In this document: positions 1 through 64,000 of the stretch, in pieces | Numbering within the stretch: the stretch's first letter is position 1 | How the letters are laid out: each line of letters begins with the position of its first letter | Assembly (NCBI GenBank): GCA_030625085.1 | Contig: DAOURK010000009.1 | Coordinates: 1,237-65,236 of the forward strand | Length of the DNA: 64,000 bases | Source: Pseudomonadota bacterium | GTDB lineage: Bacteria > SZUA-182 > DTGQ01 | Direction: 5' to 3' | Notes under the pieces: generated by a model | Database searches by the model: none | Seen by the model: only the letters and a program-made list of their open reading frames with translations | Told to the model about the DNA's origin: nothing | Program-made: the position numbers and the translations under genes

Positions 1-1192
1 TAAGGCCGATATCCCAGGACACGGAATATACAACAAAAGGAGTAAACAGACAAAATAAAAGCATCCCTCCGACCAGACCACACCATGCAAAAAGGCTGGC
101 CGTGTTTTTGGAAAAAAAGCCACCCTGAGCACTCATTGTTTTAAGGTCAACATAATTGGGGGGCCGGTTATGAATGTAGGAAAAACATAAATATCCATTT
201 TTATAGAAAAGAAAAAAGGTTGAAACAGAGCATAATAAAAACAGATAGATGCCAAGAAGGGCCCCTCCCGTAAAAAAACGCAGGTTCCAGGCCAAAAGGC
301 TCATAAGCATCTGCATGGCATAGATAATTATCACCGCCTCATTATGTTTGAATCCCATTTTTAACAGCTTGTGATGAATATGATTTTTATCCGCTTTAAA
401 GACCGGACGCCCATCAATCAAACGCTCTATGATTACCATAGCAGTATCAAAAATCGGCACTCCGATAATATAAAGGCATATAACGGGGCTATAAATGGTG
501 TTGCCCCTGGTAAGCAACATCATACATACACCTACGCAAAATCCTAGGAATAGGCTTCCTGTATCGCCTAAAAAAACTATAGCCGGAAACGTGTTATAGC
601 GTAAAAAGCCGATTATTGCTCCAATCATGCAAATACATAAAGCTATAGTATAAAATTCTTCCCTAAAGTAAGCAAAAATGCCGGAGCTGAAAAAGATAAG
701 CAAACAAATGCCGCCTGCTAATCCATCCAGACCATCAGCCAGATTAATGATGTTGGTGGTAGCCAGCAGAAAAAACAGGCTTATCGGAAAAGCGAGTAAT
801 CTTAAGTCAACGGTAATTCCCTGCCAGAGCTCCAAAGTGGTATTAAGACCGATATTGCAAACAAGCAAGGTCAAGGCCGCGGCCAGGATTTGGCCTAGAA
901 ATTTCCATCTACAGCTCAAATCCCGAATATCATCGATTATACCGATCATCAGAAGACATATAACTCCAAGGCAAATCCCTATGAGGAGCCGGCTGTTTTT
1001 AACCAATAAAATAAAAGGGACCAAGCCTCCAATAAGCACCGCCAGTCCGCCTGTCCTTGGGATAGGTAAAACATGGACCTTTCTCAAACCAGGCTTATCA
1101 ACAATACCAAAATATTTACCGATTTTTATAAAAGCCGGGACCATAACTGTTGTAAGAAGAATAGAGAAACAGAAATAGAGGAGATAATTCAT
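1..1192 (-). CDS. WecA/TagO (MraY-like, GT family 4) undecaprenyl-phosphate HexNAc-1-P transferase, runs off the left edge
   Basis: Not in the ORF track because it is open at the window edge. Manual translation from ATG at 1192 gives MNYLLYFCFS...DKPGLRKVHVLPIPRTGGLAV...IGIIDD...NIINLADGLDGLAGG...YNTFPAIVFLGDTGS...ADKNHIHH, the canonical family motifs. Confidence 0.9.
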   Translation of the reverse strand, partial: MNYLLYFCFSILLTTVMVPAFIKIGKYFGIVDKPGLRKVHVLPIPRTGGLAVLIGGLVPFILLVKNSRLLIGICLGVICLLMIGIIDDIRDLSCRWKFLGQILAAALTLLVCNIGLNTTLELWQGITVDLRLLAFPISLFFLLATTNIINLADGLDGLAGGICLLIFFSSGIFAYFREEFYTIALCICMIGAIIGFLRYNTFPAIVFLGDTGSLFLGFCVGVCMMLLTRGNTIYSPVICLYIIGVPIFDTAMVIIERLIDGRPVFKADKNHIHHKLLKMGFKHNEAVIIIYAMQMLMSLLAWNLRFFTGGALLGIYLFLLCSVSTFFLFYKNGYLCFSYIHNRPPNYVDLKTMSAQGGFFSKNTASLFAWCGLVGGMLLFCLFTPFVVYSVSWDIGL

Positions 1193-1224
1193 TAAAAGAT
1201 CTTCAGGCAATTCGCCGGCAATTA

Positions 1225-2859
1225 TCATTTAATTTCCCTGCCCGGGATAAATTCGTTCAGTAAAGGCCAAATCTTCATTGTAAATCCCTGCAGCCTGGCA
1301 TCAGCCTGCTCTACTTCTTCAAATTCATAGACAGGGGTAACCAACCGCACCAAAGCCCCATCCGTGCGCTGCCGGATCAAAGCATCCCAAAAGGTAAAAA
1401 TTTTCAATTGGTAGGCATTGGTAAGCACGCGGCCCCGCTGGGAAAACCAGTAATAGGAAAGTTGCCGGTGGTCAAGCTTTTGCATAAAGGCGCGATTGAC
1501 CTTCACCGAACCCTCATTATAACCGGGGGTATCTATAGCTATAGAACCTGCTTCCCTGAAAATCCAGCCGCTTCCGGGAAGACAGGTGGCCGGCGAATGA
1601 ATCGATTCCCCCTTCCTCTGGCTCTCGTAATAGGCCACATAAAAATTAACTGCACGTTTTTCCTTATTGTAATAATCGATAATCAGATAATCACTTAAAT
1701 CCAATGAATCAATAAATTTTTGCTCCATGCTCTGCCGGATTCCGGACCACCCTTCCACCTGCTCCGGAAATTGAGCCAGGGGCTTTATGACCGGAATCTT
1801 TTCACGAAAATTAACGCCCCAGGATAAAACCAGGGTAGCGGCTAAAAGAATTATGCCGACCATACTCAGCATTTTCTTTTTAGCCTTCAGCCCCGAAACA
1901 GATGCCGCCTCTTGATGAAGAGGCCCGACCGATTGAATAACCGACGCTCTGCTGCCCACTTTCTCTAATGAAGAGGGGGGCTTTTTAGATGATACAGCGC
2001 TTTTTTTTGAAGGGCCTATCTTGTGCAAAATCTTTATCTCCAGCAGCAGAACACCTAAAGAAAACATAAAAATAAACCAGCCGGAAAAATCATGAAAAAA
2101 GCCTTCGGCTATTTTAGGGTCCCAAACCTGACACAAAATCCCCGTTAAGCCTATACGCATACCATTAACCAAAATGGCCAAAGGTCCTGTGGAGATGACT
2201 AAAATTATCCGCTTCCATAAGGCCGCTTTAAAAAAATAAGCCAGAATAAGCCCCATTATAATAAGCGGGATTAGATATCGAAGTCCGCTGCAGGCATCCA
2301 CGACCTGAAGTTGCATAAAACCAAGATCAATAACATTGCCTTCCCTGTAAGCAGACATGCCGTAAAGTTGCAGCATACCAACACCCAGTCGAGAAGATAT
2401 CAATTTAAGCCTGAGCGAAACCTTGGTGTAGAGAAAATTCGGCAAAGGGAACATGAATAAACTCAAGATAAGCGCAAAGGCAGTGATCTTTATCTTTTGC
2501 CAACCAAAGTGCATCCAGAGCATGCCCACCATTACCAGCCAGAAGGATATATACAGCGTGAAATATTCTCCACTCAACTCTCCCAGCCAAAAAAGAACAA
2601 GCCCAAATGTAAAAGGTATAAGGCCACACCATGAAGGAACAGAAAGTAACTCAGCTAATCTTTCTCTCTTCTCCCAGATAAGATAGCCAATTACCAATGG
2701 CATTAAATAACAATAGGTAAAATCATCCCTTGCCCAATCATATCCTATCAGCCGTGTAAGTGCGGAGTAATAAATTCCCAATACTAAAAGACCATATACA
2801 CCAATCTTAATCAGATTTACTCGTTGATATAGGGTTTCTAACGAATTCTTATTCATCAT
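1225..2859 (-). CDS. xrtD: Exosortase (EpsH/XrtD type) fused to a C-terminal EpsI domain
   Basis: Multi-TM N-terminal half with the catalytic VVDACSGLRYL and LVNGMRI motifs. C-terminal EpsI with IHSPATCLPGSGW and RTDGALVRL. VPLPA-type CTERM targets lie in the same window. Confidence 0.88.
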   Translation of the reverse strand: MMNKNSLETLYQRVNLIKIGVYGLLVLGIYYSALTRLIGYDWARDDFTYCYLMPLVIGYLIWEKRERLAELLSVPSWCGLIPFTFGLVLFWLGELSGEYFTLYISFWLVMVGMLWMHFGWQKIKITAFALILSLFMFPLPNFLYTKVSLRLKLISSRLGVGMLQLYGMSAYREGNVIDLGFMQLQVVDACSGLRYLIPLIIMGLILAYFFKAALWKRIILVISTGPLAILVNGMRIGLTGILCQVWDPKIAEGFFHDFSGWFIFMFSLGVLLLEIKILHKIGPSKKSAVSSKKPPSSLEKVGSRASVIQSVGPLHQEAASVSGLKAKKKMLSMVGIILLAATLVLSWGVNFREKIPVIKPLAQFPEQVEGWSGIRQSMEQKFIDSLDLSDYLIIDYYNKEKRAVNFYVAYYESQRKGESIHSPATCLPGSGWIFREAGSIAIDTPGYNEGSVKVNRAFMQKLDHRQLSYYWFSQRGRVLTNAYQLKIFTFWDALIRQRTDGALVRLVTPVYEFEEVEQADARLQGFTMKIWPLLNEFIPGREIK

Positions 2860-2911
2860 TTATTATCCTTGCGGTTTACTATTATCCGAAAATACCCTAT
2901 TAGCTTCTTTG

Positions 2912-4870
2912 TTATATTATAGTTATCTTTGTAGTAAAGCTTGAGGTTCCGCTTATCTTGGCACTAAATACCAAAGAATTTGTTTTTTCTAAAGAGTTGA
3001 AGCTAGGTGAATGCCATCCCATAAGGGGGGACAATGAGCCATGAAAGAGGTTGGCCTGCATTTTATTATCTGCTTCCAGCAATACTGTGCTAGTTTTTAA
3101 AGAAAAAAGGTATGTGCAATCTCCTTGATGGGTAACATTGACATCAGGATGGAGATGAAAACATTGTGTAACTTTATGCTCTTTGCAGCATCTTAAAGTA
3201 TCTGCTATGGTAAAGGAATAATGGCCTTTATCATAGATAACCTCTCTTTTATGGATAACCGGATCTGGTAATCGACTATATCCGCTATGCTCAGCGCTCC
3301 AATAAATTCTATTTCCTTTTTGTTCCCATAGGATATTTCGAATTTTATAAAAATCTTGAAACATAAAGTTTGTTACTTGCTCAGATTGATCTTTTTCATC
3401 AATTTGAACTGTATTGTGGGCAGCAGTTGATCTAAAAAATTGCCGCCATTCACCTCCGCAGTTATAAAGATATGTGCCGGGGTCTATAAAAAAAGGCTGT
3501 CCATTTATAGACAGCCAGAAGCTTAAGACATCTGCGTGACCATGTCCACTTAATGGGGCCAATCCAAGAGGCCCGCTATTTCCGACAAATAAAATTTCTT
3601 GGCCATTTTTCACATGGGGGATGACCGCCAACCCTGCATTTGCGAAGTACGTGGGCTTTTTCCGCCAGCATGGTTGATCGACAAGTTGGGCATATTTTTC
3701 TTGTGCTCCATTTCCAATGAGGAGTATCGTCTTTATATTAAAGCTTGCCGCAGGATGAATCCATCGGGGTTCATGAAAAAGGATAGCGCCAGTTGTTAAT
3801 AGAGAAAGAAAATTACGTTGTTTATCAGCCCACAACTTTATCAATAAACCATCATCATCGTCCCCTATCCTGGGGATATTCCCACCAACATCAGCTATGG
3901 CTACTAAAAAATTAAATGCAGACTGAAGTCGGCTGATAATATCCTGACTAATGGCTTCACCATATTCTTTTGAAACCAGGTAATAGATAAGGAAATGTTC
4001 AACTACAAAAAGAAGATAGGGAATCGAATGTTCAAAACTACTGCCGTCAGGATAAATTTGCCGTAGTACTTCTTCTTCTAAAATTCTTTTCCCATAAAAT
4101 TTCCACCCTTCCGCCACATTACAGCAAGGGAGCAATAAGCCGGCAATATAAAGCCCTAAGGCCTCACCTAATGTGTGGTTGGCACAAGAGGAAAATTTTG
4201 ATGGATATCGGTATAAATGCCTGCCGTGGAGATAAATAAAGCGTCTAATACTCTGCTGAGGAAGAACCTGTTGCGCCTTTTTGGGGAGTAATTTTAATGA
4301 ATAAAAAAGATTAATAATTCGTATGCCTAATTCAAGGCCACTTATCCAATTGATCCCAAAAGGATATGGATTGGTTTCTTTCCAACGTTCAATTTGCTTA
4401 CACAATGCATATAAATATTTCTCAGACCCCGTTAGGTTATAAGCAAAAGCCAATTGCGGCCAATAATGTAAACGGTTTAACTCCCAGGCCAATCTGATAT
4501 CAATTAATGATTTTGGGGGCCGATACGAAATGTCGCCCCAATAAGTGATGGGCCATGATTTATTAGACTGGAAATCTATATGAAAGTCTATTGGATCACT
4601 TAGCGCACATCTTTTCCCAAAAATAGTAAATGTATTATTTACAAGGCTATCCGCTTCTTTAATTAAATTCGCCATATCGAGTCCCTGCATACTGCACATA
4701 CCCCTGCCCGATTCAAAAATTGACTGCGGCCACTGTAACTCAATGCGAGGTAATAATTTGCAAGGTCTGATGTATCTATCAATTGCTTTTTTTGAAGCCT
4801 GGCCAACGCGATAGGGAATCTCACCCAGGGGCATTTTCTTTAACCGCCCAATATACCAGGACAATTCCAT
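2912..4870 (-). CDS. Heparinase II/III-family (alginate lyase-like) protein
   Basis: Motifs WELNRLHY, GINWISGLELGIR, NHTLGEALG, GHGHADVLSF, FRSTAAHNTVQID. Confidence 0.88.
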   Translation of the reverse strand: MELSWYIGRLKKMPLGEIPYRVGQASKKAIDRYIRPCKLLPRIELQWPQSIFESGRGMCSMQGLDMANLIKEADSLVNNTFTIFGKRCALSDPIDFHIDFQSNKSWPITYWGDISYRPPKSLIDIRLAWELNRLHYWPQLAFAYNLTGSEKYLYALCKQIERWKETNPYPFGINWISGLELGIRIINLFYSLKLLPKKAQQVLPQQSIRRFIYLHGRHLYRYPSKFSSCANHTLGEALGLYIAGLLLPCCNVAEGWKFYGKRILEEEVLRQIYPDGSSFEHSIPYLLFVVEHFLIYYLVSKEYGEAISQDIISRLQSAFNFLVAIADVGGNIPRIGDDDDGLLIKLWADKQRNFLSLLTTGAILFHEPRWIHPAASFNIKTILLIGNGAQEKYAQLVDQPCWRKKPTYFANAGLAVIPHVKNGQEILFVGNSGPLGLAPLSGHGHADVLSFWLSINGQPFFIDPGTYLYNCGGEWRQFFRSTAAHNTVQIDEKDQSEQVTNFMFQDFYKIRNILWEQKGNRIYWSAEHSGYSRLPDPVIHKREVIYDKGHYSFTIADTLRCCKEHKVTQCFHLHPDVNVTHQGDCTYLFSLKTSTVLLEADNKMQANLFHGSLSPLMGWHSPSFNSLEKTNSLVFSAKISGTSSFTTKITII

Positions 4871-4882
4871 ATCTAAAAAAGT

Positions 4883-5641
4883 TTATCTCCTTTGAAAAGA
4901 ACCTATTGATTGTAATTTGGCACTGATAAGCATTAAGGCAAATAAAGGTAATACTTTTTGTCTTTTGATCCTCTTTGGTTCAGAAATTAATCTATAGAGC
5001 CATTCAGTATAACATGCTTGCCACATTTTCGGGGCCCTTTTTACCTTCCCGGCAATGGTATCTAACGTTCCACCAATGCCCTGGCAAATACGGACTGTTT
5101 CAAGGCGATCTTTATGTTGAGCAAACCATTTTTCCTGTTTAGGCGATCCTAAAGCCAAAAAGAGGATTTCAGTATGCGCCGCATTTATCTTATCAATCAA
5201 ATCATCCATTTTGGCATCATCCACATAACCATTGGCACGGCCGGCAATCACTATGCCAGGGTGACGCTTTTGCAAAACCTCCACAGCCATTTTATTTACG
5301 CCCTCTTCCCCACCGTAGATAAATAATTTATATTTTTTCTGTGCTGATAATCTGCAGATATTCTTCATAAGCTCAACTCCAGGCACGCGGCATAATCTGA
5401 GTCCATAGAGAACCCATGCTGCCAGCACTATACCAATACCATCAGGGATTAAAAGATCCGAAGTCTTAAAAATTTCATATAAAAGGGGATCTTTGGGAAC
5501 TGAAAAATTTTTCTCCGGATTAACTGCAAAAATGGAATGGGGTTTATGACCTTTCTCTACTGTATGGATTATATAGAAAAGGGACTCTACCATATTCACT
5601 GGATCGACCCAGAGATTTAAAATTTTCAATCTATTTGTCAT
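4883..5641 (-). CDS. WecB/TagA/CpsF (WecG-like) glycosyltransferase
   Basis: Motifs AVNPEK, IPDGIGIV, RVPGVELM, LGSPKQEKW, QGIGGTLD, EWLYRL. Confidence 0.92.
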   Translation of the reverse strand: MTNRLKILNLWVDPVNMVESLFYIIHTVEKGHKPHSIFAVNPEKNFSVPKDPLLYEIFKTSDLLIPDGIGIVLAAWVLYGLRLCRVPGVELMKNICRLSAQKKYKLFIYGGEEGVNKMAVEVLQKRHPGIVIAGRANGYVDDAKMDDLIDKINAAHTEILFLALGSPKQEKWFAQHKDRLETVRICQGIGGTLDTIAGKVKRAPKMWQACYTEWLYRLISEPKRIKRQKVLPLFALMLISAKLQSIGSFQRR

Positions 5642-5663
5642 TATGGAAGGAAAGGATTTTTCC

Positions 5664-7820
5664 TTAAATTAGGACAACCTGGCCGGTGCGAATTGATTCA
5701 ATAATTTTGAAGCTTACTAAGGATGTGCTATATAACTCTTCAAAAGGGATGACTGATCCTTGCCCTTTGAGTATAGCTTCAATAAATTGTTTCACTTCTT
5801 CTTTTTGACCCTTGTCCTGGGTCATAAGTTTCTTCTTCTTTTTTTTCCCCTGCGCATATAGAGTCAAGACTTTAAAATCTTCTAAAATACCTACACAACC
5901 ATTTACATAAAGTTCAATATATTCCTTGGGTAAGCTTTCATCACCATTAGCAAAGTAAGAAATAGTCCCAATAGATCCATTATGGTATGATATTGAGACA
6001 TTCAGGGTATCATTAAGACAATTTGCCTCCTTCATGGTGTGGGCACACACAGTAACAGGAAGAGAATCGTTCATGTAGGTTAAAAAATCTACAAAATGGC
6101 AGACCTCACCAATAATCCGCCCTCCCCCAATAGCAGGATCTTGTATCCAGGAATCAGCAGGGATATGCCCTGCATTTATTCTATATATCATAGCCATTGG
6201 GCTATTTTTAAAGGAATCTTTTAGAACTCTTGCTAAAGAGGAAAAACGCCGATTATATCCCACCATAAGCAAAGGCTTTGAACCATTCCCCTCACATTGT
6301 GACCGATAAGCTTCTGTTATTTCATTTAGCTCTTGTTCTGATAAACAAAGGGGTTTTTCAATAAAAATATTTTTGCCCCCCAGCAATGATTTCATGACAA
6401 ATTCAGCATGGGTATTATGACGTGTAGCAATAAAAATAGTATTGATACCTACATCCTCTAAAATATCTTTTCCGTTTCCTGTGCATAAATCAAAGCCAAA
6501 ACGATCAGCAACAGAGCGGGAACTTGTGCTTGTAGCTGTCATGACACTTTTAAGTGCAATATTTTTGTTGCCTTTTGGGATATTTGGTAATAAAAAACTT
6601 TGGGCATAAGAACCAGCGCCGATAAAGCCAATAGTTACTTTTGCAGTACTCTTGTTGTTTGAACTCACCTTTACTGGGCTATGAGACAATGGTTTTCTAT
6701 GATCATATTCAATAAGAATCCCAACGAACTTTTCGGATTTTTTCATCATCATATCATAGGCAGCAGGCGCATCTTTCAGTTTGAATACATGAGTTGTCAG
6801 GTATTCAAAATTTATTTTTTTGGTATAAATAAGATCCTGGAAAGCCTGCATATTCCGATTTTCTGTCCATCGCACATAGGCTGCAGGATAATCAATGCCT
6901 TTTTCCTCAAAGTGTGGATCATACCTTCCAGGGCCATAAGAACAAGACATTTTTACTTGTAATTCTTTTTTATAATAATAAGGTTCTCTATCAAACCCAG
7001 TAGGCACAGCGCCAAGAACAACAATGGTAGCTTTTTTTCGTGTTATAGCGCCGGCAAAATTAATAGGGTCAAGAGAATGTGAGGCAGCAGTAATAATAAC
7101 ACCATCGCAGCCCAGGCCATCAGTAAATTGGAAAATCTTATCTTCCATTCCCACATCCGCACGGTGCAAGGCCAAATCCACTGCATTTTTTTCAGCAATA
7201 TCGACCATAGTTTGATCGATGTCTATGCCCACCACCCGCAACCCTGAAGCGCGCAAAAGGAGCGCACAGAGTTGGCCCAACAGTCCTAAGCCAATAATAG
7301 CACAGGTTTCACCAAGCCGCAGATCAGCTTGTCTGACCCCCTGCATGGCAATGGCCCCAAGGCTATTATAGGCAGCTTGTTTAAAATCAGCATCAGGTTT
7401 AATTTTTACACAAAGGTTCACTGGCACACATACTACCTCACTATGTGAAGCAGTTAACCCACCACAAGCGAGCAAATCACCAATCTTAAATTTTTCTATG
7501 CCTTCAGCCAAACCAACCACTTCACCAACACAAGAATAGCCGAGGGGTGAATGGGCATCCAACTTCTTCATAACAGCCCTATAGGTTTGCACAATGCCCT
7601 GTTTCTTCAATACATCAATAACCTGTTTCACCTGTTGAGGCCTTTCCTTTGCTTTACCGATAAGCGATTTTCTCGCAGCCTTAACTGTACTTGCTTCAGT
7701 GCCGGCACTTATTAAAGAATAATAATTTTTAACAAGGACCTGCCCACCGCTTAATACTGGCGTGGGAACATCCAAAATGGCCATTTCCCCTGATTTGAGT
7801 TTTTGTGTAATTTGTTTCAT
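5664..7820 (-). CDS. Bi-domain oxidoreductase (Zn-dependent ADH-like + Gfo/Idh/MocA), nucleotide-sugar related
   Basis: Probable start MKQITQKLKSG at 7820; the ORF-track extension to 8003 looks like a remnant of another gene. Motifs ISAGTE, PLGYS, SCSYGPGRYDP, GFIGAG, EKPL, GRIIGEVCHF. Confidence 0.88.
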   Translation of the reverse strand: MKQITQKLKSGEMAILDVPTPVLSGGQVLVKNYYSLISAGTEASTVKAARKSLIGKAKERPQQVKQVIDVLKKQGIVQTYRAVMKKLDAHSPLGYSCVGEVVGLAEGIEKFKIGDLLACGGLTASHSEVVCVPVNLCVKIKPDADFKQAAYNSLGAIAMQGVRQADLRLGETCAIIGLGLLGQLCALLLRASGLRVVGIDIDQTMVDIAEKNAVDLALHRADVGMEDKIFQFTDGLGCDGVIITAASHSLDPINFAGAITRKKATIVVLGAVPTGFDREPYYYKKELQVKMSCSYGPGRYDPHFEEKGIDYPAAYVRWTENRNMQAFQDLIYTKKINFEYLTTHVFKLKDAPAAYDMMMKKSEKFVGILIEYDHRKPLSHSPVKVSSNNKSTAKVTIGFIGAGSYAQSFLLPNIPKGNKNIALKSVMTATSTSSRSVADRFGFDLCTGNGKDILEDVGINTIFIATRHNTHAEFVMKSLLGGKNIFIEKPLCLSEQELNEITEAYRSQCEGNGSKPLLMVGYNRRFSSLARVLKDSFKNSPMAMIYRINAGHIPADSWIQDPAIGGGRIIGEVCHFVDFLTYMNDSLPVTVCAHTMKEANCLNDTLNVSISYHNGSIGTISYFANGDESLPKEYIELYVNGCVGILEDFKVLTLYAQGKKKKKKLMTQDKGQKEEVKQFIEAILKGQGSVIPFEELYSTSLVSFKIIESIRTGQVVLI

Positions 7821-7849
7821 ATGTCCCTTACTTTGCTGAAGATATAATA

Positions 7850-8170
7850 GTTTTCTAAAACTGTATCCTTTGTATCCCAAAAAATATACTTCTTTAAGAG
7901 TAGGATTTGGTATTAATACATCGTTATTATCCTCAAACTTTTTAATTGCTTCAAGCATAGTCTGTGGAGCCATAGCATAGCACTTTTTTGCTAAACTCTG
8001 CACTGAACCAGTACTTTAATTTTTCTCGGTGGTGCGAGTTTGACTTATTTAATTTCCTTTTTAGTTAAGTAATTGATTATGGATTGTGAACTAATGCTGT
8101 TGTGTGATTGATTAAAGATTTTAAGCCTTTGCATGCAGCTATAATCACGTGGCACTTTTATATCATGAGA
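7850..8170 (-). pseudogene. Possible decayed sugar formyltransferase-like gene remnant
   Basis: Fragments NSISSQSIINYLTKKEIK and SLAKKCYAMAPQTMLEAIKKFEDN...PTLKE, separated by a stop. They resemble internal and C-terminal parts of polysaccharide-locus formyltransferases; this is recalled similarity only. Confidence 0.35.
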
Positions 8171-8192
8171 TAAGAGAAAAGCATTCCTGAAA

Positions 8193-9296
8193 TTATATAT
8201 ATAATATTTTATTATATATAGTTAATAGTTTATCAAAAATTATATCTGCATCAAAATTTTTTACTATTCTAAGGCTTTCTCTTCCCATTGATAAAAGTTT
8301 GCTTCTATCTTTTGATAATTCTAATAGGGCGTTATAATAACCTTCAATATCTCCGGGTTTAAATAGATAACCATTTATACCATCCATAACCAGCTCAGGT
8401 ACCCCCGCAATCTTAGTTGCTATAATCGGCAGGTTATAGCTCATTGCCTCTAATATAGATATTGGCATACCTTCGTTATAAGATGGAAGAAAAAAAACGT
8501 CGGCCGATTGCAGAAGATCCTTTTTTTTTGATCCTTCTACCCATCCTTTAAATTCGAAATAATTCGATAATGAATTTTTATTGGAACAAAAATTAACTAT
8601 ATTTTGCTCAAGTTCACCTTTTCCAGCTATTGTAATTTTAATATTCTTAATTCTAGTACTTTGTAATTTTTTTATTAACGCAATTATATCTAATATACCT
8701 TTTGATTTAATCAAAAAACCTAAAAATAAAATATTTAACCCATTTTTTTTATATTTTTTATTATTTAATTTATCCAATATTATTGGATTATGTAATGTGA
8801 TTACACTTTTTAAATGATATTTTTTTTTAATTTTTATTTCCCAATCTTTACATAATACAATTATCAAATCAGTATAATTAAATACAACCTGACAAAATTT
8901 AGAAAGAAGGATATTTTTACCTATAAAGAAATCATAAAAATTACTCGAATGGACATGAATTATATTTTTCTTTTTAAATAATCGCCCAATAAACAAAAAT
9001 ATCGCCTTTCTAAAAAAGCTAAATCCATGGGAGGATTGAATATGCACTATATCAATGTCAGACTTACTAAGTAAGTAAATGAAAGTAAGTAGAGAGCTTA
9101 TAAATAAAATTAATTCAAATAATTTATTTTTTTCTTTATAATAATTTGTTTTTAATAATTGGAATTTTATTGGATGACCTCTTTTGTTATTTATTGCATA
9201 ATACGTTTTTACTACACTTGCTATTCCACCTTTTGAAGATAAATCAGAATTGACCATCAGTACACTTATTCGCTTATTATTTTTCGAATTAGACAC
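8193..9296 (-). CDS. Glycosyltransferase family 4 (GT-B)
   Basis: ADVFFLPSYNEGMPISILEAM (EX7E motif) and KGGIASV. Confidence 0.9.
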   Translation of the reverse strand: MSNSKNNKRISVLMVNSDLSSKGGIASVVKTYYAINNKRGHPIKFQLLKTNYYKEKNKLFELILFISSLLTFIYLLSKSDIDIVHIQSSHGFSFFRKAIFLFIGRLFKKKNIIHVHSSNFYDFFIGKNILLSKFCQVVFNYTDLIIVLCKDWEIKIKKKYHLKSVITLHNPIILDKLNNKKYKKNGLNILFLGFLIKSKGILDIIALIKKLQSTRIKNIKITIAGKGELEQNIVNFCSNKNSLSNYFEFKGWVEGSKKKDLLQSADVFFLPSYNEGMPISILEAMSYNLPIIATKIAGVPELVMDGINGYLFKPGDIEGYYNALLELSKDRSKLLSMGRESLRIVKNFDADIIFDKLLTIYNKILYI

Positions 9297-9388
9297 TTGT
9301 TCTTTGTCCTTGTTTTATTTTTTTTTTATAATTTATTAACACAATAAAAACCCTGTACTGAGTTGCACTTGGCGCACAAACTCTAAAC

Positions 9389-10261
9389 TTATACGTACCC
9401 ATACTTGCTGAGGTATGGTTGCATTACTGCCTCAATATTTCTCTGCTGTGCCTTGGACAAATTCTTCGCCCATTTGTCATTGGTATTCCGCATCTCAAAA
9501 GAGAACAACTCCTTCTCAAAACGAGGGTTCCATTCAAGCTCACAAAACTCAATAACCTTTTTAAATATGCCCACCGGATCGCTGCAAAGTGCTTCGTAGT
9601 GTATCTCAGTGAACCTTTCTTTTTCTATTTTTTGCTTTGCCTTTTCCATGGCATCCATAAGCATTAGCCACTCAATAGCTGCGAGCACTGCAAAACACTG
9701 GCCTGATTTCCGCCACAGCACCATATGCTCTTTTGTCAACGCACCCCATCGCCAGTTTTGTGGCCCCCTCCAACCAGACCACCATGGTACTTCAAGCATT
9801 GAGTTTACCACTGCCCTTCCGTCCCTGACCACATGTATAAACTTGACACCCTCAAACACTTCATCGATAAAGCCTATCCTTGGCCATCCAGTAATCTTGA
9901 GCAATAACCTGGGCCGTTTACGTGTGAGTAAGCAGGCCATATTTTTCAAAATTTTCTCCTTTGATTTTTTTGTAACATCGGTAGACAGCAAATCCCTGAA
10001 AGGCTCACTAAATCCTTGATAAAGTCTATCCCAGAAAGGATAGGCCTCAAAAGGGACAAATTTTTTTCTAAGATATAATGAAACAATGGGGTTCTCTAAG
10101 GCATACAACAAAAACCTATTCCAATTGGGCTTATTAGGATATCTATGACAAAGGGTCGATAACCATGTAACGCTTGGGTGAGTAGTGAAAATTTGATGAA
10201 AGATTGTGGACCCGCTCCTACCTGTCCCTACAATTATGATAGGTTTGGCAATATTATTCAT
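9389..10261 (-). CDS. Sulfotransferase family protein
   Basis: 5'-PSB motif IVGTGRSGST, 3'-PB motif FIHVVRDGRAVVNS, and YEALCSDP. Confidence 0.9.
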   Translation of the reverse strand: MNNIAKPIIIVGTGRSGSTIFHQIFTTHPSVTWLSTLCHRYPNKPNWNRFLLYALENPIVSLYLRKKFVPFEAYPFWDRLYQGFSEPFRDLLSTDVTKKSKEKILKNMACLLTRKRPRLLLKITGWPRIGFIDEVFEGVKFIHVVRDGRAVVNSMLEVPWWSGWRGPQNWRWGALTKEHMVLWRKSGQCFAVLAAIEWLMLMDAMEKAKQKIEKERFTEIHYEALCSDPVGIFKKVIEFCELEWNPRFEKELFSFEMRNTNDKWAKNLSKAQQRNIEAVMQPYLSKYGYV

Positions 10262-10540
10262 AAACTCCTTTCTTTTTTTTTAACTTTTCTTCTTTTCGCC
10301 GCACCATTTTATTTTTTTATCCCCACTTCAAGGGCATTCTCTCATCTCTGCCACTTTACTAAAAGGTTTTCTAAGAGTGTATTAAAACGGCTTCGGCAAG
10401 GCAAAGCACTGTATACCTCCTGATCAGGGCACTTGTGTAGCATCGCTCACTGTAAGATTAGTCGATAGCATCTGCATCTGCTGCTTATAGAATTTTAGAT
10501 CTGCTTAAATATTTAGAGAATTTTTTTACCATGACAGGCA

Positions 10541-12922
10541 TTATTGGAAAAATATCTTAGGTGAATATGAACGTGTTGTTGTGATAAAACATCCACTTCC
10601 AGAACCTGCCTCCTCTTCAATTGCTTCGGGGGGATTGGATGTTGAGGAATTATCATCGTCTAGGATAGAAGAATCTTTATATAAATATGGGCCTATATCC
10701 CAAGCCTCCCCTAAATTTCCATATTGACTATTCCCTACAAAATCATACTGATAACTTAGGCCTAAATCAAGGCCAGAATCGATGCAGGGGGAATTAGCGC
10801 TAAGTCTGCCATCAAAATTATCAGCAAAGGTAATCCTCCATCTTTGATCACTGCCGTCTGTGTCTCCCGCAATACAAATACCATTTGTATGAATGTAATA
10901 AGATGCTTCGCATAAACTGCCGATTATCAAAAATTGGTCTCTCATATCATTTAGGCACGAAAGAAAACTTTGTACATCAGATTTTAAAAGTTCTGTCAGT
11001 TTTAAATCATCATAATTTTCTGGAATACCGTGAAGGAAAAAATTCATGATGCTACCAGTTTCAGCCGCAAAAGATAAGCTGCCTGCTACTCTCTTTAAAT
11101 TCACTCTACTTTTTGAATTTGGATCTAGTTCAGAAATATCTCTGTACCCATTTGGTATAGATGCATAAACTGCTAAGTTAGTTAGATCCCGTATTTCACT
11201 TTTAAGTGTTTCATGGCCGCTTCTTACCATCGTATAGCCTGCCGAATATGCTGTATCCATGACATAATTATTAGAATAATTAAATGGGCAAACAAAAGTC
11301 TTTACTTCATAGTTTATGCAATTAGGGCAAAAGTAACCTTCACCCGGGAGGGATTGAATTATTGCCTCCAACTCTGTTTTAGCCTCAGTAATTTCAACCG
11401 TCAAATACTTTTCCCTGTCAAAAAGACAACAATACCCTTCTGCCAAAGAAAAATTAGAATCAGCTAGACATACAGTTTTTACGTCATCGTCCGAACCAGC
11501 ATCGATAGCACATGTATAACCGGATTGACTATTGAGATAGCTTACGAGTTCACCGACAGTATCGTAATCAGGGTCATGAAGATTAATTGATTGGCCTGTC
11601 GACAATTGCAAAGTGCCAGTCCATGTATTAGAGTCACCATTTCGGTTTACAGCGATATCCATTGTGGCAGTTGAGTGAGTTAAAGTAAAAGCTTTAATAT
11701 CATTCAAATTGCAGTGGCTATGGCTATGGCTGGCAATTTCATGTCCGTCATTGATTAGTTCAACAATAGCTTCTTTCCGATTATTATCAAACGAACCAAC
11801 AACATACATTGCCCAATACATATGCCATCCATATGCCTCAACCTGATCAGCCATCCATTTCGCTTCATCATAATTTCCATTATCATCAATTCCGATTGTT
11901 ACTATCCCTTGTCGAGAATAACTTTGAATTTTTGGAAAATTATCGACAGCATTTGTTTCGATGATCTGTGAATCAAGTTCCGATCCATTATACGTTGGCA
12001 AAACAAGACAATAATCTACACTAACACCTGCACAAGACCCTTTAATAGAAAGAAAACCATCACTAAAGGCAAGTCCGTTTCCTAGAAGAATACAATTTTT
12101 CAGATTGATAATATCAGCATCTCTCCCAGCGCAAATTGCATACTTATAACATCCTGAAAAATAAGAGTTATATATATTAAGATTATTGGATATTGAGGAT
12201 AAAGAAGTCTGAATATAGCGCATAGGGTTAGTAAGACTGGCCCTAAAAATACAATTATAAATATCTGCTTGGGCATTCTTGAAGTACATATAATAAGATA
12301 TGGAAGTAGACCCCAAAAATTCACATTGCCTTATCTTTGCTCCCACTCCGCCATCAAGGCTTATTACTCGTCCACAATTAATAAACCGGCACTTTTCTAT
12401 AGTAAAATTATCACTATTGTTTACAAGGCCAAAAACACAATACGAAGCGTCACTATTTTGAATAGTTAAATATTTTATTGTAATGTTTGGGTCATCATTT
12501 GGATTAAGCCATCTTCCAGCAGATGTGAGATCGATAGTTGTGTCATTCGGGTCTGTGGTCCCCCCCTTTATGGTCACATTGGCGGCTATAGAAGTATATG
12601 CAGCAGTATTGTACACGCCGGGTTGAATAATTAGGGTGTCACCAGCGGCGCTAGCATCCAGCCCCTCATCAACATTATCGTAACTCTTATATCTCCCCTT
12701 ATCACATTGCCGTGACAAAGGATCATAATCACCATCACAATCCCCACCCGGCAGCATGTCCACATATCTTGTTACACCATGTGCAGTAAAAGGGAAAAAC
12801 ATAAGTAATGCAACTACTAATAAAATAATTTTCATTCGCATCTGACTGATCTCCATTGTTTTTTGTCCTGTGAAAAAAATTCTATGATAATTATTGTTTT
12901 TCGATGATATGTGGGTATACAT
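10541..12922 (-). CDS. Secreted multidomain protein: pectin-lyase-like beta-helix, polysaccharide deacetylase (CE4/NodB-like) domain, short CFI-box-like tail (true start probably near MEISQ/MRMKII)
   Basis: Signal peptide MKIILLVVALLMFFPFTAHG. AAAGDTLIIQPGVY, VTIGIDD, GHEIASHSHSH, FVCPFN, FFLHG. Ends SPCIDSG...WDIGPY...GSGSGCFITT. Confidence 0.7.
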   Translation of the reverse strand: MYTHISSKNNNYHRIFFTGQKTMEISQMRMKIILLVVALLMFFPFTAHGVTRYVDMLPGGDCDGDYDPLSRQCDKGRYKSYDNVDEGLDASAAGDTLIIQPGVYNTAAYTSIAANVTIKGGTTDPNDTTIDLTSAGRWLNPNDDPNITIKYLTIQNSDASYCVFGLVNNSDNFTIEKCRFINCGRVISLDGGVGAKIRQCEFLGSTSISYYMYFKNAQADIYNCIFRASLTNPMRYIQTSLSSISNNLNIYNSYFSGCYKYAICAGRDADIINLKNCILLGNGLAFSDGFLSIKGSCAGVSVDYCLVLPTYNGSELDSQIIETNAVDNFPKIQSYSRQGIVTIGIDDNGNYDEAKWMADQVEAYGWHMYWAMYVVGSFDNNRKEAIVELINDGHEIASHSHSHCNLNDIKAFTLTHSTATMDIAVNRNGDSNTWTGTLQLSTGQSINLHDPDYDTVGELVSYLNSQSGYTCAIDAGSDDDVKTVCLADSNFSLAEGYCCLFDREKYLTVEITEAKTELEAIIQSLPGEGYFCPNCINYEVKTFVCPFNYSNNYVMDTAYSAGYTMVRSGHETLKSEIRDLTNLAVYASIPNGYRDISELDPNSKSRVNLKRVAGSLSFAAETGSIMNFFLHGIPENYDDLKLTELLKSDVQSFLSCLNDMRDQFLIIGSLCEASYYIHTNGICIAGDTDGSDQRWRITFADNFDGRLSANSPCIDSGLDLGLSYQYDFVGNSQYGNLGEAWDIGPYLYKDSSILDDDNSSTSNPPEAIEEEAGSGSGCFITTTRSYSPKIFFQ

Positions 12923-13091
12923 TTCAAACGGCAGGTATATATGGTTTTTAATTATGACGACTTTCCCAAAAATAAGGTATGAAATTGGCGGAAATTCATA
13001 TTATCAATTACTTAAATGAATGGTGGGTTAATGTTAAAATTGTAAAAAATAGGTTTTTTTTTGCATTGATTAGAGGGGCTTGGCATGCTGT

Positions 13092-14180
13092 TCATTCTAA
13101 ATCTGCAGCTAATCTATTTAATAATTGGCTGCATACAAATTTATGGCCATATTCATTCCAATGGCTATCATATTTTGAGTTAAATTTGATATGATTTAAT
13201 TTATAGTCTTTTTTCATAGGCTCGATTAGATCTATAAGTTCAAAATTATTTTTTAGACAATATTTCTCAAAAATTTGATGTAAAAAAAGGACATTACTAT
13301 CAAACTTATTTTTATAGAGATCATGCTTAGGGGCATCCATAATAAAAATTATTCTTCTATTCAAATTTTCTAATCTAATTTGATTTAATATATATTTTGT
13401 TGCTGATGATATTAACTCTTTATTTTTCTGTAGGGTGGTAATATTAACATTAGCATTATATTTACCAGTATCATTTTTTTTAAAAACACTCCTATACAAC
13501 TTATTAATTTTTAAATTGTATCGAAGATATTTAAATAATGCGCTATTTTTAATTATACTTTTTATAAATCTATATCTTAAGGATGGATAATATGGGCTTG
13601 GGAGAACTTCTTTTATTTCCTTATTGTTAATTTCTAATCTTAACCAAATATAACTATTTGGATTTAGATGTAAGATGCTTTCGATAAAATCATTATGTAC
13701 AATATTAAAAATAATAATTTCAGGATCAAATAATTTATTTACATATCTATTAATATGTAAATATTGAGAAAATGGTGCACCACTTATGCCAAAGCTATAG
13801 ACATCATAGGTAGTTCCAAGTTGAGCCCTCAAAAGAGAGGGATAGCTTTTATCTACATCTACATGAAATGCTTCAATATAAGAGTCCCCAATCACGGCAA
13901 TCCTTTTTTTTTCTTTTCTCCTTATATAATCTATTGGGCTATTCCATCCATAATTATTAATTCTCCATTTGCCTTTTGGTTGAGCAAATTTACCACCTGT
14001 GAAAAGGCCTTCTTTTCTTGCTTTCGAATCATATAAAAACATTAACTCCTTTTTATCAAAAATGGCCTGAGGAGAGGTTGATGCCACAATTACAAATCTA
14101 AAAAAAAACTCGAAAAATAATATCAAGAATAAGATGGATGGCAAAGTAACTGTAAAAATATTTTTCACTAACTTCTTCAT
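13092..14180 (-). CDS. SGNH/GDSL hydrolase-fold protein (AlgX/AlgJ-like acyl-modification candidate)
   Basis: N-terminal TM segment, IAVIGDSY, SFGISGA, and the DSHWNEYGH DxH motif. Confidence 0.8.
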   Translation of the reverse strand: MKKLVKNIFTVTLPSILFLILFFEFFFRFVIVASTSPQAIFDKKELMFLYDSKARKEGLFTGGKFAQPKGKWRINNYGWNSPIDYIRRKEKKRIAVIGDSYIEAFHVDVDKSYPSLLRAQLGTTYDVYSFGISGAPFSQYLHINRYVNKLFDPEIIIFNIVHNDFIESILHLNPNSYIWLRLEINNKEIKEVLPSPYYPSLRYRFIKSIIKNSALFKYLRYNLKINKLYRSVFKKNDTGKYNANVNITTLQKNKELISSATKYILNQIRLENLNRRIIFIMDAPKHDLYKNKFDSNVLFLHQIFEKYCLKNNFELIDLIEPMKKDYKLNHIKFNSKYDSHWNEYGHKFVCSQLLNRLAADLE

Positions 14181-14347
14181 AATTCAATAATATTATTAAA
14201 ATTTTTGCTCAACATTACATTACAGACATATTTTTTATTAATTCATTCAGCACCATAAGTAAAAAATAAAACTACAACTATGGACGAAATATTTATCCTT
14301 AAGCCAGAGCAGAATAATTAATTAAGATATTATTTCAATCTGGATAT

Positions 14348-15310
14348 TTATTCTTTTTTCGATAGTATGTGGGCACTGCTGACGGTGAGGTCTTCTTCAG
14401 ATATGTTTTTATATTTATTCGATAACTGATTTCTTGCCAACCCATTTTTCCCTTTTACAGGTATTACTGCAACAACTCGAAAGCCAGTATTTTTTAATAA
14501 TCCAATATGAGTAGAAAGCAATTGCCTGTTAAGCAAATAAGGCCTTTGCCCTCTAATTAATCGCCATGTAAAATCAGAATATGATAAATGCCCATTCCAT
14601 ACAGCAGTGATTTTATGACTTGTAAAATCAATTTGATGTGACATAGAGCCCCCCTTTTTTAACCAATAATAAAGGGTCCTGTAAGTGAATTCAAGATCAT
14701 CGACATGCTCTAACACAGCCTGAGAATAAATCATATCAACGCTTTCTTTTCTTATAATATCTGGCCTAAACCAAGGACAGATAAAATTAATTGCATAGTC
14801 CTCATTGACTGAAGTAGAAATATCAGTGAGATTATCTCTGATTCGCCTTATTCTCGCTTCAGTCAATGATTTTTTAAGTTGCCTTTCGGTGATGGATGCA
14901 TAAGGAAATTTATAAGTCGCCAATCGAGGATATACATTTGGAAATTCTTTATTGTCGGGAATATTTTCCCGGTTTTTAAAAAGAGGGATCAATTCATTAA
15001 ATATTTTTATATTTTGCTCTTGACTGGTGAACTTTACGACGTCAAAAGCAAAATAATTTTGTGCGCCACCAAGTAATCCCGCCAACCCACTCCCGATAGA
15101 ATCCCCAGGCCCAAGTTCAGCTACTGTGTTCGGATAGCCCCTTACATTGCCAAATTGAAAGAGTATTGAAAGATGCCTCAACCACACGCCATAACAATAT
15201 CGTGCAGAACAGGTCCCTCCCGTTCCTTTTCGTAAAAATGAGCCGGGGATAAAGCTCTTCATGCTACCAAGTATTGGTCTTAATCTATTTATATATCTGT
15301 TGTTAATCAT
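14348..15310 (-). CDS. Class I SAM-dependent methyltransferase
   Basis: VAELGPGDSIG, DMIYSQAVLEHVDD, LKKGGSMSHQIDF. Confidence 0.8.
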   Translation of the reverse strand: MINNRYINRLRPILGSMKSFIPGSFLRKGTGGTCSARYCYGVWLRHLSILFQFGNVRGYPNTVAELGPGDSIGSGLAGLLGGAQNYFAFDVVKFTSQEQNIKIFNELIPLFKNRENIPDNKEFPNVYPRLATYKFPYASITERQLKKSLTEARIRRIRDNLTDISTSVNEDYAINFICPWFRPDIIRKESVDMIYSQAVLEHVDDLEFTYRTLYYWLKKGGSMSHQIDFTSHKITAVWNGHLSYSDFTWRLIRGQRPYLLNRQLLSTHIGLLKNTGFRVVAVIPVKGKNGLARNQLSNKYKNISEEDLTVSSAHILSKKE

Positions 15311-15450
15311 TTTGATGAATATTGATTAATCGAAAAGTGATACTAGGAAGGATTTTTATAATTAGGCACTTAATTCTAAATTTCGTAATTTTTATGATAG
15401 AAAATTTTAAGACCTTTTTGTCTCCAGCTTATCTGGATTAGGAAATACTT

Positions 15451-17124
15451 TCAATAAATAATGGCTAAATTTTTCGGTTTTGATATTCCATAGACAAAAG
15501 CACCAATTTCCCAGGAACTGCCATGCTCATTTTGCTGTAATACCTCAGAGAAAAATGGCTCTTGATTATAGCTTAGTCCATAAGAAAATTTATCATCAAG
15601 AGGAACACCTTTATCAATACACGGGGATGCTGGTAATAATTCAAAACGATTTAAAGTTATATCAATAAATTGTGGATTATCAAAGATATTATCAGGGCAA
15701 ATTTTTAAAAAATCATTCCAATTTTCTGAGTGGTAATAATTTTTTTTCCACTTAACAATATTACCGCCGCCCTTTTTATAGAGACAATTATTTTCTATTT
15801 TAGGGGTTTGCCCATGTCCCATCCAATAGATTGATATAAAATTTGGATCATCAATGGCTTGAGAAATTATATTATTGATGATATGAACTCCCTCTGGCCC
15901 GCTATGTGCCAGGCAGACAAGTTGTTTGCAGGTGCCTTGACCATTATATATAGTATTCGAATAAATATAGTTGGTGCCCACAGCCCCATTATTAAGGTAA
16001 ATGCCGCCCATATCTTTGCCATATGATTCAGAATTGCCAATAGGGTTAATCAATAAATTATAATAAAAATATAATCCTGAAGTATTAAGTATTCTTATGT
16101 TGCCTTTACAATTAACAAACTTGTTATAATAAATGTCTATCCCTTCAACGGCATTGGGCTCACCTCCCAAATGTATGGCTTCACCATCAATAGTGTCATG
16201 AAAATAATTACTATATATTTTATTATTTTTCACTTGGCAATCAGGGGCACTTATTACGCTGTGGACAACAATAAAAGTCTTCCCTCCTTGCCCTCCTATA
16301 CCGAGAAAAGCATTGGTATTATACATTTCATTTCTGTAAATTTGACAATTAGAGGATGCCTTGACATCAATAATATTCTCTCCTGCATTCCAGAAGAGAT
16401 TATCATGAATATGAGTATCAACAGAACAACGATAAAGATGAACACAATCTGCTTCAATATTTGATATTTTATTATTATATATCTCAACCAACCCTATATT
16501 TATGTCGATAATAGCGATACCCATAAAATCTGTGCCACCACTGGGTATTTTCTCAGGGCCCCAATTACTTAAAACACATTCTTTAATAATAATATTCCCC
16601 TCACAATCCTTAATCCCTATGGCATTTTTACCGAAACCTCCTGTTGCTTTTCCATCTCCAATAACACCGGAGATAATGAGATTGTTAATATTCTGAAGGG
16701 TTATGTTATTGTCTTTATTTTCGTATCTATTCGAACCGCTAATATCAATATCTTTGATTGTCAAATTTTTTATTTTAATATCACCATAAATTCTAATTGG
16801 CTGTATTTTATTACCGTCTATTATTGGTTTTTTGCCTTCCCCATAGCTTTGGATAACAAAATTATTTACCTTTGGATTCAACAGCGTGGCATCAGCAAAG
16901 GTATCACCTCTTTTAAAGCTAACGGCATCTCCATCAGAAAACTTAAAATTATTAACCTTTCCTATAGTGGCCCATGCTTCATCATCGCTTAACCCTTGCT
17001 TGTTATCATCTCCACCATTCTTAACATAATAGGAAGCAGCAAGACACTGATTATAAACTATAATCTTCATCAAAAATATGAATAGGATAAGGACAAATCC
17101 AAAAATATGATATTTATTTTTCAT
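15451..17124 (-). CDS. Secreted right-handed parallel beta-helix protein (lyase/adhesin-like)
   Basis: Signal peptide, YYVKNGGDDNKQGLS..AWATIGKVN, Asn/Ile-rich repeats, C-terminal SPCIDKG...WEIGAFVY. Confidence 0.75.
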   Translation of the reverse strand: MKNKYHIFGFVLILFIFLMKIIVYNQCLAASYYVKNGGDDNKQGLSDDEAWATIGKVNNFKFSDGDAVSFKRGDTFADATLLNPKVNNFVIQSYGEGKKPIIDGNKIQPIRIYGDIKIKNLTIKDIDISGSNRYENKDNNITLQNINNLIISGVIGDGKATGGFGKNAIGIKDCEGNIIIKECVLSNWGPEKIPSGGTDFMGIAIIDINIGLVEIYNNKISNIEADCVHLYRCSVDTHIHDNLFWNAGENIIDVKASSNCQIYRNEMYNTNAFLGIGGQGGKTFIVVHSVISAPDCQVKNNKIYSNYFHDTIDGEAIHLGGEPNAVEGIDIYYNKFVNCKGNIRILNTSGLYFYYNLLINPIGNSESYGKDMGGIYLNNGAVGTNYIYSNTIYNGQGTCKQLVCLAHSGPEGVHIINNIISQAIDDPNFISIYWMGHGQTPKIENNCLYKKGGGNIVKWKKNYYHSENWNDFLKICPDNIFDNPQFIDITLNRFELLPASPCIDKGVPLDDKFSYGLSYNQEPFFSEVLQQNEHGSSWEIGAFVYGISKPKNLAIIY

Positions 17125-17252
17125 AATTTTCTTTTCGGTATAATAATCCGCTACCGATTAAAAAATTATTTACATTTAAATATACTCCTTAAAGAACAAA
17201 TTGCGCGTTTATTCGATGTGCAAATATTATCAAACATTCAATATCTCAAGAT

Positions 17253-18374
17253 CTATTGTAAAATCAAATCGTTATAAGCCTTTACCATCTGTTTTCTTGA
17301 AAATTTTTCCCTGATCAAGTAACTGGACCTTTTGCCCATTGGTACAAATAATTTTTCTATAATCATTCTTTCAAGGCAATTTGCCAAAGCCCATACATCT
17401 CCCGCGGAGAATAAAAATCCATTATCTCCATCCTTGACTTGTTCAGAAGCGCCACCAATATCGGAGGCGATAATCGCTTTCCCAAGGGCCATTGCTTCGA
17501 GTATGGCTATTGAAAAAGTTTCTGAGATTGAACAAATCACCAGCATATCGGATATAGCCACATAAGGTCGCACATCACATTGAAAACCTACAAAGATCAC
17601 CCACTTATCCATATCGAATTGCTTTATATGTTTTTCGATCTTTAGTTTTTCAGGGCCGTCACCGATAATAAGAATTTTTACCTTCAGGCCTTTGTCAACT
17701 AATAACTTTCCTGCACTAATAAGATCAGTGTGTTTTTTTTCAAATCGCATGGCAGCACATATGCAAATAATCACTTCATCGTGTTTAATATTTAATTGGT
17801 TACGAAGTTGAAGCTTTTCCACTGAAGATAATCGATAGGTAAAATAATCTAAGTCTATTCCATTATAAATATATTGACATAAATTTTTATTAATATTATA
17901 TTTTTTTATCCAGTAATCCATTTGATTTTTACATACAAAGACAATATCATCGCAATTTTTCATTAAATTTTTATATATAAACCTATGAATCAAAATGTGA
18001 TAGAGATTAAATATAGCCGTAGTATGGAAGACTAAGATGAAGCGATATTTCAGGTGAAAAAAAAATTTTACTAAATTAACATAAAAAGTAGGATAAAGAT
18101 TTATGCATATTATTATTTCAGGTTGAATATTTTGGATCAGCCTTCTGAGTTTCAATAAAACATTAATATCGAATTTTCTTTTCTTATCAAGGCAGAATAA
18201 ACCTGACATCTGAGTTTGATTTATCTCTTTTTTAAGATGTTCGATCCTTTTTAAATAACAAAAAAAAAGATCAATCTTTGAAGCGTCAAGATGGTTTATT
18301 AAATCAATGGTTTGTTTTTCAGCCCCTCCAAAGGTAAGGGAACTAATGATAAAGAGGATTTTTTTTTTTGCCAT
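17253..18374 (-). CDS. Glycosyltransferase family 4
   Basis: GGAEKQ and SETFSIAILEAMALGK. Confidence 0.9.
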   Translation of the reverse strand: MAKKKILFIISSLTFGGAEKQTIDLINHLDASKIDLFFCYLKRIEHLKKEINQTQMSGLFCLDKKRKFDINVLLKLRRLIQNIQPEIIICINLYPTFYVNLVKFFFHLKYRFILVFHTTAIFNLYHILIHRFIYKNLMKNCDDIVFVCKNQMDYWIKKYNINKNLCQYIYNGIDLDYFTYRLSSVEKLQLRNQLNIKHDEVIICICAAMRFEKKHTDLISAGKLLVDKGLKVKILIIGDGPEKLKIEKHIKQFDMDKWVIFVGFQCDVRPYVAISDMLVICSISETFSIAILEAMALGKAIIASDIGGASEQVKDGDNGFLFSAGDVWALANCLERMIIEKLFVPMGKRSSYLIREKFSRKQMVKAYNDLILQ

Positions 18375-19474
18375 CAGGATAATCTCATTACTAAATCATC
18401 GTATAAATCAACAATTCCTGTGGAATGATTTTCCTCAAAATACTTGGTTATTCGGCCTGTATTATTAAAAGAAAAGCTGAGAAAGCTGCGGAGTATTTCT
18501 TGAAGTTCCAACTCTGATTGCGGCACAAAGCCCAGGCCTTTTTCTTTGATAATATTATCGGGATCGAAAAACGATATCACCGGAATACCCCGTCTCCAAG
18601 CTTGAAGTAATGTATTTGGGAAGCCTTCATAAAGTGAGGTGTTGATAAAAACTTTACATTGGTCAAAGTATTTTTCAGTTTCTTCAAAAGACAGAAATCC
18701 TAAAAAGTTTAAGTTTTCAAGCCTCTGACACTCCTTCTTTACCTGGTTAAAGAGATTGGCCTCGAATGCACTCGATCCTCCAATCATTATGAACTTTTCG
18801 TTGGGGAAAGCCTTGGCTAACCGGATAAAATACATGGGCCTTTTCCATTCTCGGATGGTCGCCACCCAAAGAATGTATTTCCTATCTGAATTTGGTAAGA
18901 ATTTTGATTCGGCTAAAATAAAATTGGGAATAATAAAGCTCTCTAACCCATAATTATTGCATAAGAGGTCCTTCTGGCGTGCTGATTGGACGAGAATGAT
19001 CGAAGCCCGCTTTAGACCATAATGATAAAACCATTTATCGCGGATAAGTCTTATACGCTCCTTACCTGGAATAAAATCATTATCCAGGGCACCGGCAAAA
19101 ATATATTTTTTTTTGTAAAGCTTGCAAAAAATGGCTAAAATACCGGGAAGAAAACCTGCTGCGCGATTATAATACACATCTGCATCAGCGTAAATGAGAG
19201 CTTTCCATATTTTGTATAAACGTGGATAAAAAAATCTGCATCCCGAAATCCCTTCATTTGATTTATATGCTTTAAAGATCTTCAAATGGTCAATAGACAC
19301 TGCCTCAGGTTGACCAAAATCCTCGGTAATAAAGGAAACTTCATACCCTTTACTTTGTAATCCTTTTGCAATATAAATTTGCTGCAACTCGGCCCCACCA
19401 ATTTTTTTTATTTTATATTTCTTTGAGAGGCTAGGATAAACATTTGGTGCCAAAAAGCATATTTTCATTAGCAA
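18374..19474 (-). CDS. Glycosyltransferase family 4
   Basis: GGAELQ and TSLYEGFPNTLLQAW. Confidence 0.88.
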   Translation of the reverse strand: MLMKICFLAPNVYPSLSKKYKIKKIGGAELQQIYIAKGLQSKGYEVSFITEDFGQPEAVSIDHLKIFKAYKSNEGISGCRFFYPRLYKIWKALIYADADVYYNRAAGFLPGILAIFCKLYKKKYIFAGALDNDFIPGKERIRLIRDKWFYHYGLKRASIILVQSARQKDLLCNNYGLESFIIPNFILAESKFLPNSDRKYILWVATIREWKRPMYFIRLAKAFPNEKFIMIGGSSAFEANLFNQVKKECQRLENLNFLGFLSFEETEKYFDQCKVFINTSLYEGFPNTLLQAWRRGIPVISFFDPDNIIKEKGLGFVPQSELELQEILRSFLSFSFNNTGRITKYFEENHSTGIVDLYDDLVMRLS

Positions 19475-19497
19475 TAGTGAGATAATTATTTTAGTGT

Positions 19498-20733
19498 CTA
19501 TTTTTGGTAGTAATCTACAAAGATAAAAGCTACAGAAGTGTAATAAAGAGTAACAACATATTGGTTGACGTAGAACATAGCGCCTGCGAAGAAAAGACTC
19601 ATGGCAAAGGGTATGATAATTGAAATGCAGATTGCCGCCATATCTCTTCTAAATTCTATTTCAGGTGTTCGAGGGGACATCTGGAGCAAACGTACGGAAT
19701 AGAAAAATGGATAAAAAAAGATAGCTAAAAAGGCTAAAAAACCAATAATTCCATAATTTGCCAGCGCGGTGACGAATTCATTATGCGCGTCATAGTTCTT
19801 CTTGGATGCATGGGGGAAAAATCTTCCAAAATTTCGATTATATCCCTTATATCCTAAACCAATCCAAGGAGATTCTAAAAACATTTTTAAGCCTGCCAGT
19901 GTCATGTTCCATTTAGACAATACTTGTATATCTAATTCTGCTTTCTGAAATCGTGCAAACCGCTGACTAAAAAACGCTGATTCTGACATGATCAAACCAA
20001 CAATCACAGCAATAGTTAATATAAGCCCTATTTTGATGAATTCTTTTTTTATAAAAAAATAGCTTATAAGGGCAACCATCATAGCAAGAAATCCCTTTCT
20101 AGAAACTGTACTCAGGACGCCGCCGATAATACAGAGCATAGCAATCCAAAGGAAATATTTTGGAATTATTTTTTGGCTGCCTGCATAGAGAATTATAGGG
20201 ATAGTAAGAGCCAGAAATACAGCGAAACCATTGGGCCCACGAAATGTCCCGAAGGCTCGTATAGTGCCGGTTGCTTCTGTATAGCCGAAAATAAACTGAA
20301 CAATTCCTACTAATGATAAAATTGGTGCCACATAAGCGATATGTCTGATAACTTTATGGATATTTTCCTTATCTCGAAATATATTAATGCCCACTAAAGC
20401 AATAACAAAAGGGATAAAAAGACTGTCAAAATAAGTTTGTAAAAAATTTTGATTATATAGTTCTTTAGACCATGATACAGAAACAAAAACAATGAATATG
20501 AAAAGAAAAAGAATAAAAGTCCATTTATGTAAAATTTTGATATCTGAGTGTATGGTTAAGTCCATAGAAAAAGATAATAAAAGTAAGTAAGAAATAATTC
20601 TTACAACATCAAGATCAGGGATCCCTGCTCCAAAATGAGTTTTAGGAAGAAAAATACTCACTAATGGAATATAGCATACAAGAATAAAATAGATAAAATA
20701 AGTAAGCCTAAAATAACTTTTCCTGGCAGCCAT
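19498..20733 (-). CDS. O-antigen ligase/Wzy polymerase family membrane protein
   Basis: Multi-TM. RAFGTFRGPNGFA, TVSRKGFL, SPWIGLG, DAHNEFVTALANYGIIG (Wzy_C-type signature). Confidence 0.85.
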   Translation of the reverse strand: MAARKSYFRLTYFIYFILVCYIPLVSIFLPKTHFGAGIPDLDVVRIISYLLLLSFSMDLTIHSDIKILHKWTFILFLFIFIVFVSVSWSKELYNQNFLQTYFDSLFIPFVIALVGINIFRDKENIHKVIRHIAYVAPILSLVGIVQFIFGYTEATGTIRAFGTFRGPNGFAVFLALTIPIILYAGSQKIIPKYFLWIAMLCIIGGVLSTVSRKGFLAMMVALISYFFIKKEFIKIGLILTIAVIVGLIMSESAFFSQRFARFQKAELDIQVLSKWNMTLAGLKMFLESPWIGLGYKGYNRNFGRFFPHASKKNYDAHNEFVTALANYGIIGFLAFLAIFFYPFFYSVRLLQMSPRTPEIEFRRDMAAICISIIIPFAMSLFFAGAMFYVNQYVVTLYYTSVAFIFVDYYQK

Positions 20734-20759
20734 GTAAATTATCCTTTCCGGTTAGTTTG

Positions 20760-21863
20760 CTATAAAAAAGCGACAAGAGCGGGTTTAGGCGGATTTTTTA
20801 CAGAAGTAGGTTTTTTTAAATCTTCCCATTCAAGAAAATCCATCATTTGTAAATATTCCGGTTCCCAATGACCTGGATACCAATTCAGTGATGCGTCCCA
20901 GTAACCAGGGCAAAGTGATATTTTAGAACCCTTGTCTGCACCAAAGGCATAACTAAATTCAACCACAACAGGATTCTTATTCCGATCGTAAAGAAAATCA
21001 TAAGCCATGGTTTCAAATCCTAATTTTTGTGAAATAGCAAAGGCAATTTGAATAAACTGCTTATCAATTTTTTCCGGTTCAAAGCTCGCCTGCAAGCTTC
21101 CAGAGGCCCTGAAATCTTTGGGCCTATTTAAGCGTTGGAAGGCAAAAGCCCGATTACCGATAGTAACGACCCTAGTATCATACAAATTATCCGGCAGAAA
21201 CTCTTGGAAAAGGGCATAGTTCTTATTAATCTGCCAGTCTCTATCAAAATATGCCTGCCCCTCTTTGAGTCTATTTTTAATCTCCCCTCCGCGCTTTCTC
21301 AAAACACTTACTATACCCCTATCTTTAATATCACGTCGAAAAGTTCCCGGCAGGTTCAATTTGTTTGACACTCCGCGGCCAAACATGAGACGGACCAATT
21401 TTTCTCCCTCATGTTTATTTTTTAATTTCAGGACTGACCGCGCGCCGGCGCCGCCCTTTAGTTTAAAAATTAAAGGGTAATCTGCAGTTTGAATAAATTT
21501 TAAAGCTTTTAATTTATCATAGAATATCCAACATTCGGGTGTAGGAAAGCCATATTGCGTTAACAGATAGTATTCTCTTATTTTATTATCATAGGCCCAA
21601 CAGCAGTTAACAGAAGGAAAACACTTTATGCCGAGATCCTTCTCAATAATAGGAAGAATATTTTTAGCGATCTGACTAGGATAGTCATATTGATTCCATC
21701 TAAAAATAAATCGATCACATGTTTTTACATCTTGCCAAAATGAATTTGAGTTAACATCCAGTATGATAAAATCAATACCGTTGTATTTTAGTATATCGAT
21801 GTCCCTATGACTCGAATAACTAAGCAACATTTTTCTCATATTTGGATGAATAGCAACTCGCAT
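20760..21863 (-). CDS. RimK-like ATP-grasp ligase
   Basis: YDNKIREY, PLIFKLKGGAGARSV, FQEFLPDNLYDTRV, RPKDFRASGS, MAYDF, VEFS. Confidence 0.85.
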   Translation of the reverse strand: MRVAIHPNMRKMLLSYSSHRDIDILKYNGIDFIILDVNSNSFWQDVKTCDRFIFRWNQYDYPSQIAKNILPIIEKDLGIKCFPSVNCCWAYDNKIREYYLLTQYGFPTPECWIFYDKLKALKFIQTADYPLIFKLKGGAGARSVLKLKNKHEGEKLVRLMFGRGVSNKLNLPGTFRRDIKDRGIVSVLRKRGGEIKNRLKEGQAYFDRDWQINKNYALFQEFLPDNLYDTRVVTIGNRAFAFQRLNRPKDFRASGSLQASFEPEKIDKQFIQIAFAISQKLGFETMAYDFLYDRNKNPVVVEFSYAFGADKGSKISLCPGYWDASLNWYPGHWEPEYLQMMDFLEWEDLKKPTSVKNPPKPALVAFL

Positions 21864-21890
21864 AAAATTCTTATAGATGAAGAAAAGGTT

Positions 21891-23687
21891 TTACTTTGCC
21901 AATCGTTGGAATTTAACGTTCTTTTCTATCAATTCCTCATAACTTCCTTGGGCTGAAATAATCCCTCGATCGATTAAGTATATACAATCAGAATATTTTA
22001 CAGTACTTATCCGATGCGCGATAATAATAAATGTCTTCTGTCCCTTTAGTCGTTCTACTGCCGAGGAAAAGGCTTCTTCTGTTTCCCGGTCAAGAGAGGA
22101 AGTTGCCTCATCTAGAACGAGCAATTCAGGGTTATTGTAAATAGCCCTAGCAATTCCAATCCTTTGCCTCTGTCCCCCCGAAAGCCTTACTCCCACTTCA
22201 CCCACGATGGTGTCTAATTGTCTGGGTAAATCTTTTACAAATTCCACTAACTGAGCTATACCCAAAGCCCACCACAAACGTTTCTCATCTATTTGATTTT
22301 CTGAAATTCCAAAGGCAATATTTCTTTTAATAGTATCATCAATGAGATAAATAAACTGAGGTACATAACCAATATTTTGTTGCCACCCGCTCATATTGGA
22401 AGAAATATCCAAACCATCTACAGTAATCTGACCTTGAGTGGGAGACAGGAGGCCCAGGATAAGATCAACTAATGTGGTCTTCCCTGATCCAGTATGCCCA
22501 ACTAAGGCAACAGACTCTCCCTTATGTATCCTCATCTGAATATTTTTTAAAACCAATTCGTCAGTGCCTGGATACCGATAGCTTACTCTCTCTAATTTAA
22601 TTATCTCGTTAAAGGTCATTGTAGGCACTGGAGCTGCTTTTAACCTGGATTTAAGTTTGTCTTCTGACATATCAAAATTTTTTAAATCTTTATAAATTAC
22701 TTCAAGTGATACAGAAGTAAACTTCATAGAATTTAAATAGGTCATTATTTTACTGACCGAAGGCATTAAACGAATAGATGCCAATGCAAAAAGCCCAATT
22801 AAAGGCAAAATATGCTGAAGTGTTTGCCCCTTGAGAAATAATAAACCAACGATTACTATCAAAGTCCCAATTAAGATTATTTCTAAAAAAATATGTGGTA
22901 GTTTATTGATAAAAATATGCTTAGAATGAGCTGAAACAAACCTTTTGATATTATCGCTTACTTCCTCTACAAAAAAACTTTCACGACCTAATACTTTCAT
23001 CTCCTTAAAACCGCCCATGGCCTGATTAATCCCTTTGATGGCTAAACCAAGATGCCGTTGTTCGATCTTGCCGAGTGTATAAAGTCGATGTCGAACAAGT
23101 TTGTAAAAAACGGGCAAAAAAGAGGATAGAATCAAGATGGTTGCTAAGGTGGGAATAGGGGCCATTACTATCAATAGGATAAGTATAAAGATAACTACAA
23201 GGAACTCTAATAATATATCAAGGCAGTGCATAAGAAAGGAAAATACTACTTTCCTGGTCTCCGTCATTATATTACGTAAAACAATGGATGAGTTTTGCTG
23301 AATATGTAAGGAAAATGGAATATGAACATAAGCTTCAAATAATTTTTTCGCGATATTTAATTCTGTAGCGGCTAAAAGAGCGAGTTGAACCCTATATACA
23401 AAGATAAGGTATAAACCCTTTACAAAAAAATATGCAACAAATAAAATCCCCGCAAAAAGGAGGAAACTTTTATACGAGCTGAAACCGAAAAAAGTATAAA
23501 TCCAATTCAACACAGGTTTCTCAATCACGATACTCGGCTTTTGCAAAAGAGCGATAAAAGGCATTATCAGGCCAACACCTAATGTCTCAAAGAAAGCGGC
23601 AATAGCCATAAGGAAAAATAAAATTAAAAAAGATTTTTTTTCTTTGGAGTCTAATAAATATTTAATTTTAGTTAATTTAGTCATCAA
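21891..23687 (-). CDS. Fused permease/ATPase ABC transporter (MsbA/PglK-like lipid-linked glycan exporter)
   Basis: TM domain, Walker A GHTGSGKTT, signature LSGGQRQR, Walker B LLVLDEATS, IAHR. Confidence 0.9.
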   Translation of the reverse strand: MMTKLTKIKYLLDSKEKKSFLILFFLMAIAAFFETLGVGLIMPFIALLQKPSIVIEKPVLNWIYTFFGFSSYKSFLLFAGILFVAYFFVKGLYLIFVYRVQLALLAATELNIAKKLFEAYVHIPFSLHIQQNSSIVLRNIMTETRKVVFSFLMHCLDILLEFLVVIFILILLIVMAPIPTLATILILSSFLPVFYKLVRHRLYTLGKIEQRHLGLAIKGINQAMGGFKEMKVLGRESFFVEEVSDNIKRFVSAHSKHIFINKLPHIFLEIILIGTLIVIVGLLFLKGQTLQHILPLIGLFALASIRLMPSVSKIMTYLNSMKFTSVSLEVIYKDLKNFDMSEDKLKSRLKAAPVPTMTFNEIIKLERVSYRYPGTDELVLKNIQMRIHKGESVALVGHTGSGKTTLVDLILGLLSPTQGQITVDGLDISSNMSGWQQNIGYVPQFIYLIDDTIKRNIAFGISENQIDEKRLWWALGIAQLVEFVKDLPRQLDTIVGEVGVRLSGGQRQRIGIARAIYNNPELLVLDEATSSLDRETEEAFSSAVERLKGQKTFIIIAHRISTVKYSDCIYLIDRGIISAQGSYEELIEKNVKFQRLAK

Positions 23688-23790
23688 GATTCATCGCCTT
23701 ATTTATTACTGGCATTTCGCTATGGCTATTTTTCATGGTATAGAATAACGATTCGCTGCCTATATGAATAAATGAATAATTTCACCATTC

Positions 23791-24906
23791 TTAGGTCAAC
23801 CCAAAAAATTTGGATACCATCATTTTTGAACTCTCCTCTCCTCGAAACCTGCTTTGGTATAGTTCATATCCGGCTTGTCCAAAAGACTTCCATTTTGACC
23901 GCTCTAAGAGCATACGCTCTATTGTTAATGAAAGCTCTTTCTCATTAGCTTTTTCCGCTTGATACCCATTTTTGCCAGAAATAACTAATTCCTTCATTCC
24001 ACCAACACCTGTAACAACCACTGGCAATTTAAGGGCCATAGCTTCAACAACAGCATGACACAGCCCTTCATTTCGTGATGTTTGAACATAAAGATCTGCT
24101 GCATTTAAAAACTTCCATCCCTCGTCAACAACACCTATCCAATGAATTCGATCGGAAACACCCAATTCTTTTGCTTTTTGTGGAAGCATGGATTTCGAGG
24201 GATTTACACCAATTACAATTAAATACAATAGTAAATTCTTTCTGGCAAGTACATGGAAAGACTCCAGAAGAATATCAAGTCCCTTTACCTTATTATCAAA
24301 GGCAATACAAGATAAAACAATTGCATCATCAGGAATTCCCAAGCTATTTCTTATTCCTAGACGGAGATCTTTAGAAGGATGCCTTTCTCCAAAAATCCCC
24401 AAATAATGTGCTGAGACAATACCAGCTTTTACCCCTCCGCTAATGAGATCATCTGCAACTGCCCGAGAGATACAAACTACATGATCATACTGATTGTAAG
24501 CAAATCGTCTAATAAAGGAAGTTTTTTTAAGATCAAACATGCAACGCCCTATAGTGATGACCTTGGCTACCTTTAACAGGCGGGCAATAAATCCACCGAG
24601 GATGGCTGATTTACCAAAATTAGTCACTAAAATCTCTGGTCTTATGGTTGAGATTAAACGAAATATACGAAAAAATGATTTGCGATAATTATCATTTAAC
24701 GACATGATCATTATCTCTATCCCTGCATCATTCAATTGCTGGATGTAATTCAGGCTCCTCGGCATAGCCTCATATTGAAGAACTGTTCTATACCCCTTGA
24801 CCCGGCATAGGCGGCATAATTCCATAAAATATCTTTCCATAGCACCAAACTTGCCGCTTTTCATTCCAGTAAGAATAAGAATGGTTTTCATATTATTGTC
24901 ATCCAA
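23791..24906 (-). CDS. Glycosyltransferase family 4
   Basis: GAMERY and SRNEGLCHAVVEAMALK. Confidence 0.88.
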   Translation of the reverse strand: MDDNNMKTILILTGMKSGKFGAMERYFMELCRLCRVKGYRTVLQYEAMPRSLNYIQQLNDAGIEIMIMSLNDNYRKSFFRIFRLISTIRPEILVTNFGKSAILGGFIARLLKVAKVITIGRCMFDLKKTSFIRRFAYNQYDHVVCISRAVADDLISGGVKAGIVSAHYLGIFGERHPSKDLRLGIRNSLGIPDDAIVLSCIAFDNKVKGLDILLESFHVLARKNLLLYLIVIGVNPSKSMLPQKAKELGVSDRIHWIGVVDEGWKFLNAADLYVQTSRNEGLCHAVVEAMALKLPVVVTGVGGMKELVISGKNGYQAEKANEKELSLTIERMLLERSKWKSFGQAGYELYQSRFRGEESSKMMVSKFFGLT

Positions 24907-25020
24907 GTATCTGTCATTATTACTTTTTATTATAAATAATTCTTCACTGTAAGTAATTGCCCATGGAAAAATAAGGCGGAACGTACTAAACTATTTGCTC
25001 TCTCATCTCAGGCTGCTTTT

Positions 25021-26178
25021 TTAAGTTAAAAGTGCTCTCATTCTATTTAGCACTTCTTCATACTTTTGTTTATTTCGAGCTATACTACCCGTAATTAATT
25101 TTTTATCAAAATACTCAATTGCCAAGTCGATGCTTTTACTGATTTGATTACTATTTTGAATATGATCAGCATGAATATAATTCATTTCCTGCATATTGAA
25201 TTCTTTTAGGAGATGATAGGTCTTGGTTCTATTATATTGATTTGATGATTTTCGTTTAAAATAAATCACTAAGACTGGTGTAAAGTTCTTTAAACTGTAA
25301 ATAGTGCCGTGGAAGCGGTCAGTCAAAGTAATAGTTGCGTATTTATATATTCCTGCCCACTCAAAGGGTGATATATCGGTAAGATTATAATCTGCCATAG
25401 GATTATAATTAAAAGATGCTACTTTAAAACCTTTTGATTTTAAGCATTTGATAATCATTTGGGTCTTTTGATGGCCAGGGGGAAGGTTGATTATAGCAAT
25501 CCTTTTTGAGGAATCAATTTTTAATTTTTGGACATATGAATCACCGTGACTATAATCTATCACCAAGTCGAAAGTAGGATCAGGGCTAACATCGAGAATA
25601 GAATGATTGTTAAGTCCTAGGGTTTTTGTTATTAAGTCATAGGTCATTTCATCTCGAACAGTGATTAAGTTGAAATCATTAATAGATTTTGTTAAACGAC
25701 TTTTCAATCCTTCAGAAAGTGCGGCACAATCTACGTTATATCCAGAGGAAGACAACATCACCTTTACACAATGCAGGTCTTCAGGGAGCCAATAGATAGA
25801 AGGTATACTATTTCGATAGTGATATTCCAACAGATATAAAACTATATCACTACCTACAACAATTAGGTCATATTGATTTTGCAATAAAAATTGTTTAGCT
25901 CCATCATAATCAAGTCCAATATATTTATGCTTGCTTTTTTTTAGAAACTTATTTTGAAAATTATTAAATATATAATATTTTTTTAACTCTTTATAAAAAT
26001 TTATGCAGTTAAAATGATGCAGTCTAAAATTAAATTTTATCCTTCGAAATCTATAATCTATTATTTCAACAGAATAGTCAGGAAAACGTCTTTTGATAGC
26101 TTGATAGGTAGCATAAGCTTGCAAAAATGTCCCTGGATTATGGGCCCAAAAAAAAGTTAATATGCCGATTTTTTTCAT
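25021..26178 (-). CDS. Polysaccharide pyruvyl transferase family protein
   Basis: HNPGTFLQAYA, YDLIVVGSD, ITVRDE, PDPT, TDRFHGTIYS. Confidence 0.85.
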   Translation of the reverse strand: MKKIGILTFFWAHNPGTFLQAYATYQAIKRRFPDYSVEIIDYRFRRIKFNFRLHHFNCINFYKELKKYYIFNNFQNKFLKKSKHKYIGLDYDGAKQFLLQNQYDLIVVGSDIVLYLLEYHYRNSIPSIYWLPEDLHCVKVMLSSSGYNVDCAALSEGLKSRLTKSINDFNLITVRDEMTYDLITKTLGLNNHSILDVSPDPTFDLVIDYSHGDSYVQKLKIDSSKRIAIINLPPGHQKTQMIIKCLKSKGFKVASFNYNPMADYNLTDISPFEWAGIYKYATITLTDRFHGTIYSLKNFTPVLVIYFKRKSSNQYNRTKTYHLLKEFNMQEMNYIHADHIQNSNQISKSIDLAIEYFDKKLITGSIARNKQKYEEVLNRMRALLT

Positions 26179-26232
26179 GTTTCTTATGAATAGCTTCTGT
26201 CGTTGAATTAATCCAGCATCAATAAGCCATTG

Positions 26233-27192
26233 TCATCTTGATAGAATAATCTTATTTAAATCTTGCCTGGATGGGGCACCAGGCTGATGATCAGGATAAC
26301 CTATCGCAACCAAACTGATGGGTATGAGAACAGGATTCAGTGCGAAATGTTTATAAAAAAATTCGTACTTTGACTTTTCCATAAAAATCTCCCCTAAACC
26401 ATTCCACCCCTTGAATCCAACCCAGCAAGCACCAAAGCCCCTCGAATGCAGCAAAAGTAACATATTTTGAATAAAAGCCGCTCCATCCAAATAGGCAAAG
26501 TGTTTCTCATTAGATCCATAAAGACTGGCATTAATAAAGATGATAGCCAAAAGCGGGGCATTTTTATAAAAATCGTTTGGAAAAAAAGTGGTTAAAAATT
26601 CTTTATTTGTTTTATCATCAACCAGTAATATCTCCAAAAATTGACGATTACAAGATGTTGGCGCCCACTTTGAAATCTCAATGATATTATAAATATCATT
26701 AATAGAAATCTTTTTATCTTTCCATCTTCGAATGCTTCGCCTCTTCAGCATTACATCGATCAGATTTTGCTGATTACCTGATAAATGAACCTGGGCCGAT
26801 TCAGGAATCTCCATACCATTGCTGTTATCATTGGGAATGCCTTCCTTTCCCATGATATACATCTTATATGCCCATAAATATGTTGCACCCAATTGAAGTT
26901 TTCTTCTTTTCGCTCTTTTTAAAATAAATCTAATTTCGTTAAGCAGAGCATGAGGAATCTCTTTTTTCTGGGTTAATTTCAAATCGATACTGTGACCTAA
27001 TTGCTGCATTTTTCCCATTAAAGCTTTATCATTTGAAAGAGGCTTTTTATTATAATAATGTGAGAAATAAATTGTGCTTAAAAATTGATTAGACTTAATG
27101 ACTTTTTTAATGAATTCCCTCAACTTATTAAATCTCCTCATCAACTTATTAAATCTCCTCAAATACCTTATCATGCATGATCTAAGGCACAC
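26233..27192 (-). CDS. Nitroreductase family protein with N-terminal extension
   Basis: KRRSIRRW, WAPTSCNRQ, AAFIQNMLLLLHSRGFGACW, AIGYP. Confidence 0.85.
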   Translation of the reverse strand: MCLRSCMIRYLRRFNKLMRRFNKLREFIKKVIKSNQFLSTIYFSHYYNKKPLSNDKALMGKMQQLGHSIDLKLTQKKEIPHALLNEIRFILKRAKRRKLQLGATYLWAYKMYIMGKEGIPNDNSNGMEIPESAQVHLSGNQQNLIDVMLKRRSIRRWKDKKISINDIYNIIEISKWAPTSCNRQFLEILLVDDKTNKEFLTTFFPNDFYKNAPLLAIIFINASLYGSNEKHFAYLDGAAFIQNMLLLLHSRGFGACWVGFKGWNGLGEIFMEKSKYEFFYKHFALNPVLIPISLVAIGYPDHQPGAPSRQDLNKIILSR

Positions 27193-27213
27193 AAAATCTC
27201 TCCAATAAATTGG

Positions 27214-27328
27214 TATTTACCAAAAATGCTAATATTGGCATTTTTGGTAAATAGGCTGCTTGAGGCTACAAAAAATCCTTATAAATAACTATTTAGCGGA
27301 TTTGCCAACCCTGGCATTTCCGCTAAAT
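27214..27328. repeat. Two adjacent inverted repeats upstream of the distal EPS genes
   Basis: Perfect 16-bp arms TATTTACCAAAAATGC / GCATTTTTGGTAAATA (27214-27253). Second hairpin ATTTAGCGGA..TGCCA / TGGCA..TCCGCTAAAT (27291-27328). Confidence 0.75.
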
Positions 27329-27505
27329 GGAAATATGACGCCACTAAAAAAATTTATTTTTATTTCATTTTCTAGCCTACGTTCTGTCCCTATTGTGCTA
27401 TCTACATTAAATATCAACCCTCATAGCATGGTGAGTCAGAAGGCTAACTTCGATTAAGCTGCCATCACTTTTAAGTAATTTTGTTTACCATAGTCTAAAA
27501 TCTGA

Positions 27506-27877
27506 TTATCCTTGGTAATTAACGTAGATCCTTGCTTTCTGGCGGTTAATAATCCGGCCCGCAGGATCACCATGGAAATTTCCAGGCAACCTGTTGCTTG
27601 CAATAGCAATTTTAGGCATTATTGGCAGTAGGGAAATACCATGCGTAGTTAACGCCCTGTTTACCCATACCATGCAATCAATCTCAAAAGTTATTCTTCC
27701 TTTCGCCTCCAATATCACGATTCCCCATACTGATATGACTAATAATTTAAGACAAGTCTCTTTAAAGGCCGTCTCAATTGTTTTTAAACATTTTGATGCC
27801 CCCAACTGCTCATTGCCGTTCATGAGCTAAAGCCAACTATGCGTATCAAGAAGCACCGCTTTTGGGGTTTTACTCAT
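27506..27877 (-). pseudogene. vapC: VapC (PIN) toxin pseudogene
   Basis: MSKTPKAVLLDTHSWL*LMNG...ISVW...FHGDPAGRII, with an in-frame TAG at 27827-27829. Confidence 0.8.
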
Positions 27878-28096
27878 CGACATTCCATTTTTCCTTGATA
27901 GGCTGCACAATGCGCTGTTAATGGCAACTGTTCCTTTTAAATATCCAAAAACCGGACAGGGAGGTTGCACTTCAATAGGGATAAGTTTGATGACCGGTTT
28001 GCCGCGCTTAGTTATTATTACTTCTTCTTGATTTTTGCGGATATCATCCATGCGTTTGAGAGACTTCGCCTTGAACTACCCGGCAGCAATTTTCAT
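27870..28096 (-). pseudogene. Phd/YefM antitoxin pseudogene
   Basis: MKIAAG*FKAKSLKRMDDI...VIITKRGKPVIKL. TAG at 28076-28078 plus a frameshift before the IVQPIKEKWNVDE tail. Confidence 0.8.
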
Positions 28097-28128
28097 TTTA
28101 GGATTCCTTAATTGTGACCATTTATATA

Positions 28129-28341
28129 TTACCTCAATCTTTTTTTTAATTCCTCTACATCGTTTATGTCTAATAGTTCGGCGCCTATTTGGTTCAGCTT
28201 ACTAAAATTTTTAATTGATTTTATGTGTTTTTTCAGATTAGGAGAAAGGGCACCAAATTTTTTTTTGATTTGATTTAGGATTAAAAGCTGCATATTTTCC
28301 ATACCCTTTTCCATGCCCTTTTTTTCATATACTGTAATCAT
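28129..28341 (-). CDS. Stand-alone C-terminal (DUF4351-like / RpnS-like) domain of an Rpn-family nuclease, copy 1
   Basis: MITVYEKKGMEKG...LILNQIKKKFGALSP...ELLD. Own SD GAGGT. Matches the tail of the 37191-37793 frame. Confidence 0.7.
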   Translation of the reverse strand: MITVYEKKGMEKGMENMQLLILNQIKKKFGALSPNLKKHIKSIKNFSKLNQIGAELLDINDVEELKKRLR

Positions 28342-28353
28342 ATCTTTTACCTC

Positions 28354-28480
28354 GGGAAAAAAAGGGCACAGGGCACAAGGCGTAAGGGGAAAAAGGAGGG
28401 CTTAGGGCTCAAGGCGCAGGGCATAGGGCAAAAAGAAGGGCTTAGGGCTCAAGGCTTGGGGTGCAGGGGAACGGGCTTGG
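28354..28480 (+). repeat. G-rich heptamer tract T1 (NNAGGGC)
   Basis: ACAGGGC ACAAGGC GTAAGGG...TTAGGGC TCAAGGC GCAGGGC ATAGGGC AAAAAGA AGGGC TTAGGGC TCAAGGC. Confidence 0.9.
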
Positions 28481-28815
28481 ATGAGTCGGGTTAACATGCC
28501 GGAAATGCGTTTACATTCTTTTTCAATGTGATCAAAGTTTTGTTTGGATAGGTAACCTATTTCGAAAGCGATAATGGATTGTGTCAAAACTTCCGCTGTG
28601 GATCCTTTGGCAGTGTAAAAGAACTTGACTGCCTGTTTGTCAGTGTTAAGTTCGTCGCCTTCTGCAATATTACTAGAGATAGAGACAGATGCTCGCCGAA
28701 TTTGGTCTTTAAGGCCATCGTCATTCGCGAAGGCGCCTTGATTAGTTAATTTGTAAATTAAGACGGCGAGGTTTTTTGAATGCTGCCAAACGTTTAGTTC
28801 ACGAAATTTTCCCAT
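28402..28815 (-). CDS. Four helix bundle protein (23S rRNA-IVP / Avd-fold family)
   Basis: FRELNVWQ...LKDQIRRASVSISSNIAEG...AKGSTAEVLTQ. The reading frame runs on into tract T1. Confidence 0.9.
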   Translation of the reverse strand: MGKFRELNVWQHSKNLAVLIYKLTNQGAFANDDGLKDQIRRASVSISSNIAEGDELNTDKQAVKFFYTAKGSTAEVLTQSIIAFEIGYLSKQNFDHIEKECKRISGMLTRLIQARSPAPQALSPKPFFLPYALRLEP

Positions 28816-28826
28816 CGCCTGATTTC

Positions 28827-29204
28827 TTATAAATATTTAATTATTTCATCTATGACATTCGCTATTTCAGGCATATGAGTGCAAATTATTGTTCCATCTC
28901 TCGTATGTTTATGTGACTTACACCTTAATGCCGGTTTATGCAAAGCGTTATCATATCTGAAGATGAGTTTTCCATCTCTATCCAGGTATTGATAAGAATA
29001 ACTCACTTTATCTATTGTATATTTGGCATCTATATATTCTTGGATATGAAAAACCGAATTGTCTACGAGGATAATTTTGGCTTTTATAACGGCTTGTTTG
29101 CGTGCCCGCATTTCTTCTTTAAATTCAACAGCCTCCGTATATCCATAATCTCTAAGCCTTTCTAAGGCTCGTTGAAATGTTTCAAGGTAATTACGAAGTG
29201 ACAT
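28827..29204 (-). CDS. DUF6516/TumE-like putative toxin, copy 1
   Basis: YSYQY...LIFRYDNALH...HKHT motif. Confidence 0.7.
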   Translation of the reverse strand: MSLRNYLETFQRALERLRDYGYTEAVEFKEEMRARKQAVIKAKIILVDNSVFHIQEYIDAKYTIDKVSYSYQYLDRDGKLIFRYDNALHKPALRCKSHKHTRDGTIICTHMPEIANVIDEIIKYL

Positions 29205-29511
29205 GCGCGATACTTCTTAATACAGTTAAGTCTTCTTTTAATTTAATAAATAAATAATACTCTCCCGCCCATTCAACATATTCAATATCTTTTCCCTTTA
29301 AATCTTCAGCAGTCCAATTTTCTATGAACTCATCAGATGAGATATTGTATTTTTTTTCAAACTTTTTAAGCCGCTCTTTGGCAAGCTTAAGACTATATTT
29401 AATACGCAGGGTTTCTGTCTCAATAACCTCCTTGATAAATTTAACTGCCTTATCGGGCTTATTTGTCTCCAAAACTATTTTGGCCATTGTTTCCTCACTC
29501 TTAATTTCCAA
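29191..29511 (-). CDS. Putative antitoxin partner (TumA-like), copy 1
   Basis: LKKFEKKYNISSDEF...EYVEWAGE. Overlaps the downstream toxin gene. Confidence 0.65.
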   Translation of the reverse strand: MEIKSEETMAKIVLETNKPDKAVKFIKEVIETETLRIKYSLKLAKERLKKFEKKYNISSDEFIENWTAEDLKGKDIEYVEWAGEYYLFIKLKEDLTVLRSIAHVTS

Positions 29512-29551
29512 ATACTATAGGTGACTAGTTAACCTTTTTCCTTATTTCCAT

Positions 29552-29779
29552 TTATATTGCATAATATTTTCTCAATCTTTTTTTTAATTCCTCTACATCG
29601 TTTATGTCTAATAATTCGGCGCCTATTTGGTTCAGCTTACTGAAATTTTTTATAGATTTTATACGTTTTTTTAGATCGGGAGAAAGGGTACCAAATTTTT
29701 TTTTGATTTGATTTAGGATTAAAAGCTGCATATTTTCCATGCCCTTTTCCATGCCTTTTTTCTCATATACAGTAATCAT
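29552..29779 (-). CDS. Stand-alone RpnS-like / DUF4351-like domain, copy 2
   Basis: Near-identical to 28129-28341, with the same GAGGTAAAAGATATG start. Confidence 0.7.
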   Translation of the reverse strand: MITVYEKKGMEKGMENMQLLILNQIKKKFGTLSPDLKKRIKSIKNFSKLNQIGAELLDINDVEELKKRLRKYYAI

Positions 29780-29800
29780 ATCTTTTACCTCTAAAAAAAT

Positions 29801-29888
29801 AAGGGTTTAGGGAATAAAAAAGGGCTTAGGGCTTAGGGAATGAAAAAGGGCGTAGGGCTTAGGGCATAGGGCTTAAGGAACGTAGGGC
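29801..29888 (+). repeat. G-rich heptamer tract T2
   Basis: TTAGGGA..AGGGC TTAGGGC TTAGGGA..AGGGC GTAGGGC TTAGGGC ATAGGGC..GTAGGGC. Confidence 0.9.
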
Positions 29889-30045
29889 CGGTATCAAGCG
29901 CTAATTGTAATATTGTACCACCATTTGGACCATAAAGTTTTGTTGGAATTAAAATTAATCCTTTTTCTGCGTTAAAGGAGTGCTCACAATACTATAGCCA
30001 TTTTTTCAGGTTGTGGCCCAATATACAAAATAGCAGAATGTAAAT
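29888..30045 (-). pseudogene. Partial duplicate of the DUF5678-like 3' end and the retropepsin 5' end, truncated at the catalytic DTG
   Basis: Homologous to about 33672-33830. Reads ...ILQLALDTG and then enters tract T2. Confidence 0.8.
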
Positions 30046-30062
30046 CCTCTATATATTATCTT

Positions 30063-30422
30063 TTATATTATCTTTAATTTTTCCGAAACTATAACAAAAG
30101 CCCTTTCTACAAATTCTTCTATGGTAACCGCTTCTTCGGCAATTTTAGATTTGGCATGTTCATCCGGGCTTTCAAAAGGATGAAAATGCCATTGGCCAAA
30201 AATATAATCTTGGCCAAAAATTCTCCTATCATTTAAGATAAGAGCGTAACTTTTTTTGGGTTTTTTTATGTTTACATATATTTGAACAAATAATTCCTTT
30301 AAAAAGTGAAGCCTCGCTTTTATGATAGATTTTGTTTTCTCAATAATTTCCGATTCTATAACGATATCAAACTGGGAAATTTCTTCTAAATTTCGAAATA
30401 TCTCCTCAATGCTTTCTTTCAT
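30063..30422 (-). CDS. TumE/DUF6516-like putative toxin
   Basis: SYALI...IFGQD...WHFHPF His-rich motif; coupled to an upstream small gene. Confidence 0.55.
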   Translation of the reverse strand: MKESIEEIFRNLEEISQFDIVIESEIIEKTKSIIKARLHFLKELFVQIYVNIKKPKKSYALILNDRRIFGQDYIFGQWHFHPFESPDEHAKSKIAEEAVTIEEFVERAFVIVSEKLKII

Positions 30423-30724
30423 TCCATTTCCTTAATTTCTTCCTCTATATCCTCTAAAACAGTTACAGACATATCCCAGTCAAAGTAATCTCTTTCGATT
30501 TCGTAATTCATTTCTCTGTCTTTATATACTTTTTCAAAATTTTCAAATTTCATATTATATTTTTTTTCAAAATTCTTTACCATAAATATATATTTATTTT
30601 TTTTTCTTATTAGTTCTCTGTTTATCAATTCTTTAATTGCATCAACTATATCTCCTTTTTGGGTAATATTAACAAGCTCTTTTTGTACTTTCTCTGATAA
30701 AACAACATTGTTTGATATTGACAT
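30419..30724 (-). CDS. Putative antitoxin (FEKKY...DYFDW type), copy 1
   Basis: KNFEKKYNMKFENF...ERDYFDWDM. 4-bp overlap with the toxin gene. Confidence 0.6.
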   Translation of the reverse strand: MSISNNVVLSEKVQKELVNITQKGDIVDAIKELINRELIRKKNKYIFMVKNFEKKYNMKFENFEKVYKDREMNYEIERDYFDWDMSVTVLEDIEEEIKEME

Positions 30725-31135
30725 TTAAAATCCCTTCCTCAAAATACTCCTTGCTCTTAAAAGGTGCCTTTATAGTTCAGTACCTATTCGACGCAGCTTA
30801 TTAAAATTTTTTACAGCTTATAGGCGCTCTTCGATCTCAGGGGGGGTGGGCCAAAAATAAACACCTTTTTCATTATTTTGTTCCCTGACAATAGCTGTAT
30901 TGATCATGCTTTTCAGAAGCATTGCTTAATTTCCCTTCTGTTGCTCGTTCACCCATTGTATAAAGAAGCTTATCTGCTGATGATAGGTTTTTTGGTTAAA
31001 TAACACTGGTTCCATAGGATCAATTTGCCCTTTTTTGTAAATACCTTAGATTGTTGTATACATTGCAAATCTCCTCGCTTCTTTATAAATAATATCGGAG
31101 TTTTATTCGCAAAGCAATAGGTATATTCATCTGTT
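30725..31135 (-). repeat. About 400-bp segment duplicated at about 35918-36328; includes a degenerate Rpn C-terminal remnant
   Basis: Near-identical by eye to the second copy. Minus strand reads EIEERL*AVKNFNKLRRIGTEL, similar to IKSIKNFSKLNQIGAEL. Confidence 0.65.
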
Positions 31136-31140
31136 CCCCA

Positions 31141-31163
31141 GGTCCCAGGCCCTTGGCCCCCAG
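31141..31163 (-). repeat. Short heptamer tract T3 in the opposite orientation
   Basis: Minus strand CTGGGG GCCAAGG GCCTGGG ACC, directly after the truncated HEPN frame. Confidence 0.55.
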
Positions 31164-31361
31164 TTAGGTTGTTTGAATTATAATATCACTCAGTCTGGCA
31201 AACCTACTGGTAAAGGCTTCAAATCTATCAAGTTCATCAAGAGTATATTGTTCTTTAATGGCTATCTTTGTGCACGCAGCATAAGAGTAATTCATAATCT
31301 CTGTTGCATTTTCCAACAAAGATAATTCCTCTTTTAATAAACTAAGCAGATCCTGAATCAC
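31164..31361 (-). pseudogene. Truncated HEPN-like nucleotidyltransferase substrate-binding protein
   Basis: DELDRFEAFTSRFARLSDIIIQ, then a stop at 65 aa (about half the expected length); paired with the MNT gene. Confidence 0.65.
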
Positions 31362-31639
31362 AATAAAATGCCCTTTTTATAGGCAATTTTTACAAAAGGA
31401 TTGGTTGTATCCTTGGCAAGAATAAGATGTATCTTTTGTTCACCTAACCTTTTATAAAATCTTTGCATAATCTTTATTTTGTCTTCATAACCTAATTTTT
31501 GGGAAATTATCAACAGGTCTATATCTCCGCCTTTTTGCCTGTCATCAACACGTGAACCAAAAAGGTAAGTTTTTGCATAATTATCTAAATCGTGAATACA
31601 ATCTTTAATTGTTCTAACTTCATTCTCTTTTAAACGCAT
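31358..31639 (-). CDS. Minimal nucleotidyltransferase (MNT)
   Basis: YLFGSRVDDRQKGGDIDLL. Confidence 0.88.
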   Translation of the reverse strand: MRLKENEVRTIKDCIHDLDNYAKTYLFGSRVDDRQKGGDIDLLIISQKLGYEDKIKIMQRFYKRLGEQKIHLILAKDTTNPFVKIAYKKGILL

Positions 31640-31663
31640 AATTTCAACGTATCATATTTTCAT

Positions 31664-31849
31664 TTAGGCGACAAGGGGAAAAAGATGACAGCGAGGTCTG
31701 GCGGTTTTTTGTTGCGACCAGCCCTTTTCTTCCACTAAAAGCTTTATTCTACCGGCCAGCACTAACACTGTGAGCCTTTTGCAGTGGGTGGTATTGAGCT
31801 TGGCTGCCAGCGCCAAGGCCTCGTCGTGGCTGATGTCCTTTACCTGCAC
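31664..31849 (-). pseudogene. XRE/HTH antitoxin-like fragment
   Basis: RIKLLVEEKGWSQQKTA (start of an HTH) followed by unrelated sequence. Confidence 0.45.
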
Positions 31850-32058
31850 TTCGATTTCCTGATCCCCACGTTTTTTGGCACGAAATGATATGAACGTGCT
31901 TCTTTAAATGTCTCCAGTAAAGGTCCGCTTTTTGAAAAAGGGTCTTTTATTATGGCTGGTAAATGATTAAAAACAATTTCTTTTTGTATTGAATACGGTA
32001 ATCTTTTTAAATCTCTTTTCGCAGACAGCGAGAGTTCAAGGTTATATGGTTTAACCAT
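31840..32058 (-). pseudogene. RelE/ParE toxin, 3'-truncated
   Basis: YNLELSLSAKRDLKRLP...DPF...RSYHF, then diverges. Confidence 0.65.
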
Positions 32059-32272
32059 AATCTCTCTTTAATTCCTCTAAAGTGATAAATTGCTCTCCAC
32101 GTTTCTTGGCTTCAATAGTTTCTTTGGTTCTTTTATTAACATATTCTAAAAATGAGCTGTCTTCCTTGATCTTTAAAAATTCAATAAAATGTAAAACTTC
32201 CTTCTTCCCTTTCTCTGGTAAACTTTTGATATTTTTTAAAATTAGCTCATTAAGTTCAAATGTTCCCGCCAT
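32051..32272 (-). CDS. DUF2281-like antitoxin
   Basis: IKSLPEKGKKEVLHFIEFLK...FITLEELKRDYG; overlaps the RelE-like gene. Confidence 0.6.
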   Translation of the reverse strand: MAGTFELNELILKNIKSLPEKGKKEVLHFIEFLKIKEDSSFLEYVNKRTKETIEAKKRGEQFITLEELKRDYG

Positions 32273-32358
32273 AACTATTCTCCATTTAATTAGTTATTTT
32301 ACTTTATCAATCAGAGAAAAGATTGTCAATGGGCCAGGGGGTATGTCAAACTACTTTG

Positions 32359-32510
32359 ACTTATTAAATCTCCTCGTTTTTGGTTTAATCACGGGTTTTT
32401 ATTTTAGCCGCAGACACACGCAGACTTGCGCAGACTATTTATTTTTAATAATTATTATTGTGGGCTTCAGGTAAATGTTGTAAATATTCGTTTGATTGCA
32501 GCCCTAATTT
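32359..32510. repeat. Internally deleted copy of 34463-34770, containing CGCAGAC x3 (10-bp period)
   Basis: CGCAGAC at 32409, 32419 and 32429. Shares tttttggtt..atcac.ggtttttatt and cttcaggtaaat..attcgtttgatt with the 34.6 kb copy. Confidence 0.75.
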
Positions 32511-32519
32511 CAAATAAAA

Positions 32520-32600
32520 AGGGCTTAGGGCTTACGGCTTAGGGGAATATAGAAGGTTTTAGGGCTTAGGGCTTAGGGCTTAGGGCATAGGGAAAAAAAG
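32520..32600 (+). repeat. G-rich heptamer tract T4 with four perfect TTAGGGC units
   Basis: TTAGGGC x4 at 32559-32586, then ATAGGG; fits the G3N1-7 x4 quadruplex pattern. Confidence 0.92.
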
Positions 32601-32606
32601 GTTTAT

Positions 32607-33002
32607 TTAAATCCAATTTTCAATTTTAAGTCCTTTTATCCGTTTAAAATGCCTTTGATTATTTGTAACAAGCGTAAAATCATTTACCAAAGCACAAGCG
32701 GCAATAAACAGATCAGCATCATCAATAATTTCCCCTCTCTTTATCAACATCGCTTTTAATTTACCAAAGGTTTCGCATATTGCCTGGTTTGATTCAATAA
32801 TCCCCAATTTGCTTTCCAATAACCTAACATTGGATAAATTTTCCTTGACTTTCTGTGACTTATGGGCGCCATAATAAAGTTCACTTAAAGTCAGAAACGA
32901 AGTATATATATTATCAAGGCCGATATCTAAGGCTTTCTTTTCGATATCTGTATTTCCCTTTATCCAATAAACACAGATATTAGTATCCAAAAGGTAAGTC
33001 AT
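32607..33002 (-). CDS. vapC: VapC PIN-domain toxin
   Basis: YLLDTNICVY, TLSELYYG, DDADLFIAA, LVTNNQRHF. Confidence 0.92.
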   Translation of the reverse strand: MTYLLDTNICVYWIKGNTDIEKKALDIGLDNIYTSFLTLSELYYGAHKSQKVKENLSNVRLLESKLGIIESNQAICETFGKLKAMLIKRGEIIDDADLFIAACALVNDFTLVTNNQRHFKRIKGLKIENWI

Positions 33003-33253
33003 AATTCAACTTTACGTCCGCCAAAGCCTGTTCTGTGAGAATATATGTCTTCTATTATCTCTTCTGCACGCCTTTCATCTTCCCAGATTCCACAAAGGCC
33101 ACTGCTTTTTTCATGTCTATTTTTTTTTGCCTTCACTGTGAATATACCTTCTTGGAGGGAACGAAGCATTTTTATTACTTGGGGTATAACTTCGCTCGGC
33201 ATTTTACGTATTTCTTCAAGAACTTTTTCCTCATATTTAGTCCTGGTTTGCAT
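32999..33253 (-). CDS. VapB-like antitoxin (DUF2281-like)
   Basis: 4-bp overlap with vapC; LCGIWEDERRAEEII. Confidence 0.65.
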   Translation of the reverse strand: MQTRTKYEEKVLEEIRKMPSEVIPQVIKMLRSLQEGIFTVKAKKNRHEKSSGLCGIWEDERRAEEIIEDIYSHRTGFGGRKVEL

Positions 33254-33346
33254 AAATTTTCCTTCAATATTTTATCTTTTTTTTAATTAGTTTCAATTGA
33301 TTTTATTTTATCAGCATTGGAAAAACTTGTCAATTTAAGCTAAGAC

Positions 33347-33378
33347 AGGGGCATAAGGCTCAGGGCGTAGGGCATAGA
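33347..33378 (+). repeat. G-rich heptamer tract T5
   Basis: CAGGGGC ATAAGGC TCAGGGC GTAGGGC ATAG. Confidence 0.8.
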
Positions 33379-33392
33379 AAATTTCAACTCAA

Positions 33393-33774
33393 TTATTCTA
33401 TATTTACAAATCCATCTCGAAGGTCAACTACTATTTTATGTCCTCGAAAAAAATCTAAGCCAAGGACTCCATCTACTGTAACACTAAGTAAGGTATGACA
33501 AAGTACAGAAAAATTCCAACGTTTCAACCCCATGGCCTCGATTTCTTCTATTGCGATTTGCGGTACAAATTCTATTCCACTCCCCGTCGTCATTTTGATT
33601 CGTTCTGATAACGATAGCCGGATCATAACCCAAAAGCACCAAGATATCCCAGTTCACAATACATCTAGTTGCGCCGGTATCCAATGCTAGTTGTAATATT
33701 GTATCACCATTTGGTCCCCAAAATTTTGTTGGAATTAAAATTAATCCTTTTTCTGGGTTAAAGGAGAGACTCAC
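33393..33774 (-). pseudogene. Retropepsin-like aspartyl protease, frameshifted near 33615
   Basis: LALDTGAT in one frame; MTTGSG...DGVLGLDFF in another. Confidence 0.8.
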
Positions 33775-34013
33775 AATACTACAGCTATCTCTTCAGGTTG
33801 TATTCCTGTATACAAAATAGCAGTATGTTTAGGACATAATTTCCTTGCCTTGCGGTAAACTTCGTCTCTATCTTTACTATGCCAAAGTACCTTACCCTTT
33901 ATCACATTCAGGGTTTCATCAGTTTCCGGATCTTCCAAAAGAACCCATTCGGATTTAAACCGATTCTTGATTTCTGCTAAAATTGCAATTTTACTCATTA
34001 TCACACCCCACAA
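33771..34013 (-). CDS. Small DUF5678-like protein, partner of the retropepsin gene
   Basis: SEWVLLED...GKVLWHSKDRDEVY...ILYTG; overlaps the protease start. Confidence 0.55.
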   Translation of the reverse strand: MWGVIMSKIAILAEIKNRFKSEWVLLEDPETDETLNVIKGKVLWHSKDRDEVYRKARKLCPKHTAILYTGIQPEEIAVVL

Positions 34014-34134
34014 ATAGTGGTTTTATGCTAATTCAACTGTTTCGGTTTTTTTCTTTTTTGTCTTTATTTTTATCCCTGCTGTGTATAATAAAATTTTAGT
34101 CTTTACAGCGAGCATAGTCAAGAAAATGAATAAA

Positions 34135-34212
34135 GAAGGCGGAGGGAAAAAGAAGGGCTTAGGGGACAAAAAGGCGTAAGGCGAAGGGGGAAAAAGAAGG
34201 ACGCAGGGCTTA
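34135..34212 (+). repeat. G-rich heptamer tract T6
   Basis: GGAGGGA AAAAGA AGGGC TTAGGGG..GTAAGGC GAAGGGG..GCAGGGC. Confidence 0.8.
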
Positions 34213-34294
34213 TAAGATCTTTTTGTGGATATTCAGGTAGGGTTTCGATTATGTCTAAGGCCTCTTGAAATGTTACGTTTCGTTGACTAGACAT
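34212..34294 (-). pseudogene. 5' fragment of a small antitoxin-like gene, truncated at tract T6
   Basis: MSSQRNVTFQEALDIIETLPEYPQKDLI, then enters the repeat. Confidence 0.5.
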
Positions 34295-34420
34295 CTAAAT
34301 ATATCCTTATATAAAATTTATTGAACAATATTATATTTTATGTAAGGCTTTTTTTGCCTGATTTAATTCCCTCATTTTTTCCTTTTTTATACCTTTACGA
34401 AATTTTGGCCGACGTGTGAC

Positions 34421-34618
34421 CTAAATTTTTTTTGCCCAGGCCCTCGCGTCGAAAATCTGCCGACTTATTAAATTTCCTCCTTTTGATTTTAGGAATGTTA
34501 CACTGTTCCTCATAGCCGGCTTCGTTAATTTTCGTTTTTGATCGATCCTGGCGCGGGGGTAGATTGTTTCGTCCAGGACGATGTTGGTGCTGGGGAGTGT
34601 GGTTTTTGGTTTGATCAC
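34421..34618 (-). pseudogene. ParB-N-like gene fragment
   Basis: IVLDETIYPRARIDQKR, then degenerate; preceded by CGCAGAC x2 (34636, 34646). Confidence 0.45.
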
Positions 34619-34914
34619 TGGTTTTTATTTTTGGCCGCAGACTCACGCAGACAAAAGCGAACTATTTATTTTTACTAATTATTATTGTGCGCTTCAGGTA
34701 AATTTATATACATTCGTTTGATTTTTGGCTTTCAGGTGAAGTTATAAACATTCGTTTGATTTGTGGCCAACAAGCGCAATATTCACCATTATGGCTTAAC
34801 ACCCTTCCGGCATTTTCGGCAAATGGTTTTACATAGCGTCAGCAACTGCCTTAAACCATAGCGTAAAACTAATCGCCAGGCCCTTCTCCTTTAAGCCCTA
34901 CTTTGGTTGGGCTT

Positions 34915-35208
34915 TTATTTTCTACTTCGACCATAGGCAGGATGCCTGCGCTGGTGCTTAACTACCGTTATCCGAAGTACGTCTTTTTCCAAGACTCGGA
35001 AGTAAATGACGTAAGGGAAACGCTTCATTAACGACCGTCGAACATTTGTCTCCACAATCTTCCAGCGGGTTGGCATTGATGCGATTTTCAAAATCTGCAG
35101 TTCAAATTCATTGAGAAATTCTGCCCCTAATCCATGAGTACACTCGTTAAAATATTTGATAATCTCACGTAACTCACGTTCAATTGCCGGATGATATTCA
35201 ACCCTCAT
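34915..35208 (-). CDS. RelE/ParE family toxin
   Basis: VEYHPAIEREL...RRSLMKRFPYVIYF...VKHQRRHPAY. Confidence 0.88.
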   Translation of the reverse strand: MRVEYHPAIERELREIIKYFNECTHGLGAEFLNEFELQILKIASMPTRWKIVETNVRRSLMKRFPYVIYFRVLEKDVLRITVVKHQRRHPAYGRSRK

Positions 35209-35428
35209 TTTCGTAGCTTATTCATTAATTCTTTGTGGGACAACGGTACCACATCGCCCCGTTCAATTTCCGCATCACGTTGCTTTGCAAGAGCAATAGC
35301 TTCCTCATCAGAAATATCAGCAGGGAGAATATATGGATCCTCAAGACTTCCCCATATTGTCTCGGCAAGAATTGCTCTATCTTGCGAACTGAGTCGCAAA
35401 GCCTCACTGGCTAACTGATCAATGTTCA
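35205..35428 (-). CDS. Addiction-module antitoxin (TIGR02574-like); start probably MNIDQL
   Basis: ALRLSSQDRAILAETIWGSL...RDAEIERG. Confidence 0.8.
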
Positions 35429-35611
35429 TAAAAAAGCCTCCCTTAGACAATGCCCATGATATGATAAATAGCAAAAGCAATATCATAAATATAAATTTAT
35501 TTTTTTTTACGTCCGCCTAAGCTCACTATGGTTTAATAATATCGGAATTTTAGTTGCAAGGCAATCGGCATTTTTTATATTCAGCGCAAAGCGCGCTGAG
35601 AAATTAATTTT

Positions 35612-35917
35612 TTAAATCAAGAACCAACCTTCATAATCCTTATCCTCTAAAACAGTTACAGCCATATCCCAGTCAAAGTAATCTTTTTCGATTTCGTAAT
35701 TCATTTCTCTGTCTTTATATACTTTTTCAAAACTTTCAAATTTCATATTATATTTTTTTTCAAAATTCTTTACCATAAATATATACTTATTTTTTTTTCT
35801 TTTTAGCTCTCTGTTTATCAATTCTTTAATTGCATCAACTATATCTCTTTTTTTGGTAATATTAACAAGCTCTTTTTGTACTTTCTCTGATAAAACAACA
35901 TTGTTTGATACTGACAT
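35612..35917 (-). CDS. Putative antitoxin, copy 2 (altered C-terminus, no toxin partner)
   Basis: Matches 30419-30724 up to VTVLED, then a different tail. Confidence 0.6.
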   Translation of the reverse strand: MSVSNNVVLSEKVQKELVNITKKRDIVDAIKELINRELKRKKNKYIFMVKNFEKKYNMKFESFEKVYKDREMNYEIEKDYFDWDMAVTVLEDKDYEGWFLI

Positions 35918-36324
35918 TTAAAATTCCTTCCTCAAAAGACTCCTTGCTCTTAAAAGGTGCCTTTATAGTTCAGTGCCTATTCGACGCAGCTTATTAATAT
36001 TTTTTATAGCTTTTAGGCGCTCTTCTATCTCAGGGGGGTGAGACAAAAATAAACACCTTTTTCATTATTTTGTTCCCTGACAATAGCGGTATTGATCATG
36101 CTTTTCAGAAACATTGCTTAATTTCCCTTCTATTGCTCGTTCACCCATTGTATAAAGAAGCTTATCTGCTGATGATAGGTTTTTTGGTTAAATAACACTG
36201 ATTCCATAGGATCAATTTGCCCTTTTTTGTAAATACCTTAGATTGTTGTATACATCGCAAATCTCCTCGCTTCTTTATAAATAATATCGGAGTTTTATTC
36301 GCAAAGCAATAGGTATATTCATCT

Positions 36325-36436
36325 GTTCTTTAAGGCCGTAGTCATTAGCAAATATGCCTTTCCCTGTTAATTTATAAATAAATACGGCGAGGTCCTTTGC
36401 ATGCTGCCATACTTTAAGCTCCTGAAATTTTCCCAT
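36325..36436 (-). pseudogene. 5' fragment of a second four helix bundle gene
   Basis: MGKFQELKVWQHAKDLAVFIYKLTGKGIFANDYGLKEQ, then joins the duplicated 400-bp segment at GAACAGAT. Confidence 0.8.
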
Positions 36437-36447
36437 CGCCTAATTTT

Positions 36448-36825
36448 TTATAAATATTTAATTATTTCATCTATGACATTCGATATTTCAGGCATATGAG
36501 TGCAAATTATTGTTCCATCTCTCGTATGTTTATGTGATTTACACCTTAATGCTGGTTTATGCAAAGCGTTATCATATCTGAAGATGAGTTTTCCATCTCT
36601 GTCCAGGTATTGATAAGAATAACTCACTTTATCTATTGTATATTTGGCATCTATATATTCTTGGATATGAAAAACCGAATTGTCTACGAGGATAATTTTG
36701 GCTTTTATAACTGCTTGTTTGCGTGCCCGCATTTCTTCTTTAAATTCAACAGCCTCTGTATATCCATAATCTCTAAGCCTTTCTAAGGCTTGTTGAAATG
36801 TTTCAAGGTAATTACGAAGCAACAT
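36448..36825 (-). CDS. DUF6516/TumE-like toxin, copy 2
   Basis: Three amino-acid differences from 28827-29204. Confidence 0.7.
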   Translation of the reverse strand: MLLRNYLETFQQALERLRDYGYTEAVEFKEEMRARKQAVIKAKIILVDNSVFHIQEYIDAKYTIDKVSYSYQYLDRDGKLIFRYDNALHKPALRCKSHKHTRDGTIICTHMPEISNVIDEIIKYL

Positions 36826-37132
36826 GCGCGATACTTCTTAATACAGTTAAGTCTTCTTTTAATTTAATAAATAAATAATATTCTCCCGCCCATTCAACAT
36901 ATTCAATATCTTTTCCCTTTAAATCTTCAGCAGTCCAATTTTTTATGAACTCATCAGATGAGATATTGTATTTTTTTTCAAACTTTTTAAGCCGCTCTTT
37001 GGCAAGTTTAAGACTATAGTTTATACGGAGGGTTTCTGTCTCAATAACCTCCTTGATAAATTTAACTGCCTTATCGGGCTTATTTGACTCCAAAACTATT
37101 TTGGCCATTGTTTCCTCACTCTTGATTTCCAA
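36812..37132 (-). CDS. TumA-like antitoxin, copy 2
   Basis: Four amino-acid differences from 29191-29511. Confidence 0.65.
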   Translation of the reverse strand: MEIKSEETMAKIVLESNKPDKAVKFIKEVIETETLRINYSLKLAKERLKKFEKKYNISSDEFIKNWTAEDLKGKDIEYVEWAGEYYLFIKLKEDLTVLRSIAHVAS

Positions 37133-37190
37133 ACTCTATAGGCAACTAGTTAACCTTTTTCCTTGTTTCCATTTATATTGCATAGTATTT

Positions 37191-37793
37191 TCATAACCTT
37201 TTTTTTAATTCCTCTACGTCGTTTATGTCTAATAGTTCGGCGCCTATTTGGTTCAACTTGCTGAAATTTTTAATTGATTTTATGCGCTTTTTCAGATCGG
37301 GAGAAAGGGCACCAAATTTTTTTTTGATTTGATTTAAGATTAAAAGCTGCATATTTTCCATGCCCTTTTCCATGCCCTTTTCCATGCCCTTTTCAATGCC
37401 CTTTTCAATGCCCTTTTTCTCATATAGAGTAATCATATCTTTTACCTCCCTGTAACTTCCATCATGATCTAGGGTTTTGAAAAACTGTTCTTCGTCTTTT
37501 TTTGTTAAGACCATCGAGTCATTGATAAAATTTATCAGGATGCTTTGCCTTGCTTCATCAATTCGGGAAGTCAAGATCAATCTTAAAGCCTCCATCTTGA
37601 CTTTTGTTCTCTCTTTTTTATTGAAACCCATTTTTACCATCAAGGCATAGGCTAATGGGTTATTAACTGTTAAATATTTTCTATAATCAAGTTCTTTGAG
37701 CTTTATTTTTTTGTAACGAAAATTTAAATAAATTTCATCATATTCTATCTTGTATTCACGATCTATCTCTTTTTTCCATAAATGATCATCAGC
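37191..37793 (-). pseudogene. 5'-truncated Rpn-family (PD-(D/E)XK recombination-promoting nuclease / putative transposase) gene with intact internal RpnS-like start at 37436
   Basis: Open frame from directly after the ATPase stop: ADDHLWKKEID...KIKLKELDYRKYLTVNNPLAYALMVKM...YREVKDMITLYEKKG(IEKG)2(MEKG)2. Embedded SD AGGGAGGT at 37444-37451. Confidence 0.7.
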
Positions 37794-39008
37794 TTAATAT
37801 CGAATAAATGAACAAAATATCAAGGCGGACACTGCTATGAAGGCTAAAATTAAGGCTACGTTTAAAATAATTTTGCTTTGCCTTTTAATACGCTCTAAGT
37901 CATGATCAAAATCGGACAAACGTTTAACCAAATCGTTTTTCTCCGGTCGAAGTTCTTTCAACTCCATATCATGAACTTTTAATGTCTTGTCCGTGGTTAT
38001 GAGTATTTGTTTAAATTCTTCTATAATGCTGCTATTATATTTCTTGGTATCAGATTCGTCCCTGCCTTTTTTTTTATTTTCCAGAATCTTTATACTTTTT
38101 TCCAGATCGGCAATCTTTCCCTCAAGAAGGCGAAATTTGATTTTCCAACTATTTTTATTTTGCCTTGCTGATGGAGGGCCGGATTTTTCGCCCAGGAAAA
38201 GCCCTCCTTCCTTTTTATCCGCCACAACATTTTCTATTACCTTATCGCTTATCTGTGGTAAGCTGTCGGCAAAGCCGTATACCAGGGCCATATCACAGAT
38301 AATATTAATTACTCGGGGGATGCCCTCGGAGTATGTGGCTATCTTATTAATCGCCTCGTCGGAAAAAATTTCATTTGTATTGGCCCCGGCCACTGATAAT
38401 CGGTGGTGTATATATTCCTTAACCTCCAGAGACGAAAGCCTGTCAAGATGATAGTTAACGATGATTCGTTGCGCAAATTGTTCAAGGCCGGGTTTCAAAA
38501 GGACTTCTCTCAACCCGGGCTGCCCCACTAAAATAATCCGGATAAGGTGCTCTTTTTCAGTCTGTAAATTGGAGAGCATCCTTACCTCTTCCAGAACTGC
38601 AGGGGAGAGGTTTTGTGCCTCATCTATAATTAAGACCGTTTTTCTTTTTTTTGCGTACTGTTCGATGATAAATTTGTTAAAGGCCTCATACAGGGCTATT
38701 TTGTTTTTAGTCTTATATTCTACTTCGAATTCTTTCAGGACCGCCAGCAGAAACTGCACGGAATTAAGTTTAGTATTAAAAATAATAGCCAGATTGATAT
38801 TGTCTTCGATCTCTTTGACCAGATATTTAATGAGCGTGGTTTTGCCAGTGCCGATCTCCCCGCTTATGACAATAAACCCGGCCTGCTGCATGAATCCGTA
38901 GTGCAAATAGTCGATGGCCGTCTTATGTTTGCTGCTCATAAAAAGATAGCCGGGGTCAGGAAGTATGGTAAAAGGTCTTTCTTTTAAATGGTAGAATTCT
39001 TTATACAT
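37794..39008 (-). CDS. ExeA-family AAA ATPase (exosortase/PEP-CTERM system-associated)
   Basis: MYKEFYHLKERPFTILPDP, GEIGTGKTT, LIIDEAQNL, LVGQPGL, GIPRVINIICD. Confidence 0.9.
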   Translation of the reverse strand: MYKEFYHLKERPFTILPDPGYLFMSSKHKTAIDYLHYGFMQQAGFIVISGEIGTGKTTLIKYLVKEIEDNINLAIIFNTKLNSVQFLLAVLKEFEVEYKTKNKIALYEAFNKFIIEQYAKKRKTVLIIDEAQNLSPAVLEEVRMLSNLQTEKEHLIRIILVGQPGLREVLLKPGLEQFAQRIIVNYHLDRLSSLEVKEYIHHRLSVAGANTNEIFSDEAINKIATYSEGIPRVINIICDMALVYGFADSLPQISDKVIENVVADKKEGGLFLGEKSGPPSARQNKNSWKIKFRLLEGKIADLEKSIKILENKKKGRDESDTKKYNSSIIEEFKQILITTDKTLKVHDMELKELRPEKNDLVKRLSDFDHDLERIKRQSKIILNVALILAFIAVSALIFCSFIRY

Positions 39009-39055
39009 TTATGATTGTTACCATTTATTGATGATCTCGTAAAAAGACAATTGCA

Positions 39056-39880
39056 TTATTTATTACATCGTTGATAATAGTACTCTTGCTTCTTTGAGAA
39101 AGGAGATTTGTTCAAGACCGTGCCGATTAAATTCCTTCCTTTAATAAGACGAAGCGCCTTTTCCAACTCATGGCGTTGTGTTTTACCATACTCCACCACC
39201 AGAATAATGCCGTCAACGTATTCGGAAAGAATCAGCGCATCGGCAAAACCCAAAAGAGGGGATGAATCAAAGATAATATAGCGGTCCTTATAGCGGCTCT
39301 TTACCTCCTCCACAAAATTTTTCATTCGGAAAGAGCCCATAAGTTCAGCAGAGTTGCCCACCTTTTTACAGCTCGGCAGCATAGTCAGCTTATTTATTCC
39401 TGGTGAGATAAAAAGATCATTCAGCGGTTTTTTCCCTGAAAGATAATCGGATAAACCCGCCGAGGGAGACAAAGCAAACAGATTGTGCAAAGAGGGCCTT
39501 CTCAAATCTGCGTCAATCAGCAAAACCGTCTGTTGTAATTCCTTAGCCAGACTGATGGCCAGATTGGTCGCAGTAATGCTTTTCCCTTCGTTATCCACAG
39601 CACTGGTTACCAATAAGGTGTTTAAACCCTCTTCCATTGTTTGCTGAAAAATACGAGTTTTTAATATTTTATATTGGTCGGCAATCGATGTGTTATCAAA
39701 AAAGGCAGTTAGTCTATTTTCCTGCAAAGTAGCCTCACTTACCTTGATAACCTTGGTCTGTTCATACTGAATTGAATCTATCCGATTACTGCTCTCTTCA
39801 TTTTCAACTGTATGCCCGGTAGATACAACCTCTTGTCTTTGACTTTTTGCCTTGTTTAATGCTTTTTCAATTTTACTCAT
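39056..39880 (-). CDS. BY-kinase (Wzc/CpsD cytoplasmic tyrosine autokinase)
   Basis: TSAVDNEGKS, LIDADLRRP, IIFDSSP, C-terminal YYY cluster. Confidence 0.9.
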   Translation of the reverse strand: MSKIEKALNKAKSQRQEVVSTGHTVENEESSNRIDSIQYEQTKVIKVSEATLQENRLTAFFDNTSIADQYKILKTRIFQQTMEEGLNTLLVTSAVDNEGKSITATNLAISLAKELQQTVLLIDADLRRPSLHNLFALSPSAGLSDYLSGKKPLNDLFISPGINKLTMLPSCKKVGNSAELMGSFRMKNFVEEVKSRYKDRYIIFDSSPLLGFADALILSEYVDGIILVVEYGKTQRHELEKALRLIKGRNLIGTVLNKSPFSKKQEYYYQRCNK

Positions 39881-39931
39881 TATACTTTCCCATCATTTAA
39901 TAAAATATAATAAAATAAAAATTCACTCCTA

Positions 39932-41698
39932 TTAAAATAAATAATCCAATATCTTAAACCATAAGATATCCAATCGAATAACAAATAGATGGATTAAAAG
40001 AGCCCCGAGAAAAATAATTATAAAAATGGTGACAACTATTACAATTGTTTTATAGCGTTTTTTCCTTTTAGAGGCCGAGGTCTCGATTAAAGAAATGTTG
40101 GCTAAAACCGGTTTATTGGTAAGGTTGGCCAATGCAAGCTCGGAGCGAAAAGACTGATCGGTAAACTCTTTAATGGAGGCACAGCCCACACCGGCCCCCA
40201 GGGCTAATATAAACCCTGTCAGAATAAGGGCCAACCTGTTGGGCTTATGAGGTTCTTCAGGGTACATCCCCGGCTCGATAATAGTAAATTTTTCTCCTAT
40301 CTGCTCTCTTTCCAGGGACTCCGCGGACTTTGATTCCATCAGCTTATTCATGGTTTCCCTGTATCGATTGCGCGCATTCTCATAATCGCGTGTCAACAAA
40401 TTATATTCCATCTCTATTTGGGGCGCCAATTCCAGGCGTTTTTGATAATTGTTAATCATCTCTATCAATGAAATGCTTTGTTTCTTAAGAGATTCCAATT
40501 CCATTACTGCCGTGGCAATCTGGGTGCTCATATTAATGTAGGCCGGATTATCCGAATATTCCGGCACTGCCAGAGTGTCAGTTTTCTCTTCCGCCATCGC
40601 TGCAAGTTCCTGTTCCAGAAGAGAAACTTCTTTTTTGAGCTTAATCACATCCGGATGCTGGGCTGAAAAAACGGCTGTTTTATTCTTCAGCGAGGTCTTA
40701 AGTTCTTGAAGTTGTCTTTGTTTAAGGTAGATGTCATCTTCAGGGCCAACCTCTTTTTCCAGTGATTCAACTATTTTTTTCATCTTGATTACATCCGGAT
40801 GATCTTCGGAAAGAGAAGCCTTCATGGACAAAAAATCTGTGTGTAGGAGCGCCAATCTTTCCCTGGCTTCAACCTGTTTGATGTCATTTGAAAACCGGAG
40901 TCGGTCCTTTTGGAAAGGCATTTGCTGCGCAATTGTGGCCAGTTGGCCTTGCAAATAGATCTTTCGTTCCCGCACGGCTTTTATCTGCTGTTGATTTTGC
41001 TCCAGGTCACGTTCAAAGCGCTGAAGTGTCTGCAAATTAATCTGACTCATTTCCGGCAAAGCTACAAAATGTTTTTCTTTAAACTGAGCGATCTTTGTTT
41101 CCAATTGCGTGATGTCTTCATTCAGGGTTTTCATCTCCCTTTCAAAAAAGCCGGAAGTTGTTTTGGCCTTCTTTTCCCTGTTTTTCAGATTTTCCTCCAA
41201 ATATAACGAAGCCAAGACATTGGCCACCCTCTGGACCTTTTCCGGGTCTTTCCCTTCAAATGAAAGTTTGAAGGCAATGGTGACAATGGAAGGCCTGCCG
41301 GTGCGCTTGTCGGCAACTTGCGTATCTATCATCTCCAGGCTGATACTTTCCCGCATTTCTTCAACAATCTCTTCGATTGTTTCCTTTTTTCGCAGATCAG
41401 CATAAAGATTCAGTTGATTGATAATGGCTAAAAGGTTCCTGCGGCTCATAATCTGTTGGGTAAGCGTTTTTATGGTTTGCTCGGCAAATGAACCGACCGT
41501 GCTCCGGATAAAATCGGGAGGGATCTGTTGACTCTCAATAAGTATAGTGCAGTCGGATTTATATATGGGGGGAAGGACAAAAGCCAATAGTATGGAAATA
41601 AAAAAAACACCTATAAACGGTGCCAGTATATAATTTTTTCGACGTTTAAGAAAATCTAAATAGTTAACATTATTTTGTTCTTGGGGATTCATAGACAT
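39932..41698 (-). CDS. Polysaccharide co-polymerase (Wzz/GumC, Wzc membrane part)
   Basis: Two TM segments around a coiled coil; PPIYKS, HPDVIK, FTIIEP..P..PHKPNR. Confidence 0.9.
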   Translation of the reverse strand: MSMNPQEQNNVNYLDFLKRRKNYILAPFIGVFFISILLAFVLPPIYKSDCTILIESQQIPPDFIRSTVGSFAEQTIKTLTQQIMSRRNLLAIINQLNLYADLRKKETIEEIVEEMRESISLEMIDTQVADKRTGRPSIVTIAFKLSFEGKDPEKVQRVANVLASLYLEENLKNREKKAKTTSGFFEREMKTLNEDITQLETKIAQFKEKHFVALPEMSQINLQTLQRFERDLEQNQQQIKAVRERKIYLQGQLATIAQQMPFQKDRLRFSNDIKQVEARERLALLHTDFLSMKASLSEDHPDVIKMKKIVESLEKEVGPEDDIYLKQRQLQELKTSLKNKTAVFSAQHPDVIKLKKEVSLLEQELAAMAEEKTDTLAVPEYSDNPAYINMSTQIATAVMELESLKKQSISLIEMINNYQKRLELAPQIEMEYNLLTRDYENARNRYRETMNKLMESKSAESLEREQIGEKFTIIEPGMYPEEPHKPNRLALILTGFILALGAGVGCASIKEFTDQSFRSELALANLTNKPVLANISLIETSASKRKKRYKTIVIVVTIFIIIFLGALLIHLFVIRLDILWFKILDYLF

Positions 41699-41704
41699 TA
41701 TTCC

Positions 41705-42922
41705 TTATTTTTGTTCCCAAAAAATCCTGAGTTGTAAATAAATTGTGTTGCGCTTTTGTTTCCTATCGGTTTCTTGGTCGTTAATAATTTTTTGGTGGTT
41801 ATACGTTTCATCATGAATATATCTCAAAGATAAAAAAGCCTGTTTCATTACTCGATAACTCAGTGAAGAACTGAGACGATAATACTCCCTATCAGTATTC
41901 CAGAAATCGCTTTCCGATTTGGAATCATTCCATCTTGCCTTAAAACTGCCGGTTAAAAATCGGGTAATTCTACGCTTTGCCTCAAAAATAATTTTATCTT
42001 GCTCGATTAGCTCTCCATACAACCCCGAGGAAACAATATCTCTACTAAAAGTCAACTTTAGAAGGCCCCCGGGATACTCTGAAGTGAAGCTCAGGAGGCC
42101 GAATCCCTTCCTCTTTATATTCCCCCTGCTTCGGTTAAAAAAACGCGCCCGAGTATAGCGTAAACCAGTTTGCGCTGCTATTTTAAAGACTTGTGAATAC
42201 TCATACTCTGCTCCTAAAAGAGAACGATAACTATCCGCATAATCGACATCTGAAGGATCTAAATTATATTCAAAATTATATCGAGAATAACCAACCTGCC
42301 ATAATAAAACCTTCCGCGCATCTTTCATCTTGTGCAAAACCTGCGCCATAGTGTCCTGTATCTGGAAATTTGAATAATCCTGGTGAGAATCATACCAAAC
42401 CTTTGTGTTGTCATAAGAAAAATCAAGGCTGGTTTTTTCGGTAAAAAACCATGAAATAGCTGGCTTTATATTATGTTTTTTTCGCCCCAGGCGACTAAAA
42501 ACAATGCCTTTTTCCTCTATCTCACTATCCAGGGTTGTATCGCTTATGAAGGAACTTAAAAAATTGATGTTAAAAAATTCAGTGCCCTGGAAATCATAGA
42601 AAAGTTTATATTTCTGATTGACTGTATCAAGCTCATCTTTCTTAGTATATTCAAGAAAATTTATTTCAGCCTCAGCATTCAATTCATTCCTAAGGGTATT
42701 GTGTTTTAGTTTAATGCCGGGTGAAAGAGTGAAAATCCAATCCCCTTCTTCATTTACCGAGCTAAAATTAACATTATCGGTATATTCGTGTTTCATTGTT
42801 ACCTGCGTATCCCATTTAATCGCATTGGCCCAACCTTCGCTTAATAGAATAGACAAGCTCATAATTAATATAATTAGTATTAAAAAATTAATAAATTTCA
42901 TGCAAGACATCCATCTGCTCAC
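41705..42922 (-). CDS. Outer-membrane beta-barrel protein of the EPS export system
   Basis: Signal peptide, EYTDNVNF start, amphipathic strands, terminal NTIYLQLRIFW; lies between wza and wzc. Confidence 0.75.
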   Translation of the reverse strand: MSRWMSCMKFINFLILIILIMSLSILLSEGWANAIKWDTQVTMKHEYTDNVNFSSVNEEGDWIFTLSPGIKLKHNTLRNELNAEAEINFLEYTKKDELDTVNQKYKLFYDFQGTEFFNINFLSSFISDTTLDSEIEEKGIVFSRLGRKKHNIKPAISWFFTEKTSLDFSYDNTKVWYDSHQDYSNFQIQDTMAQVLHKMKDARKVLLWQVGYSRYNFEYNLDPSDVDYADSYRSLLGAEYEYSQVFKIAAQTGLRYTRARFFNRSRGNIKRKGFGLLSFTSEYPGGLLKLTFSRDIVSSGLYGELIEQDKIIFEAKRRITRFLTGSFKARWNDSKSESDFWNTDREYYRLSSSLSYRVMKQAFLSLRYIHDETYNHQKIINDQETDRKQKRNTIYLQLRIFWEQK

Positions 42923-42995
42923 CAGACCCCCTTTTTAAGACTGCCGCCACTTTAAGGGACAACCACCACTATCTTAAGGTACCATCAACTCCATC

Positions 42996-43571
42996 TTAAG
43001 GGACCACCAACACATCTCCGCTGTGAAGCGGTATATTTTGTTCAAGAAATTCACCTTTCTCTATTTTTTCATAATTAAAGCGTATTCTGATATGTTGACT
43101 ATTTTCATTTCTAAGAATTAAGATTTTTTTTGCTTTGGCAAATGGGGTAAGACCACCGGCCAGAGCAAGGGCCTGTAATACATTAAGCGGCTTGCCGATA
43201 CTGTATACTCCAGGTCGAGCAACCTTGCCCAGCACATAAATTTTCAGGCTGTTTACCTTAATAACCATAACCGTCACAACAACGTCAGGGATAAATTTTT
43301 CGAGGCCGGACTTTAATTCCTTTTCTAATTCTTCTACTGAGACGCCGCCGGCCCTTAATTCGCCGATAAGGGGAAAGGATATTTTCCCGTCGGGCCTTAC
43401 GACCACTTCTTTCGTTAGACTCGGGTCTTTCCAAACTGAAATTTCCAGGATGTCTTCAGGGCCTATTAAGTAAGTTTTGTCTGTTTTCTCAGCCGAGGAA
43501 AAAACAGGATATAGTAAAATAAAATGGGCCATTAATAAGGCCGGCAACAAAAACTTTGCTAATTTTGGCAT
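42996..43571 (-). CDS. Polysaccharide export protein (Wza/OPX, SLBB domain)
   Basis: YLIGPEDILEISVW, VRPDGKISFPLIG, ALALAGGLT, GDVLVVP. Start MPKLAK at 43571 with SD GGAGG. Confidence 0.9.
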   Translation of the reverse strand: MPKLAKFLLPALLMAHFILLYPVFSSAEKTDKTYLIGPEDILEISVWKDPSLTKEVVVRPDGKISFPLIGELRAGGVSVEELEKELKSGLEKFIPDVVVTVMVIKVNSLKIYVLGKVARPGVYSIGKPLNVLQALALAGGLTPFAKAKKILILRNENSQHIRIRFNYEKIEKGEFLEQNIPLHSGDVLVVP

Positions 43572-43716
43572 ATAGACCTCCCTTAATATCTGTTCGAAAA
43601 TAACCATATAACACTTTAAAAAATAACACATTCATAATTCGTGGTGGCTCAGAGAGCCATGAGTGTTTATTCGTGAATTAAATTAAGCTGGTAAGCTCAT
43701 TATAGATTTTCAGAAT

Positions 43717-44135
43717 ATCGATGAAATCGTAAAAAGTCTCATCAACGTGTCATTTCGATAGCTCATCAGCTAGCGCCGGCAAGATAGATTTTAAGATTTT
43801 AGATACAGCTTCGCCCCTTTGATTACTTGATAGATAGGTTATGCAATATACAGTCAATATAGAGATTTTTCGTAAATCAAATTTCCTTGACAACTACCTC
43901 CTCACCCCTTTCAATAACAGGCAAAGAATTCGATAAATATTTTCCTACAAATCCATATATAAATATAAACAATTATAAATATAAACAATATATACGATTT
44001 TAAAAAAAACAGCAATAATTATACCACTCATTGCTTTTAAAGGAAAAATTTTTCAGGAAAAAAAATTTAACAGAGTTCTCACCTTTATTGAAGTCGAGAT
44101 GACACGTTGGTGCGACTTTCTACGCCTTCATCGAT
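43717..44135. mobile_element. 419-bp element bounded by 43-bp imperfect inverted repeats (MITE/REPIN-like)
   Basis: Left ATCGATGAAATCGTAAAAAGTCTCATCAACGTGTCATTTCGAT (43717-43759). Reverse complement of right (44093-44135) ATCGATGAAGGCGTAGAAAGTCGCACCAACGTGTCATCTCGAC. 36/43 identical. Confidence 0.7.
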
Positions 44136-44342
44136 TATGTTACTTTAAAAAGTAATGGATCGAATACTGAGATAAAAAATTCTAAAAAATATATGATATT
44201 TTTTAAATCTGTTTTTATATTATATTTGAAAAACAAAAATATTGCAAATCTATTCGCAATAATGAAACACCCAGCCCGTCAGGCAAACGAAAAAGCATGG
44301 CCAATAATGTCCCTGCTTTTTTCTGAAAAATTTGCCCTGATA

Positions 44343-44575
44343 CTAACCAAAAAACTTCCTTTTTATGCCTGCAAGTCCTATCAGACTAATGCTTAGGAAC
44401 AAAAAAGCACCTGGGATGGGGATTGAGTGGCCGGTGATAACAAAGGCCATATCAAGGGATTCGTGAGTAAATGGATCATCAATATTTTCCAGGTTGTACT
44501 GAAAGATCATATTATGATTATTTGGAATCGGGGGTTCTTCCATAGGGTTAAGCCAACCTTGCGGACCGTCTCCAT
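44343..44575 (-). pseudogene. 3' fragment of a VPLPA/PEP-CTERM protein
   Basis: ...SLDMAFVITGHS-IPIPGAFLFLSISLIGLAGIKRK; no signal peptide. Confidence 0.75.
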
Positions 44576-45409
44576 ATGGTAATGTCGGCATCGGCACGAT
44601 GAGTCCATCTTACAAACTTCACGTTGTTGGTACTGCCTATGCTGTCGGACGGCCCGCACTTCTTTAATGCCAAACTTTACAAATGGCTGGTTCTTTTTGG
44701 ATTAAGCTCAATTGAAAAATCCGCAGACCTTATTAAAAAAACTGAATTAAAATTTAAATTGTACTATTTTAAAAAAGTATGCTAAAATGATATCGATTAA
44801 GAAAATTCCACTTACAATTTCAGAGGTGCGGATTTTCTTCGGAAGTCCAAAAACTGGCTTTATCGCCGTTGGAGAAATCTTGCGCCGTTAAGCTTGGCGA
44901 GTCTATTAGTTTTCCGTCCAGGAAAAAATTATATGAGCGTCTGTTCCATTTTTAGGCTTTTTTTGAACAACTGGCAAAGTACATTCATTGAATTTTAATC
45001 GAGATAATATTTTAAGCCCATGAATTTTATTGCTCTTACAAATAACAATAAATATTTATCCCAAAAATTTAAAAATCTCTCCCACAACAACTACTATATC
45101 AAAAATTCTAGAATAAATTATCTTATCCTTTTTTTAACAATGTTTAATTAACGTCTAATTAAAGTGCTATCTTTACACCATAGAGTTAAAAATTAAAAGT
45201 TCAACCAGGCGATACCTTTTAGAACTTCGCCTAACCCGATACTATCGTAGCTCATTAGACAAAGTTCGCTGATCTTAATTCGAAAAATACATTTGCAATG
45301 CAGTTCAAAAAAGCGGTAGTGAAAAAGAATAAATGAAAGCAAATGAGGTAGTATAGTTACACTATGTTTCCTGTATTTGCTGACTAAAAAAGGAGGGAAG
45401 GGGAAAAAA

Positions 45410-45985
45410 ATGAGTAAATTAGCAAAAATTTTAAGTGTGATCGTATGTATGTTAACTGTACAGTTCCTGATAGTACTTGATATACAAGCAGTTCCTACAG
45501 GATTTGAAGAATATTTGCATGTCAAAGCCATGATTGATGGAAGTGATTGGTTTGAGATGCAGGAAAATCTGTGGAGATGGCAACATAGAAATTATGAGAT
45601 TCCTGAAACCTTTTATGATATCGATAAAACCATTGTGAATGGTCAAGAATTTCTCTCTGAATGGCCCAATGGTGAAGATTATTTAGACTATTCAGCCTAT
45701 AATGAAGTGCTAGGACTTCCAACCATAGAGGAACGTTTTGGTCCTGATGTCGAAGTATTCCTAGATGTGCTGGATGCTCGTTGGTTGATAACTTTGGAGC
45801 AGTCTCCATCAATGCTAAATGGCTATACTTTGCGAATTTTACTGGATGATGATCCTAAATTTGGGGCTGATTTTTATGAATTTAAAATTTGGGCAAAGGG
45901 AAACCCTGTTCCAATACCAGGAACTTTTTTCCTTCTCGGCTTTTCTATGTTTGGGTTGCTGGCGTTGAAACGTAAATGCTGTTGA
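45410..45985 (+). CDS. VPLPA-CTERM surface protein
   Basis: Signal peptide MSKLAKILSVIVCML..IQA; tail VPIPGTFFLLGFSMFGLLALKRK. Confidence 0.85.
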   Translation: MSKLAKILSVIVCMLTVQFLIVLDIQAVPTGFEEYLHVKAMIDGSDWFEMQENLWRWQHRNYEIPETFYDIDKTIVNGQEFLSEWPNGEDYLDYSAYNEVLGLPTIEERFGPDVEVFLDVLDARWLITLEQSPSMLNGYTLRILLDDDPKFGADFYEFKIWAKGNPVPIPGTFFLLGFSMFGLLALKRKCC

Positions 45986-46384
45986 ATAAACCCTTCAGGG
46001 TTCCCTTATTCAAAAAGAGACTGAATTTTTGTAACTATTTAATAGTAAAGATTTTTTTCATATGCTTGCTAAGATAACAAATGCATTTGGGTTCCCTGAT
46101 CGAAGGGGTGGTAGTAGAAAAGAATAAGCGTTTGCGGTACAAGGGACGGGAATAGATTTGTGTTCACTGTTCGATAGAGCGTAGTAAAAAATCAAAACTC
46201 ATTGTTAAACAATATATTATCTAAAGCTAATTCACTGGGCTGACTATTAGTATGGCGAAAATTATTGCTAAGATCAACTTTTACCTGCATCAATTAATCC
46301 GGGCTATGCCAATTATGCCAGCCAGTGATCACAGATGTTCGGTGGGATATGCCCTCCGGACGTAACATAAAAGGAAAAAGCAAA

Positions 46385-47176
46385 ATGAAGAAAAGGTTTT
46401 TACTAAATGTCGGAGCAGGGTTAGTGAACTGAGCAAGATCAATAGGTATCTATCCAATTGCAATATTGTACCTATTCTTAATTACATCACCTTCATTTGC
46501 CTCTGTGGTTGTCTATTCAAACCTCGGACCCGGTGATGAATATTCAGTAAACAATGGCTGGCAGGCGGCCGGTTATCCTTTTGGCCCCAATGAAACATCT
46601 TTGAATCGTGCTTATGGTTTCACTTCTACTGGTAACTTTGCCTTAGATTCGATTGAATTGGCAGTATCTGATATCAGCTTCGGAGTTGGTCAACCTGATA
46701 TCGACGTTGCGATTTATTCAAATTCAGTGCATTTCGCCGGAGGTCGCCCAGAATCCATTTTGGCTTCGACCACTATAACAACACCTGCGTCCACCAGTTG
46801 CACGCCTGGGACAGAGGGCTGTTCCCCATTTGGGCAGTCACTTCCTGCACTCACCACTGTTGTTTTTTTAGAGCAGGTCCTGTTGAATCAAGGTGAAATA
46901 TATTGGCTTGGAATCCATCCGGCTGTTCCACAACCAACTGATGTTGCTTGGTGGTGGAACTTTTTTGAATCGGGACGAAAATCACTTGCTTGGTTTAGCG
47001 GAAGTGCTGACAACCCAAATGAAGCACTCCTAGGTAATGGTTTCCAGCACTACACGATTCAGATCGAGGGTGCCTATCGTGTAAATGCGTCACCTGTCCC
47101 ATTACCTTCCTCAATACTTTTTTTTGGCATTGCCATAGCAGGTCTTGCCGGTATTAAAATCAGGAGAAAATCTTAG
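46385..47176 (+). CDS. VPLPA-CTERM surface protein with an in-frame TGA at codon 16 (possible pseudogene, or TTG start at 46466)
   Basis: ATG 46385 MKKRFLLNVGAGLVN*ARSIGIYPIAILYLFLITSPSFA is in frame with the downstream ORF; tail VPLPSSILFFGIAIAGLAGIKIRRK. Confidence 0.75.
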
Positions 47177-47439
47177 CAATAGCTGCAATAGCTGAAACGG
47201 AGACAGGGTCATCGTCGCCCTTCCTATTCAATATCAACCCTCGGAATCACCGAACCAGACGCTTGAGTGGGTGCGGGGAACTTCTGAAAAACCCACATAG
47301 GCCTTCTTGTATATCGGAAGATGCTCATAGCGGGCCATAGGCGTTGTTTTTTCCTGTTTACTGAATTCGGGAAAAGCAGGGGGGGAAAATCCCCCCTGCA
47401 CCCCCCTTTATAAATTACCAAATTACTCGAATCATCAAA

Positions 47440-48075
47440 TTACCCATGCCGCCGCCCAAACCTGTTCACACCCATAACCCCCAACAAACCGGAAACCAGA
47501 AACAATATTGTTCCCGGCACAGGTACGGGGGCAGCGCCAACATCGCCGTCACGAACAGCCCAAGCGTAAAACGGTGCGTTCTCGTTGTATTCTTTTGTCC
47601 AGCCAGAGCTAAAATAAGTGACCCATGCGTAGTCTAGGCCGTAATTACCAAAAAATGTGCTAGTCCAATATGCGGATTCTTGAATATTCTCAAAGAGGTC
47701 AAGATCTGGGTCTGAACTTGATAGAATAGAGCTCCATAACACTCCACCCAGTTCTTCATAAAACAGATGCCCCATCTCACTGCCTCGGGCTTCACGGGTA
47801 GTAGGAGGCAAACCGTTCTCATCCAATGCAGTTGGTAGCCGCCAGTCATCCCAGGTGACGTCCCGGACCGAATCATCATAGGTAAAAGCATCAATCCAGG
47901 ATTTAGCATCAACCCAATTCATAGTTTTGCTGGCATAGTTGGCATTATGAAGCCAGGTGATGTCAAGGGTATCACAGTAAATTAATCCGCTGCCGCGATC
48001 AATTAAGGCGGCTTCCGCCAAAACAGATATCCCAAAAACCATTACCAAAGTCATGGCAAAAGCAATCTTCCTCAT
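47440..48075 (-). CDS. VPLPA-CTERM surface protein (DUF1566-like passenger)
   Basis: AALIDRGSGLIYCDTLDITWL, DDWRLPT, SEMGHLFY, YAWAVRDGDV; tail VPVPGTILFLVSGLLGVMGVNRFGRR. Confidence 0.85.
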   Translation of the reverse strand: MRKIAFAMTLVMVFGISVLAEAALIDRGSGLIYCDTLDITWLHNANYASKTMNWVDAKSWIDAFTYDDSVRDVTWDDWRLPTALDENGLPPTTREARGSEMGHLFYEELGGVLWSSILSSSDPDLDLFENIQESAYWTSTFFGNYGLDYAWVTYFSSGWTKEYNENAPFYAWAVRDGDVGAAPVPVPGTILFLVSGLLGVMGVNRFGRRHG

Positions 48076-49099
48076 TATATCCTTCCTTTATTATTTTTAC
48101 TCTCCAGATCTTTAAATTACTCCCCCCACACCTTTATTCATTTCTTGTCCCTTTTCTCCCCTCCTTTTACATAATTCAGGTTTAAGGTGATAATACAGCT
48201 ACCCTTTTATAGTTTATTGCTTATCTATTTTTACTGTATAAATGATAACGTATAAAATAATACCGGATTAAGTCAGCAGCAGACAACTTTGTACTCCTGC
48301 ACAACTTATAGATAGGATAAATTTTGATTGATTTTAGTATAACACATATTTATTTTGATTAGGTAATTTTTTTAATAAAGAGGACACTTCCAGTTGGCCT
48401 ATTGCTAGTTCTTTGGATTAAAAAACAGAGGAGATTTTTTTAAGCAATACCAAATGGAAAGAAGTTTTAGGTAAAATCGTCCTTGGAATATCAACAGAAT
48501 AGCCAAGATTTTCTCCGACCTTTCGTTCACTAATATCTTATTTCGCGCGGCGGATGGATGTTGGTGGCTTTAAAAATCCTAAGCAGCAAAGAGAAAAACA
48601 AGCGGAGTGGGATCAACAAGTTGCGGTTTCTTTTTTATTGGATATTGATTGGAGTATCCCACGGGAGATCGAAGAAGTTAGGCTTTTGGAAATGCATGAA
48701 CAGAAGAGTGTTAGTAATAGCAAGGTAAGCGTAGTTTATCCATACCAATAACAACCCATCCTGTCTTCCTGCAGAAAGCTTGTATCTGGTTTGTTTTAAT
48801 CAAACGATCGCGAGGAACCAGGGCTTTATATAATCGCATTTATCATTATGATATTTTACTCTGATGAGCATTTCATTTCTCCCCAGGAAGAAATAAAGAA
48901 CCCACCAACCTTAAAAGGCTGATGGGCAAGGTTAGATATATTACCATATTTATTGTACGCAGATATATATAGAATAATCAAGAGGTGGGGAAAATCATCA
49001 TTATAAGCAATAAGGGCAGCTTTGGGAAAAATGAATTACAGGCCCCAAAGCTATTCATGAACTTACAATGCTGGCGGCGTATAATATTCTCTTTTTTAA

Positions 49100-49687
49100 T
49101 CAACTAAACTTCTTCTTAATCCCTACTATTCCCAACATACCAGAGAGGAGAAGTAAACAAGTGGACGGTATGGGGACGGGATCTACTGGTGTTGGTGTGT
49201 CCGAGAAGGTTCCGGCTTGGATAAAAACCGCTGCATCTAATGCAGCATCGGAACCGTCGGCAATCACAAATTTCATATGATGTGTTCCTGATCCAAGACC
49301 TAAAATAGATGCACTAATAACATCAGTGAATCCATCATATTCTAAATCGAAGGGCGACGGATTTATGTTATTATTGTAATAATCAGAATTAGTAATTGGG
49401 TTGACAGTATTGATTGTTATTGGATCTGATGTTCCTGGAACTAACCCAATATTAATTCCATCCACAAACAAACCAAATACATCATTGAATTCTGTGTTTA
49501 CATAATCAATATACTCTTCAGATGCAAAAACGAAGTTGAAAAACAGATCACCGGTTGTTTCAAAGTCGAACTCAAGTTTGATGGCATCATAAGTATCAAA
49601 GCCAGCTAAAGCGGTAAGATCGGTATCCCCTACCAGACCAATTTCAGTAGAGGTATCATCATCTTCTCCTTCTCCCCCACCTAACAT
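49100..49687 (-). pseudogene. 5'-truncated VPLPA-CTERM protein with a choice-of-anchor L-like domain
   Basis: FNFVFASEEY...FNDVFG...ITINTVN...EYDGFT...IAD..D...DAAVFI; tail VPIPSTCLLLLSGMLGIVGIKKK; no signal peptide. Confidence 0.75.
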
Positions 49688-49747
49688 CCCCTATCCAGGG
49701 GGAGGGACAACTGTAAAGAGCTTAGGATAATGTTGATGTAAACCGGA

Positions 49748-50635
49748 TTAAATTGGTAAAGATCCTTGGGGGGATTTTTTTATTTTAGCAATATACCCTT
49801 CCATTTTCTTTAAACACTTGGTTATCTTTTCAGGGGTTAAGGGCAATCCATTGTTCCGGATCAACTTCATTATATCGGAATCGAAAATATCCTCAACATC
49901 GGGTTTAGGTTCATGAACAAAGCCTGAATATCCAAGTTGATGGCACATCAAATCAGCCAGAAAAATTAAACCGGTCCGCTCCTGATCAACCTTTGCGTGC
50001 TCAGGGTGATGATGATATAAAACCATATTAATTAATTGAGGAGGAAATTTCCATTTTTCCAGTACCTTACCCGCTAAAACCCCATGATCAAATTTTAAAA
50101 TTTTCCGTTCTGCAGATTCAGTTGCCATACCTTCTTGCTCAACTAATTGTAAAATTTGTGTGAATTCCTTTAAAAAATATCGATCCATAAATACCTTGCC
50201 AATATCATGAATCAAACCGCCTACAAAAAGACTCAATCCGGAATCTTGCTTATTACCACATGAATCAGCCAATGTCTTGGCCCCAAATCCACAAAGTAAA
50301 GAATGATTCCATGACCTTAATCGGTTATAATAAGTCCCCCCTTTCTTGAGGTAAATAGAATCAAAAACGGACAAGGCTATGGCTATTGATCGAATCTCAT
50401 CAAATCCTAATATGACTATGGCCCTATCGATATCCCTTACCTGCTCGGTAAATCCATAATAAGCAGAATTAGCCATCTTTATTATCTTGGTGGCAATGGC
50501 CTGATCTGAGTAAATAATTCGACTGAGATCTCTGACAGAAGTTTTTTCCAAAGAGGTAACCCGCAAAATTTCCGCAAAATTAGTTGAAATTGTTGGGATA
50601 TCCTCGATTTTAGCAACAGCCGCATCAATATTCAT
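49748..50635 (-). CDS. HDOD-domain protein
   Basis: DQAIATKIIKMANSAYYG, AIVILG, WNHS, GLIHDIGK, DHGVLAG...W, HHHP. Confidence 0.9.
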   Translation of the reverse strand: MNIDAAVAKIEDIPTISTNFAEILRVTSLEKTSVRDLSRIIYSDQAIATKIIKMANSAYYGFTEQVRDIDRAIVILGFDEIRSIAIALSVFDSIYLKKGGTYYNRLRSWNHSLLCGFGAKTLADSCGNKQDSGLSLFVGGLIHDIGKVFMDRYFLKEFTQILQLVEQEGMATESAERKILKFDHGVLAGKVLEKWKFPPQLINMVLYHHHPEHAKVDQERTGLIFLADLMCHQLGYSGFVHEPKPDVEDIFDSDIMKLIRNNGLPLTPEKITKCLKKMEGYIAKIKKSPQGSLPI

Positions 50636-50670
50636 TTACAATTCCCGCAAAATTTATAAAATAAATTCTT

Positions 50671-52059
50671 TTATTGCTGCAACCCATATTTTTTAATTTT
50701 ATAATTAATGACTCTACTACTAATTCCAAGTAATTTTGCCGCCTTATTCTGCACCCCTCCAGTTTTTTTTAAGGCCTGCGCAATTAACTCTCGTTCAATA
50801 TATTTTAAATTCATACCCCCCGGGGATAAATGAATACTCAACCCTTGGTCATCATCACTTTGTTCATCTCTGCTTATGAGCTTCTTTGTTTTTTGATTAT
50901 TAAAAATTGATAAATCCTCTGGCATAATATATTTATTATTGGCGATTAAAACAGCTCGCTCAATAACATTCTCCACCTCGCGGGCATTTCCAGGCCAGCT
51001 ATATTCTTCAAGCACATTTACACATTCAGGATGAAAACCTACTATTTCGGCTTGCCCATTTTTTTTATATTTATTTAAAAAAAACATGGTCAGAGGAATA
51101 ATATCCTCTTTTCGGTCCCTTAAGGGGGGAATAGTAATAGGCACAACGCTTAATCGATAATACAGGTCCTGACGAAATCTGCCCTCGCTGACATCTTTTT
51201 CCAGGTCCCTGTTTGTAGCTACTATTACTCTTACATTTACTTTGATTGTTTTGTTACTGCCGACTCTTTCAAATTCCTGATTTTGTAAAACCCGCAAAAC
51301 TTTGGCCTGAACTGATTGAGACATCTCTCCGATTTCATCAAGAAATAGGGTGCCGCAATTGGCTTGTTCAAATCGGCCGATTCTTTGACCATAAGCGCCT
51401 GTGAAGGCCCCTTTCTCATGGCCTAAAAGTTCACTTTCCAAAAGATTTTCATTCAAGGCAGCGCAATTCACCGCTACAAAATTCTCTCGACATCGCGTAC
51501 TATTATAATGGAGGGCTGCTGCGATCAATTCTTTTCCGGTTCCTGTTTCCCCTTGTATAAGAATGGTGGAGTCACTTTGAGCTATTTTTTTAACCATAGA
51601 AAGCACATCCTGAAATTTTTCACTAACGCCCACGATATTGTCAAATCTAAAAATATATTTCTGTTTATGAATCAAATACCGGATTTTATGATTTAATTTT
51701 ATATGATCAATGGTATTGTCAATAGTATTGACAAGATTATGCATATTTAACCGCCCCTCTAATATGCTCCATGTATAGGGTCTAATAATTTCCCTATAAT
51801 CATCCAGTTTACTCTGGGACAGTATTAATATCACCGGCATGGTCTCATCAATCATCATAGCCAATTCAAGGATCTTTAAGGATTCTCCGTGCGGAAGATT
51901 ATCACGAATTATTATCAGATGGAATTGTTCACCTTTTATTCTACTTATGGCAGTTCCAGCATTATCAACAATGGCCAATCGTTTATCATCTCCACATATT
52001 GATTGGGCCAAAGTATTCGTAAAAGCAACATCTTGATCAATAACTAAAATCTTCCACAT
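50671..52059 (-). CDS. Sigma-54-dependent activator (NtrC/PrsR-like) with a degenerate receiver domain
   Basis: GETGTGKE, GAFTGA, LFLDEIG, DLYYRL, WPGNARE, Fis-type HTH. Confidence 0.92.
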   Translation of the reverse strand: MWKILVIDQDVAFTNTLAQSICGDDKRLAIVDNAGTAISRIKGEQFHLIIIRDNLPHGESLKILELAMMIDETMPVILILSQSKLDDYREIIRPYTWSILEGRLNMHNLVNTIDNTIDHIKLNHKIRYLIHKQKYIFRFDNIVGVSEKFQDVLSMVKKIAQSDSTILIQGETGTGKELIAAALHYNSTRCRENFVAVNCAALNENLLESELLGHEKGAFTGAYGQRIGRFEQANCGTLFLDEIGEMSQSVQAKVLRVLQNQEFERVGSNKTIKVNVRVIVATNRDLEKDVSEGRFRQDLYYRLSVVPITIPPLRDRKEDIIPLTMFFLNKYKKNGQAEIVGFHPECVNVLEEYSWPGNAREVENVIERAVLIANNKYIMPEDLSIFNNQKTKKLISRDEQSDDDQGLSIHLSPGGMNLKYIERELIAQALKKTGGVQNKAAKLLGISSRVINYKIKKYGLQQ

Positions 52060-52177
52060 TTACTGCCTACTCCCTTAAAACGAAAAACAACTGACATACT
52101 TCCCTGTATAAACTATCGGAATGACCAGGCTTCCTCATCAAAAAGAAATTAGGGATATTTTATTGTAAATGAATAAA

Positions 52178-52278
52178 GATGGCCTCGTAAAAGGTCCAAA
52201 ATTGGGGACTTCGCACAACATAACTTATTGAATTTATGTAACCCAATTTTTGCAAAAATGACTTTTTACGATTGCATC
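52178..52278. mobile_element. About 100-bp MITE-like element (GATGnnnTCGTAAAAAGTC family)
   Basis: TIRs GATGGCCTCGTAAAAGGTC and GACTTTTTACGATTGCATC (15/19 match). Confidence 0.65.
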
Positions 52279-52287
52279 AATAAAAAA

Positions 52288-52331
52288 AATTGGCGATGTC
52301 CTTATTTTTCAATAAGGAATCATCGCCAATT
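52288..52331 (-). terminator. Intrinsic terminator of the repeat-protein gene
   Basis: AATTGGCGATG..CATCGCCAATT hairpin followed by a T-run on the minus strand. Confidence 0.7.
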
Positions 52332-52446
52332 TCAAACGCTAATGATTTAAGGACCTGCTTAATGGCCCCTATTTTCCATGTACACGGGTTAACGCACAAT
52401 ACTAAAAAAAATTGGTGAAATGAAAACTGTAATTTTGGTACAAAAA

Positions 52447-53355
52447 TTAAGTAACAATATCAACTACAACAGGATCAGCAGCTACAGGTGTGGTAGCTCC
52501 GAATAATGTATTAAGATAGGGATTCAACATTCCCATCATACCAAAACCGCCCATTCCGCCCATTCCCATAAAGGGATAATAAGAACTGGTAAGGTCTAGA
52601 TTGGAATTACCAAATAACCCTCCATACATGTAAGGATTCATTCGGCCAAAACCGCCCATTCCTCCCATAAAAGGATAATAAGAACTGGTATCCAACTCCG
52701 AACTACCAAATAATCCTCCATACTGATAAGGATTCATTCGGCCAAAACCACCCATTCCCAAGAATGGACTATAAGTACTCGTCGTATCAGTCTCTGTATT
52801 ACCTAATAATCCACTATACTGATAAGGGTTCATTCGGCCAAAACCACCCATTCCGCCAAAACCACCCATTCCCAGGAATGGACTATAAGTACTCGTCGTA
52901 TCAGTCTCTGTACTACCTAATAATCCACTATACTGATAAGGATTCATTCGGCCAAAACCGCCCATTCCGCCAAAACCGCCCATCCCCATGAATGGATTAT
53001 AAATACTCGTTGTATCAGTTCCTGCACTGCCGAATAATCCGCCATACAGATAAGAGTTCATTCCGCCAAAACCGCCCATTCCGCCAAAACCGCCCATCCC
53101 CATGAATGGATTATAAATACTCGTCGTATCAGTCCCTGAACTGCCGAATAATCCTCCGTATGAGTAAGGATTCATCATTCCCATCATACCACCCAAACCA
53201 TAACCACCCAAACCAAACATACCTCCCATGAAAGGAGAAAATAGGGAACTTAAGTCAGTTGTTGTTGTTTGGGCTTGAGCAGTCCCGAAAGTAAGACAAA
53301 AACATATGGCCATACAAAATACAAAGGTAGCAAGAATACTAATTAACTTTTTCAT
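52447..53355 (-). CDS. Secreted Gly/Met/Phe/Tyr-rich tandem-repeat protein, function unknown
   Basis: Signal peptide ending AQA; about six 32-38 aa units NPYxYGGLFG..DTTS.Y.PFMGMGGFG(GMGGFG)RM; strong SD GGAGG. Confidence 0.8.
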   Translation of the reverse strand: MKKLISILATFVFCMAICFCLTFGTAQAQTTTTDLSSLFSPFMGGMFGLGGYGLGGMMGMMNPYSYGGLFGSSGTDTTSIYNPFMGMGGFGGMGGFGGMNSYLYGGLFGSAGTDTTSIYNPFMGMGGFGGMGGFGRMNPYQYSGLLGSTETDTTSTYSPFLGMGGFGGMGGFGRMNPYQYSGLLGNTETDTTSTYSPFLGMGGFGRMNPYQYGGLFGSSELDTSSYYPFMGGMGGFGRMNPYMYGGLFGNSNLDLTSSYYPFMGMGGMGGFGMMGMLNPYLNTLFGATTPVAADPVVVDIVT

Positions 53356-53637
53356 TTATTATACCTCCTAACCATCAAAAAAATTTAACTATTTTATTCT
53401 CTGTAAATCAAGAATTCCTCTTTCTCCTAATACTCTTAAATCTTCCTATATTTTAAAAATTTATCACCCCCTCACGGCCTACACCTGTAGTTTATTAAGA
53501 TTCAGAATAAAATTGAAGAAAGTCAAATATTAGACGATTTATTGCCCTATCCATTACGCTACAACTCTATTGGTAAGCATCTCCAAATGTATCTCGATGA
53601 ATAATGGATCAATGCCATTAACTTAATGAATTATCCC

Positions 53638-53743
53638 TTGTCATTTCGAGGAGCATTTGCGACGAAAAATCTTTAACCATACAGCACTACAAGATTTTTC
53701 ACGGAGTTTACACTGAATGTAGTGAATATGTTCGAAATGACAA
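53638..53743. repeat. REP/REPIN-like palindrome (TTGTCATTTCGA...TCGAAATGACAA)
   Basis: Perfect 12-bp terminal IR plus internal IR GAAAAATCTT/AAGATTTTTC. Confidence 0.75.
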
Positions 53744-53860
53744 AGGAGCATCGATCAGAGCTTAAGTTAATGACATTGTAGTATGGATTATAAGCTAAAA
53801 TAAGAATTGCCGGATAGGAATGAAAAGGTAACCAATTTAAGATGGACAGGCTAAAATATA

Positions 53861-53886
53861 AATTATGAATTATGAATTATGAATTA
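53861..53886 (+). repeat. AATTATG heptamer tandem (x3.7)
   Basis: aattatgaattatgaattatgaatta. Confidence 0.8.
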
Positions 53887-53949
53887 GTGATCGGCCGGCA
53901 AGCCGCATAAAGAAAATGAAAATTCCTATGCTATAAATTTATCAGGCAA

Positions 53950-54900
53950 TCAAGAAGATGAAGAAGAGATTTTTTCCAGGATCATAAAAGATACAGTTAA
54001 AGCTTCATATCCCTCTTCTCCTGAGACCAGAGGCTTTTGACGAGTAGAGCAGGAATTAAGAAAAGCTTCCAGTTCCGCTCTTAAGGGTTCAACCTTTGCT
54101 ACCGGAATATCATTTCGCATCACACTGAAAGGATAGGTTTTCCCTTCAGTTGTATCCTTCTCAAGGGTACAGGAATATAATAAAGAGTCCGCATAATTGA
54201 GAGAAAAATAAGCATCCTCCTGAAAAATCCTCATTTTTCTTTCCTTTTTCAAAGAAACCCTGCTGGCAGTCACATTGACCAGACAACCATTTTCAAATTC
54301 CAGTCTGGCATTGGCAATATCAATTTTAGGGGAAATAACAGGAACACCCACAGCCTCTATTTTTTTAATCTTTGATTTTACAATGCTCAGGATAATATCA
54401 ATATCATGAATCATAAGATCTAAAACAACATCAACATCTAATACTCGTTCAATAAAGGGAGATATCCGATTGGATTCAATATATCGCGGATTATTAATGT
54501 ATTTTTCCAAGGTTAAAACAGCGCTGTTAAATCTTTCCAAATGACCTATTTGAAGTATTACTTTGTGTTGATGAGACAAATCAAGCAATTCCCGGGCCTG
54601 AGCAAGAGTTGAGGTCATCGGCTTTTCAACCAAAACATCAATCCCTTGACTTACGAGATCTTTGCTGATTTGATAATGTAATATAGTAGGCACGGCAACA
54701 CTTACAGCGTCAACATGCCCAATCAGTTCTCTATAATCAGCAAAGGCATTGGTATTATAGGCATCGGCAATTTCATCCCGCTGTTTTGGGTCAATATCCA
54801 CAACCCCATAAAGATCACAGTTCTCCAGTTCAGAATAGATCCTGGCATGATGCCTCCCCAGATGTCCTACCCCTATAACCCCAACCTTTAATTTATCCAT
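53950..54900 (-). CDS. Gfo/Idh/MocA oxidoreductase, GnnA-like (UDP-GlcNAc 3-dehydrogenase candidate)
   Basis: GVIGVGHLG, VEKPM, GHLERFN, DLMIHDID; directly downstream of lpxA-lpxI. Confidence 0.8.
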   Translation of the reverse strand: MDKLKVGVIGVGHLGRHHARIYSELENCDLYGVVDIDPKQRDEIADAYNTNAFADYRELIGHVDAVSVAVPTILHYQISKDLVSQGIDVLVEKPMTSTLAQARELLDLSHQHKVILQIGHLERFNSAVLTLEKYINNPRYIESNRISPFIERVLDVDVVLDLMIHDIDIILSIVKSKIKKIEAVGVPVISPKIDIANARLEFENGCLVNVTASRVSLKKERKMRIFQEDAYFSLNYADSLLYSCTLEKDTTEGKTYPFSVMRNDIPVAKVEPLRAELEAFLNSCSTRQKPLVSGEEGYEALTVSFMILEKISSSSS

Positions 54901-54928
54901 ATAGAGTATCCATACCTTACCTGTTCAA

Positions 54929-55729
54929 TCATACTGAAACGAGAGAAATTTTATCTTTATTGGCTTCATTAATAACCGCTTCCTGATCAAAAAAGATTGT
55001 CTTCCCGGATTCAATGGCCATAACAGTTGCCCCGGCATCTTTTAAACATTCAATAGTTCTCAAACCAATAACCGGCACATCAAAACGCATGTCTTGTTGA
55101 GGTTTGCTGACCTTGACCACAACCATTCCCTTGCCGCCGATCCGCCCTCCCCTTTTTATTGTTTCATCAGTACCTTCCATCGCTTCCACAGCCACTACAG
55201 TCTTATCCTTTACCACTACAGTCTGTCCAATATCCAGCCCAGCAATTCCCTTAGCAATTTCAAATCCAAAATGAATATCCTTCGTTTCTTTTTTAGTAGG
55301 TTTCCTTTTCGTCATAACACCGGGAGGAGGAAGCAGTGAGGAAAGATAGGTGGTTGAATCCAAAATTTCAATTCCTTCTTTTTCCAATTCATCCGCTACT
55401 GCTCTCAAAACCGAGTCCGCTTTCTTATTAACCATATTTTTTAACAGGCGCAAGGTTCGTAAATCAAGTCTGATCTCACGTAAAATGTTCACATGACCAA
55501 CGTGGCCGACCATGATTGCTTTATTGATTTTCTCGGACTTGAATTCCTTTATTAATTTACTAAAATTTCCAATATCAATCCAGCAAAGCTTATTTACATG
55601 AGGCTGTAAATCCGGCGAGGTAATTTTATTAAAGCCTATGGCTATGGTCTCAAGACCTTGTTTTTTGGCCTCATCAGCCACAATAATAGGGAATTGCCCG
55701 CTGCCTGCGATAAGCCCCAATCTTTCCAT
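54929..55729 (-). CDS. lpxI: UDP-2,3-diacylglucosamine diphosphatase LpxI
   Basis: GLIAGSGQFP, LDIGQTVVV, VEAMEGTD, KPQQDMRFDVPVIG. Confidence 0.92.
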   Translation of the reverse strand: MERLGLIAGSGQFPIIVADEAKKQGLETIAIGFNKITSPDLQPHVNKLCWIDIGNFSKLIKEFKSEKINKAIMVGHVGHVNILREIRLDLRTLRLLKNMVNKKADSVLRAVADELEKEGIEILDSTTYLSSLLPPPGVMTKRKPTKKETKDIHFGFEIAKGIAGLDIGQTVVVKDKTVVAVEAMEGTDETIKRGGRIGGKGMVVVKVSKPQQDMRFDVPVIGLRTIECLKDAGATVMAIESGKTIFFDQEAVINEANKDKISLVSV

Positions 55730-55793
55730 TTCCTATTTATCCCCTTTTCCTCTTTGCGCTTTTCACTTAGTGCCTAAACGAAAACCCCTCTTT

Positions 55794-55876
55794 TTGTCAT
55801 TTCGACTGAAAGGAGAAATCTTTGAATGGCAGTATTTCCAATGGCATAAGATTTCTCGCTCCGCTCGAAATGACAA
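55794..55876. repeat. REP/REPIN-like palindrome, second copy
   Basis: TTGTCATTTCGA..GAGAAATCTT..AAGATTTCTC..TCGAAATGACAA, between lpxA and lpxI. Confidence 0.8.
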
Positions 55877-55904
55877 TTTTGGATAGTTTTCGTTCAGACA
55901 CTAC

Positions 55905-56702
55905 TTATATACAAATTCCCCGAGAAGAACTTTTAACAAAATCAATTAAATGCCGCACTTCCGGAGAATCTATTTCTTCTTCTGTTTCTATCTTCTTAAT
56001 AGCGTCTGAAATATTAAATTCTGAGGATAAAAGGAATCGGTAGGCCCTTTTTATTTTGCTGATTGTCTCCGGGGAAAAACCATTTCTTTGCAGGCCGATC
56101 AAATTTATGCCGAACAATCTTGCTCGATTGCCTACAGCACTCCCATAAGGTGAGACATCTTTGGAGACGGCCGAAGCGCCGCCCACAAAAGCATAATCCC
56201 CAATTCGAGCAAATTGATGAATACAGCTTAATCCCCCGATAATCGCATTATCACTAATAGTGACATGCCCTGCCATGGCCACGCCATTGGCTAAAACGAC
56301 CTGGTTGCCTAATTGGCAGTCGTGGGCAACATGTGAATAAGCCATAAGCATACACTTTTCTCCAATGCGGGTAACTCCACCCCCTCCTTTGGAGCCGCGA
56401 CTCAGCATTACTGATTCTCGAATAATTGTATCCCGGCCTATTATTAACTCGCTCTTTTCTCCCTTGTATTTATAATCCTGGGGCGGTGTGCCCAAACTGG
56501 CAAAGGGGAAAATATGGCAATTTTCCCCTATCTCAGTCCACTTATCGATAAATGCATGTCCCTCTAAGATAGTTCCGCTATGAATTTTGACATGTTCTGC
56601 GATAATACAATAGGGACCAATGGTTACGTTGTTTTCAATTTCAGCTTTTGGATGCACAATGGCTGTCTTATGAATATTCATAAATAAAACCCCGCTAATC
56701 AA
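55905..56702 (-). CDS. lpxA: UDP-N-acetylglucosamine O-acyltransferase LpxA (start possibly MNIHKTA at 56681)
   Basis: IHKTAIVHPKA hexapeptide repeats, PPQDYKY, HVAHDC, HQFARIG, NLIGLQRNGF. Confidence 0.95.
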   Translation of the reverse strand: MISGVLFMNIHKTAIVHPKAEIENNVTIGPYCIIAEHVKIHSGTILEGHAFIDKWTEIGENCHIFPFASLGTPPQDYKYKGEKSELIIGRDTIIRESVMLSRGSKGGGGVTRIGEKCMLMAYSHVAHDCQLGNQVVLANGVAMAGHVTISDNAIIGGLSCIHQFARIGDYAFVGGASAVSKDVSPYGSAVGNRARLFGINLIGLQRNGFSPETISKIKRAYRFLLSSEFNISDAIKKIETEEEIDSPEVRHLIDFVKSSSRGICI

Positions 56703-56804
56703 ACAATAATAAGAACCTCACTACCCAAACACTATTCCTGGTTATACTAAAACTAAAATGAAGATGCCGGTAGTTTCCTCTATATACTAAATACTAACCA
56801 AATA

Positions 56805-57245
56805 CTATTCCTGGTTATATCCTCTGGCTAAAATTATACCCTCAGCCACTAAATTTGATTCCACAAAAGCCTTGGCCCCCAGCTTCCATCCACCGGTATG
56901 GATTTTAAGCGCATCAACTTCCAAGCGAAGTTGATCTCCCGGGATTACCGGTTTGCGAAATTTCACCTTATCCATTCCCATTAAATAAACAAGGGCATGA
57001 CCTTTTTTTACATTCATGGATTTTAAACAGAGAATTCCTCCTGCCTGAGCTAAAGCTTCCATAATTAATACACCGGGCATAACCGGATTATCAGGAAAAT
57101 GACCAAGAAAAAACGGCTCATTAATGGTGACATTTTTTCTTGCCACAATACGTTTTTTCTCTTCAAATTCTATTACCCGATCGATTAGAAGGAAGGGATA
57201 GCGGTGAGGTAAATATTCCAGAATAGTTTTAATATCAAACATCAT
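56805..57245 (-). CDS. fabZ: 3-hydroxyacyl-ACP dehydratase FabZ
   Basis: LPHRYPFLLIDRV, KNVTINEPFFLGHFP..PVMPGVLIMEALAQ, FRKPVIPGD. Confidence 0.96.
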   Translation of the reverse strand: MMFDIKTILEYLPHRYPFLLIDRVIEFEEKKRIVARKNVTINEPFFLGHFPDNPVMPGVLIMEALAQAGGILCLKSMNVKKGHALVYLMGMDKVKFRKPVIPGDQLRLEVDALKIHTGGWKLGAKAFVESNLVAEGIILARGYNQE

Positions 57246-57298
57246 CTTTTTACTCCTTCTCCGTCTTTTGTTCCTTCTTCGAATTATAAAATATCAAG

Positions 57299-57850
57299 CT
57301 AGAGTTTCTCGGTCAGCGTAGAGACATGAAGAGAAACATTTAAAAATTTTTTACGGCCATAATTCGAACGAATATTTGTCTTTTTTATGTAAAGGAGTTT
57401 CCCTGAATTATCAATTTCATAAAGATATTTAGTCAACTCCTCAGTTATCAGTCTATCCATATTTATTTCAACAGTCATTTCATTAGGCAAGAGGGAAGGA
57501 TGTTTTATAGGACGCATGGAAACAATCTTATTTTCAATATTGCACCTCTTAGCCAACTCCTCCAAAAAGGTTAATAACTCAAAATTCGGCCCCCGTTTTT
57601 GAAAGGCCGTATTTATCTCAGCCATTTTATTACGAAGCTCAAAAAACTCGCCACGTAAAGCCACTAATTCCTTTAAATCTTCCTGTCTATTTGGAATGGC
57701 CTTGGCAAGGCTTTTCATATTAGCTATGGCCGGCAATAAATAAATTTGGACAATGAGAAAGAGTATAATTGCAAAAAATACAGATATGAGGATCAGTTTC
57801 TCTTTTGTCCCCAGATGGATATTTGTCTTGATATATTTTGACCACCACAT
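57299..57850 (-). CDS. gspM: GspM-like (type II secretion / PilO-like) bitopic protein
   Basis: REK followed by a single TM, coiled coil, and ferredoxin-like C-terminus (LTKYLYEID..LLYIK). Confidence 0.6.
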   Translation of the reverse strand: MWWSKYIKTNIHLGTKEKLILISVFFAIILFLIVQIYLLPAIANMKSLAKAIPNRQEDLKELVALRGEFFELRNKMAEINTAFQKRGPNFELLTFLEELAKRCNIENKIVSMRPIKHPSLLPNEMTVEINMDRLITEELTKYLYEIDNSGKLLYIKKTNIRSNYGRKKFLNVSLHVSTLTEKL

Positions 57851-57884
57851 TTTTGTCTCAAAAATTCATGAAATTTTAGATAAA

Positions 57885-58664
57885 TTATTCCTCAGAAATT
57901 GTATCATCTTCTGTGGCCTTGCTTACACCTAAGGCTTCCAATTTTTGCTGCGCCTCTTTTAGCATTGGAGAATCGGAAAAAATCATCACAACCTTTTGAT
58001 AGGATTCTTTGGCTCGATCCCACTCCTTTGAATCCTCATAACACCTTCCCAATTCCATAAAAATGGTATCACGCAATAAATAGTCCGGATAATCATCGAT
58101 AACTTTTTGAAAAATATCAATGGCCTTTTGATAATCTTCTTTTGCTTCATAAATATATCCAAGAGAAACAGAAGATTGAAGACTATAGGACCCTTTTGAG
58201 CCATATTTCTCTAAATATTGATTATAGTTAGAAATGGCTTCATCATATTTCTCAGAATAATAGAAAGATTCCGCTTTTAAAAAAAGAGCATCCTCGGCAA
58301 CTGAGGAGGAAGGATATAATACAATGGTTTGATCAAAAGCTTCAATAGCTGCGGTATATTTTTCCTCTTTATTTTTAAACTTCTTCCCGGTTTGCTGCTG
58401 GTTCTGCTCAGGGGCTTCTCCCTCCACAGCAGCATTAAAATTCTGGCTTGCCTCAAAAAAAATCTTGGTAGAGTTCTTGATATCTGCTTTTTGCTTATAC
58501 CGAAATCCCCATACAGCGGACACTACAATTCCAATCCCTATTCCCCCAAAAACAACAAAATTGAAATTCTCTTTAACCCAAATCCTCGCCTTGCTCATGA
58601 ATACAATAAATTCATCATCTTGGGCAAAAAACTGTTTTCGCGTTAATTTCTTCTTAATTTTCAT
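57885..58664 (-). CDS. Membrane-anchored TPR protein (YfgM-like)
   Basis: N-terminal TM followed by multiple TPRs. Confidence 0.75.
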   Translation of the reverse strand: MKIKKKLTRKQFFAQDDEFIVFMSKARIWVKENFNFVVFGGIGIGIVVSAVWGFRYKQKADIKNSTKIFFEASQNFNAAVEGEAPEQNQQQTGKKFKNKEEKYTAAIEAFDQTIVLYPSSSVAEDALFLKAESFYYSEKYDEAISNYNQYLEKYGSKGSYSLQSSVSLGYIYEAKEDYQKAIDIFQKVIDDYPDYLLRDTIFMELGRCYEDSKEWDRAKESYQKVVMIFSDSPMLKEAQQKLEALGVSKATEDDTISEE

Positions 58665-58735
58665 AAATTTTTACGCTCCCTTTCAAATACCGAATATACC
58701 CTCATAAATTCATAATTATTAAAAAATTATTCACA

Positions 58736-59389
58736 TTAACTTATACGACAATGTTCTACTAATTGTTTAGAATTATTAAACGCAGCCTCAACCTGTTTTT
58801 TGTCCATGCCGGCGCCCAAGCCAACCTTCCAGGCCATTTCCTGATCAATAAGATCTGAGGGGTCGTGAGCATCAGTATTAATAACCAGCCCTGCTCCCAC
58901 CTTATGAGCTAGCCGAGCGACATGACCATTGGTTAAAGAATGCCCTTTTCTGGCTGTAATCTCCAAATATATCGATCTTTTTTTAGCCAAAATCACTTCC
59001 TCTTCAGTGATCATACCGGGATGAGCCAAAATATGAATGTCTGCTTGCAAGGCGGCATAATTTGTCCCGGAAACCACAGGTTCAACGGGTGTTTCTCCAT
59101 GTACAACAATCAACTTAGCGCCCAATTTTCTCGACTCTTTAACGAGATCAGAAATATTCTGTGGGGGAACATGAGTTATTTCAACCCCTGGAATGGCAGT
59201 TATGCCATGAGTGCTCGAATACATGGAACAGGCCTTAATCACTCGTGGTATAACATGATCAAAATTGGATTGATCAATATGGTCGGTAATCCCAAGGGCT
59301 GTATATCCCTTTACTTTAGCCCGTCTGATTAGTTCAGCGGGAAGAAGGACACCGTCACTGAATAAAGAATGGGTATGTAAATCTATCAC
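58736..59389 (-). CDS. PHP-family phosphoesterase (histidinol phosphate phosphatase-like)
   Basis: DLHTHSLFSDG, ITDH, GVEITH, ILAHPG, NTDAH. Confidence 0.9.
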   Translation of the reverse strand: MIDLHTHSLFSDGVLLPAELIRRAKVKGYTALGITDHIDQSNFDHVIPRVIKACSMYSSTHGITAIPGVEITHVPPQNISDLVKESRKLGAKLIVVHGETPVEPVVSGTNYAALQADIHILAHPGMITEEEVILAKKRSIYLEITARKGHSLTNGHVARLAHKVGAGLVINTDAHDPSDLIDQEMAWKVGLGAGMDKKQVEAAFNNSKQLVEHCRIS

Positions 59390-59717
59390 AAAGGATTCCT
59401 ACCGTCTTTTCTTATCTATAAATTTTGTCTTTGCTGATTATGTGAAATTATATTAATTATACCTTAAAAGATTCCTTCTTTCAGTCAAAATGACAAAAAA
59501 AGAAATTTTCTCTTAGGCGGTTATTTTATATCTGTTCCAAAAATATTTTGTTTTAGCACAGGTAGGGCTAAAAGTCAAACAAAAACCACTATTTCACCAA
59601 GGTAACCAAGGTATTTGATTATTGACAGAAATTACAAAACATGCTAAAAATAATATTCTTTTCAAAACAATATTTTATATAATAATAGTATTCTACTACT
59701 TATACTTTTTATCATAT

Positions 59718-59795
59718 GCGCCCGTAGCTCAGTCAGGATAGAGCTAGGGATTCCTAATCCCTGTGCCGGCAGTTCGAGTCTGCCCGGGCGCACCA
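59718..59795 (+). tRNA. tRNA-Arg(CCT)
   Basis: GCGCCCG acceptor stem, D arm GCTC/GAGC, anticodon arm AGGGA-TTCCTAA-TCCCT, T arm GGCAG-TTCGAGT-CTGCC, encoded CCA. Confidence 0.95.
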
Positions 59796-59805
59796 TTTCG
59801 TTTTC

Positions 59806-59840
59806 AATGGGTTAGAGAAAATGGCTCTAACCCATTTTTT
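59806..59840 (+). terminator. Terminator-like hairpin after the tRNA
   Basis: AATGGGTTAGAG / CTCTAACCCATT followed by a T-run. Confidence 0.7.
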
Positions 59841-59846
59841 ATTTTG

Positions 59847-59882
59847 TGTGGGGTTTTATGTGGGGTTTTATGTGGGGTTTTT
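59847..59882 (+). repeat. TGTGGGGTTTTA x3 (possible integrase arm-type sites)
   Basis: 12-bp tandem repeat about 50 bp inside attL. Confidence 0.6.
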
Positions 59883-60098
59883 GTATTTCCCACCAAGCTC
59901 TGGTCTCTGAAGACCTTGGTTTTATACCCTCTTTTTTTTGATCGTTGCCATAAAATTATTATTGAATAGCAGGCAGCTATAATCATTTAGGAGAAAAAGA
60001 AAGGTAAACTAAAAATGTGGTTTTGTATTTTAAGAACAGATAAAATAAGGGGGTTTTTGAAAATGAAGATTTTTAGGATAAATTTAAATAAGACAAAG

Positions 60099-60362
60099 TT
60101 ATTCCCAGGGCGTTTTTGGGAGTCTATTAAGAGCTTTTATATATCGTTCAGGATTGAAGGGTTCATTTTTCTTGAGTATGTCAAATATCTCGGCAGAGAC
60201 TACACAACCAATTAATCGTTTTGCTTCTTCTTCGGAATTACCCTCTTCAATCAAGCGTTTAAATGTATGTCTAGTTTCAGGAGGATCATTATTGTGAATC
60301 TGGTTCATGACAACTTCCAAAACAACTGCTTTTAATTGGGGATTCCCTTCTGCTTTATCCAT
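60099..60362 (-). CDS. Hypothetical protein
   Basis: 87 aa with SD GGAG; NQIHNNDPPETRHTFKRL...EPFNPERY. Confidence 0.7.
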   Translation of the reverse strand: MDKAEGNPQLKAVVLEVVMNQIHNNDPPETRHTFKRLIEEGNSEEEAKRLIGCVVSAEIFDILKKNEPFNPERYIKALNRLPKTPWE

Positions 60363-60402
60363 TTAATCTCCAATTAAGTCTAATCAAAAAGACTTTTTAT
60401 TA

Positions 60403-60795
60403 TTAAGAGCTTCCTATGAGAGCGGCGACATAGTCAACAAAGTCTTCAGCTTGGGGAAGCCAAGGGCGGACTCGAGATTCTTCAAATATGACAAAATCGA
60501 TATAATCGCCTTCTTGCCGACGTTCGAAAAGATCATTATAAATCTGAGCTAATTTTTTAGGGATCTTTCCTGTTTTGACAAAATATTGATTAAAAAGACT
60601 TCTTACACCAGAATGTTTTGAAGAGAAGCGCCCTTCTTGAGCGAGAAGAGCCGAGATAGCATAAAAACAAGCATAATAAAGCCGATTTACGCATGGATTC
60701 CACCGGTTTGCGTTTGCTAAAATACGAGCGTCTTCCAAAGTGTCGCGTGCTCTTTGAATACGGTATTGAACAAGCTCCTTATTTAATTGGTTCAC
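60403..60795 (-). CDS. HEPN-domain protein (toxin of an MNT-HEPN pair)
   Basis: VNRLYYACFYA, SKHSGVRSLF, ERRQEGDY. Confidence 0.88.
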   Translation of the reverse strand: MNQLNKELVQYRIQRARDTLEDARILANANRWNPCVNRLYYACFYAISALLAQEGRFSSKHSGVRSLFNQYFVKTGKIPKKLAQIYNDLFERRQEGDYIDFVIFEESRVRPWLPQAEDFVDYVAALIGSS

Positions 60796-61106
60796 AATAT
60801 TATCCCTTCATCCTCAACATTCCGGTGAAATGGTGTTTCTTTGAGAGGCGGACTATTCCATTCCTGACGATTGCGGACAATAGAACATAAAACTTCACCA
60901 CTTTCCCATTCTATTTCGTAAATGTGATGTCGGATTTTATCTACACGTTGATCATTAATAGTCCCATCCAGCAAGATCAGGAAATCCCAATCGGCTTCCC
61001 TTTTTGAATCATTGCGTGCACGGGAACCATAAAGAATAATCTCACTCTGAGGTTCCATTTCTTTGACGGTTTCTTTTACTTTTGATAATAAAAATTCTCG
61101 ATCCAT
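60792..61106 (-). CDS. Minimal nucleotidyltransferase (MNT antitoxin)
   Basis: ILYGSRARND...ADWDFLILL; 4-bp overlap with the HEPN gene. Confidence 0.9.
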   Translation of the reverse strand: MDREFLLSKVKETVKEMEPQSEIILYGSRARNDSKREADWDFLILLDGTINDQRVDKIRHHIYEIEWESGEVLCSIVRNRQEWNSPPLKETPFHRNVEDEGIIL

Positions 61107-61473
61107 GGTGTGCTCCTTCTATCTTCATTTCATTTCATTAAATTATACAATAATATTCAAAAAAATTCCTTTTATTTTTTTATGCTTTTTAATTTAGACA
61201 AGGTAATCGATTGAATTTTATAGAAATCCAGGGCAATGTGTGATTTTGTTTAGAAAATTTTTCAAAATTTGCCAAGATAAGCAAAAATCTGATAAAACCT
61301 ACCAAACATTCATCTTATCATTTCAAATACTTACTTAAATTTGAGGAAGTTAGAAAGCTCAGAGGTTGCGATTCCTAATCCCTGTGCCGGCAGTTCGAGT
61401 CTGCCCGGGCGCACCAATTATTTTCAATGAGCTAGGTGGTGGGGTCTGAATCATGGTTTTCCCTGGTAGCCGG

Positions 61474-61520
61474 CTTGTTTCTCCTTTACCAACTGGCTAT
61501 GTTGGTAGAAGAGAAACAAG
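61474..61520 (+). terminator. 20-bp-arm hairpin downstream of attR
   Basis: CTTGTTTCTCCTTTACCAAC / GTTGGTAGAAGAGAAACAAG with 2 mismatches. Confidence 0.5.
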
Positions 61521-61558
61521 ATTTACACATTATAATCAATTTGATAGAATAAGGGATT

Positions 61559-63781
61559 ATGAAATCCCCAAACGATGCTCATCTGCCAGATCAAACACAG
61601 TCTATCCTCAAAAATATATTTGGATACGATGAATTCAGACCCCTTCAAAGAGAAATCATCCATAATGTTCTCAACAAAAATGACACGATGGTCATCATGC
61701 CGACGGGGGGTGGAAAATCACTCTGTTATCAAATTCCCGCCCTCATTTTTCAAGGTCTGACAGTGGTCGTCTCTCCCTTAATTTCGCTGATGAAGGATCA
61801 AGTCGAACAACTGAGGGAGATTGGCGTCCAGGCGGCATTTTTAAATAGTACATTGTCATATGAACAATACCGGCACACGGTGGCGCAAATAATGAAGAAT
61901 GAAGTCAAGTTACTTTACCTTGCCCCTGAAGCGCTGTTCCGGGAAAAAACCTTGGCCCTCCTTTCATCAGTTAAGGTTGATTGCTTAACCATCGATGAGG
62001 CTCACTGTATTTCAGAATGGGGGCATGATTTTCGCCCTGAATACCGAAAACTTGTTGAAATCAGAAATCAATTTCCCTCGGCAGTATGTATTGCGCTCAC
62101 AGCAACAGCAACCCCGCGGGTACAAAAAGATATCCAAGAAAACCTCGGTTTTGATCAGTCCAATGAATTTATTGCCAGTTTTAACAGGAAAAACTTGTTT
62201 ATCCGGATTGTGCCAAAAAACGATCCTTCTGCACAACTAATACAATTTTTGAAAAAATTCCCTAATCAATCCGGTATCATTTACTGCTTTTCCCGCCGGC
62301 AGGTAAATGATTTGTATGAGGTATTACTAGAGAGAGGTTTTTCAGTCAAGCCCTACCATGCCGGTTTATCTGAAAAGGAGCGCACCCAAAATCAGGAATT
62401 ATTCATTCGGGATGATGTGCAGATTATCGTAGCAACGATTGCTTTTGGCATGGGCATCAATAAGCCGAACGTGCGTTTTGTCATTCATTATGACCTTCCC
62501 AAAAATATCGAGACCTATTATCAGGAGATCGGAAGAGCGGGTCGAGACGGCTTAAGAGCCCATTGCCTGTTGTTATTCGGCTATGGGGACATACAAAAAA
62601 TTAAATATTTTATCACCCAAAAGAGCGAACAGGAACAAAGAGTGGCCAATCTTCATCTGAGCGCTTTATTACGCTTTCTTGAAACCGATGCCTGCCGCCG
62701 CATTCCATTGCTCACCTATTTTGGTGAAGATTACTCAGTCCCCAAATGCGATTCATGTGATAACTGCCTGGAAGAAGAAAAGGAGCTTGTAGACATCACC
62801 ATTGCCGCCCAAAAGTTCCTTTCCTGTGTCAGTAGGACGGGTGAGATATTCGGCACCAACCATATCATTGATGTTTTGCGGGGCTCCCAATCCCAAAAGA
62901 CATTGAAATTTAATCATCAAAATTTATCAACCTATGGTATTGGGAAAGAGTATTCAAAAAGGCAGTGGTTTCATCTGTCCCGGCAATTCATCCGGAAGGG
63001 CTTGATGACGCAGGATATGGAATTTGGCAGTTTAAAACTTACTCCAAAAACCTATGAGGTGTTTAAGGGCACAGAAAGGGTATGGGGTAAAATCGACGAA
63101 GAAAGGGAAGTGAATTACAACCAAAGAAAAGAAAGTGAATGTGAATACGACCATGATTTATTTGAATTATTGAGAAGCAAACGCAAAGAATTGGCTGATA
63201 AAGGTAACGTTCCCCCTTATGTGATTTTCCCGGATAAAACCCTTATTGAGATGGCCGTTTTTTTCCCTCAATCCAAAAAGAATTTATTGAATATGCACGG
63301 AGTCGGATCAGCACGATTTGAAAAGTATGGCCATATTTTTTTGAATATCATTAAGCACTATTGCCTTGAACATCATATTCAAGAGCAATCAAAGCATACA
63401 GCCATCCATGGGACATCCATCTCAAAGCCAAAGCCAAGGTCGAGTCTGATCCTGAAACGAAAACATGTCATTGTGGGCGAGGCATACAATGAGGGCACAT
63501 CAGTGAGCGAAATTATGGCCAAGTTCGGCATTAAGCTGGATACTGTTTTAACTCATTTATCCAAATATCTGCAGGAAGGACATACTATCCGATCTGAGGG
63601 CATCCTTAAGGTTTCAACATTAACCTCTGATCAGCAAACTGCTGTGATGCAAACCATCGACAAGCTCGGCACAGGATATTTAAGGCCCATCTTCGAGGCG
63701 ATGAAGGAAACAATCAGTTATACTGAGATCAAGATTCTTCATCTGTATTACATAATTACGCACACCAAAAAAACGCTATAA
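61559..63781 (+). CDS. recQ: ATP-dependent DNA helicase RecQ
   Basis: MPTGGGKSLCYQ, IDEAHCISEWGHDFRPEY, ATIAFGMGINKP, YYQEIGRAGRDG, Zn site CRR..CDSCDNC, RQC and HRDC domains, C-terminal HTH. Confidence 0.97.
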   Translation: MKSPNDAHLPDQTQSILKNIFGYDEFRPLQREIIHNVLNKNDTMVIMPTGGGKSLCYQIPALIFQGLTVVVSPLISLMKDQVEQLREIGVQAAFLNSTLSYEQYRHTVAQIMKNEVKLLYLAPEALFREKTLALLSSVKVDCLTIDEAHCISEWGHDFRPEYRKLVEIRNQFPSAVCIALTATATPRVQKDIQENLGFDQSNEFIASFNRKNLFIRIVPKNDPSAQLIQFLKKFPNQSGIIYCFSRRQVNDLYEVLLERGFSVKPYHAGLSEKERTQNQELFIRDDVQIIVATIAFGMGINKPNVRFVIHYDLPKNIETYYQEIGRAGRDGLRAHCLLLFGYGDIQKIKYFITQKSEQEQRVANLHLSALLRFLETDACRRIPLLTYFGEDYSVPKCDSCDNCLEEEKELVDITIAAQKFLSCVSRTGEIFGTNHIIDVLRGSQSQKTLKFNHQNLSTYGIGKEYSKRQWFHLSRQFIRKGLMTQDMEFGSLKLTPKTYEVFKGTERVWGKIDEEREVNYNQRKESECEYDHDLFELLRSKRKELADKGNVPPYVIFPDKTLIEMAVFFPQSKKNLLNMHGVGSARFEKYGHIFLNIIKHYCLEHHIQEQSKHTAIHGTSISKPKPRSSLILKRKHVIVGEAYNEGTSVSEIMAKFGIKLDTVLTHLSKYLQEGHTIRSEGILKVSTLTSDQQTAVMQTIDKLGTGYLRPIFEAMKETISYTEIKILHLYYIITHTKKTL

Positions 63782-64000
63782 TTCTGCCTTCAGTAGGGGG
63801 GGTCAGTGAATACCAGTCGGCAGCCTCGCGCCTCTTTGGAGAAACCATAATTATAACGCGCGTTAAGTGTAATAATATTCAGGTAAACCATATTTGTGTG
63901 ACTCGAGTCATAAGTGTGGTATTTATAAACCATATTTATGTCGGGTGTCTGCTTTTATTCTTTGCTTTTTGAAACATCGTCCGGCTTTTTTTCATAATTC

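Follow-up and report, generated by a model that had tools for sequence, protein, structure and literature searches.

In an uncultured bacterium, the exopolysaccharide (EPS) locus in the 64-kb window, i.e., the whole stretch of DNA analysed, is split by about 27 small genes and gene fragments, many of them from toxin-antitoxin (TA) modules, and the question that it raises is by which route such modules were gathered and shuffled at this site. As an earlier sequence-only reading had noticed, the block lies between an XrtA/PEP-CTERM ATPase (ExeA-like) and a nitroreductase, both genes of one EPS locus; the island spans positions 27381-37793 (10.4 kb) and is on the minus strand throughout. The ATPase is the final gene of a conserved export block (37794-43631: Poly_export, OMP, Wzz-like, Tyr kinase, and ATPase), while the nitroreductase opens a biosynthesis block that extends down to the exosortase at 1225-2859 and has a lower GC content (0.26-0.37 in most of it vs about 0.37-0.43 in the export block). 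From one flanking gene to the other, 100% of the plausible genes are on the minus strand; this co-orientation is not special, since open reading frames (ORFs) of at least 150 aa are almost all on the minus strand across 1225-59389 and all of them across 1225-43631.

The gene labels were checked by profile searches of the window ORFs (Table 1). The island contains five apparently intact TA pairs and four decayed ones. Alongside them are a four-helix-bundle (4HB) gene of the intervening sequence (IVS) type and Rpn remnants, including two free-standing small ORFs of the RpnS type. Both VapBC modules named in the earlier reading were recovered: one is intact, lies between tracts T4 and T3, and has an orthologous copy with a broken PIN in the related contig L044; the other is a decayed Phd-PIN pair, its Phd interrupted by a stop at codon 7 and its PIN by several frameshifts relative to contig L028, and ends near 27381, where L028 homology ends. 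The two RelE/ParE assignments fared differently, as ParE stood while the RelE fragment gave insignificant RelE matches only (E 0.4); the neighbouring ParB fragment shows 97% identity to part of an intact ParB_N gene in L028. Two of the three TumE/TumA-like pairs were upheld, and the coding sequence of TumA1/TumE1 is identical in L028; in the third, the antitoxin resembles TumA (BLASTP E 8e-5), whereas the toxin side has no detectable relative in the searches. Similarly, the MNT half of the proposed MNT-HEPN pair was supported by the Polbeta profile, whereas its truncated partner matched nothing in profile and PDB searches. The retropepsin pair was confirmed, the retropepsin-like gene matching gag-asp_proteas and Asp_protease_2 (about 1e-6) only once one frameshift was corrected; the fragment of a second such unit is broken right after the DTG codons and abuts tract T2. 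The 4HB gene was also confirmed; its final ~20 codons come from tract T1, and its homologues are 117 aa long with variable tails. Genes do end abruptly at junctions, with truncations of Rpn, 4HB, RelE-like, ParB, MNT partner, retropepsin, and antitoxin sequences, and decay proceeded by nonsense, frameshift, and truncation.

Table 1. Features of the island and its flanks, in order of transcription (window coordinates)
Feature	Positions	Strand	Match or remark
XrtA/PEP-CTERM system ATPase (ExeA-like), upstream flank	37794-39008	-	TIGR03015 E 3.5e-95, AAA_22; 89% identical orthologue in L044
5'-truncated Rpn (YhgA-like) gene	37191-37793	-	DUF4351 E 5.8e-10; weak TIGR01784 match, model positions 172-249
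TumA2 (36812-37132) and TumE2 (36448-36825), intact pair, 14-nt overlap	36448-37132	-	PADLOC PDC-M44A/B
4HB N-terminal fragment, 53-aa ORF	36275-36436	-	tblastn 72% over 39 aa
Duplication B copy 2 (35641-36328)	35612-36328	-	non-coding DNA, decayed DUF4351 fragment 35965-36034, orphan TumA-like ORF
Antitoxin Unstab_antitox/TIGR02574 (35205-35486) and ParE toxin (34915-35208), intact pair, 4-nt overlap	34915-35486	-	
Antitoxin-like 5' fragment	34118-34294	-	reading frame enters T5
Heptamer tract T5	34129-34210		within antitoxin-like fragment 34118-34294
DUF5678 gene (33771-34013) and retropepsin-like gene (33393-33774) with one frameshift	33393-34013	-	DUF5678 E 3.2e-5
Heptamer tract T4, G-rich on plus strand	33337-33379	+	separates retropepsin gene from VapB promoter-like site
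VapB-like (32999-33253) and VapC PIN toxin (32607-33002), intact pair	32607-33253	-	PIN E 1e-17
Heptamer tract T3, (AGGGCTT) x9.6, canonical G4 motif within	32509-32599	+	L044 homology stops here
DUF2281 antitoxin (32051-32272), truncated RelE/ParE-like ORF (31840-32058), ParB fragment (31664-31849)	31664-32272	-	
MNT nucleotidyltransferase (31358-31639) and truncated 65-aa partner (31164-31361)	31164-31639	-	Polbeta E 1.2e-8
Heptamer tract in opposite orientation (G-rich on minus strand), G4 motif	31136-31163	-	upstream end of duplication B copy 1
Duplication B copy 1	30448-31136	-	decayed DUF4351 fragment at 30772-30841
TumA-like (30419-30724) and 119-aa partner (30063-30422), intact pair, 4-nt overlap	30063-30724	-	
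Second DUF5678/retropepsin unit, fragment	29887-30041	-	86% identical to 33673-33828
Heptamer tract T2, G4 motif within	29796-29878	+	
Free-standing DUF4351 (RpnS-type) ORF, 75 aa, two KGME repeats	29552-29779	-	tblastn 82% to Rpn remnant
TumA1 (29191-29511) and TumE1 (28827-29204), intact pair	28827-29511	-	TumE E 2.4e-16, TumA E 1.6e-8
4HB gene (23S rRNA IVS protein/S23p family)	28402-28815	-	PF05635 E 9e-33, TIGR02436 E 1e-31
Heptamer tract T1, higher-order 40-nt unit	28363-28468	+	window/L028 identity step 99.8% to about 91%
Free-standing DUF4351 (RpnS-type) ORF, 70 aa	28129-28341	-	DUF4351 E 1.7e-10
Decayed Phd-VapC pair	27454-28096	-	PhdYeFM E 8.8e-6; compared with L028
Nitroreductase, 302 aa, downstream flank	26233-27141	-	

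The Rpn sequences, previously described as pieces, gave DUF4351/Rpn matches at three sites, but some of them are not pieces. The remnant next to the ATPase, whose reading frame stays open right back to the stop codon of ExeA, has no nuclease domain and retains the C-terminal DUF4351/RpnS part with five 4-aa KGIE/KGME repeats (12-nt repeat x5.3). The DUF4351 ORFs, with dN/dS values of 0.02-0.24 (0.02-0.09 for the 75-aa ORF vs the other copies), look functional, i.e., like RpnS-type small ORFs under purifying selection. Rpn (YhgA-like) nucleases are accompanied by RpnS as an intragenic or free-standing antitoxin (PMC10400941, PMC5350276), and the likeness includes the DUF4351 C-terminal domain, the free-standing ORFs of ~70 aa, and the KGIE/KGME repeats, which start 8 residues past the Met and vary in number (2, 2, and 5 in the window copies; 3 in L028). 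No intact RpnL nuclease was found in the window; the DUF4351 ORFs would therefore be putative orphan RpnS genes. The five TA pairs probably still work, as do the RpnS-type ORFs, and the remainder is probably debris.

Apart from these functional-looking ORFs, the earlier reading had not described three segmental duplications and the heptamer tracts at the joints. Duplication A is a [RpnS-TumA-TumE-4HB] unit (94% identity; copy 1, 28700-29791), whose other copy includes TumA2/TumE2 (dN/dS 0.12-0.15 vs copy 1). Duplication B is a [Rpn remnant-TumA-like] unit (96.5% identity), and the orphan TumA-like ORF of its second copy (35612-35917) has an altered C-terminus and a dN/dS of 0.7 vs 30419-30724; the joint of duplications A and B (36321-36328) is where the 4HB fragment is broken. 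On the evidence of these copies, much of the island is built by internal duplication and not by acquisition alone.

The tract unit is (GGGCTTA)n, G-rich on the plus strand and C-rich in the mRNA. Inside the island lie 17 of the 18 tract matches of the window (0.53 expected) and all three of its canonical G4 motifs (0.03 expected). Tracts bracket VapBC, DUF5678-retropepsin, and [RpnS-TumAE-4HB], about half of the modules having one, and no 4HB remnant was found beside the "solo" tracts of the island; the tract in opposite orientation is predicted to form duplexes of about -36 kcal/mol with the C-rich tracts. Homology breakpoints fall within 12 nt of a tract in 8 of 27 cases vs 1.5 expected (binomial P about 8e-5), or in 6 of 16 by a conservative count (P about 1e-4), in a list drawn up after the tracts had been seen and from BLAST alignments, which tend to stop at fast-evolving repeats; roughly two in three breakpoints lie away from tracts.

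Similar tracts are found on the flanks of 4HB genes from unrelated contigs, as inverted copies in the case of L032 and L056, with copy numbers that differ between samples and lineage-specific sequences (GCCCTAA, GCCTTNN, AGCTTTN, ACTCCTT), and they occur in the Coxiella 23S IVS. The 23S rRNA intervening sequences of Coxiella and Leptospira carry an S23p/four-helix-bundle ORF (PMC4990558) of the same PF05635/TIGR02436 family, with tandem heptamers beside it in strain-variable copy number; in the relatives L032, L046-L055, L056, and L060, complementary arms likewise flank or follow the 4HB gene. In contrast to the rRNA elements, the 4HB genes considered here are in mRNA operons (TA array, EPS operon, lexA-imuB-dnaE2, phage morphogenesis module), the window copy has only a 3' C-rich arm, and additional solo tracts are present. 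Heptamer repeats are also described as GGGNATC in Xanthomonas and GGGGA(C/T)T in Nostoc (PMC4692102), and as TAACTGA in Beggiatoaceae and cyanobacteria (PMC4679880). The present tracts resemble these in the 7-nt unit with a G3 run, the position between co-oriented ORFs near stops, the G4 motifs, and the variable copy number; the known repeats are, however, genome-wide and in Xanthomonas mark more stable regions, whereas 17 of the 18 matches found here are in one 10-kb island and coincide with breakpoints of rearrangement.

Across relatives, even close ones, the content of the site downstream of ExeA varies, and in some lineages the site is empty. Parts of the island are covered by only three contigs of relatives, each short and none reaching from ExeA to the nitroreductase. 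L044 has the same insertion point at the ExeA stop, with a 92-nt Rpn remnant followed by VapBC; different content starts right after tract T3, on the VapC side, and 4.25 kb of the island is absent, a difference read as a deletion, with an 8-nt microhomology (CTGATAAA) at the joint. L028 has a 2.3-kb block in common with the window and other neighbours at both ends; in it, a tract is joined to DUF4351 at another position, followed by an intact ParB-methylase gene pair, while of ParB the window has just a 181-nt piece elsewhere in the island. Over the roughly 1,250 nt between two tracts L028 differs at 2 positions, and over about 900 nt past T1 at about 78, a step which, L028 being a k-mer assembly contig, could be an assembly path switch between strains or loci at the repeat rather than a biological crossover. 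In the more distant L056 (ExeA 47%) the operon is syntenic and ExeA is followed by HicAB-type modules, a heptamer tract, which comes after HicA, and gene fragments; a 4HB gene with inverted tracts precedes ExeA. In L057 and L058 the site is empty and EPS genes directly follow ExeA; the first biosynthesis gene varies among these three relatives.

The comparisons with L044, L028, L056, L057, and L058 agree with the proposed hotspot, at which addiction modules would accumulate and be shuffled by some route other than an integron. Nor was any integrase, attC, or transposase found in the window: profile searches of its ORFs of at least 150 aa returned neither integrase nor transposase domains, no R''/R' pair with at least 6/7 complementary bases exists anywhere in the window, and the lone intergenic motif pair at 34794-34912 does not fold as attC (z -0.8). 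The locus seems, on balance, to be an integrase-less chromosomal island of type II TA operons at a conserved/variable junction of the EPS locus, in which general recombination reshuffles the modules and the heptamer tracts are preferred for crossover. The modules would have arrived as self-contained operons, antitoxin first, with stop/start overlaps and, in some cases, good promoter-like sites, and would be kept because TA genes are addictive and the site is neutral. Host general recombination, with no dedicated recombinase, would then reshuffle the island by RecA-type unequal crossing-over between repeated tract, RpnS, and TumA sequences, together with slippage and microhomology joining; the tracts may be favoured for crossover or breakage as homology is available there in many registers and G4 or slipped structures could form.

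This type of hotspot is broadly known, and the 7-base repeats at many joints are what is unusual. Chromosomal defence/TA islands without an integrase, located at hotspots flanked by conserved genes, have variable content and no dedicated recombinase; the present island shares with them the TA-rich variable content between the same flanks, the empty site in some relatives, the absence of a dedicated recombinase, and the mixture of intact and decayed modules, and differs in being inside a polysaccharide operon and collinear with it, in its largely internal duplication, and in the heptamer tracts at many of its joints. In capsule and O-antigen loci, conserved/variable junctions gather IS elements and gene remnants. 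Likewise, the site here directly follows export, chain-length, and kinase genes, GC drops downstream, and the first biosynthesis gene varies; the junk, however, consists of TA modules here and of IS elements there.

Considerably less probable is that the tracts serve as genuine cassette boundaries, functionally analogous to attC, and that tract-bounded units, each made up of a promoter, a TA operon, and a 3' tract, are excised, exchanged, and inserted whole; the tract-associated 4HB protein, or structure-specific processing of G4/hairpin forms, may assist. The bracketed units, the nearly identical tract-bounded TumAE-4HB segment of L028, the change to another cassette directly past T3 in L044, the tract after HicA in L056, and the 4HB genes with tracts of variable copy number on both sides in unrelated contigs are all consistent with it. 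However, roughly half of the modules lack a tract, tract sequences vary between lineages and therefore provide no single conserved site, no circular or excised form, empty tract site, or candidate recombinase was found, the L028 step is perhaps an assembly artefact, and repeat-based general recombination accounts for the same data.

It is improbable that the island is what remains, after decay, of a single integrated plasmid, ICE, or prophage which lost its integrase and borders and left its TA genes as old maintenance modules. The ParB-methylase fragment, with its intact gene pair in L028, the Rpn genes and many TA modules, typical mobile-element cargo, and the match of TumAE to a PADLOC defence candidate would suit such an origin; against it, no integrase, att repeats, or border tRNA was found, plasmid and phage records have no similarity to the island, L056 holds an unrelated TA set at the same site, and the internal duplications and differing neighbours in relatives point to piecemeal turnover rather than a single insertion. 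An assembly chimera is very improbable: the island does contain 0.7-1.1-kb repeats and tracts, and contigs assembled from short reads of the same sample are interrupted at these (L013 ends at 37693; L064, 35715-33726; L027, 33269-32136), but the interrupted contigs match the window at 100% identity, the ExeA-Rpn junction, the VapBC-T3 adjacency, and the 29626-27380 block are corroborated by contigs of two other samples, and the duplicate copies, 3.5-6% apart, are distinguishable. Least probable of all is a degenerate chromosomal integron array (CALIN) with its integrase lost or outside the window, since the resemblance to sedentary integrons in co-oriented small cassettes and abundant TA modules is opposed by the absence of IntI and attC from the 64 kb, by 3' tandem heptamers in place of imperfect palindromes, and by promoter-like sites and antitoxin-first operons in several cassettes.

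The earlier reading also raised a possible stabilisation or co-regulation of the capsule locus; a sigma-54 motif scan and promoter and terminator scans gave nothing above chance (49 promoter-like sites vs 46 in shuffled sequence); the cassettes appear to carry their own promoters on the basis of a few good matches, such as the VapB promoter-like site at 33333-33305 (11/12 with TG).

The long XrtA/PEP-CTERM EPS locus lies on the minus strand of a window of ~36% GC and, as the sequence-only reading had claimed, its gene order is split by an array of small ORFs, which occupy the 10.6-kb gap separating the ExeA-like ATPase from the nitroreductase. The GC content falls from 0.37-0.43 in the export block to mostly 0.26-0.37 across the biosynthesis genes, and therefore the array, at 27381-37793, occupies a compositional joint. 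The co-orientation of the array is confirmed, all of it being on the minus strand, but it is nothing special, because nearly all ORFs of at least 150 aa between 1.2 and 59 kb run likewise. The recorded nitroreductase product has 302 aa, probably starting 17 codons inside the ORF used as query, and its homologues are all at most 42% identical. At the 5' end of this gene the 21-nt unit TCAACTTATTAAATCTCCTCA is tandemly doubled, and the joint of the two units, read on the coding strand, makes the ATG of the 302-aa product, the upstream GAGGAG coming from the first unit; akin copies are located in two intergenic stretches of the array, and one of them shares a 17-nt exact core. The distal edge of the array, immediately before the nitroreductase gene, bears a near-perfect AT-rich palindrome (20+20 nt), possibly a terminator or operator.

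Features of the EPS locus and of the array (window coordinates, except for the last line)
Feature	Coordinates	Strand	Remarks
Poly_export	42996-43631	minus	start of the EPS locus order
Outer-membrane protein TIGR03016, chain-length determinant TIGR03007, Tyr kinase TIGR03018		minus	next after Poly_export
ExeA-like ATPase	37794-39008	minus	TIGR03015
Nitroreductase	26233-27141	minus	then pyruvyl transferase, glycosyltransferases, ABC exporter
Wzy-like polymerase, sulfotransferase, heparinase-like enzyme, WecG-type transferase		minus	further biosynthesis genes
Exosortase EpsH	1225-2859	minus	end of the EPS locus order
Doubled 21-nt unit	27120-27161		nitroreductase 5' end
Copies akin to the 21-nt unit	32356-32376, 34460-34480		intergenic, in array
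Palindrome	27214-27253		
Intergenic element, ~81 nt	15362-15442		in EPS locus
Duplication A	28700-29791 vs 36321-37448		94% identical; RpnS, TumA, TumE, start of 4HB
Duplication B	30448-31136 vs 35641-36328		96.5% identical
Tract + DUF4351 unit	28126-28428 vs 29564-29878		84% identical
Retropepsin fragment	29887-30041 vs 33673-33828		86% identical
122-nt intergenic unit	32376-32497 vs 34602-34723		86% identical
12-nt repeat	28295-28322, 29733-29760, 37354-37417		2.3, 2.3 and 5.3 copies
Tracts T1-T5, (AGGGCTT)n	28363-28468, 29796-29878, 32509-32599, 33337-33379, 34129-34210	plus	C-rich in mRNA
G-tract	31136-31163		opposite orientation to T1-T5
ORF-less heptamer pairs	L007 20280-20377; L016 9064-9138, 20514-20612; L031 1219-1360; L035 5502-5595; L036 1471-1582		other contigs

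The toxin-antitoxin (TA) array is real. Its small, adjacent and co-oriented genes match known TA families (PIN, ParE_toxin, TumE/TumA, PhdYeFM, Unstab_antitox, DUF2281, Polbeta/MNT), as in type II TA systems. Intact-looking pairs are TumA/TumE, present in two copies, a TumA-like gene (BLASTP E 8e-5) with a 119-aa partner lacking a family match, a VapB-like gene with a PIN (VapC-type) toxin, and a TIGR02574-type antitoxin with ParE; in these pairs the antitoxin gene comes first and the overlaps are of 4-14 nt, the stop/start overlaps in seven array pairs being 4, 4, 4, 4, 8, 14 and 14 nt. Profile searches assigned no family to three partner genes of the array pairs, among them the 119-aa toxin-side gene just named, for which no assignable relative was found. 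TumAE matches the PADLOC candidate PDC-M44, and purifying selection acts on its duplicated TumA and TumE genes (dN/dS 0.12-0.15). The decayed units comprise a Phd with a stop at codon 7 and a PIN with multiple frameshifts, a DUF2281 antitoxin with a truncated RelE-like ORF abutting a ParB fragment, an MNT with a 65-aa partner stump, a DUF5678 gene with a retropepsin-like gene carrying one frameshift, an antitoxin-like stump, and an orphan TumA-like copy, which is not under purifying selection (dN/dS 0.7).

The repeats of the array were found by self-comparison of the sequence. A DUF4351 piece precedes each of the four TumA-type genes, and therefore the array multiplied an ancestral Rpn-TumA-TumE unit. 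Rpn material is present in three forms: a gene lacking its 5' part, with a reading frame that stays open from the stop codon of ExeA onwards; two DUF4351 ORFs that stand alone; and two decayed fragments. The Rpn remnant starts at ~125-170 of the Rpn model, and neither the N-terminal PD-(D/E)XK nuclease domain of the full Rpn nuclease (RpnL) nor further Rpn matches were found in the window. The DUF4351 ORFs (E about 1e-10) open with MITVYEKKGMEKGME and, starting 8 residues past the Met, contain 4-aa KGME/KGIE repeats encoded by the 12-nt tandem repeat TTTTCCATGCCC; the window copies have 2, 2, and 5 of the 4-aa repeats, against 3 for L028, a contig of Logan SRR31055110. These ORFs fit the criterion described for RpnS, small DUF4351 antitoxins that are characterized by variable 4-aa repeats beginning 8-20 residues after the Met and can have genes of their own (PMC10400941). 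The pairwise dN/dS of the copies is 0.02-0.24, and the two sharing one truncation differ by 7 synonymous and 3 non-synonymous changes; judging from the sequences, the DUF4351 ORFs are probably functional orphan RpnS genes rather than debris.

The content of the site varies among contigs from other assemblies and samples. In L044 (JGI 3300033144), whose ExeA is 89% identical and whose export block is about 91% identical at the nucleotide level, the junction at the ExeA stop is as in the window, just 92 nt are left of the Rpn remnant (matching 37622-37531 of the window), and VapB-VapC and T3 come directly after it (matching 33278-32514), the octamer CTGATAAA being common to both sides of this joint; the PIN is broken, the repeat composition of the tract differs from that of the window, and after the tract there is an unrelated ORF bearing its own TTGACA-type site. 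L028 matches window 29626-27380, its upstream tract joins DUF4351 at a different position, and past the Phd-PIN module intact ParB_N and N6_N4 methylase genes are present; the window retains a 181-nt piece of this ParB gene at a different place in the array. In the syntenic locus of L056 (ExeA 47%, nitroreductase 42% identical), two HicB/HicA-type units, an (ACTCCTT)5 tract, and gene fragments lie downstream of ExeA, and the insert ends at flippase-nitroreductase-pyruvyl transferase genes. The site is empty in L057 (ExeA 53%) and L058 (47%), where EPS genes that differ between the two contigs are located 16-170 nt after ExeA. Thus, with a shared flank, a content varying in L044, L028, and L056, and empty sites in L057 and L058, insertion and turnover recur at the ExeA 3' end; a static gene order, one of the refuting outcomes named by the sequence-only reading, is not seen on the ExeA side, which the comparison covers. 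The ExeA 3' end also marks the loss of synteny between EPS loci. ExeA scans of GTDB genomes and JGI metagenomes returned only relatives of at most 57% identity; the GTDB relatives that were checked have non-syntenic contexts. Taxonomically, the best named matches are Desulfobacterota, Planctomycetota, and Omnitrophota MAGs (<50% identity). The Rpn remnant of L044 (7644-7735) is 99% identical to that of the window vs about 91% for the flanking operon, which could be due to selection or to recent exchange.

The abrupt ends of genes at junctions, already recognized from the sequence, are confirmed, and several truncated genes adjoin heptamer tracts. Every tract either separates co-oriented ORFs or lies at an end of one; of the 18 matches to AGGGCNTAGGGC in the window, 17 are inside the array (0.53 expected), and the three canonical G4 motifs of the window are all within tracts (0.03 expected). 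In particular, a retropepsin fragment adjoining a tract is cut directly after its DTG codons, the frame of the antitoxin stump continues into T5, the C-terminus of the four-helix-bundle protein (4HB; 23S rRNA IVS protein, S23p family) is encoded by T1, the MNT partner is cut off at the G-tract, and 5'-truncated DUF4351 ORFs begin directly after T1 and T2. In the transcript, the G-tract is predicted to pair with T2 (about -36 kcal/mol, z -3.1), and the resulting stem, resembling that of an IVS, would have the TumA-like gene and the gene of its 119-aa partner inside it.

The 4HB ORF, 11 nt downstream of the TumE stop, belongs to the IVS-type family (PF05635 E 9e-33, TIGR02436 E 1e-31), and a second piece in the array matches 39 aa of its N-terminus. 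T1, which differs by 33 nt in length from L028, is the only tract next to a 4HB gene in the window; no 4HB coding remnants, which would have pointed to an origin from 4HB elements, were found beside the solo tracts T3-T5. The 23S IVS of Coxiella encodes a 4HB-family protein with strain-variable tandem heptamers beside the ORF and carries inverted repeats at its ends, which RNase III cuts (PMC4990558); the window 4HB likewise has adjoining tandem heptamers of variable copy number but, unlike the stem-flanked IVS ORFs, lacks a complementary 5' arm, the search for complementary arms around it giving only the 3' C-rich tract. Elsewhere, the 4HB protein is widely conserved, being 70-78% identical across contigs of 36-57% GC, and the C-terminal tails of many homologues resemble translated heptamers. 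In L032, a phage-like contig of 69% GC, the gene is located between portal and protease genes and flanked by the inverted tracts (GGGCTTG)4 and (AAGCCCT)3; in L056 it lies between the Tyr kinase and ExeA, flanked by inverted (AAAGCTN)n and (AGCTTTN)n, and in L057 a solo (GCTTTGA)3 tract is immediately upstream of the ExeA gene. In L046-L055 and L060-L063 the gene (71-73% identical) is found between lexA and imuB of lexA-imuB-dnaE2 operons, with a G-rich tract upstream and a G-tract-loop-C-tract hairpin downstream; its distance to the next gene in L046-L055 is 141, 148, or 155 nt depending on the sample, the tract lengths varying by multiples of 7 nt, and in L046-L054 a second heptamer hairpin without an ORF occurs between imuB and dnaE2. 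A scan of viral contigs for (GCCCTAA)2.5 gave 15 contigs, informative for L032 and for the existence of inverted heptamer hairpins, while a viral-contig search with the 4HB alignment found no relative. ORF-less inverted pairs, formed by (heptamer)n, a short spacer, and a second tract that is the reverse complement in the clearest cases, were also observed in unrelated contigs, two of which come from Omnitrophota MAGs, and suggest that heptamer hairpins are a widespread class.

Heptamer repeats were described as G-rich units between co-oriented ORFs in Xanthomonas and Nostoc (PMC4692102) and as TAACTGA units in Beggiatoaceae and cyanobacteria (PMC4679880); the window tracts share with the Xanthomonas and Nostoc repeats a 7-nt unit with G3, G4 motifs, and the inter-ORF position. 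Considering these precedents together with Coxiella and the 4HB contigs, the general type of the window tracts is therefore a known one; the literature search gave nothing specific on an AGGGCTT-type heptamer or on heptamers with TA genes.

In a post hoc list of 27 breakpoints of homology, some inside the array and others from comparisons between genomes, 8 are at most 12 nt from a tract vs 1.5 expected (P about 8e-5), and a conservative count of independent events places 6 of 16 at tracts (P about 1e-4), an enrichment to be read in view of the natural tendency of alignments to stop at fast-evolving repeats. Most breakpoints, about two thirds, are away from tracts, and one clear rearrangement used plain microhomology. 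Between two tracts (RpnS 3' end, TumA, TumE, 4HB), the window and L028 show 2 mismatches in about 1,250 nt vs about 78 in about 900 nt after T1; recent exchange of a unit bounded by tracts would be expected to leave such a step, with the caveat that L028 is a k-mer contig and a strain switch at a repeat could produce it. The idea of a hotspot shuffled by a non-integron route is largely right, since the content of the site varies and IntI and attC were not found, and the favoured route is ordinary recombination. It would act on a permissive joint of the EPS locus, at which addictive TA operons would persist, and the IVS-type heptamer tracts and the repeated RpnS/TumA sequences would be preferred crossover or breakage sites. 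It is rather doubtful that the tracts are cassette-boundary recombination sites exchanging operons without an integrase, with the 4HB protein as a possible tract-binding helper; if true, tract-bounded exchange would be an SSR-based counterpart of the integron for TA and other operons.

A mis-assembled chimera is unlikely, though less clearly so for the parts of the array at 30-32 kb and 35.7-37.5 kb, as short-read contigs of one sample (L013, L064, and L027), which end inside repeats, are 100% identical to the window and several array adjacencies are confirmed by contigs from two other samples. Membership in an integron or CALIN is rejected: as had been claimed, no integrase or transposase domains were detected by Pfam in the ORFs of at least 150 aa of the whole 64-kb window, the motif-pair scan of the window found no R''/R' pair with at least 6/7 complementary bases, and an intergenic attC candidate at 34794-34912 does not fold as attC (z -0.8 and -0.2). 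The array borders have no tRNA, the single tRNA of the window being at 59.7 kb; Rfam at a permissive threshold gave no family in 26.5-38.5 kb besides one chance snoRNA match, and plasmid and phage records searched with the whole array gave no match. In scans for sigma-70 promoters and terminators the signal was not above shuffled sequence, and that for sigma-54 motifs was at chance level.

Integrase-less TA and defence islands are common. The locus is a concrete, testable candidate for how the modules of such islands may be shuffled, with G-rich heptamer tracts at the joints that differ in length from sample to sample and enclose a segment seemingly exchanged recently; it ties together S23p/4HB 'IVS' proteins, bacterial heptamer repeats, and free-standing RpnS antitoxin genes. 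Moreover, an island at the conserved/variable joint of the EPS locus breaks short-read assemblies, which matters for capsule loci in MAGs.

The ~81-nt intergenic element of the EPS locus has copies 81-84% identical in L045, a contig of a 59%-identical relative, where they (373-446 and 1995-2075) form an inverted pair bracketing the ExeA gene; this small element may be mobile or regulatory. A secreted Gly/Met/Phe-rich protein without a Pfam match (52447-53355), made of 96- and 114-nt tandem DNA repeats (GMGGFGRMNPYQYGGLFG units), has its gene downstream of those for a sigma-54 activator and an HDOD protein.

Follow-up and report, generated by a model that had tools for sequence, protein, structure and literature searches.

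Heptamer tracts in a toxin-antitoxin island

The window, that is, the whole stretch of 64,000 nt analysed here, contains a toxin-antitoxin (TA)/defence island at 27.2–37.8 kb, with the following genes, gene remnants and tracts of tandem heptamers:

28129–28341, − strand: c1, a stand-alone rpnS-like (DUF4351) antitoxin gene with two four-amino-acid KGME repeats (PMC10400941)
28354–28480, + strand G-rich, C-rich on the gene (−) strand: T1, the 3′ arm of the intact four-helix-bundle (4HB) gene
28402–28815, − strand: intact 4HB gene (PF05635, 23S_rRNA_IVP / S23p / Avd-like; Pfam 113 bits)
29552–29779, − strand: c2, an rpnS-like paralogue of c1
29790–29888, + strand G-rich, C-rich on the sense strand: T2, left end homologous to T1
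29887–30041, − strand: fragment of a retropepsin-like gene, both ends missing, 86% identical to 33673–33828
31128–31136, − strand: 9 nt 4HB remnant (GAACAGATG, codons ~36–38), from the alignment of 31080–31230 with 36272–36422
31137–31163, − strand: inv1, short and weak, sense-strand G-rich (5′-arm polarity), directly next to the 9 nt remnant
32505–32600, + strand: T3, orphan tract starting 7 nt past the vapC stop codon
33340–33380, + strand: T4, short orphan tract between the end of a retropepsin-like ORF (33393) and the vapBC promoter (33333–33305)
34130–34215, + strand: T5, degenerate orphan tract, below the threshold of the periodicity scan
34876–34905, − strand: inv2, short, sense-strand G-rich, 10 nt past the parE stop codon
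36320–36436, − strand: second 4HB copy, codons 1–40 only (local HMM E=8e-18)
37191–37793, − strand: c3, a decayed, 5′-truncated rpn (recombination-promoting nuclease) gene

As originally predicted from the sequence, the tracts are present at these places and all keep a 7 nt period (sequence reading, TRF). A periodicity scan of the 64 kb found clusters of AGGGC at 7 nt spacing at 28363–28455, 29821–29879, 32520–32593 and 33348–33373, all on the + strand, and none on the − strand or elsewhere on the + strand; the chance expectation from Markov shuffles was 0–0.2 clusters. Altogether, 26 of the 69 AGGGC pentamers of the + strand lie within 28363–34205. The predicted confinement to the array also held: the tracts all fall within the 2.9 kb of non-coding DNA of the island, and the non-coding DNA beyond the island, 7.4 kb in all, has none (p ~0.002 for five tracts, the copies not being independent of each other). 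A gene 3′ end or a truncation point was found within 0–15 nt of each tract, again in agreement with the prediction. Two genes named in it fared differently, since the supposedly intact retropepsin gene is frameshifted and a profile search did not confirm HEPN at 31164–31361. G-quadruplex (G4) patterns had been predicted for T2 and T4; the canonical motif occurs three times in the window, always within a tract, namely in T2 (29848–29871), T3 (32562–32592) and inv1, but not in T4. Inside the tracts, TRF detected higher-order repeats of 26–40 nt, which indicate slippage or duplication. T3, at least, is not an assembly artefact, because a Logan contig from run SRR14339844, an independent assembly, is 100% identical over it. 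Taken together, the results support the view that the tracts are genuine and belong to one family, and that they mark cassette boundaries as well as several truncation points.

The tracts differ in composition and in what they adjoin. T1 is built from roughly 2.3 copies of a 40 nt module of heptamers plus, on the sense strand, a T-run; it reaches to within 13 nt of the ATG of c1 on the upstream side, leaving the RBS (GAGGT) in place. The unit formed by the C-rich tract and rpnS is present twice, as 28126–28366 matches 29564–29804, and c3, with a dodecamer array (37354–37417) encoding five KGIE/KGME repeats, retains what is missing from c1 and c2 past the tract edge. At its right edge T2 joins the retropepsin fragment just past the DTG codons (GAT-ACC-GGC), with a local similarity of GTAGGGC to GTTGCGC. 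T3 contains four copies of TTAGGGC, one inverted unit at 32503–32509 and sense-strand T-runs at both ends, and T4 begins 14 nt past the retropepsin-like ORF. T5 has the 21-mer GGGAAAAAGAAGGGCTTAGGG in common with T1; its right edge is codon 28 of a 58-aa ORF and its left edge is at the promoter of the next cassette (34121–34093). Both inverted tracts described originally exist and are short, inv1 being weak and inv2 resembling, in reverse, the right end of T2. Inv1 and inv2 were the best upstream pairing partners of T2 and T5, respectively (−40.9 and −44.1 kcal/mol versus a background of about −19±9); in each case the sense-G-rich tract precedes its sense-C-rich partner.

The four-helix-bundle gene and its repeat arms

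The link to 4HB genes suggested by the original prediction proved to be real, and it is the key to the tracts. The conserved part of the intact gene comprises 28471–28815, and the final 22 codons of the gene are read-through encoded by T1. In all of the 119 homologues compared (70–79% identical), conservation stops at ...MLTRLIQARS, and the tails of 0–25 residues beyond it are unconserved; T1 starts exactly where the conserved coding part stops, after ...LIQARS. T1 is the 3′ arm of this gene. Since the tumE stop codon lies only 11 nt upstream of the ATG, the 5′ arm has been lost, and therefore no stem can form there. No complete element with both arms and a 4HB gene is present in the window. 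The second 4HB copy joins the segment 36033–36319 without any tract; the 9 nt remnant next to inv1 joins the same downstream segment. A local HMM search detected no 4HB remnants beside T3, T4 and T5.

In every other lineage retrieved, 4HB genes lie between short repeats, purine-rich on the sense strand before the gene and complementary to these after it; in the related genes the upstream heptamers are G-rich, NNA(A/G)GGC, and the downstream ones are their C-rich complements. This arrangement was found in the contexts DegT / 4HB / acetyltransferase (L258), lexA / 4HB / imuB (L259-263) and lexA / 4HB / dnaE2 (L264-266 and L267); several of the comparison loci had been chosen for having arrays or long protein tails, an ascertainment bias, and L267 was chosen without regard to the protein tail. 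The three lexA-linked loci may represent one ancient insertion. The paired 5′/3′ repeat layout recurs around five 4HB genes of greater divergence, located on metagenome contigs. In four MFE folds the two arms pair with each other across the ORF (44, 63, 31 and 97 pairs), with arm duplex energies of −75.5, −104.5, −66.4 and −192.5 kcal/mol, versus −44±5, −72±7, −46±5 and −98±7 kcal/mol for shuffled sequences. Strings of 18–28 nt are exactly common to window tracts and foreign 4HB arms (controls: mean 9.1 nt, maximum 13 nt), among them the 18 nt string CGCCTTGTGCCCTGTGCC, shared in the same orientation by T1 and the 3′ arm of L259; for inv1 and inv2 the similarity was at background level. As an observation apart, hairpins of a G-array and a C-array that lack an ORF are visible at many loci of the genome scan.

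An unbiased sample was provided by eight cyanobacterial plasmid 4HB genes, picked by tblastn protein similarity only. Short tandem repeats hug the gene in seven of these eight copies, and a visible complementary 5′/3′ pair was found in six of the seven; the units are lineage-specific, NNA(A/G)GGC being the unit of the 4HB subfamily present in the window. At a further related 4HB locus, L245, direct octamer repeats lie on each side instead of inverted heptamers. Filled and empty alleles were found at two sites. In PCC 7002, cmr2 and cmr3 are separated by 12 nt, and in PCC 7003 this site is filled with the arms and the 4HB gene between flanks that are 92.8% identical; similarly, cas6 and cas4 are 36 nt apart in Pseudanabaena ABRG5-3, and the site is filled in CCNP1313. 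These alleles show that the arms and the 4HB gene are one discrete indel unit in the spacer between a stop codon and the next ATG.

Explanations for the tracts

We consider it probable that the tracts are the repeat arms of selfish elements that resemble intervening sequences (IVSs) and carry a 4HB gene. A full element would begin with a degenerate, purine-rich NNA(A/G)GGC array on the sense strand, which would also supply the ribosome-binding site, continue with an ORF of about 117 codons and close with a pyrimidine-rich GCC(C/T)TNN array complementary to the 5′ arm, usually with a T-run at its end. Such elements would occupy the spacer from the stop codon of one gene to the start codon of the next. 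In the RNA, the arms could pair with each other in many alternative registers, giving a long stem whose loop holds the ORF, a structure known from the ORF-bearing IVSs of 23S rRNA; the element would thereby be tolerated inside a host transcript and probably be excised by RNase III. A second element, its interior replaced, seems to be represented by inv1, the 9 nt remnant, other cassettes and T2; the module of 3′ arm and rpnS was duplicated, and T3, T4, T5 and inv2 would be orphan arms; for T3, T4 and T5, derivation from 4HB elements is suggested by their likeness to T1 and T2 and by their polarity. Since the arms consist of repeats prone to slippage, they are presumably the places where recombination and microhomology-mediated deletion begin, which would leave arms at cassette junctions and against truncated genes. 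The elements themselves we infer to be mobile.

An ordinary heptanucleotide SSR (LSSR, like STRR or TAACTGA), spread by slippage and independent of the 4HB gene, is an unlikely source of the tracts, even if the fragility and recombinogenic nature of repeats and G4-prone DNA would place them at junctions. MacGregor (2015), citing Mrazek (2007), reports that heptamers are the most frequent class among the long SSRs of SSR-rich prokaryotes and that slippage has been proposed to cause them. AGGGC-type arrays are common in bacteria, intergenic AGGGCNN arrays occurring in many phyla, and a 4HB gene was nearby at 0 of 120 genome loci; therefore, arrays can exist independently. Heptamer copy numbers in the TA island of another lineage differ between samples (AAAGGCT 11.7 versus 14.7, CACTAAT 5.4 versus 4.4), and the higher-order repeats, the restriction of canonical G4 motifs to the tracts and the missing remnants beside T3–T5 fit such an SSR as well. 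It leaves unexplained, however, why T1 starts exactly at the 4HB coding end, why complementary arrays flank 4HB genes in many unrelated genomes, why arms and gene are gained and lost jointly, and why tracts are lacking in the non-coding DNA outside the island. A further idea is that the tracts are kept as transcription insulators between cassettes, with an RNA putatively like Rho-utilisation (rut) sites (C-rich, G-poor, unstructured) and stop codons in every frame from the TTAGGGC units; over 120 arrays in other genomes, however, no orientation bias relative to flanking genes was observed (25 versus 25). The sense-strand C/G ratio is 2.9–4.2 for T1, T2, T3 and T5 over 86–127 nt, against a genome background with G > C on that strand; stops in all six frames are present in T2 and T3; no intrinsic terminator is predicted at any island gene end (overall, 4 sites versus 8.7 expected); and strong promoter-like sites directly follow T4 and T5. 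Two tracts of opposite polarity speak against insulation, and termination at T1 is argued against because T1 is partly translated and what follows it after the 4HB gene is an rpnS gene without its own promoter. We judge this idea improbable; it is silent on the origin of the tracts and could coexist with an origin as repeat arms.

Hardly any credence is left for the original interpretation, that the tracts are joining signals of gene capture or telomerase- or RT-like templated filler at DNA breaks. Cassette boundaries and about six truncation or rearrangement edges carry tracts, far above chance placement, the tract-bearing junction at 31136 may be interpreted as the derived one when compared with its tract-less paralogue at 36320, and the units vary mainly at two positions. 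However, no reverse transcriptase, primase, integrase, transposase or other recombinase was found within 64 kb, apart from the decayed rpn remnants and a RecQ 24 kb away, and at T2 and T5 the G-rich strand is of the wrong polarity to have been added, at a 3′ end, to the truncated genes. The repeats of the tracts are direct and do not form attC-like imperfect palindromes, at least four rearrangement junctions of the island are tract-less (37793, 36320, ~35640 and 30041), T3 and T4 come after undisturbed stop codons and before intact promoters, vapC homologues elsewhere lack the tract, and other genomes carry the repeats as paired arms around one specific gene. What stands of the original interpretation is the tract family, its boundary positions and the 4HB link; its telomere-like joint reading, with iterative synthesis and gene capture, is not supported. 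The best reading of the tracts is as the arms that flank a small selfish gene: one arm is still joined to it, and the rest have become orphans in the TA island.

Comparison with known systems

The 4HB protein was first encountered within intervening sequences of ribosomal RNA. A close parallel is thus the IVS of 23S rRNA in Coxiella burnetii, Leptospira and others (S23p), in which a PF05635 protein is likewise encoded in the loop of a stem with complementary termini. In Coxiella, RNase III cuts a 28-bp terminal stem, and GACAGAT heptamer repeats precede the S23p ORF in strain-dependent number; ORF-bearing IVSs are seen as selfish and tolerated by the host since RNase III removes the stem (PMC4990558). 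In contrast to the IVSs, the elements described here lie between protein-coding genes (of the TA island in the window and, in other genomes, of cas, par, lexA-dnaE2 and sugar operons), their arms are heptamer arrays instead of a unique 28-bp inverted repeat, RNase III cleavage is putative, and the incomplete element in the window retains one arm only, the 3′ one, while orphan arms are scattered. Like the window tracts, the STRR of cyanobacteria and the TAACTGA repeats of Beggiatoaceae, Cyanobacteria and Bacteroidetes are intergenic, degenerate, mixed tandem heptamers, with 7 nt-step indels between strains and suspected roles in regulation or genome rearrangement (PMC4679880). However, their units are different (TAACTGA, CCCCAGT and others versus TTAGGGC-like), and they are described as dispersed and mostly before start codons, not as complementary pairs around one gene family. 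The 4HB protein shares fold and family with the Avd accessory proteins of diversity-generating retroelements (PMC10053308), but its gene stands alone in the window, without reverse transcriptase or template/variable repeat pair.

The island also resembles integron cassette arrays, including TA-rich chromosomal ones, in its small, co-oriented cassettes, a good many of which are TA pairs that have a promoter each, and in the repeated non-coding element after each cassette, the position of attC. Unlike integrons, the window has no IntI, the tracts have neither R″/R′ cores nor a bulged palindrome, and they are found also at truncation points within genes. MITEs of the Correia/ERIC/REP type are small intergenic elements whose inverted arms form hairpins within the host transcript; they are co-transcribed and processed, and insert beside gene ends. 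Their terminal inverted repeats are unique and they contain no ORF, whereas the arms described here are made of heptamers repeated many times and a 4HB gene is part of the full form.

Heptamer tracts of the toxin-antitoxin island

The G+C content of the window is 36.8%, and the − strand carries 65 of the 72 called genes. Small toxin-antitoxin (TA) and defense genes, all on the − strand, form an island (27193–37793) that is inserted in an exopolysaccharide/exosortase (XrtD) locus. The island contains five main tracts of NNAGGGC-type heptamers (T1 to T5), two short tracts of opposite polarity (inv1 and inv2), and genes or gene pieces for a four-helix-bundle protein (4HB, PF05635) and for rpn/rpnS (DUF4351) proteins.

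Features of the island
28354–28480, G-rich on +, tract T1
29790–29888, G-rich on +, tract T2
32505–32600, G-rich on +, tract T3
33340–33380, G-rich on +, tract T4
34130–34215, G-rich on +, tract T5
31137–31163, G-rich on − (sense), short tract inv1
34876–34905, G-rich on − (sense), short tract inv2
28402–28815, −, intact 4HB gene (PF05635, 113 bits, model positions 1–105 of 106)
36320–36436, −, fragment of a second 4HB copy, codons 1–40 only
28129–28341, −, rpnS-like gene c1; dodecamer TTTTCCATGCCC (KGIE/KGME repeats), 2.3 copies at 28295–28322
29552–29779, −, rpnS-like gene c2; same dodecamer, 2.3 copies at 29733–29760
37191–37793, −, decayed longer rpn gene c3; same dodecamer, 5.3 copies at 37354–37417
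33393–33774, −, longer retropepsin-like gene, split by a frameshift near 33600 (repaired protein at the Asp_protease_2 threshold, 25.6 bits), with DUF5678
27.2–37.8 kb, −, PhdYefM fragment; tumA-tumE twice; vapBC; parE with antitoxin
Within the island, −, MNT with truncated partner; DUF2281 with broken RelE-like gene
Within the island, −, five rpn/DUF4351 pieces in all

A periodicity scan of the 64 kb for AGGGC at 7-nt spacing found clusters only at 28363–28455, 29821–29879, 32520–32593, and 33348–33373, all on the + strand, with 0 to 0.2 clusters expected from shuffled sequence. The non-coding DNA of the island (2.9 kb) contains all of the tracts, that of the rest of the window (7.4 kb) none. 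Thus, the original prediction that the tracts are confined to the array was correct, its tract positions were confirmed by sequence reading and TRF, and the observation as a whole needed only small corrections. T5 is more degenerate than the other main tracts and has a 21-mer in common with T1, inv1 and inv2 are both short, and T3 is identical in an independent Logan contig.

Read on the sense strand, T1 to T5 are rich in C (GCCCTAA, GCCTTGA, GCCCTAT, etc.) and are interrupted, and usually closed, by T-runs, which are the previously noted A-rich spacers read from the opposite strand. TRF detected higher-order periods of 40 nt in T1 and 26 nt in T2, indicating that the tracts grew by duplication of whole modules, beyond heptamer duplication alone. 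The repeat search reported no inverted-repeat pair at the tracts, which are direct heptamer repeats on one strand. The tract transcripts are C-rich and G-poor, with C/G ratios of 2.9–4.2 for T1, T2, T3, and T5 that would fit the rut site of a Rho-dependent terminator (70 nt or more of untranslated, C-rich, G-poor RNA behind a gene); however, T1 is partly translated, and two tracts are inverted. Only three canonical G-quadruplex (G4) motifs exist in the window, all within tracts (T2, T3, and inv1); of the two tracts for which such motifs had been proposed, T2 therefore qualifies but T4 does not. G4 DNA is unwound by RecQ helicases; a full-length RecQ gene (61559–63781, 771 bits) is present 24 kb from the tracts, and nothing links it to them here.

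To the right of each tract, a gene 3' end is found at a distance of 0–15 nt, while the left side is occupied by a promoter-like site of the next cassette at T4 and T5 and by a paralogous rpnS-type gene at T1 and T2. According to self-alignments, T2 abuts a retropepsin fragment directly after the DTG codons, at a point where GTAGGGC of the tract corresponds to GTTGCGC of the intact copy, and the segment 31128–31163 consists of inv1 followed by a 9-nt 4HB remnant in the sense direction, the paralogous junction at 36320 being free of a tract. At least four rearrangement junctions in the island, the one at 36320 among them, have no tract. Thus, the proposed association of tracts with cassette junctions and truncation points is strong, but not exclusive.

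The homology of the rpnS-like genes c1 and c2 to c3 breaks off at a shared nucleotide, 13 nt before the start codon of rpnS, and both genes retain the ribosome-binding site (RBS; self-alignment). Stand-alone rpnS genes encode antitoxins of Rpn nucleases, with variable four-amino-acid (dodecamer) repeats that start 8–20 residues past the initial Met (PMC10400941). The window copies have this form, with KGME repeats from residue 8, and their dodecamer agrees with the repeat described as hypervariable in RpnS antitoxins (PMC10400941), so that the DUF4351 pieces are more than debris. A search for DUF4351 homologues yielded few relatives; the lineage is rare, and the closest DNA is 75–77% identical. 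A perfect 13-nt inverted repeat (28313–28325/28356–28368, TGCCCTTTTTTTC/GAAAAAAAGGGCA) surrounds the start of c1, with RBS and ATG in the loop, and the rpnS dodecamer (GGGCATGGAAAA), when reverse-complemented, is similar to 12-mers of T2 (GGGAATGAAAAA), a low-complexity match. Both could reflect a fold-back origin or a regulatory hairpin in low-complexity sequence.

The window contains further repeats. A second intergenic element is present at 32358–32497, 34462–34761, and 27120–27161; it combines heptamers of the GTCTGCG type (GCAGACACACGCAGACTTGCGCAGAC) with a GACTTATTAAATCTCCTC motif and a CTTCAGGTAAAT...CGTTTGATT module, of which 34685–34767 holds a tandem duplication. Repeats akin to it (ACGCAAAG) are found downstream of vapC in the comparison loci L249–L253. 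In addition, a 302-aa ORF (52447–53355, −) consists of tandem repeats with units of 96 and 114 nt (scores of 323–637 in TRF) and has no Pfam or NCBIfam match.

Four-helix-bundle genes and their flanking arrays

The 119 closest homologues of the window 4HB protein (70–79% identical) all end in ...MLTRLIQARS, followed by unconserved tails of 0–25 residues. In the window protein, the conserved part likewise stops at this motif, and the tail behind it is encoded by T1; the foreign tails include several (KAQGKS, KKPKPYALRPMP) that resemble heptamers in translation. Tandem heptamers adjoin the 4HB ORF of the window, in the single copy-number state that one assembly provides, and T1 is the 3' arm of the intact gene, that is, the repeat array on its 3' side. 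The 5' arm is missing, as the tumE stop codon is only 11 nt upstream of the ATG. The two-ended complementary stem around the ORF that is present in relatives is therefore absent here, and the window copy is a broken member of this class of elements.

T2 is paralogous to T1 on the rpnS side, and of the sequences upstream of it on the sense strand, inv1 pairs with it best. Because the 4HB remnant immediately follows inv1, the stretch from inv1 through the remnant and the cassettes to T2 looks like a second element with a replaced interior. The other inverted tract, inv2, begins 10 nt past the parE stop codon and is the best pairing partner of T5. No 4HB remnant was detected beside T3, T4, or T5; we call these tracts putative orphan arms, judging from their sequence similarity and polarity.

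The arrangement of 4HB genes was then compared across loci from other genomes.

Positions of 4HB genes in other genomes
L258, between DegT aminotransferase and acetyltransferase genes
L259–263, between lexA and imuB
L264–266, between lexA and dnaE2
L267, between lexA and dnaE2, picked for having no tail

In all of these loci, G-rich NNA(A/G)GGC heptamers on the sense strand reach up to the RBS, and their C-rich complements follow the stop codon, in many cases separated from it by another G-rich stretch plus a loop, and in many cases with a T-run at the end. Screened with a local HMM of the family, the metagenome loci yielded a further five to six 4HB genes, which are more divergent and all share this paired-arm layout. 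In RNA folds, the 5' and 3' arms paired with each other over the ORF (31–97 pairs), with duplex energies far below those of shuffled controls; the long stem with the ORF in its loop was found in L259, L264, L154, L239, and L258 as well as in the plasmid copies L268, L269, L271, and L273. The link between the tracts and four-helix-bundle genes that the original prediction had proposed to check holds, with T1 beginning at the 4HB coding end and foreign 4HB genes bracketed by arrays.

The plasmid copies come from an unbiased sample: a tblastn search with the window 4HB protein against 72,556 plasmids gave 16 matches, all cyanobacterial, 8 of which were fetched. Short tandem repeats hug the gene in seven of these eight, and six of the seven have a purine-rich 5' array and a 3' complement. 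The repeat units are lineage-specific (GGGAAAA/CCCTTTT, TTAGCTG/AAGCTAA, 14 copies of AAAGCTA, AAGGCAG/CTTCTGC, GGAGATA/ATCTCCT, and GGGTGTA), and the genes lie within operons (cas6|cas4, cmr2(cas10)|cmr3, and parA|parB). A 4HB gene within an operon, at gmk|nadD, has also been described in Flavobacterium columnare (PMC5524665). Two scans of viral contigs found no 4HB relatives.

For two of the cyanobacterial sites, an empty allele is available. In Picosynechococcus, cmr2 and cmr3 are separated by a 12-nt spacer in PCC 7002, and this spacer harbors arms and 4HB gene in PCC 7003; in Pseudanabaena, cas6 and cas4 are 36 nt apart in ABRG5-3, and CCNP1313 has the element at this site. Both filled alleles have the element spanning from stop codon to ATG. 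The last cas10 codons of PCC 7003 differ from those of the empty-site allele, and the end of cas10 is duplicated at the start of its 5' arm (AAGAATTTGAGGAGAT twice). The empty Pseudanabaena spacer is an AATTACG repeat, which may be a footprint or an orphan arm.

Two further low-GC MAG contigs (L243 and L245) carry rpn, vapBC, or 4HB genes beside Epimerase_2 genes that belong to sugar loci. The 4HB gene of L245 has direct (TTAACCAT)n octamer arrays on either side.

Heptamer arrays in other genomes and the origin of the tracts

The main rival explanation, which we regard as unlikely, is that the tracts are generic heptamer simple-sequence repeats. They do agree with the definition of such repeats (LSSRs: a unit of 5–11 nt, tandemly repeated in non-coding DNA over a greater length than chance predicts), all being intergenic or at gene ends. 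Moreover, among the matches listed in a genome scan for four AGGGCNN units, arrays of this type are widespread in many phyla, intergenic, and without orientation bias relative to genes, in agreement with the literature on heptanucleotide simple-sequence repeats (PMC4679880); among the 120 listed genome loci picked solely for AGGGCNN arrays, the family HMM found no 4HB gene. On the other side, exact strings of 18–28 nt are common to the window tracts and foreign arms, with an average of 9 nt for controls, and an 18-mer of T1 recurs in the 3' arm of L259, where it is oriented to the gene as it is in T1. That the tracts are the arms of selfish 4HB elements resembling the 23S rRNA intervening sequence (IVS) is the account that we favor, with some reserve, as probably correct.

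The vapC homologues of other lineages (60–73% identical), examined as cassette homologues, carry no NNAGGGC tract, so that the tract does not belong to the vapBC cassette. In the TA island of the L248–L251 lineage, which contains a vapC relative, the heptamer arrays vary in copy number between samples, providing direct evidence of slippage in such arrays. Across L248–L257, the varying repeats are CTGCCCACCG and the heptamer arrays AAAGGCT and CACTAAT, and a HicB-like cassette is present or absent depending on the sample, with a repeated segment (CACTGCCCACCGATTTATTGCCACAGGAATAACAGGGC.CGTTCCCCGAAC) bounding both sides of the site. For the window, the genes truncated at arm edges would be explained most simply by deletions and recombination beginning in repeated, slippage-prone, and partly G4-capable DNA; the order of events in the island is something that a single genome cannot give.

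Among the matches listed in the metagenome scan, arrays mixed with TTTAGGG that resemble eukaryotic telomeres predominated; five 4HB loci were also among them. In many of the loci L129–L229, TTAGGGC units lie within long TTTAGGG/TTCAGGG arrays on short contigs; these mixtures are probably eukaryotic (algal) telomeric or subtelomeric DNA, which confounds searches for the TTAGGGC pattern. In Microcoleus/Tychonema loci (L005, L009, L012, L037, L050, L056, L058, L066, L068, L075, L080, L090, L118, and L120), (CATAGGG)n arrays occupy a conserved frame, TATAGCCTTTC...[array]...CCTCAC...GAGAACCGCTATA, an arrangement reminiscent of a dispersed MITE-like element whose heptamer core varies. Hairpins without an ORF, consisting of a G-rich heptamer array, a short loop, and the C-rich complement, occur at many genome-scan loci (for example, L014, L049, L055, L067, L070, L084, L201, and L220); they may be non-autonomous relatives of 4HB elements, or terminators. 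A literature search with the repeat sequence itself gave nothing but noise.

A much broader proposal is possible, and we advance it as tentative: PF05635 genes within complementary short-repeat arrays, mostly of 7 nt and Shine-Dalgarno-like, might be widespread, unrecognized selfish elements that invade operons, the S23p rRNA IVS being one special case. Such elements would insert exactly in stop-to-start spacers (cas6|cas4, cmr2|cmr3, parA|parB, lexA|dnaE2, and TA islands), tolerate transcription by means of a register-free RNA stem, and seed orphan arrays upon decay. If so, their decay could explain part of the unexplained STRR-type heptamer repeats of cyanobacteria and other phyla. As the 4HB family is homologous to Avd of diversity-generating retroelements (DGRs; PMC10053308), movement via an RNA intermediate, with a reverse transcriptase (RT) supplied in trans, is conceivable.

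A limited literature search, and hence weak evidence, found no description of stand-alone 4HB genes bracketed by complementary heptamer arrays or located in operon spacers. To our knowledge, thousands of stand-alone genes carry the annotation "four helix bundle protein" (S23p) with neither function nor mode of spreading known, and descriptions of heptamer repeat arrays in bacteria go back to 1990 with no source given. If arms and gene constitute one element, a testable model of an RNA stem, RNase III processing, and insertion in stop-to-ATG spacers follows. This would link the rRNA IVS to elements in protein-coding operons, CRISPR-cas included, where insertion may uncouple cas gene expression, and would offer a source for some orphan heptamer arrays. 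It would also flag an annotation problem, the C-terminal tails of 4HB proteins and of upstream neighbors often being translated repeat DNA. The window holds broken copies only; the general bracketing pattern seems worth a systematic survey.

Comparison with known systems

The original interpretation, which was right about the junctions and the 4HB link, had also invoked telomere-like templated synthesis and a repeat-punctuated gene-capture system, and neither was borne out; for the window, this exotic reading would give way to a more ordinary and checkable one. The enzymes that had been suggested as partners, RT, primase, and recombinase, were absent from the 46 ORFs scanned, which include the whole island and roughly one half of the window's larger ORFs, and so was an integrase. 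Telomerase-like healing was rejected on account of the lack of an RT among these ORFs, the degeneracy of the units, and their polarity: the G-rich strand at T2 and T5 points to the truncated gene instead of leading away from it. Integron attC sites are imperfect palindromes with R''/L''/L'/R' boxes (GTTRRRY core), whereas the tracts are direct heptamer repeats, and neither palindromes nor, in the ORFs scanned, IntI were found. A CRISPR array was rejected as well, there being no spacers of fixed size. DGR-type adenine mutagenesis was considered as the variable NN is AA on the sense strand, yet the ORFs scanned include no RT, a TR/VR pair is absent, and variation at these positions also exists between lineages.

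One of the closest known systems is the 23S rRNA IVS of Coxiella burnetii, described as a selfish element with a 28-bp terminal stem that is cut by RNase III and an S23p ORF in the loop, upstream of which tandem GACAGAT heptamers vary in number among strains (PMC4990558). The window element likewise encodes a PF05635 protein. In contrast, insertion in helix 25 or 45 of 23S rRNA is a feature of the IVS, whereas the window gene resides in a TA island, and the Rfam scan of the window detected one tRNA only and no rRNA. Therefore, we name the element IVS-like rather than an IVS.

Follow-up and report, generated by a model that had tools for sequence, protein, structure and literature searches.

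A four-helix-bundle gene with a single heptamer-repeat arm in a toxin-antitoxin island: a probable decayed cassette

The window (the whole 64,000-nucleotide stretch of DNA that was analysed) contains an intact gene for a four-helix-bundle (4HB) protein, and the tract of 7-base repeats at the 3' end of this gene, T1, is positionally homologous to the 3' repeat arms of its closest homologues. T1 has no partner arm, and the cassette of gene and arms is general. The locus is probably a decayed cassette of the intervening-sequence (IVS) type, in which a 4HB gene keeps its own 3' arm, accompanied by solo arms.

The 4HB gene and the tract at its 3' end

The features of the locus are as follows.

28402-28815, minus strand: 4HB open reading frame (ORF), 137 aa, intact, PF05635/TIGR02436 (23S rRNA IVP, S23p)
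28468..28815, minus strand: conserved core of this ORF, codons 1-116, ending in RLIQARS (PF05635, TIGR02436, alignment, AlphaFold2)
28402..28467, minus strand: copy-specific C-terminal extension, codons 117-137 and stop, translated heptamer tract
28363..28473, plus strand: tract T1, the native 3' arm, three sub-arrays totalling about 16 ARGGCNN units, with A-run spacers
28129..28341, minus strand: DUF4351 (RpnS-like) mini-gene, PF14261 E 1.7e-10, with Shine-Dalgarno sequence and ATG directly after T1
28816..28826, minus strand: 11-nt junction from TumE stop to 4HB start; homologues have a 5' heptamer arm and Shine-Dalgarno sequence here
28827-29204, minus strand: TumE toxin, PF20126 E 2.4e-16, complete gene
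29191-29511, minus strand: TumA-like antitoxin, NF045776 TumA E 1.6e-8

The original prediction had described the ORF as an Avd-like four-helix bundle, and both profile and structural matches bear this out. ORF 28402-28815 matches PF05635 (E 9.2e-33, 113.1 bits, residues 5-109, profile positions 1-105 of 106) and TIGR02436 (E 1.1e-31, 109.3 bits), above the curated cut-offs of 33.8 and 24 bits, respectively. The AlphaFold2 monomer model of all 137 residues (mean pLDDT 86; above 90 for most of residues 11-115) has four main helices, at residues 9-24, 33-55, 59-85, and 91-115. Foldseek gives target-normalised TM-scores of 0.90 with Xcc0516 (2GSC), 0.85 with BT_0352 (2RLD), and 0.84 with bAvd (4DWL), so that the structure prediction, compared with bAvd as had been proposed, agrees in fold. 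The likeness to bAvd (4DWL, 8UB7) extends to an rmsd of 1.8 Å, but the window protein is only 8% identical to it in the structural alignment, and no sequence-level match to 4DWL was found at E 0.01 or better; 2GSC is matched in sequence at E 8e-13. No reverse transcriptase is encoded on the 4HB contig, and none appears among the ORFs listed for 26-38 kb; all six RVT_1 matches of the genome fall on other contigs. Nor was a template/variable repeat pair seen beside the 4HB gene.

Alignment of the core with 37 homologues, to which it is 63-76% identical, yields 34 invariant columns, including R40, R41, S45, N49, G53, and D54. A family motif has been published as GxxRxxxSxxxNxxE (PMC3936711); the window protein has its RxxxSxxxNxxE portion (R41-ASV-S45-ISS-N49-IA-E52), without the leading G at the published spacing. 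R41, S45, and N49 are invariant across the alignment and E52 is nearly so. Xcc0516 and BT_0352 are thus alike to the window protein in fold and motif, and the latter differs by a 21-residue, predicted-disordered tail translated from the repeat.

The claim that the ORF runs into T1 without a stop codon is true: the frame passes from RLIQARS into PAPQALSPKPFFLPYALRLEP and then stops, inside the tract. The last ~20 codons come from the (AGGGCNN)n tract, and the in-frame TAA that ends the extension is supplied by a GCCCTAA unit. T1 is G-rich on the plus strand (49 G and 18 C in 111 nt) and C-rich in the gene sense. It begins right after codon 116, and in place and unit class it equals the 3' arms of the homologous loci L040-L045; the DNA of the window copy and that of L045 diverge immediately past gcccgttcc. 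The proposed association of gene and tract is therefore well founded, T1 being in the 3' heptamer arm position of the closest homologues with a matching unit class. The ORF runs into the tract because the latter is a conserved downstream arm that belongs to the gene, and, judged from the sequence, the extension is best explained by a missing native tail and stop codon.

The fusion itself is not evidence of function. The 20-codon extension is found in the window copy alone, and its pLDDT of about 50 (50-52, AlphaFold2) predicts disorder. Moreover, ORFs abutting arrays commonly read into them, as seen for a 58-aa ORF at another tract of the window (T5, below), for the host genes that precede L040 and L044, and for the homologues P0023, P0060, P0120, and L061. 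A functional extension, e.g. a Pro-rich tail whose length is varied by slippage so that the protein is phase- or length-variable, is highly improbable. Each heptamer unit moves the reading frame by a single base, and thus unit gain or loss would alter the tail; like tails (SPKPQTLNPKP, PKPYALRPMP) recur in P0120, P0023, and P0060. However, these tails are conserved neither in sequence nor in length and are dictated directly by the unit sequence, and disorder is what is predicted for the extension here. If the upstream arm and the stop codon were lost, then decay produced the fusion as a by-product.

Repeat arms in homologous cassettes and the missing upstream arm

A survey of short-period repeats near homologous genes, which the original prediction had suggested, was positive, as homologues generally have such flanks. 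The closest homologues (63-78% identical, mostly 116-127 aa, aligning to 84-92% of the window protein) continue from RLIQARS into a short, usually basic tail, and the alignment shows unrelated tails beyond RLIQARS. In these homologues the stop codon falls at or within the opening unit of a 3' array of NNGCC(C/T)T, and a complementary, G-rich 5' array of (A/G)AGGCNN lies 15-60 nt before the start. L050 and L054 are exceptions with no obvious 5' arm and with both arrays downstream of the gene, and therefore the 'standard' architecture is not uniform. Among 26 unrelated PF05635 loci, 17 have period-7 arrays within ~150 nt and 13 have them on both sides, compared with a background of 16 arrays per 66 kb elsewhere in those loci; around 4HB genes of many phyla, array density is about 15 times the local background. 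Arms in this 26-locus survey usually have 4-5 units, and duplex energies are -56.2 kcal/mol for cognate 5'/3' flanks versus -40.0 kcal/mol for non-cognate flanks (permutation p about 1e-4). The unit class is conserved among close 4HB relatives and drifts as the proteins diverge. Units also differ between paralogous cassettes of one genome, and are thus cassette-specific and not host-specific. TAACTGA-like units are the arms of the cassettes L015, L024, and L033. 4HB genes are carried by 26 of 61 diverse genomes and by at least 166 of 401 Desulfobacterota genomes.

These data bear on whether the tracts could be autonomous, slippage-prone simple repeats with a G-quadruplex-capable G-rich strand, which pile up in intergenic DNA and at recombination junctions and adjoin the 4HB gene by coincidence in a repeat-rich island. 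Several truncation junctions and module ends that have nothing to do with 4HB do carry tracts, the orphan arrays of Desulfoluna limicola are long, perfect, SSR-like runs abutting ordinary genes, and dispersed partnerless heptamer repeats have already been described (PMC4679880, PMC4692102). However, T1 lies exactly at the 3' arm site of every close homologue examined and shares their unit class, the roughly 15-fold excess of arrays beside 4HB genes spans many phyla, and cognate arms are complementary. Such an origin is very unlikely for the tracts in general, and for T1 in particular it is, on sequence comparison, largely refuted.

At the window gene itself, no 5' partner arm for T1 was found (duplex z = -0.5, -22.4 kcal/mol), whereas homologue 5' arms reach -50 to -95 kcal/mol against T1. 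No array of the T1 class that is C-rich on the plus strand occurs within the window, and a 5' arm elsewhere in the window was rejected, as opposite-strand matches are only single degenerate ones at 4153, 14541, and 31149. Two further candidates also failed: a run of three CCCAGGN units at 31140-31166 has no complementarity to T1 or T2, and the coding repeat (GGGCATGGAAAA)n found in the Rpn/DUF4351 genes, considered as the G-rich partner of T1, pairs over no more than 6-11 nt plus A/U runs, with z = 0.12 for the fold of 28270-28490. A local hairpin was noted here.

TumA/TumE (28827..29511) are immediately upstream of the 4HB gene and co-oriented with it, and all flanking genes within 27827-37643 are on the minus strand, giving a co-directional neighbourhood. 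Promoter and terminator scans of 27900-30000 returned nothing exceeding shuffles, and Rfam over the window returned a single tRNA and no rRNA.

The decayed-cassette reading accommodates this arrangement as follows. An intact cassette would comprise a 4HB ORF of ~117-125 aa, preceded by a G-rich heptamer array and followed, from the stop codon on, by the C-rich complement of that array, and, by analogy with 23S rRNA intervening sequences, its arms may pair in the transcript. A rearrangement would have put the 4HB ORF 11 nt behind the intact TumE gene, deleting the 5' arm and the Shine-Dalgarno sequence, and loss of a basic tail of ~8 codons and of the stop would let the frame continue 20 codons into the arm until GCCCTAA. 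Because the window copy has a 3' arm only, no excisable stem is possible. The gene would then simply be the final cistron in a TumA-TumE-4HB transcript, with coupling as its probable mode of translation, and its Pro-rich tail would be neutral.

The truncated copy, the solo tracts, and their distribution

Further features of the island are a second, partial 4HB copy and four more tracts.

36329..36436, minus strand: truncated 4HB copy, first 36 codons, PF05635 model positions 1-36, within ORF 36275-36436
29552-29779: second DUF4351 mini-gene copy, directly after T2, repeat family D1
29802..29880, plus strand: tract T2, solo, in T1's orientation, between the DUF4351 mini-gene and a truncated retropepsin fragment
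32520..32598, plus strand: tract T3, solo, with its end 9 nt away from where a PIN (VapC) toxin gene stops
33348..33375, plus strand: tract T4, short and solo; a retropepsin-like ORF has its stop 18 nt away
34140..34215, plus strand: tract T5, degenerate and solo; a 58-aa ORF at 34118-34294 (minus strand) reads into it

The second, truncated copy that had been claimed was confirmed (homology 36329-36436, 36 codons, E 4.7e-6), and PF05635 has no match in the 4.94-Mb genome beyond it and the intact gene. The copy stops at its junction with a duplicated 296-nt spacer block. Two repeat families are involved, D4 (28700-28999 versus 36321-36620, 89% identical) and D3 (30841-31136 versus 36033-36328, 98% identical). 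The TumE-4HB junction is common to the truncated copy (36437-36447), and the decay events would have preceded the segmental duplication that made it, although the order of 5' arm loss, tail loss, and duplication is inferred from two copies only.

With up to one mismatch, AGGGCNNAGGGC has 26 matches in the window against 1.9 expected, a number reached by none of 100 shuffles; 23 of these matches lie in 28363-34209, all on the plus strand save one at 31149. In a three-way alignment, the homology of the DUF4351 mini-genes to the full Rpn gene ends exactly at the tract, and the toxin gene at T3 has a PIN domain at E 1e-17. Elsewhere in the genome, solo arrays of the T1 unit class occur on contigs C42 (C42:17740-17880) and C87; about eight solo tracts share their unit class with the arm of the genome's single intact 4HB gene. 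AGGGCNN-type tracts were absent from 19 relatives of the same class, and PF05635 profile search and repeat comparison found no 4HB remnant beside T2-T5. As the solo arrays lie at module boundaries and truncation junctions, T2-T5 and the C42 and C87 tracts most probably represent remnants, or arms that were duplicated locally.

The five window tracts do fit the idea of Rho-utilisation sites, being C-rich in the gene sense and 0-18 nt past stops. Such a role at module 3' ends does not hold generally, since the gene sense carries the G-rich strand at the C42 tract and at most of the orphan arrays in Desulfoluna.

Other heptamer arrays are present in the genome, among them at least eight of AATTAYG, one (TAACTGA)7, AAGTCAG, and others, and no cognate 4HB gene was found there for the AATTAYG, TAACTGA, and AAGTCAG arrays. 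Period 7 is not in excess in the genome: of TRF arrays with at least 3 copies, 24 have period 7, compared with 18, 22, and 48 for periods 6, 8, and 9.

Across 401 Desulfobacterota genomes, a 4HB gene is present in 27 of the 39 with AGGGCNN tracts versus 139 of the 362 without (odds ratio 3.6, p = 2.7e-4, uncontrolled for genome size, completeness, and phylogeny). The reversed pattern CGGGANN is enriched too (4HB gene in 16 of 26 genomes), but it is itself a heptamer array and therefore unusable as a neutral control. Three Desulfoluna-type genomes of the same protein clade have 49-79 AGGGCNN matches each, versus at most one in each of three others that have 6-23 4HB genes and in which the cassettes examined use other unit types. 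A strict unit-to-clade correspondence is doubtful, as tract-rich genomes often have only distant 4HB proteins and the strict pattern, which misses degenerate arms, is absent in 8 of 12 close-clade genomes. D. limicola has at least 15 separate array loci, mostly (TAAGGGC)n and most beside housekeeping genes, versus 3 4HB genes; since arrays outnumber genes, they can spread or arise independently of cassette decay. Insertion sequences or transposases beside the Desulfoluna orphan arrays were considered and rejected, the 370-aa ORFs being YceG, a GH3 hydrolase, and a permease.

The original prediction had named tracts in genomes with no 4HB gene as evidence against a role of the protein in the tracts. 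Such genomes exist: G149 (6.5 Mb) has 17 AGGGCNN pattern matches and zero PF05635 genes, and G285 and G331 likewise have zero. The tract-rich genomes G159, G225, and G447 have only distant 4HB proteins, and their listed tracts are not beside their listed 4HB genes. The link of the 4HB family with 7-base repeats is real but not obligatory.

The 4HB protein, which like Xcc0516 and Avd would probably form a pentamer, could be a putative unit-specific RNA or ssDNA binder that maintains or propagates arrays in trans. This is unlikely, although it would account for the solo tracts and is compatible with the cassette reading. It is consistent with the retention of unit class in close protein relatives and its drift with protein divergence, with the different units of paralogous cassettes in one genome, and with solo tracts that match the arm class of the genome's only 4HB gene while 19 same-class relatives are tract-free. 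The contrast between Desulfoluna-type genomes and those with other-unit cassettes and the odds ratio across Desulfobacterota point the same way, as do the 4-5 units per arm alongside a solved homologue that is a pentamer. The fold match to Avd of the DGR ribonucleoprotein PDB 8UB7, in which Avd contacts RNA, is a further point in favour. Against this stand the tracts of G149, G285, and G331 without a PF05635 gene; the distant and non-adjacent 4HB proteins of G159, G225, and G447; the AATTAYG, TAACTGA, and other arrays here without a matching cassette; the uncontrolled two-by-two association; and the report that the Coxiella S23p protein is apparently not made in vivo (PMC4990558).

Known systems and implications

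The closest known system is the ORF-bearing 23S rRNA IVS of Coxiella burnetii, Leptospira, and Xanthomonas (PMC4990558), which has protein family PF05635 in common with the window gene. The Coxiella IVS contains an S23p ORF, a terminal stem of 28 bp that RNase III cuts, and heptameric repeats in variable number upstream of the ORF, and Xcc0516 is described as a homopentamer (PMC4990558); PDB 2GSC contains five chains. Similarly, homologues of the window gene have complementary terminal repeats of ~30 nt bracketing the ORF, and, as in Coxiella, heptamer repeats lie upstream of it. Both systems lie within a transcription unit and both are apparently horizontally acquired. In contrast, the window copy is outside rRNA, in a toxin-antitoxin island within an EPS operon; it is one-armed (3' only), with a composite arm of ~110 nt; and arrays of the T1 unit class also exist without any gene. 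The Coxiella remark on heptameric repeats was the only literature found on 4HB/IVP genes plus such repeats.

Dispersed heptamer repeats are the second point of comparison. TAACTGA repeats have been described in Beggiatoaceae, Cyanobacteria, and Bacteroidetes (PMC4679880) and G-rich heptamers in Xanthomonas and Nostoc (PMC4692102), with no mention of four-helix-bundle genes in either paper. T2-T5, C42:17740-17880, and the Desulfoluna arrays are likewise intergenic period-7 direct repeats, and the window arrays differ in having a unit, ARGGCNN, with a 5-nt conserved core and 2 variable positions, and in being composite with A-run spacers. We know of no binding protein for dispersed intergenic period-7 direct repeats. 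It is conceivable, though quite unlikely, that 4HB pentamers are specific binders of their own arrays and the missing partner of such repeats, self-propagating with them, with the one-armed copy still an active source. If so, the partner role would cover the AGGGCNN tracts of this genome and of Desulfoluna as well as TAACTGA/STRR-type repeats elsewhere, solo arrays would be seeded or maintained in trans by the gene-array system, and the one-armed copy would be the source for the island's five tracts and those of C42 and C87.

PF05635/TIGR02436 proteins are widespread and structures have existed since 2006, and yet to our knowledge no function has been assigned to them; nor do we know of an explanation for intergenic heptamer repeats. 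In this genome a single 4HB gene is accompanied by about eight solo tracts that share its unit class, and relatives of the lineage are tract-free; tracts without the gene, together with other heptamer families without a cognate gene, limit the link between 4HB proteins and repeats. The locus has the appearance of a decayed cassette, and ORF-tract fusions of this kind are to be interpreted as a stop codon moving within an arm and not as domain fusion. With its complete genome, its 3 4HB genes, and arrays at no fewer than 15 loci, Desulfoluna limicola is a candidate organism for tests of binding and RNA processing.

The four helix bundle gene and its 3' tract

28402-28815, minus strand: four helix bundle (4HB) ORF, 137 aa, matching PF05635 (23S_rRNA_IVP; E 9.2e-33, residues 5-109) and TIGR02436 (four helix bundle protein; E 1.1e-31)
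28363-28473, plus-strand units: heptamer tract T1, ARGGCNN (five-base core and two variable bases), three sub-arrays with A-runs between them
36275-36436: ORF of a truncated 4HB copy, with homology at 36329-36436, first 36 codons only

A profile search of the 4.94-Mb genome returned PF05635 matches for the intact gene and the truncated copy only. In an AlphaFold2 model (input alignment of 37 homologues; mean pLDDT 86), residues 9-24, 33-55, 59-85, and 91-115 form four long helices, and residues 117-137 have a pLDDT of ~50. The top Foldseek match is Xcc0516 (2GSC; TM-score 0.90, 34% identity), which is the sole PDB relative at the sequence level (E 8e-13) and has been described as a homopentamer (PMC4990558). 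It is followed by BT_0352 (2RLD; 0.85) and bAvd (4DWL; 0.84, 8% identity), all three scores being normalised to the target, and then by the Avd chains of the DGR ribonucleoprotein 8UB7 (0.82). The Avd fold given in the original prediction is thus correct; the protein itself is a member of the IVP/S23p family and not an Avd. No reverse transcriptase lies beside the gene, as none of the six RVT_1 matches in the genome is on the window's contig.

T1 spans 111 nt and is G-rich on the plus strand (49 G, 18 C). With up to one mismatch allowed, AGGGCNNAGGGC has 26 matches in the window versus 1.9 expected, a count reached by none of 100 shuffles; of the 23 that fall between 28363 and 34209, all except one are plus-strand. 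The homologue DNA compared comprised four loci (L040-L045) and 24 examined of 26 fetched GTDB loci (L048-L073). Most have a G-rich heptamer array 15-60 nt upstream of the start (the 5' arm, e.g. aaggcttaaggcttagggcataaggc) and a C-rich array of complementary unit class that begins at or inside the stop codon (the 3' arm, e.g. ...gtg aag ccg TAA gccgtaagccttacgcc). Since T1 matches these 3' arrays in unit class and exact position, it is the native 3' arm of the 4HB gene, and gene and tract belong together as had been proposed.

The closest homologues (63-78% identical, mostly 116-127 aa) cover just 84-92% of the query, and all those aligned end in RLIQARS and a short tail that is usually basic. 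The 4HB frame of the window, said in the original prediction to read stop-free into T1, does so: after ...MLTRLIQARS it continues as PAPQALSPKPFFLPYALRLEP* through 28363-28473, and the ORF ends 20 codons further on at an in-frame GCCCTAA unit. The DNA of the window and of homologue locus L045 is near-identical through the LIQARS codons (gcccgttcc in both) and unrelated directly after, and therefore the window copy lacks its native tail and stop. The fusion of ORF and tract is an incidental by-product of this loss. The resulting C-terminal extension was found in the window copy only and is predicted to be disordered.

ORFs that abut an array read into it, whatever the ORF. A 58-aa ORF of the window (34118-34294) likewise enters tract T5, host genes upstream of the L040 and L044 cassettes end inside the 5' arm (KEGLRLRA*, PEGIRYKA*), and arm-encoded tails are present in homologues P0023, P0060, P0120, and L061 (PKPYALRPMP, SPKPQTLNPKP, TPNTQHPTPNT). 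Because each 7-nt unit moves the reading frame on by one base and its variable positions often read TAA, TAG, or TGA, a frame that enters an array usually meets a stop after a few units, whichever of the three it is. With an extension specific to one copy and other ORFs entering arrays in the same way, the fusion does not strengthen the case for the protein acting in trans. The L040 and L044 cassettes, those of the closest homologues, sit in sugar-nucleotide or polysaccharide operons (DegT aminotransferase, GFO/IDH oxidoreductase, hexapeptide acetyltransferase), and on the first reading of the window its island likewise interrupts an EPS/exosortase operon.

Loss of the 5' arm and the generality of the cassette

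Only 11 nt separate the 4HB ATG from the stop of the upstream TumE gene, which is complete (PF20126; NF045777 positions 6-122 of 122) and is preceded by a TumA-like gene. T1 does not pair with the 150 nt upstream of the 4HB gene (z = -0.5; -22.4 kcal/mol), whereas 5' arms of homologues form duplexes of -50 to -95 kcal/mol with it, and a pattern search detected no C-rich (plus-strand) array of the T1 unit class elsewhere in the window. The cassette's own Shine-Dalgarno (SD) sequence is also gone, and 4HB translation would most plausibly be coupled to that of TumE. The second, truncated copy that had been reported is real, and at its 36329 end it adjoins a 296-nt block, one copy of a duplication whose other copy (30841-31136) is 98% identical. 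It has the identical 11-nt TumE-4HB junction, and thus the 5' arm was lost before the duplication took place. At exactly the right-hand end of the duplicated block (30841-31136 versus 36033-36328) is a run of three CCCAGGN units (31140-31166), unlike the AGGGCNN tracts in unit and opposite to them in strand.

Homologues had been proposed as a check for flanking short-period repeats, and the outcome was positive. Among 26 PF05635 loci, taken from over 20 unrelated genomes, 17 genes have period-7 arrays detected by TRF within ~150 nt, 13 of them on both sides; the remainder of these loci has 16 arrays in 66 kb, a ~15-fold lower density. Several further loci have arrays that are visible by eye and too degenerate for TRF. 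Arms mostly hold 4-5 units, which vary among loci (AGCGAAT, AAGGTAA, AGTTAAC, AGAAGAC, GAACTGA, AAATTCG, and others) and differ even between paralogous cassettes within one genome (G023, G029, G045); the unit thus goes with the cassette and not with the host. In 22 loci, drawn from the clade of the window and its neighbours, the mean duplex energy is -56.2 kcal/mol when 5' and 3' flanks are cognate and -40.0 when they are not (permutation p about 1e-4).

Tracts and other heptamers apart from the gene

Tracts T2-T5 are similar to T1 in unit class, orientation, and composite structure of sub-arrays and A-runs. Each lies 0-18 nt past the 3' end of a minus-strand module:

29802-29880, plus strand: T2, retropepsin fragment
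32520-32598, plus strand: T3, PIN/VapC
33348-33375, plus strand: T4, retropepsin-like ORF
34140-34215, plus strand: T5, 58-aa ORF

T1 and T2 border DUF4351 (RpnS-like) mini-genes at one and the same point, immediately 5' of the internal SD and ATG, and homology to the full-length Rpn gene (37191-37643) stops exactly there. From these positions, the tracts mark module boundaries and truncation junctions of a mosaic toxin-antitoxin island. The 58-aa ORF (minus strand; MSSQRNVTFQEALDIIETLPEYPQKDL...) has no Pfam match, and since its second half is translated from T5 it is the island's second ORF-tract fusion. The U-run ending T1 (also T2) pairs with the A-run and GGGCAU within the DUF4351 mini-gene (codons 7-10), giving a ~16-bp stem that encloses its SD and AUG (28325-28375 and 29765-29815, minus strand). 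A role for this stem in gating RpnS-like translation is conceivable, as is pairing of the A- and U-runs by chance; the wider region around the T1 stem folds no better than shuffles (z = 0.12). Additionally, a 12-nt tandem repeat (TTTTCCATGCCC x5.3; 37354-37417) encodes (GMEK/GIEK)n in the full-length Rpn/DUF4351 gene, and the two mini-gene copies keep just two of its units.

Heptamers are also present elsewhere in the genome:

C42:17740-17880, G-rich in gene sense: 140-nt tract flanked by an Hsp70-like gene and one of unknown function
C87:12537-12600 (locus L047 2538-2600): gene-less hairpin of inverted AGGGNNN/NNNCCCT units, between a PglX-like gene stop and a nucleotidyltransferase (MNT-like) start
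C87:16175-16202 (L047 6176-6203): AGGGRNN x4 inside a 1419-aa PglX/BREX-methyltransferase-like ORF, encoding ...STPYALSPNPYIA...
Window 53857-53886; C126:19545-19616, C207:12028-12107, C207:38966-39020, C242:7165-7236, C137:13274, C9:23563, C95:75567: AATTAYG-type arrays
C76:19310-19359: (TCAGTTA)7, reverse complement of the TAACTGA intergenic repeat (PMC4679880)

The C87:12537 hairpin (fold z = -2.05; equally good folds in 7 of 200 shuffles) looks like an 'empty' cassette, and the whole-genome PF05635 search detected no 4HB remnant beside the C42 or C87 tracts or T2-T5. The AGGGRNN tract shows a heptamer array lying in frame inside a defence gene. The AATTAYG-type family, (AATTACG/AATTATG/AATTACA)n with up to 11 copies, is a second and more numerous one; it is a dispersed element with no 4HB gene attached, followed at no fewer than four loci by a conserved ~45-nt sequence (ctaatgatcggctggaaagccgcataaataaaatgaaaattcc...).

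Co-occurrence of gene and tract

The original prediction named the 4HB protein as the best candidate for a trans-acting factor that binds or propagates the tracts. Such a putative role is a minority hypothesis and rather improbable. In its favour, the tract pattern has at most two matches in each of 60 other genomes searched (none in 57), 19 of the same class included, and the window's genome has both the tract and its clade's 4HB gene. Three Desulfoluna-type genomes with proteins of that clade (68-74% identity) have 49-79 AGGGCNN matches each, and at most one is present in each of three genomes that have 6-23 4HB genes and other unit types in the cassettes examined. Among 401 Desulfobacterota genomes, the gene is present in 27 of 39 with a tract versus 139 of 362 without (odds ratio 3.6, p = 2.7e-4, uncorrected for phylogeny, genome size, and completeness), and an HMM search finds a PF05635 gene in 7 of 12 apparent exceptions. 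However, G149 (6.5 Mb) has 17 pattern matches and no PF05635 gene by HMM search, and G285 and G331 also lack one. AGGGCNN-rich genomes often have distant 4HB proteins only, and the tract positions listed are not beside the listed genes. Desulfoluna limicola has at least 15 separate array loci, mostly long perfect (TAAGGGC)n, but only three 4HB genes, one adjoining an array. In the window's genome, at least eight AATTAYG arrays, (TAACTGA)7, and (AAGTCAG)11 all lack a cognate cassette. Given this co-occurrence on the one hand and tracts without the gene on the other, the association is real but not obligatory.

The perfect arrays of D. limicola (NZ_AP024488.1) reach ~14 units (e.g. 682263, 1264235, 5436395, 5439252, 5673582). 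Several abut or overlap the stop codon of a housekeeping gene (YceG, enoyl-CoA hydratase, GGDEF response regulator, SpoU), and most are G-rich in gene sense. The arrays change strand with chromosomal position, lying on the minus strand below 1.5 Mb, on the plus strand between 2.0 and 3.3 Mb, and on the minus strand again above 4.0 Mb.

In the literature searched, an ORF combined with paired repeats was found for 23S rRNA intervening sequences (IVSs) alone. In Coxiella, the IVS carries an S23p ORF preceded by 'a variable number of heptameric repeats', and has a terminal stem of 28 bp that RNase III cuts (PMC4990558). 23S_rRNA_IVP genes have also been noted within cas operons (PMC3936711). PMC4679880 describes unexplained TAACTGA intergenic repeats of Beggiatoaceae, Cyanobacteria, and Bacteroidetes, with no mention of 4HB genes; the 4HB cassettes at L015, L024, and L033 have arms of TAACTGA-like units, which ties the family to these repeats. 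The ORF-bearing IVS is already known, and relative to the published record the 4HB cassette outside rRNA genes is a new form of it. The window locus is a decayed, one-armed member of this IVS-like cassette family, and its value is that it shows the state of decay, with one gene alongside ~8 solo tracts of the same unit, and supplies counter-examples that bound the hypothesis.
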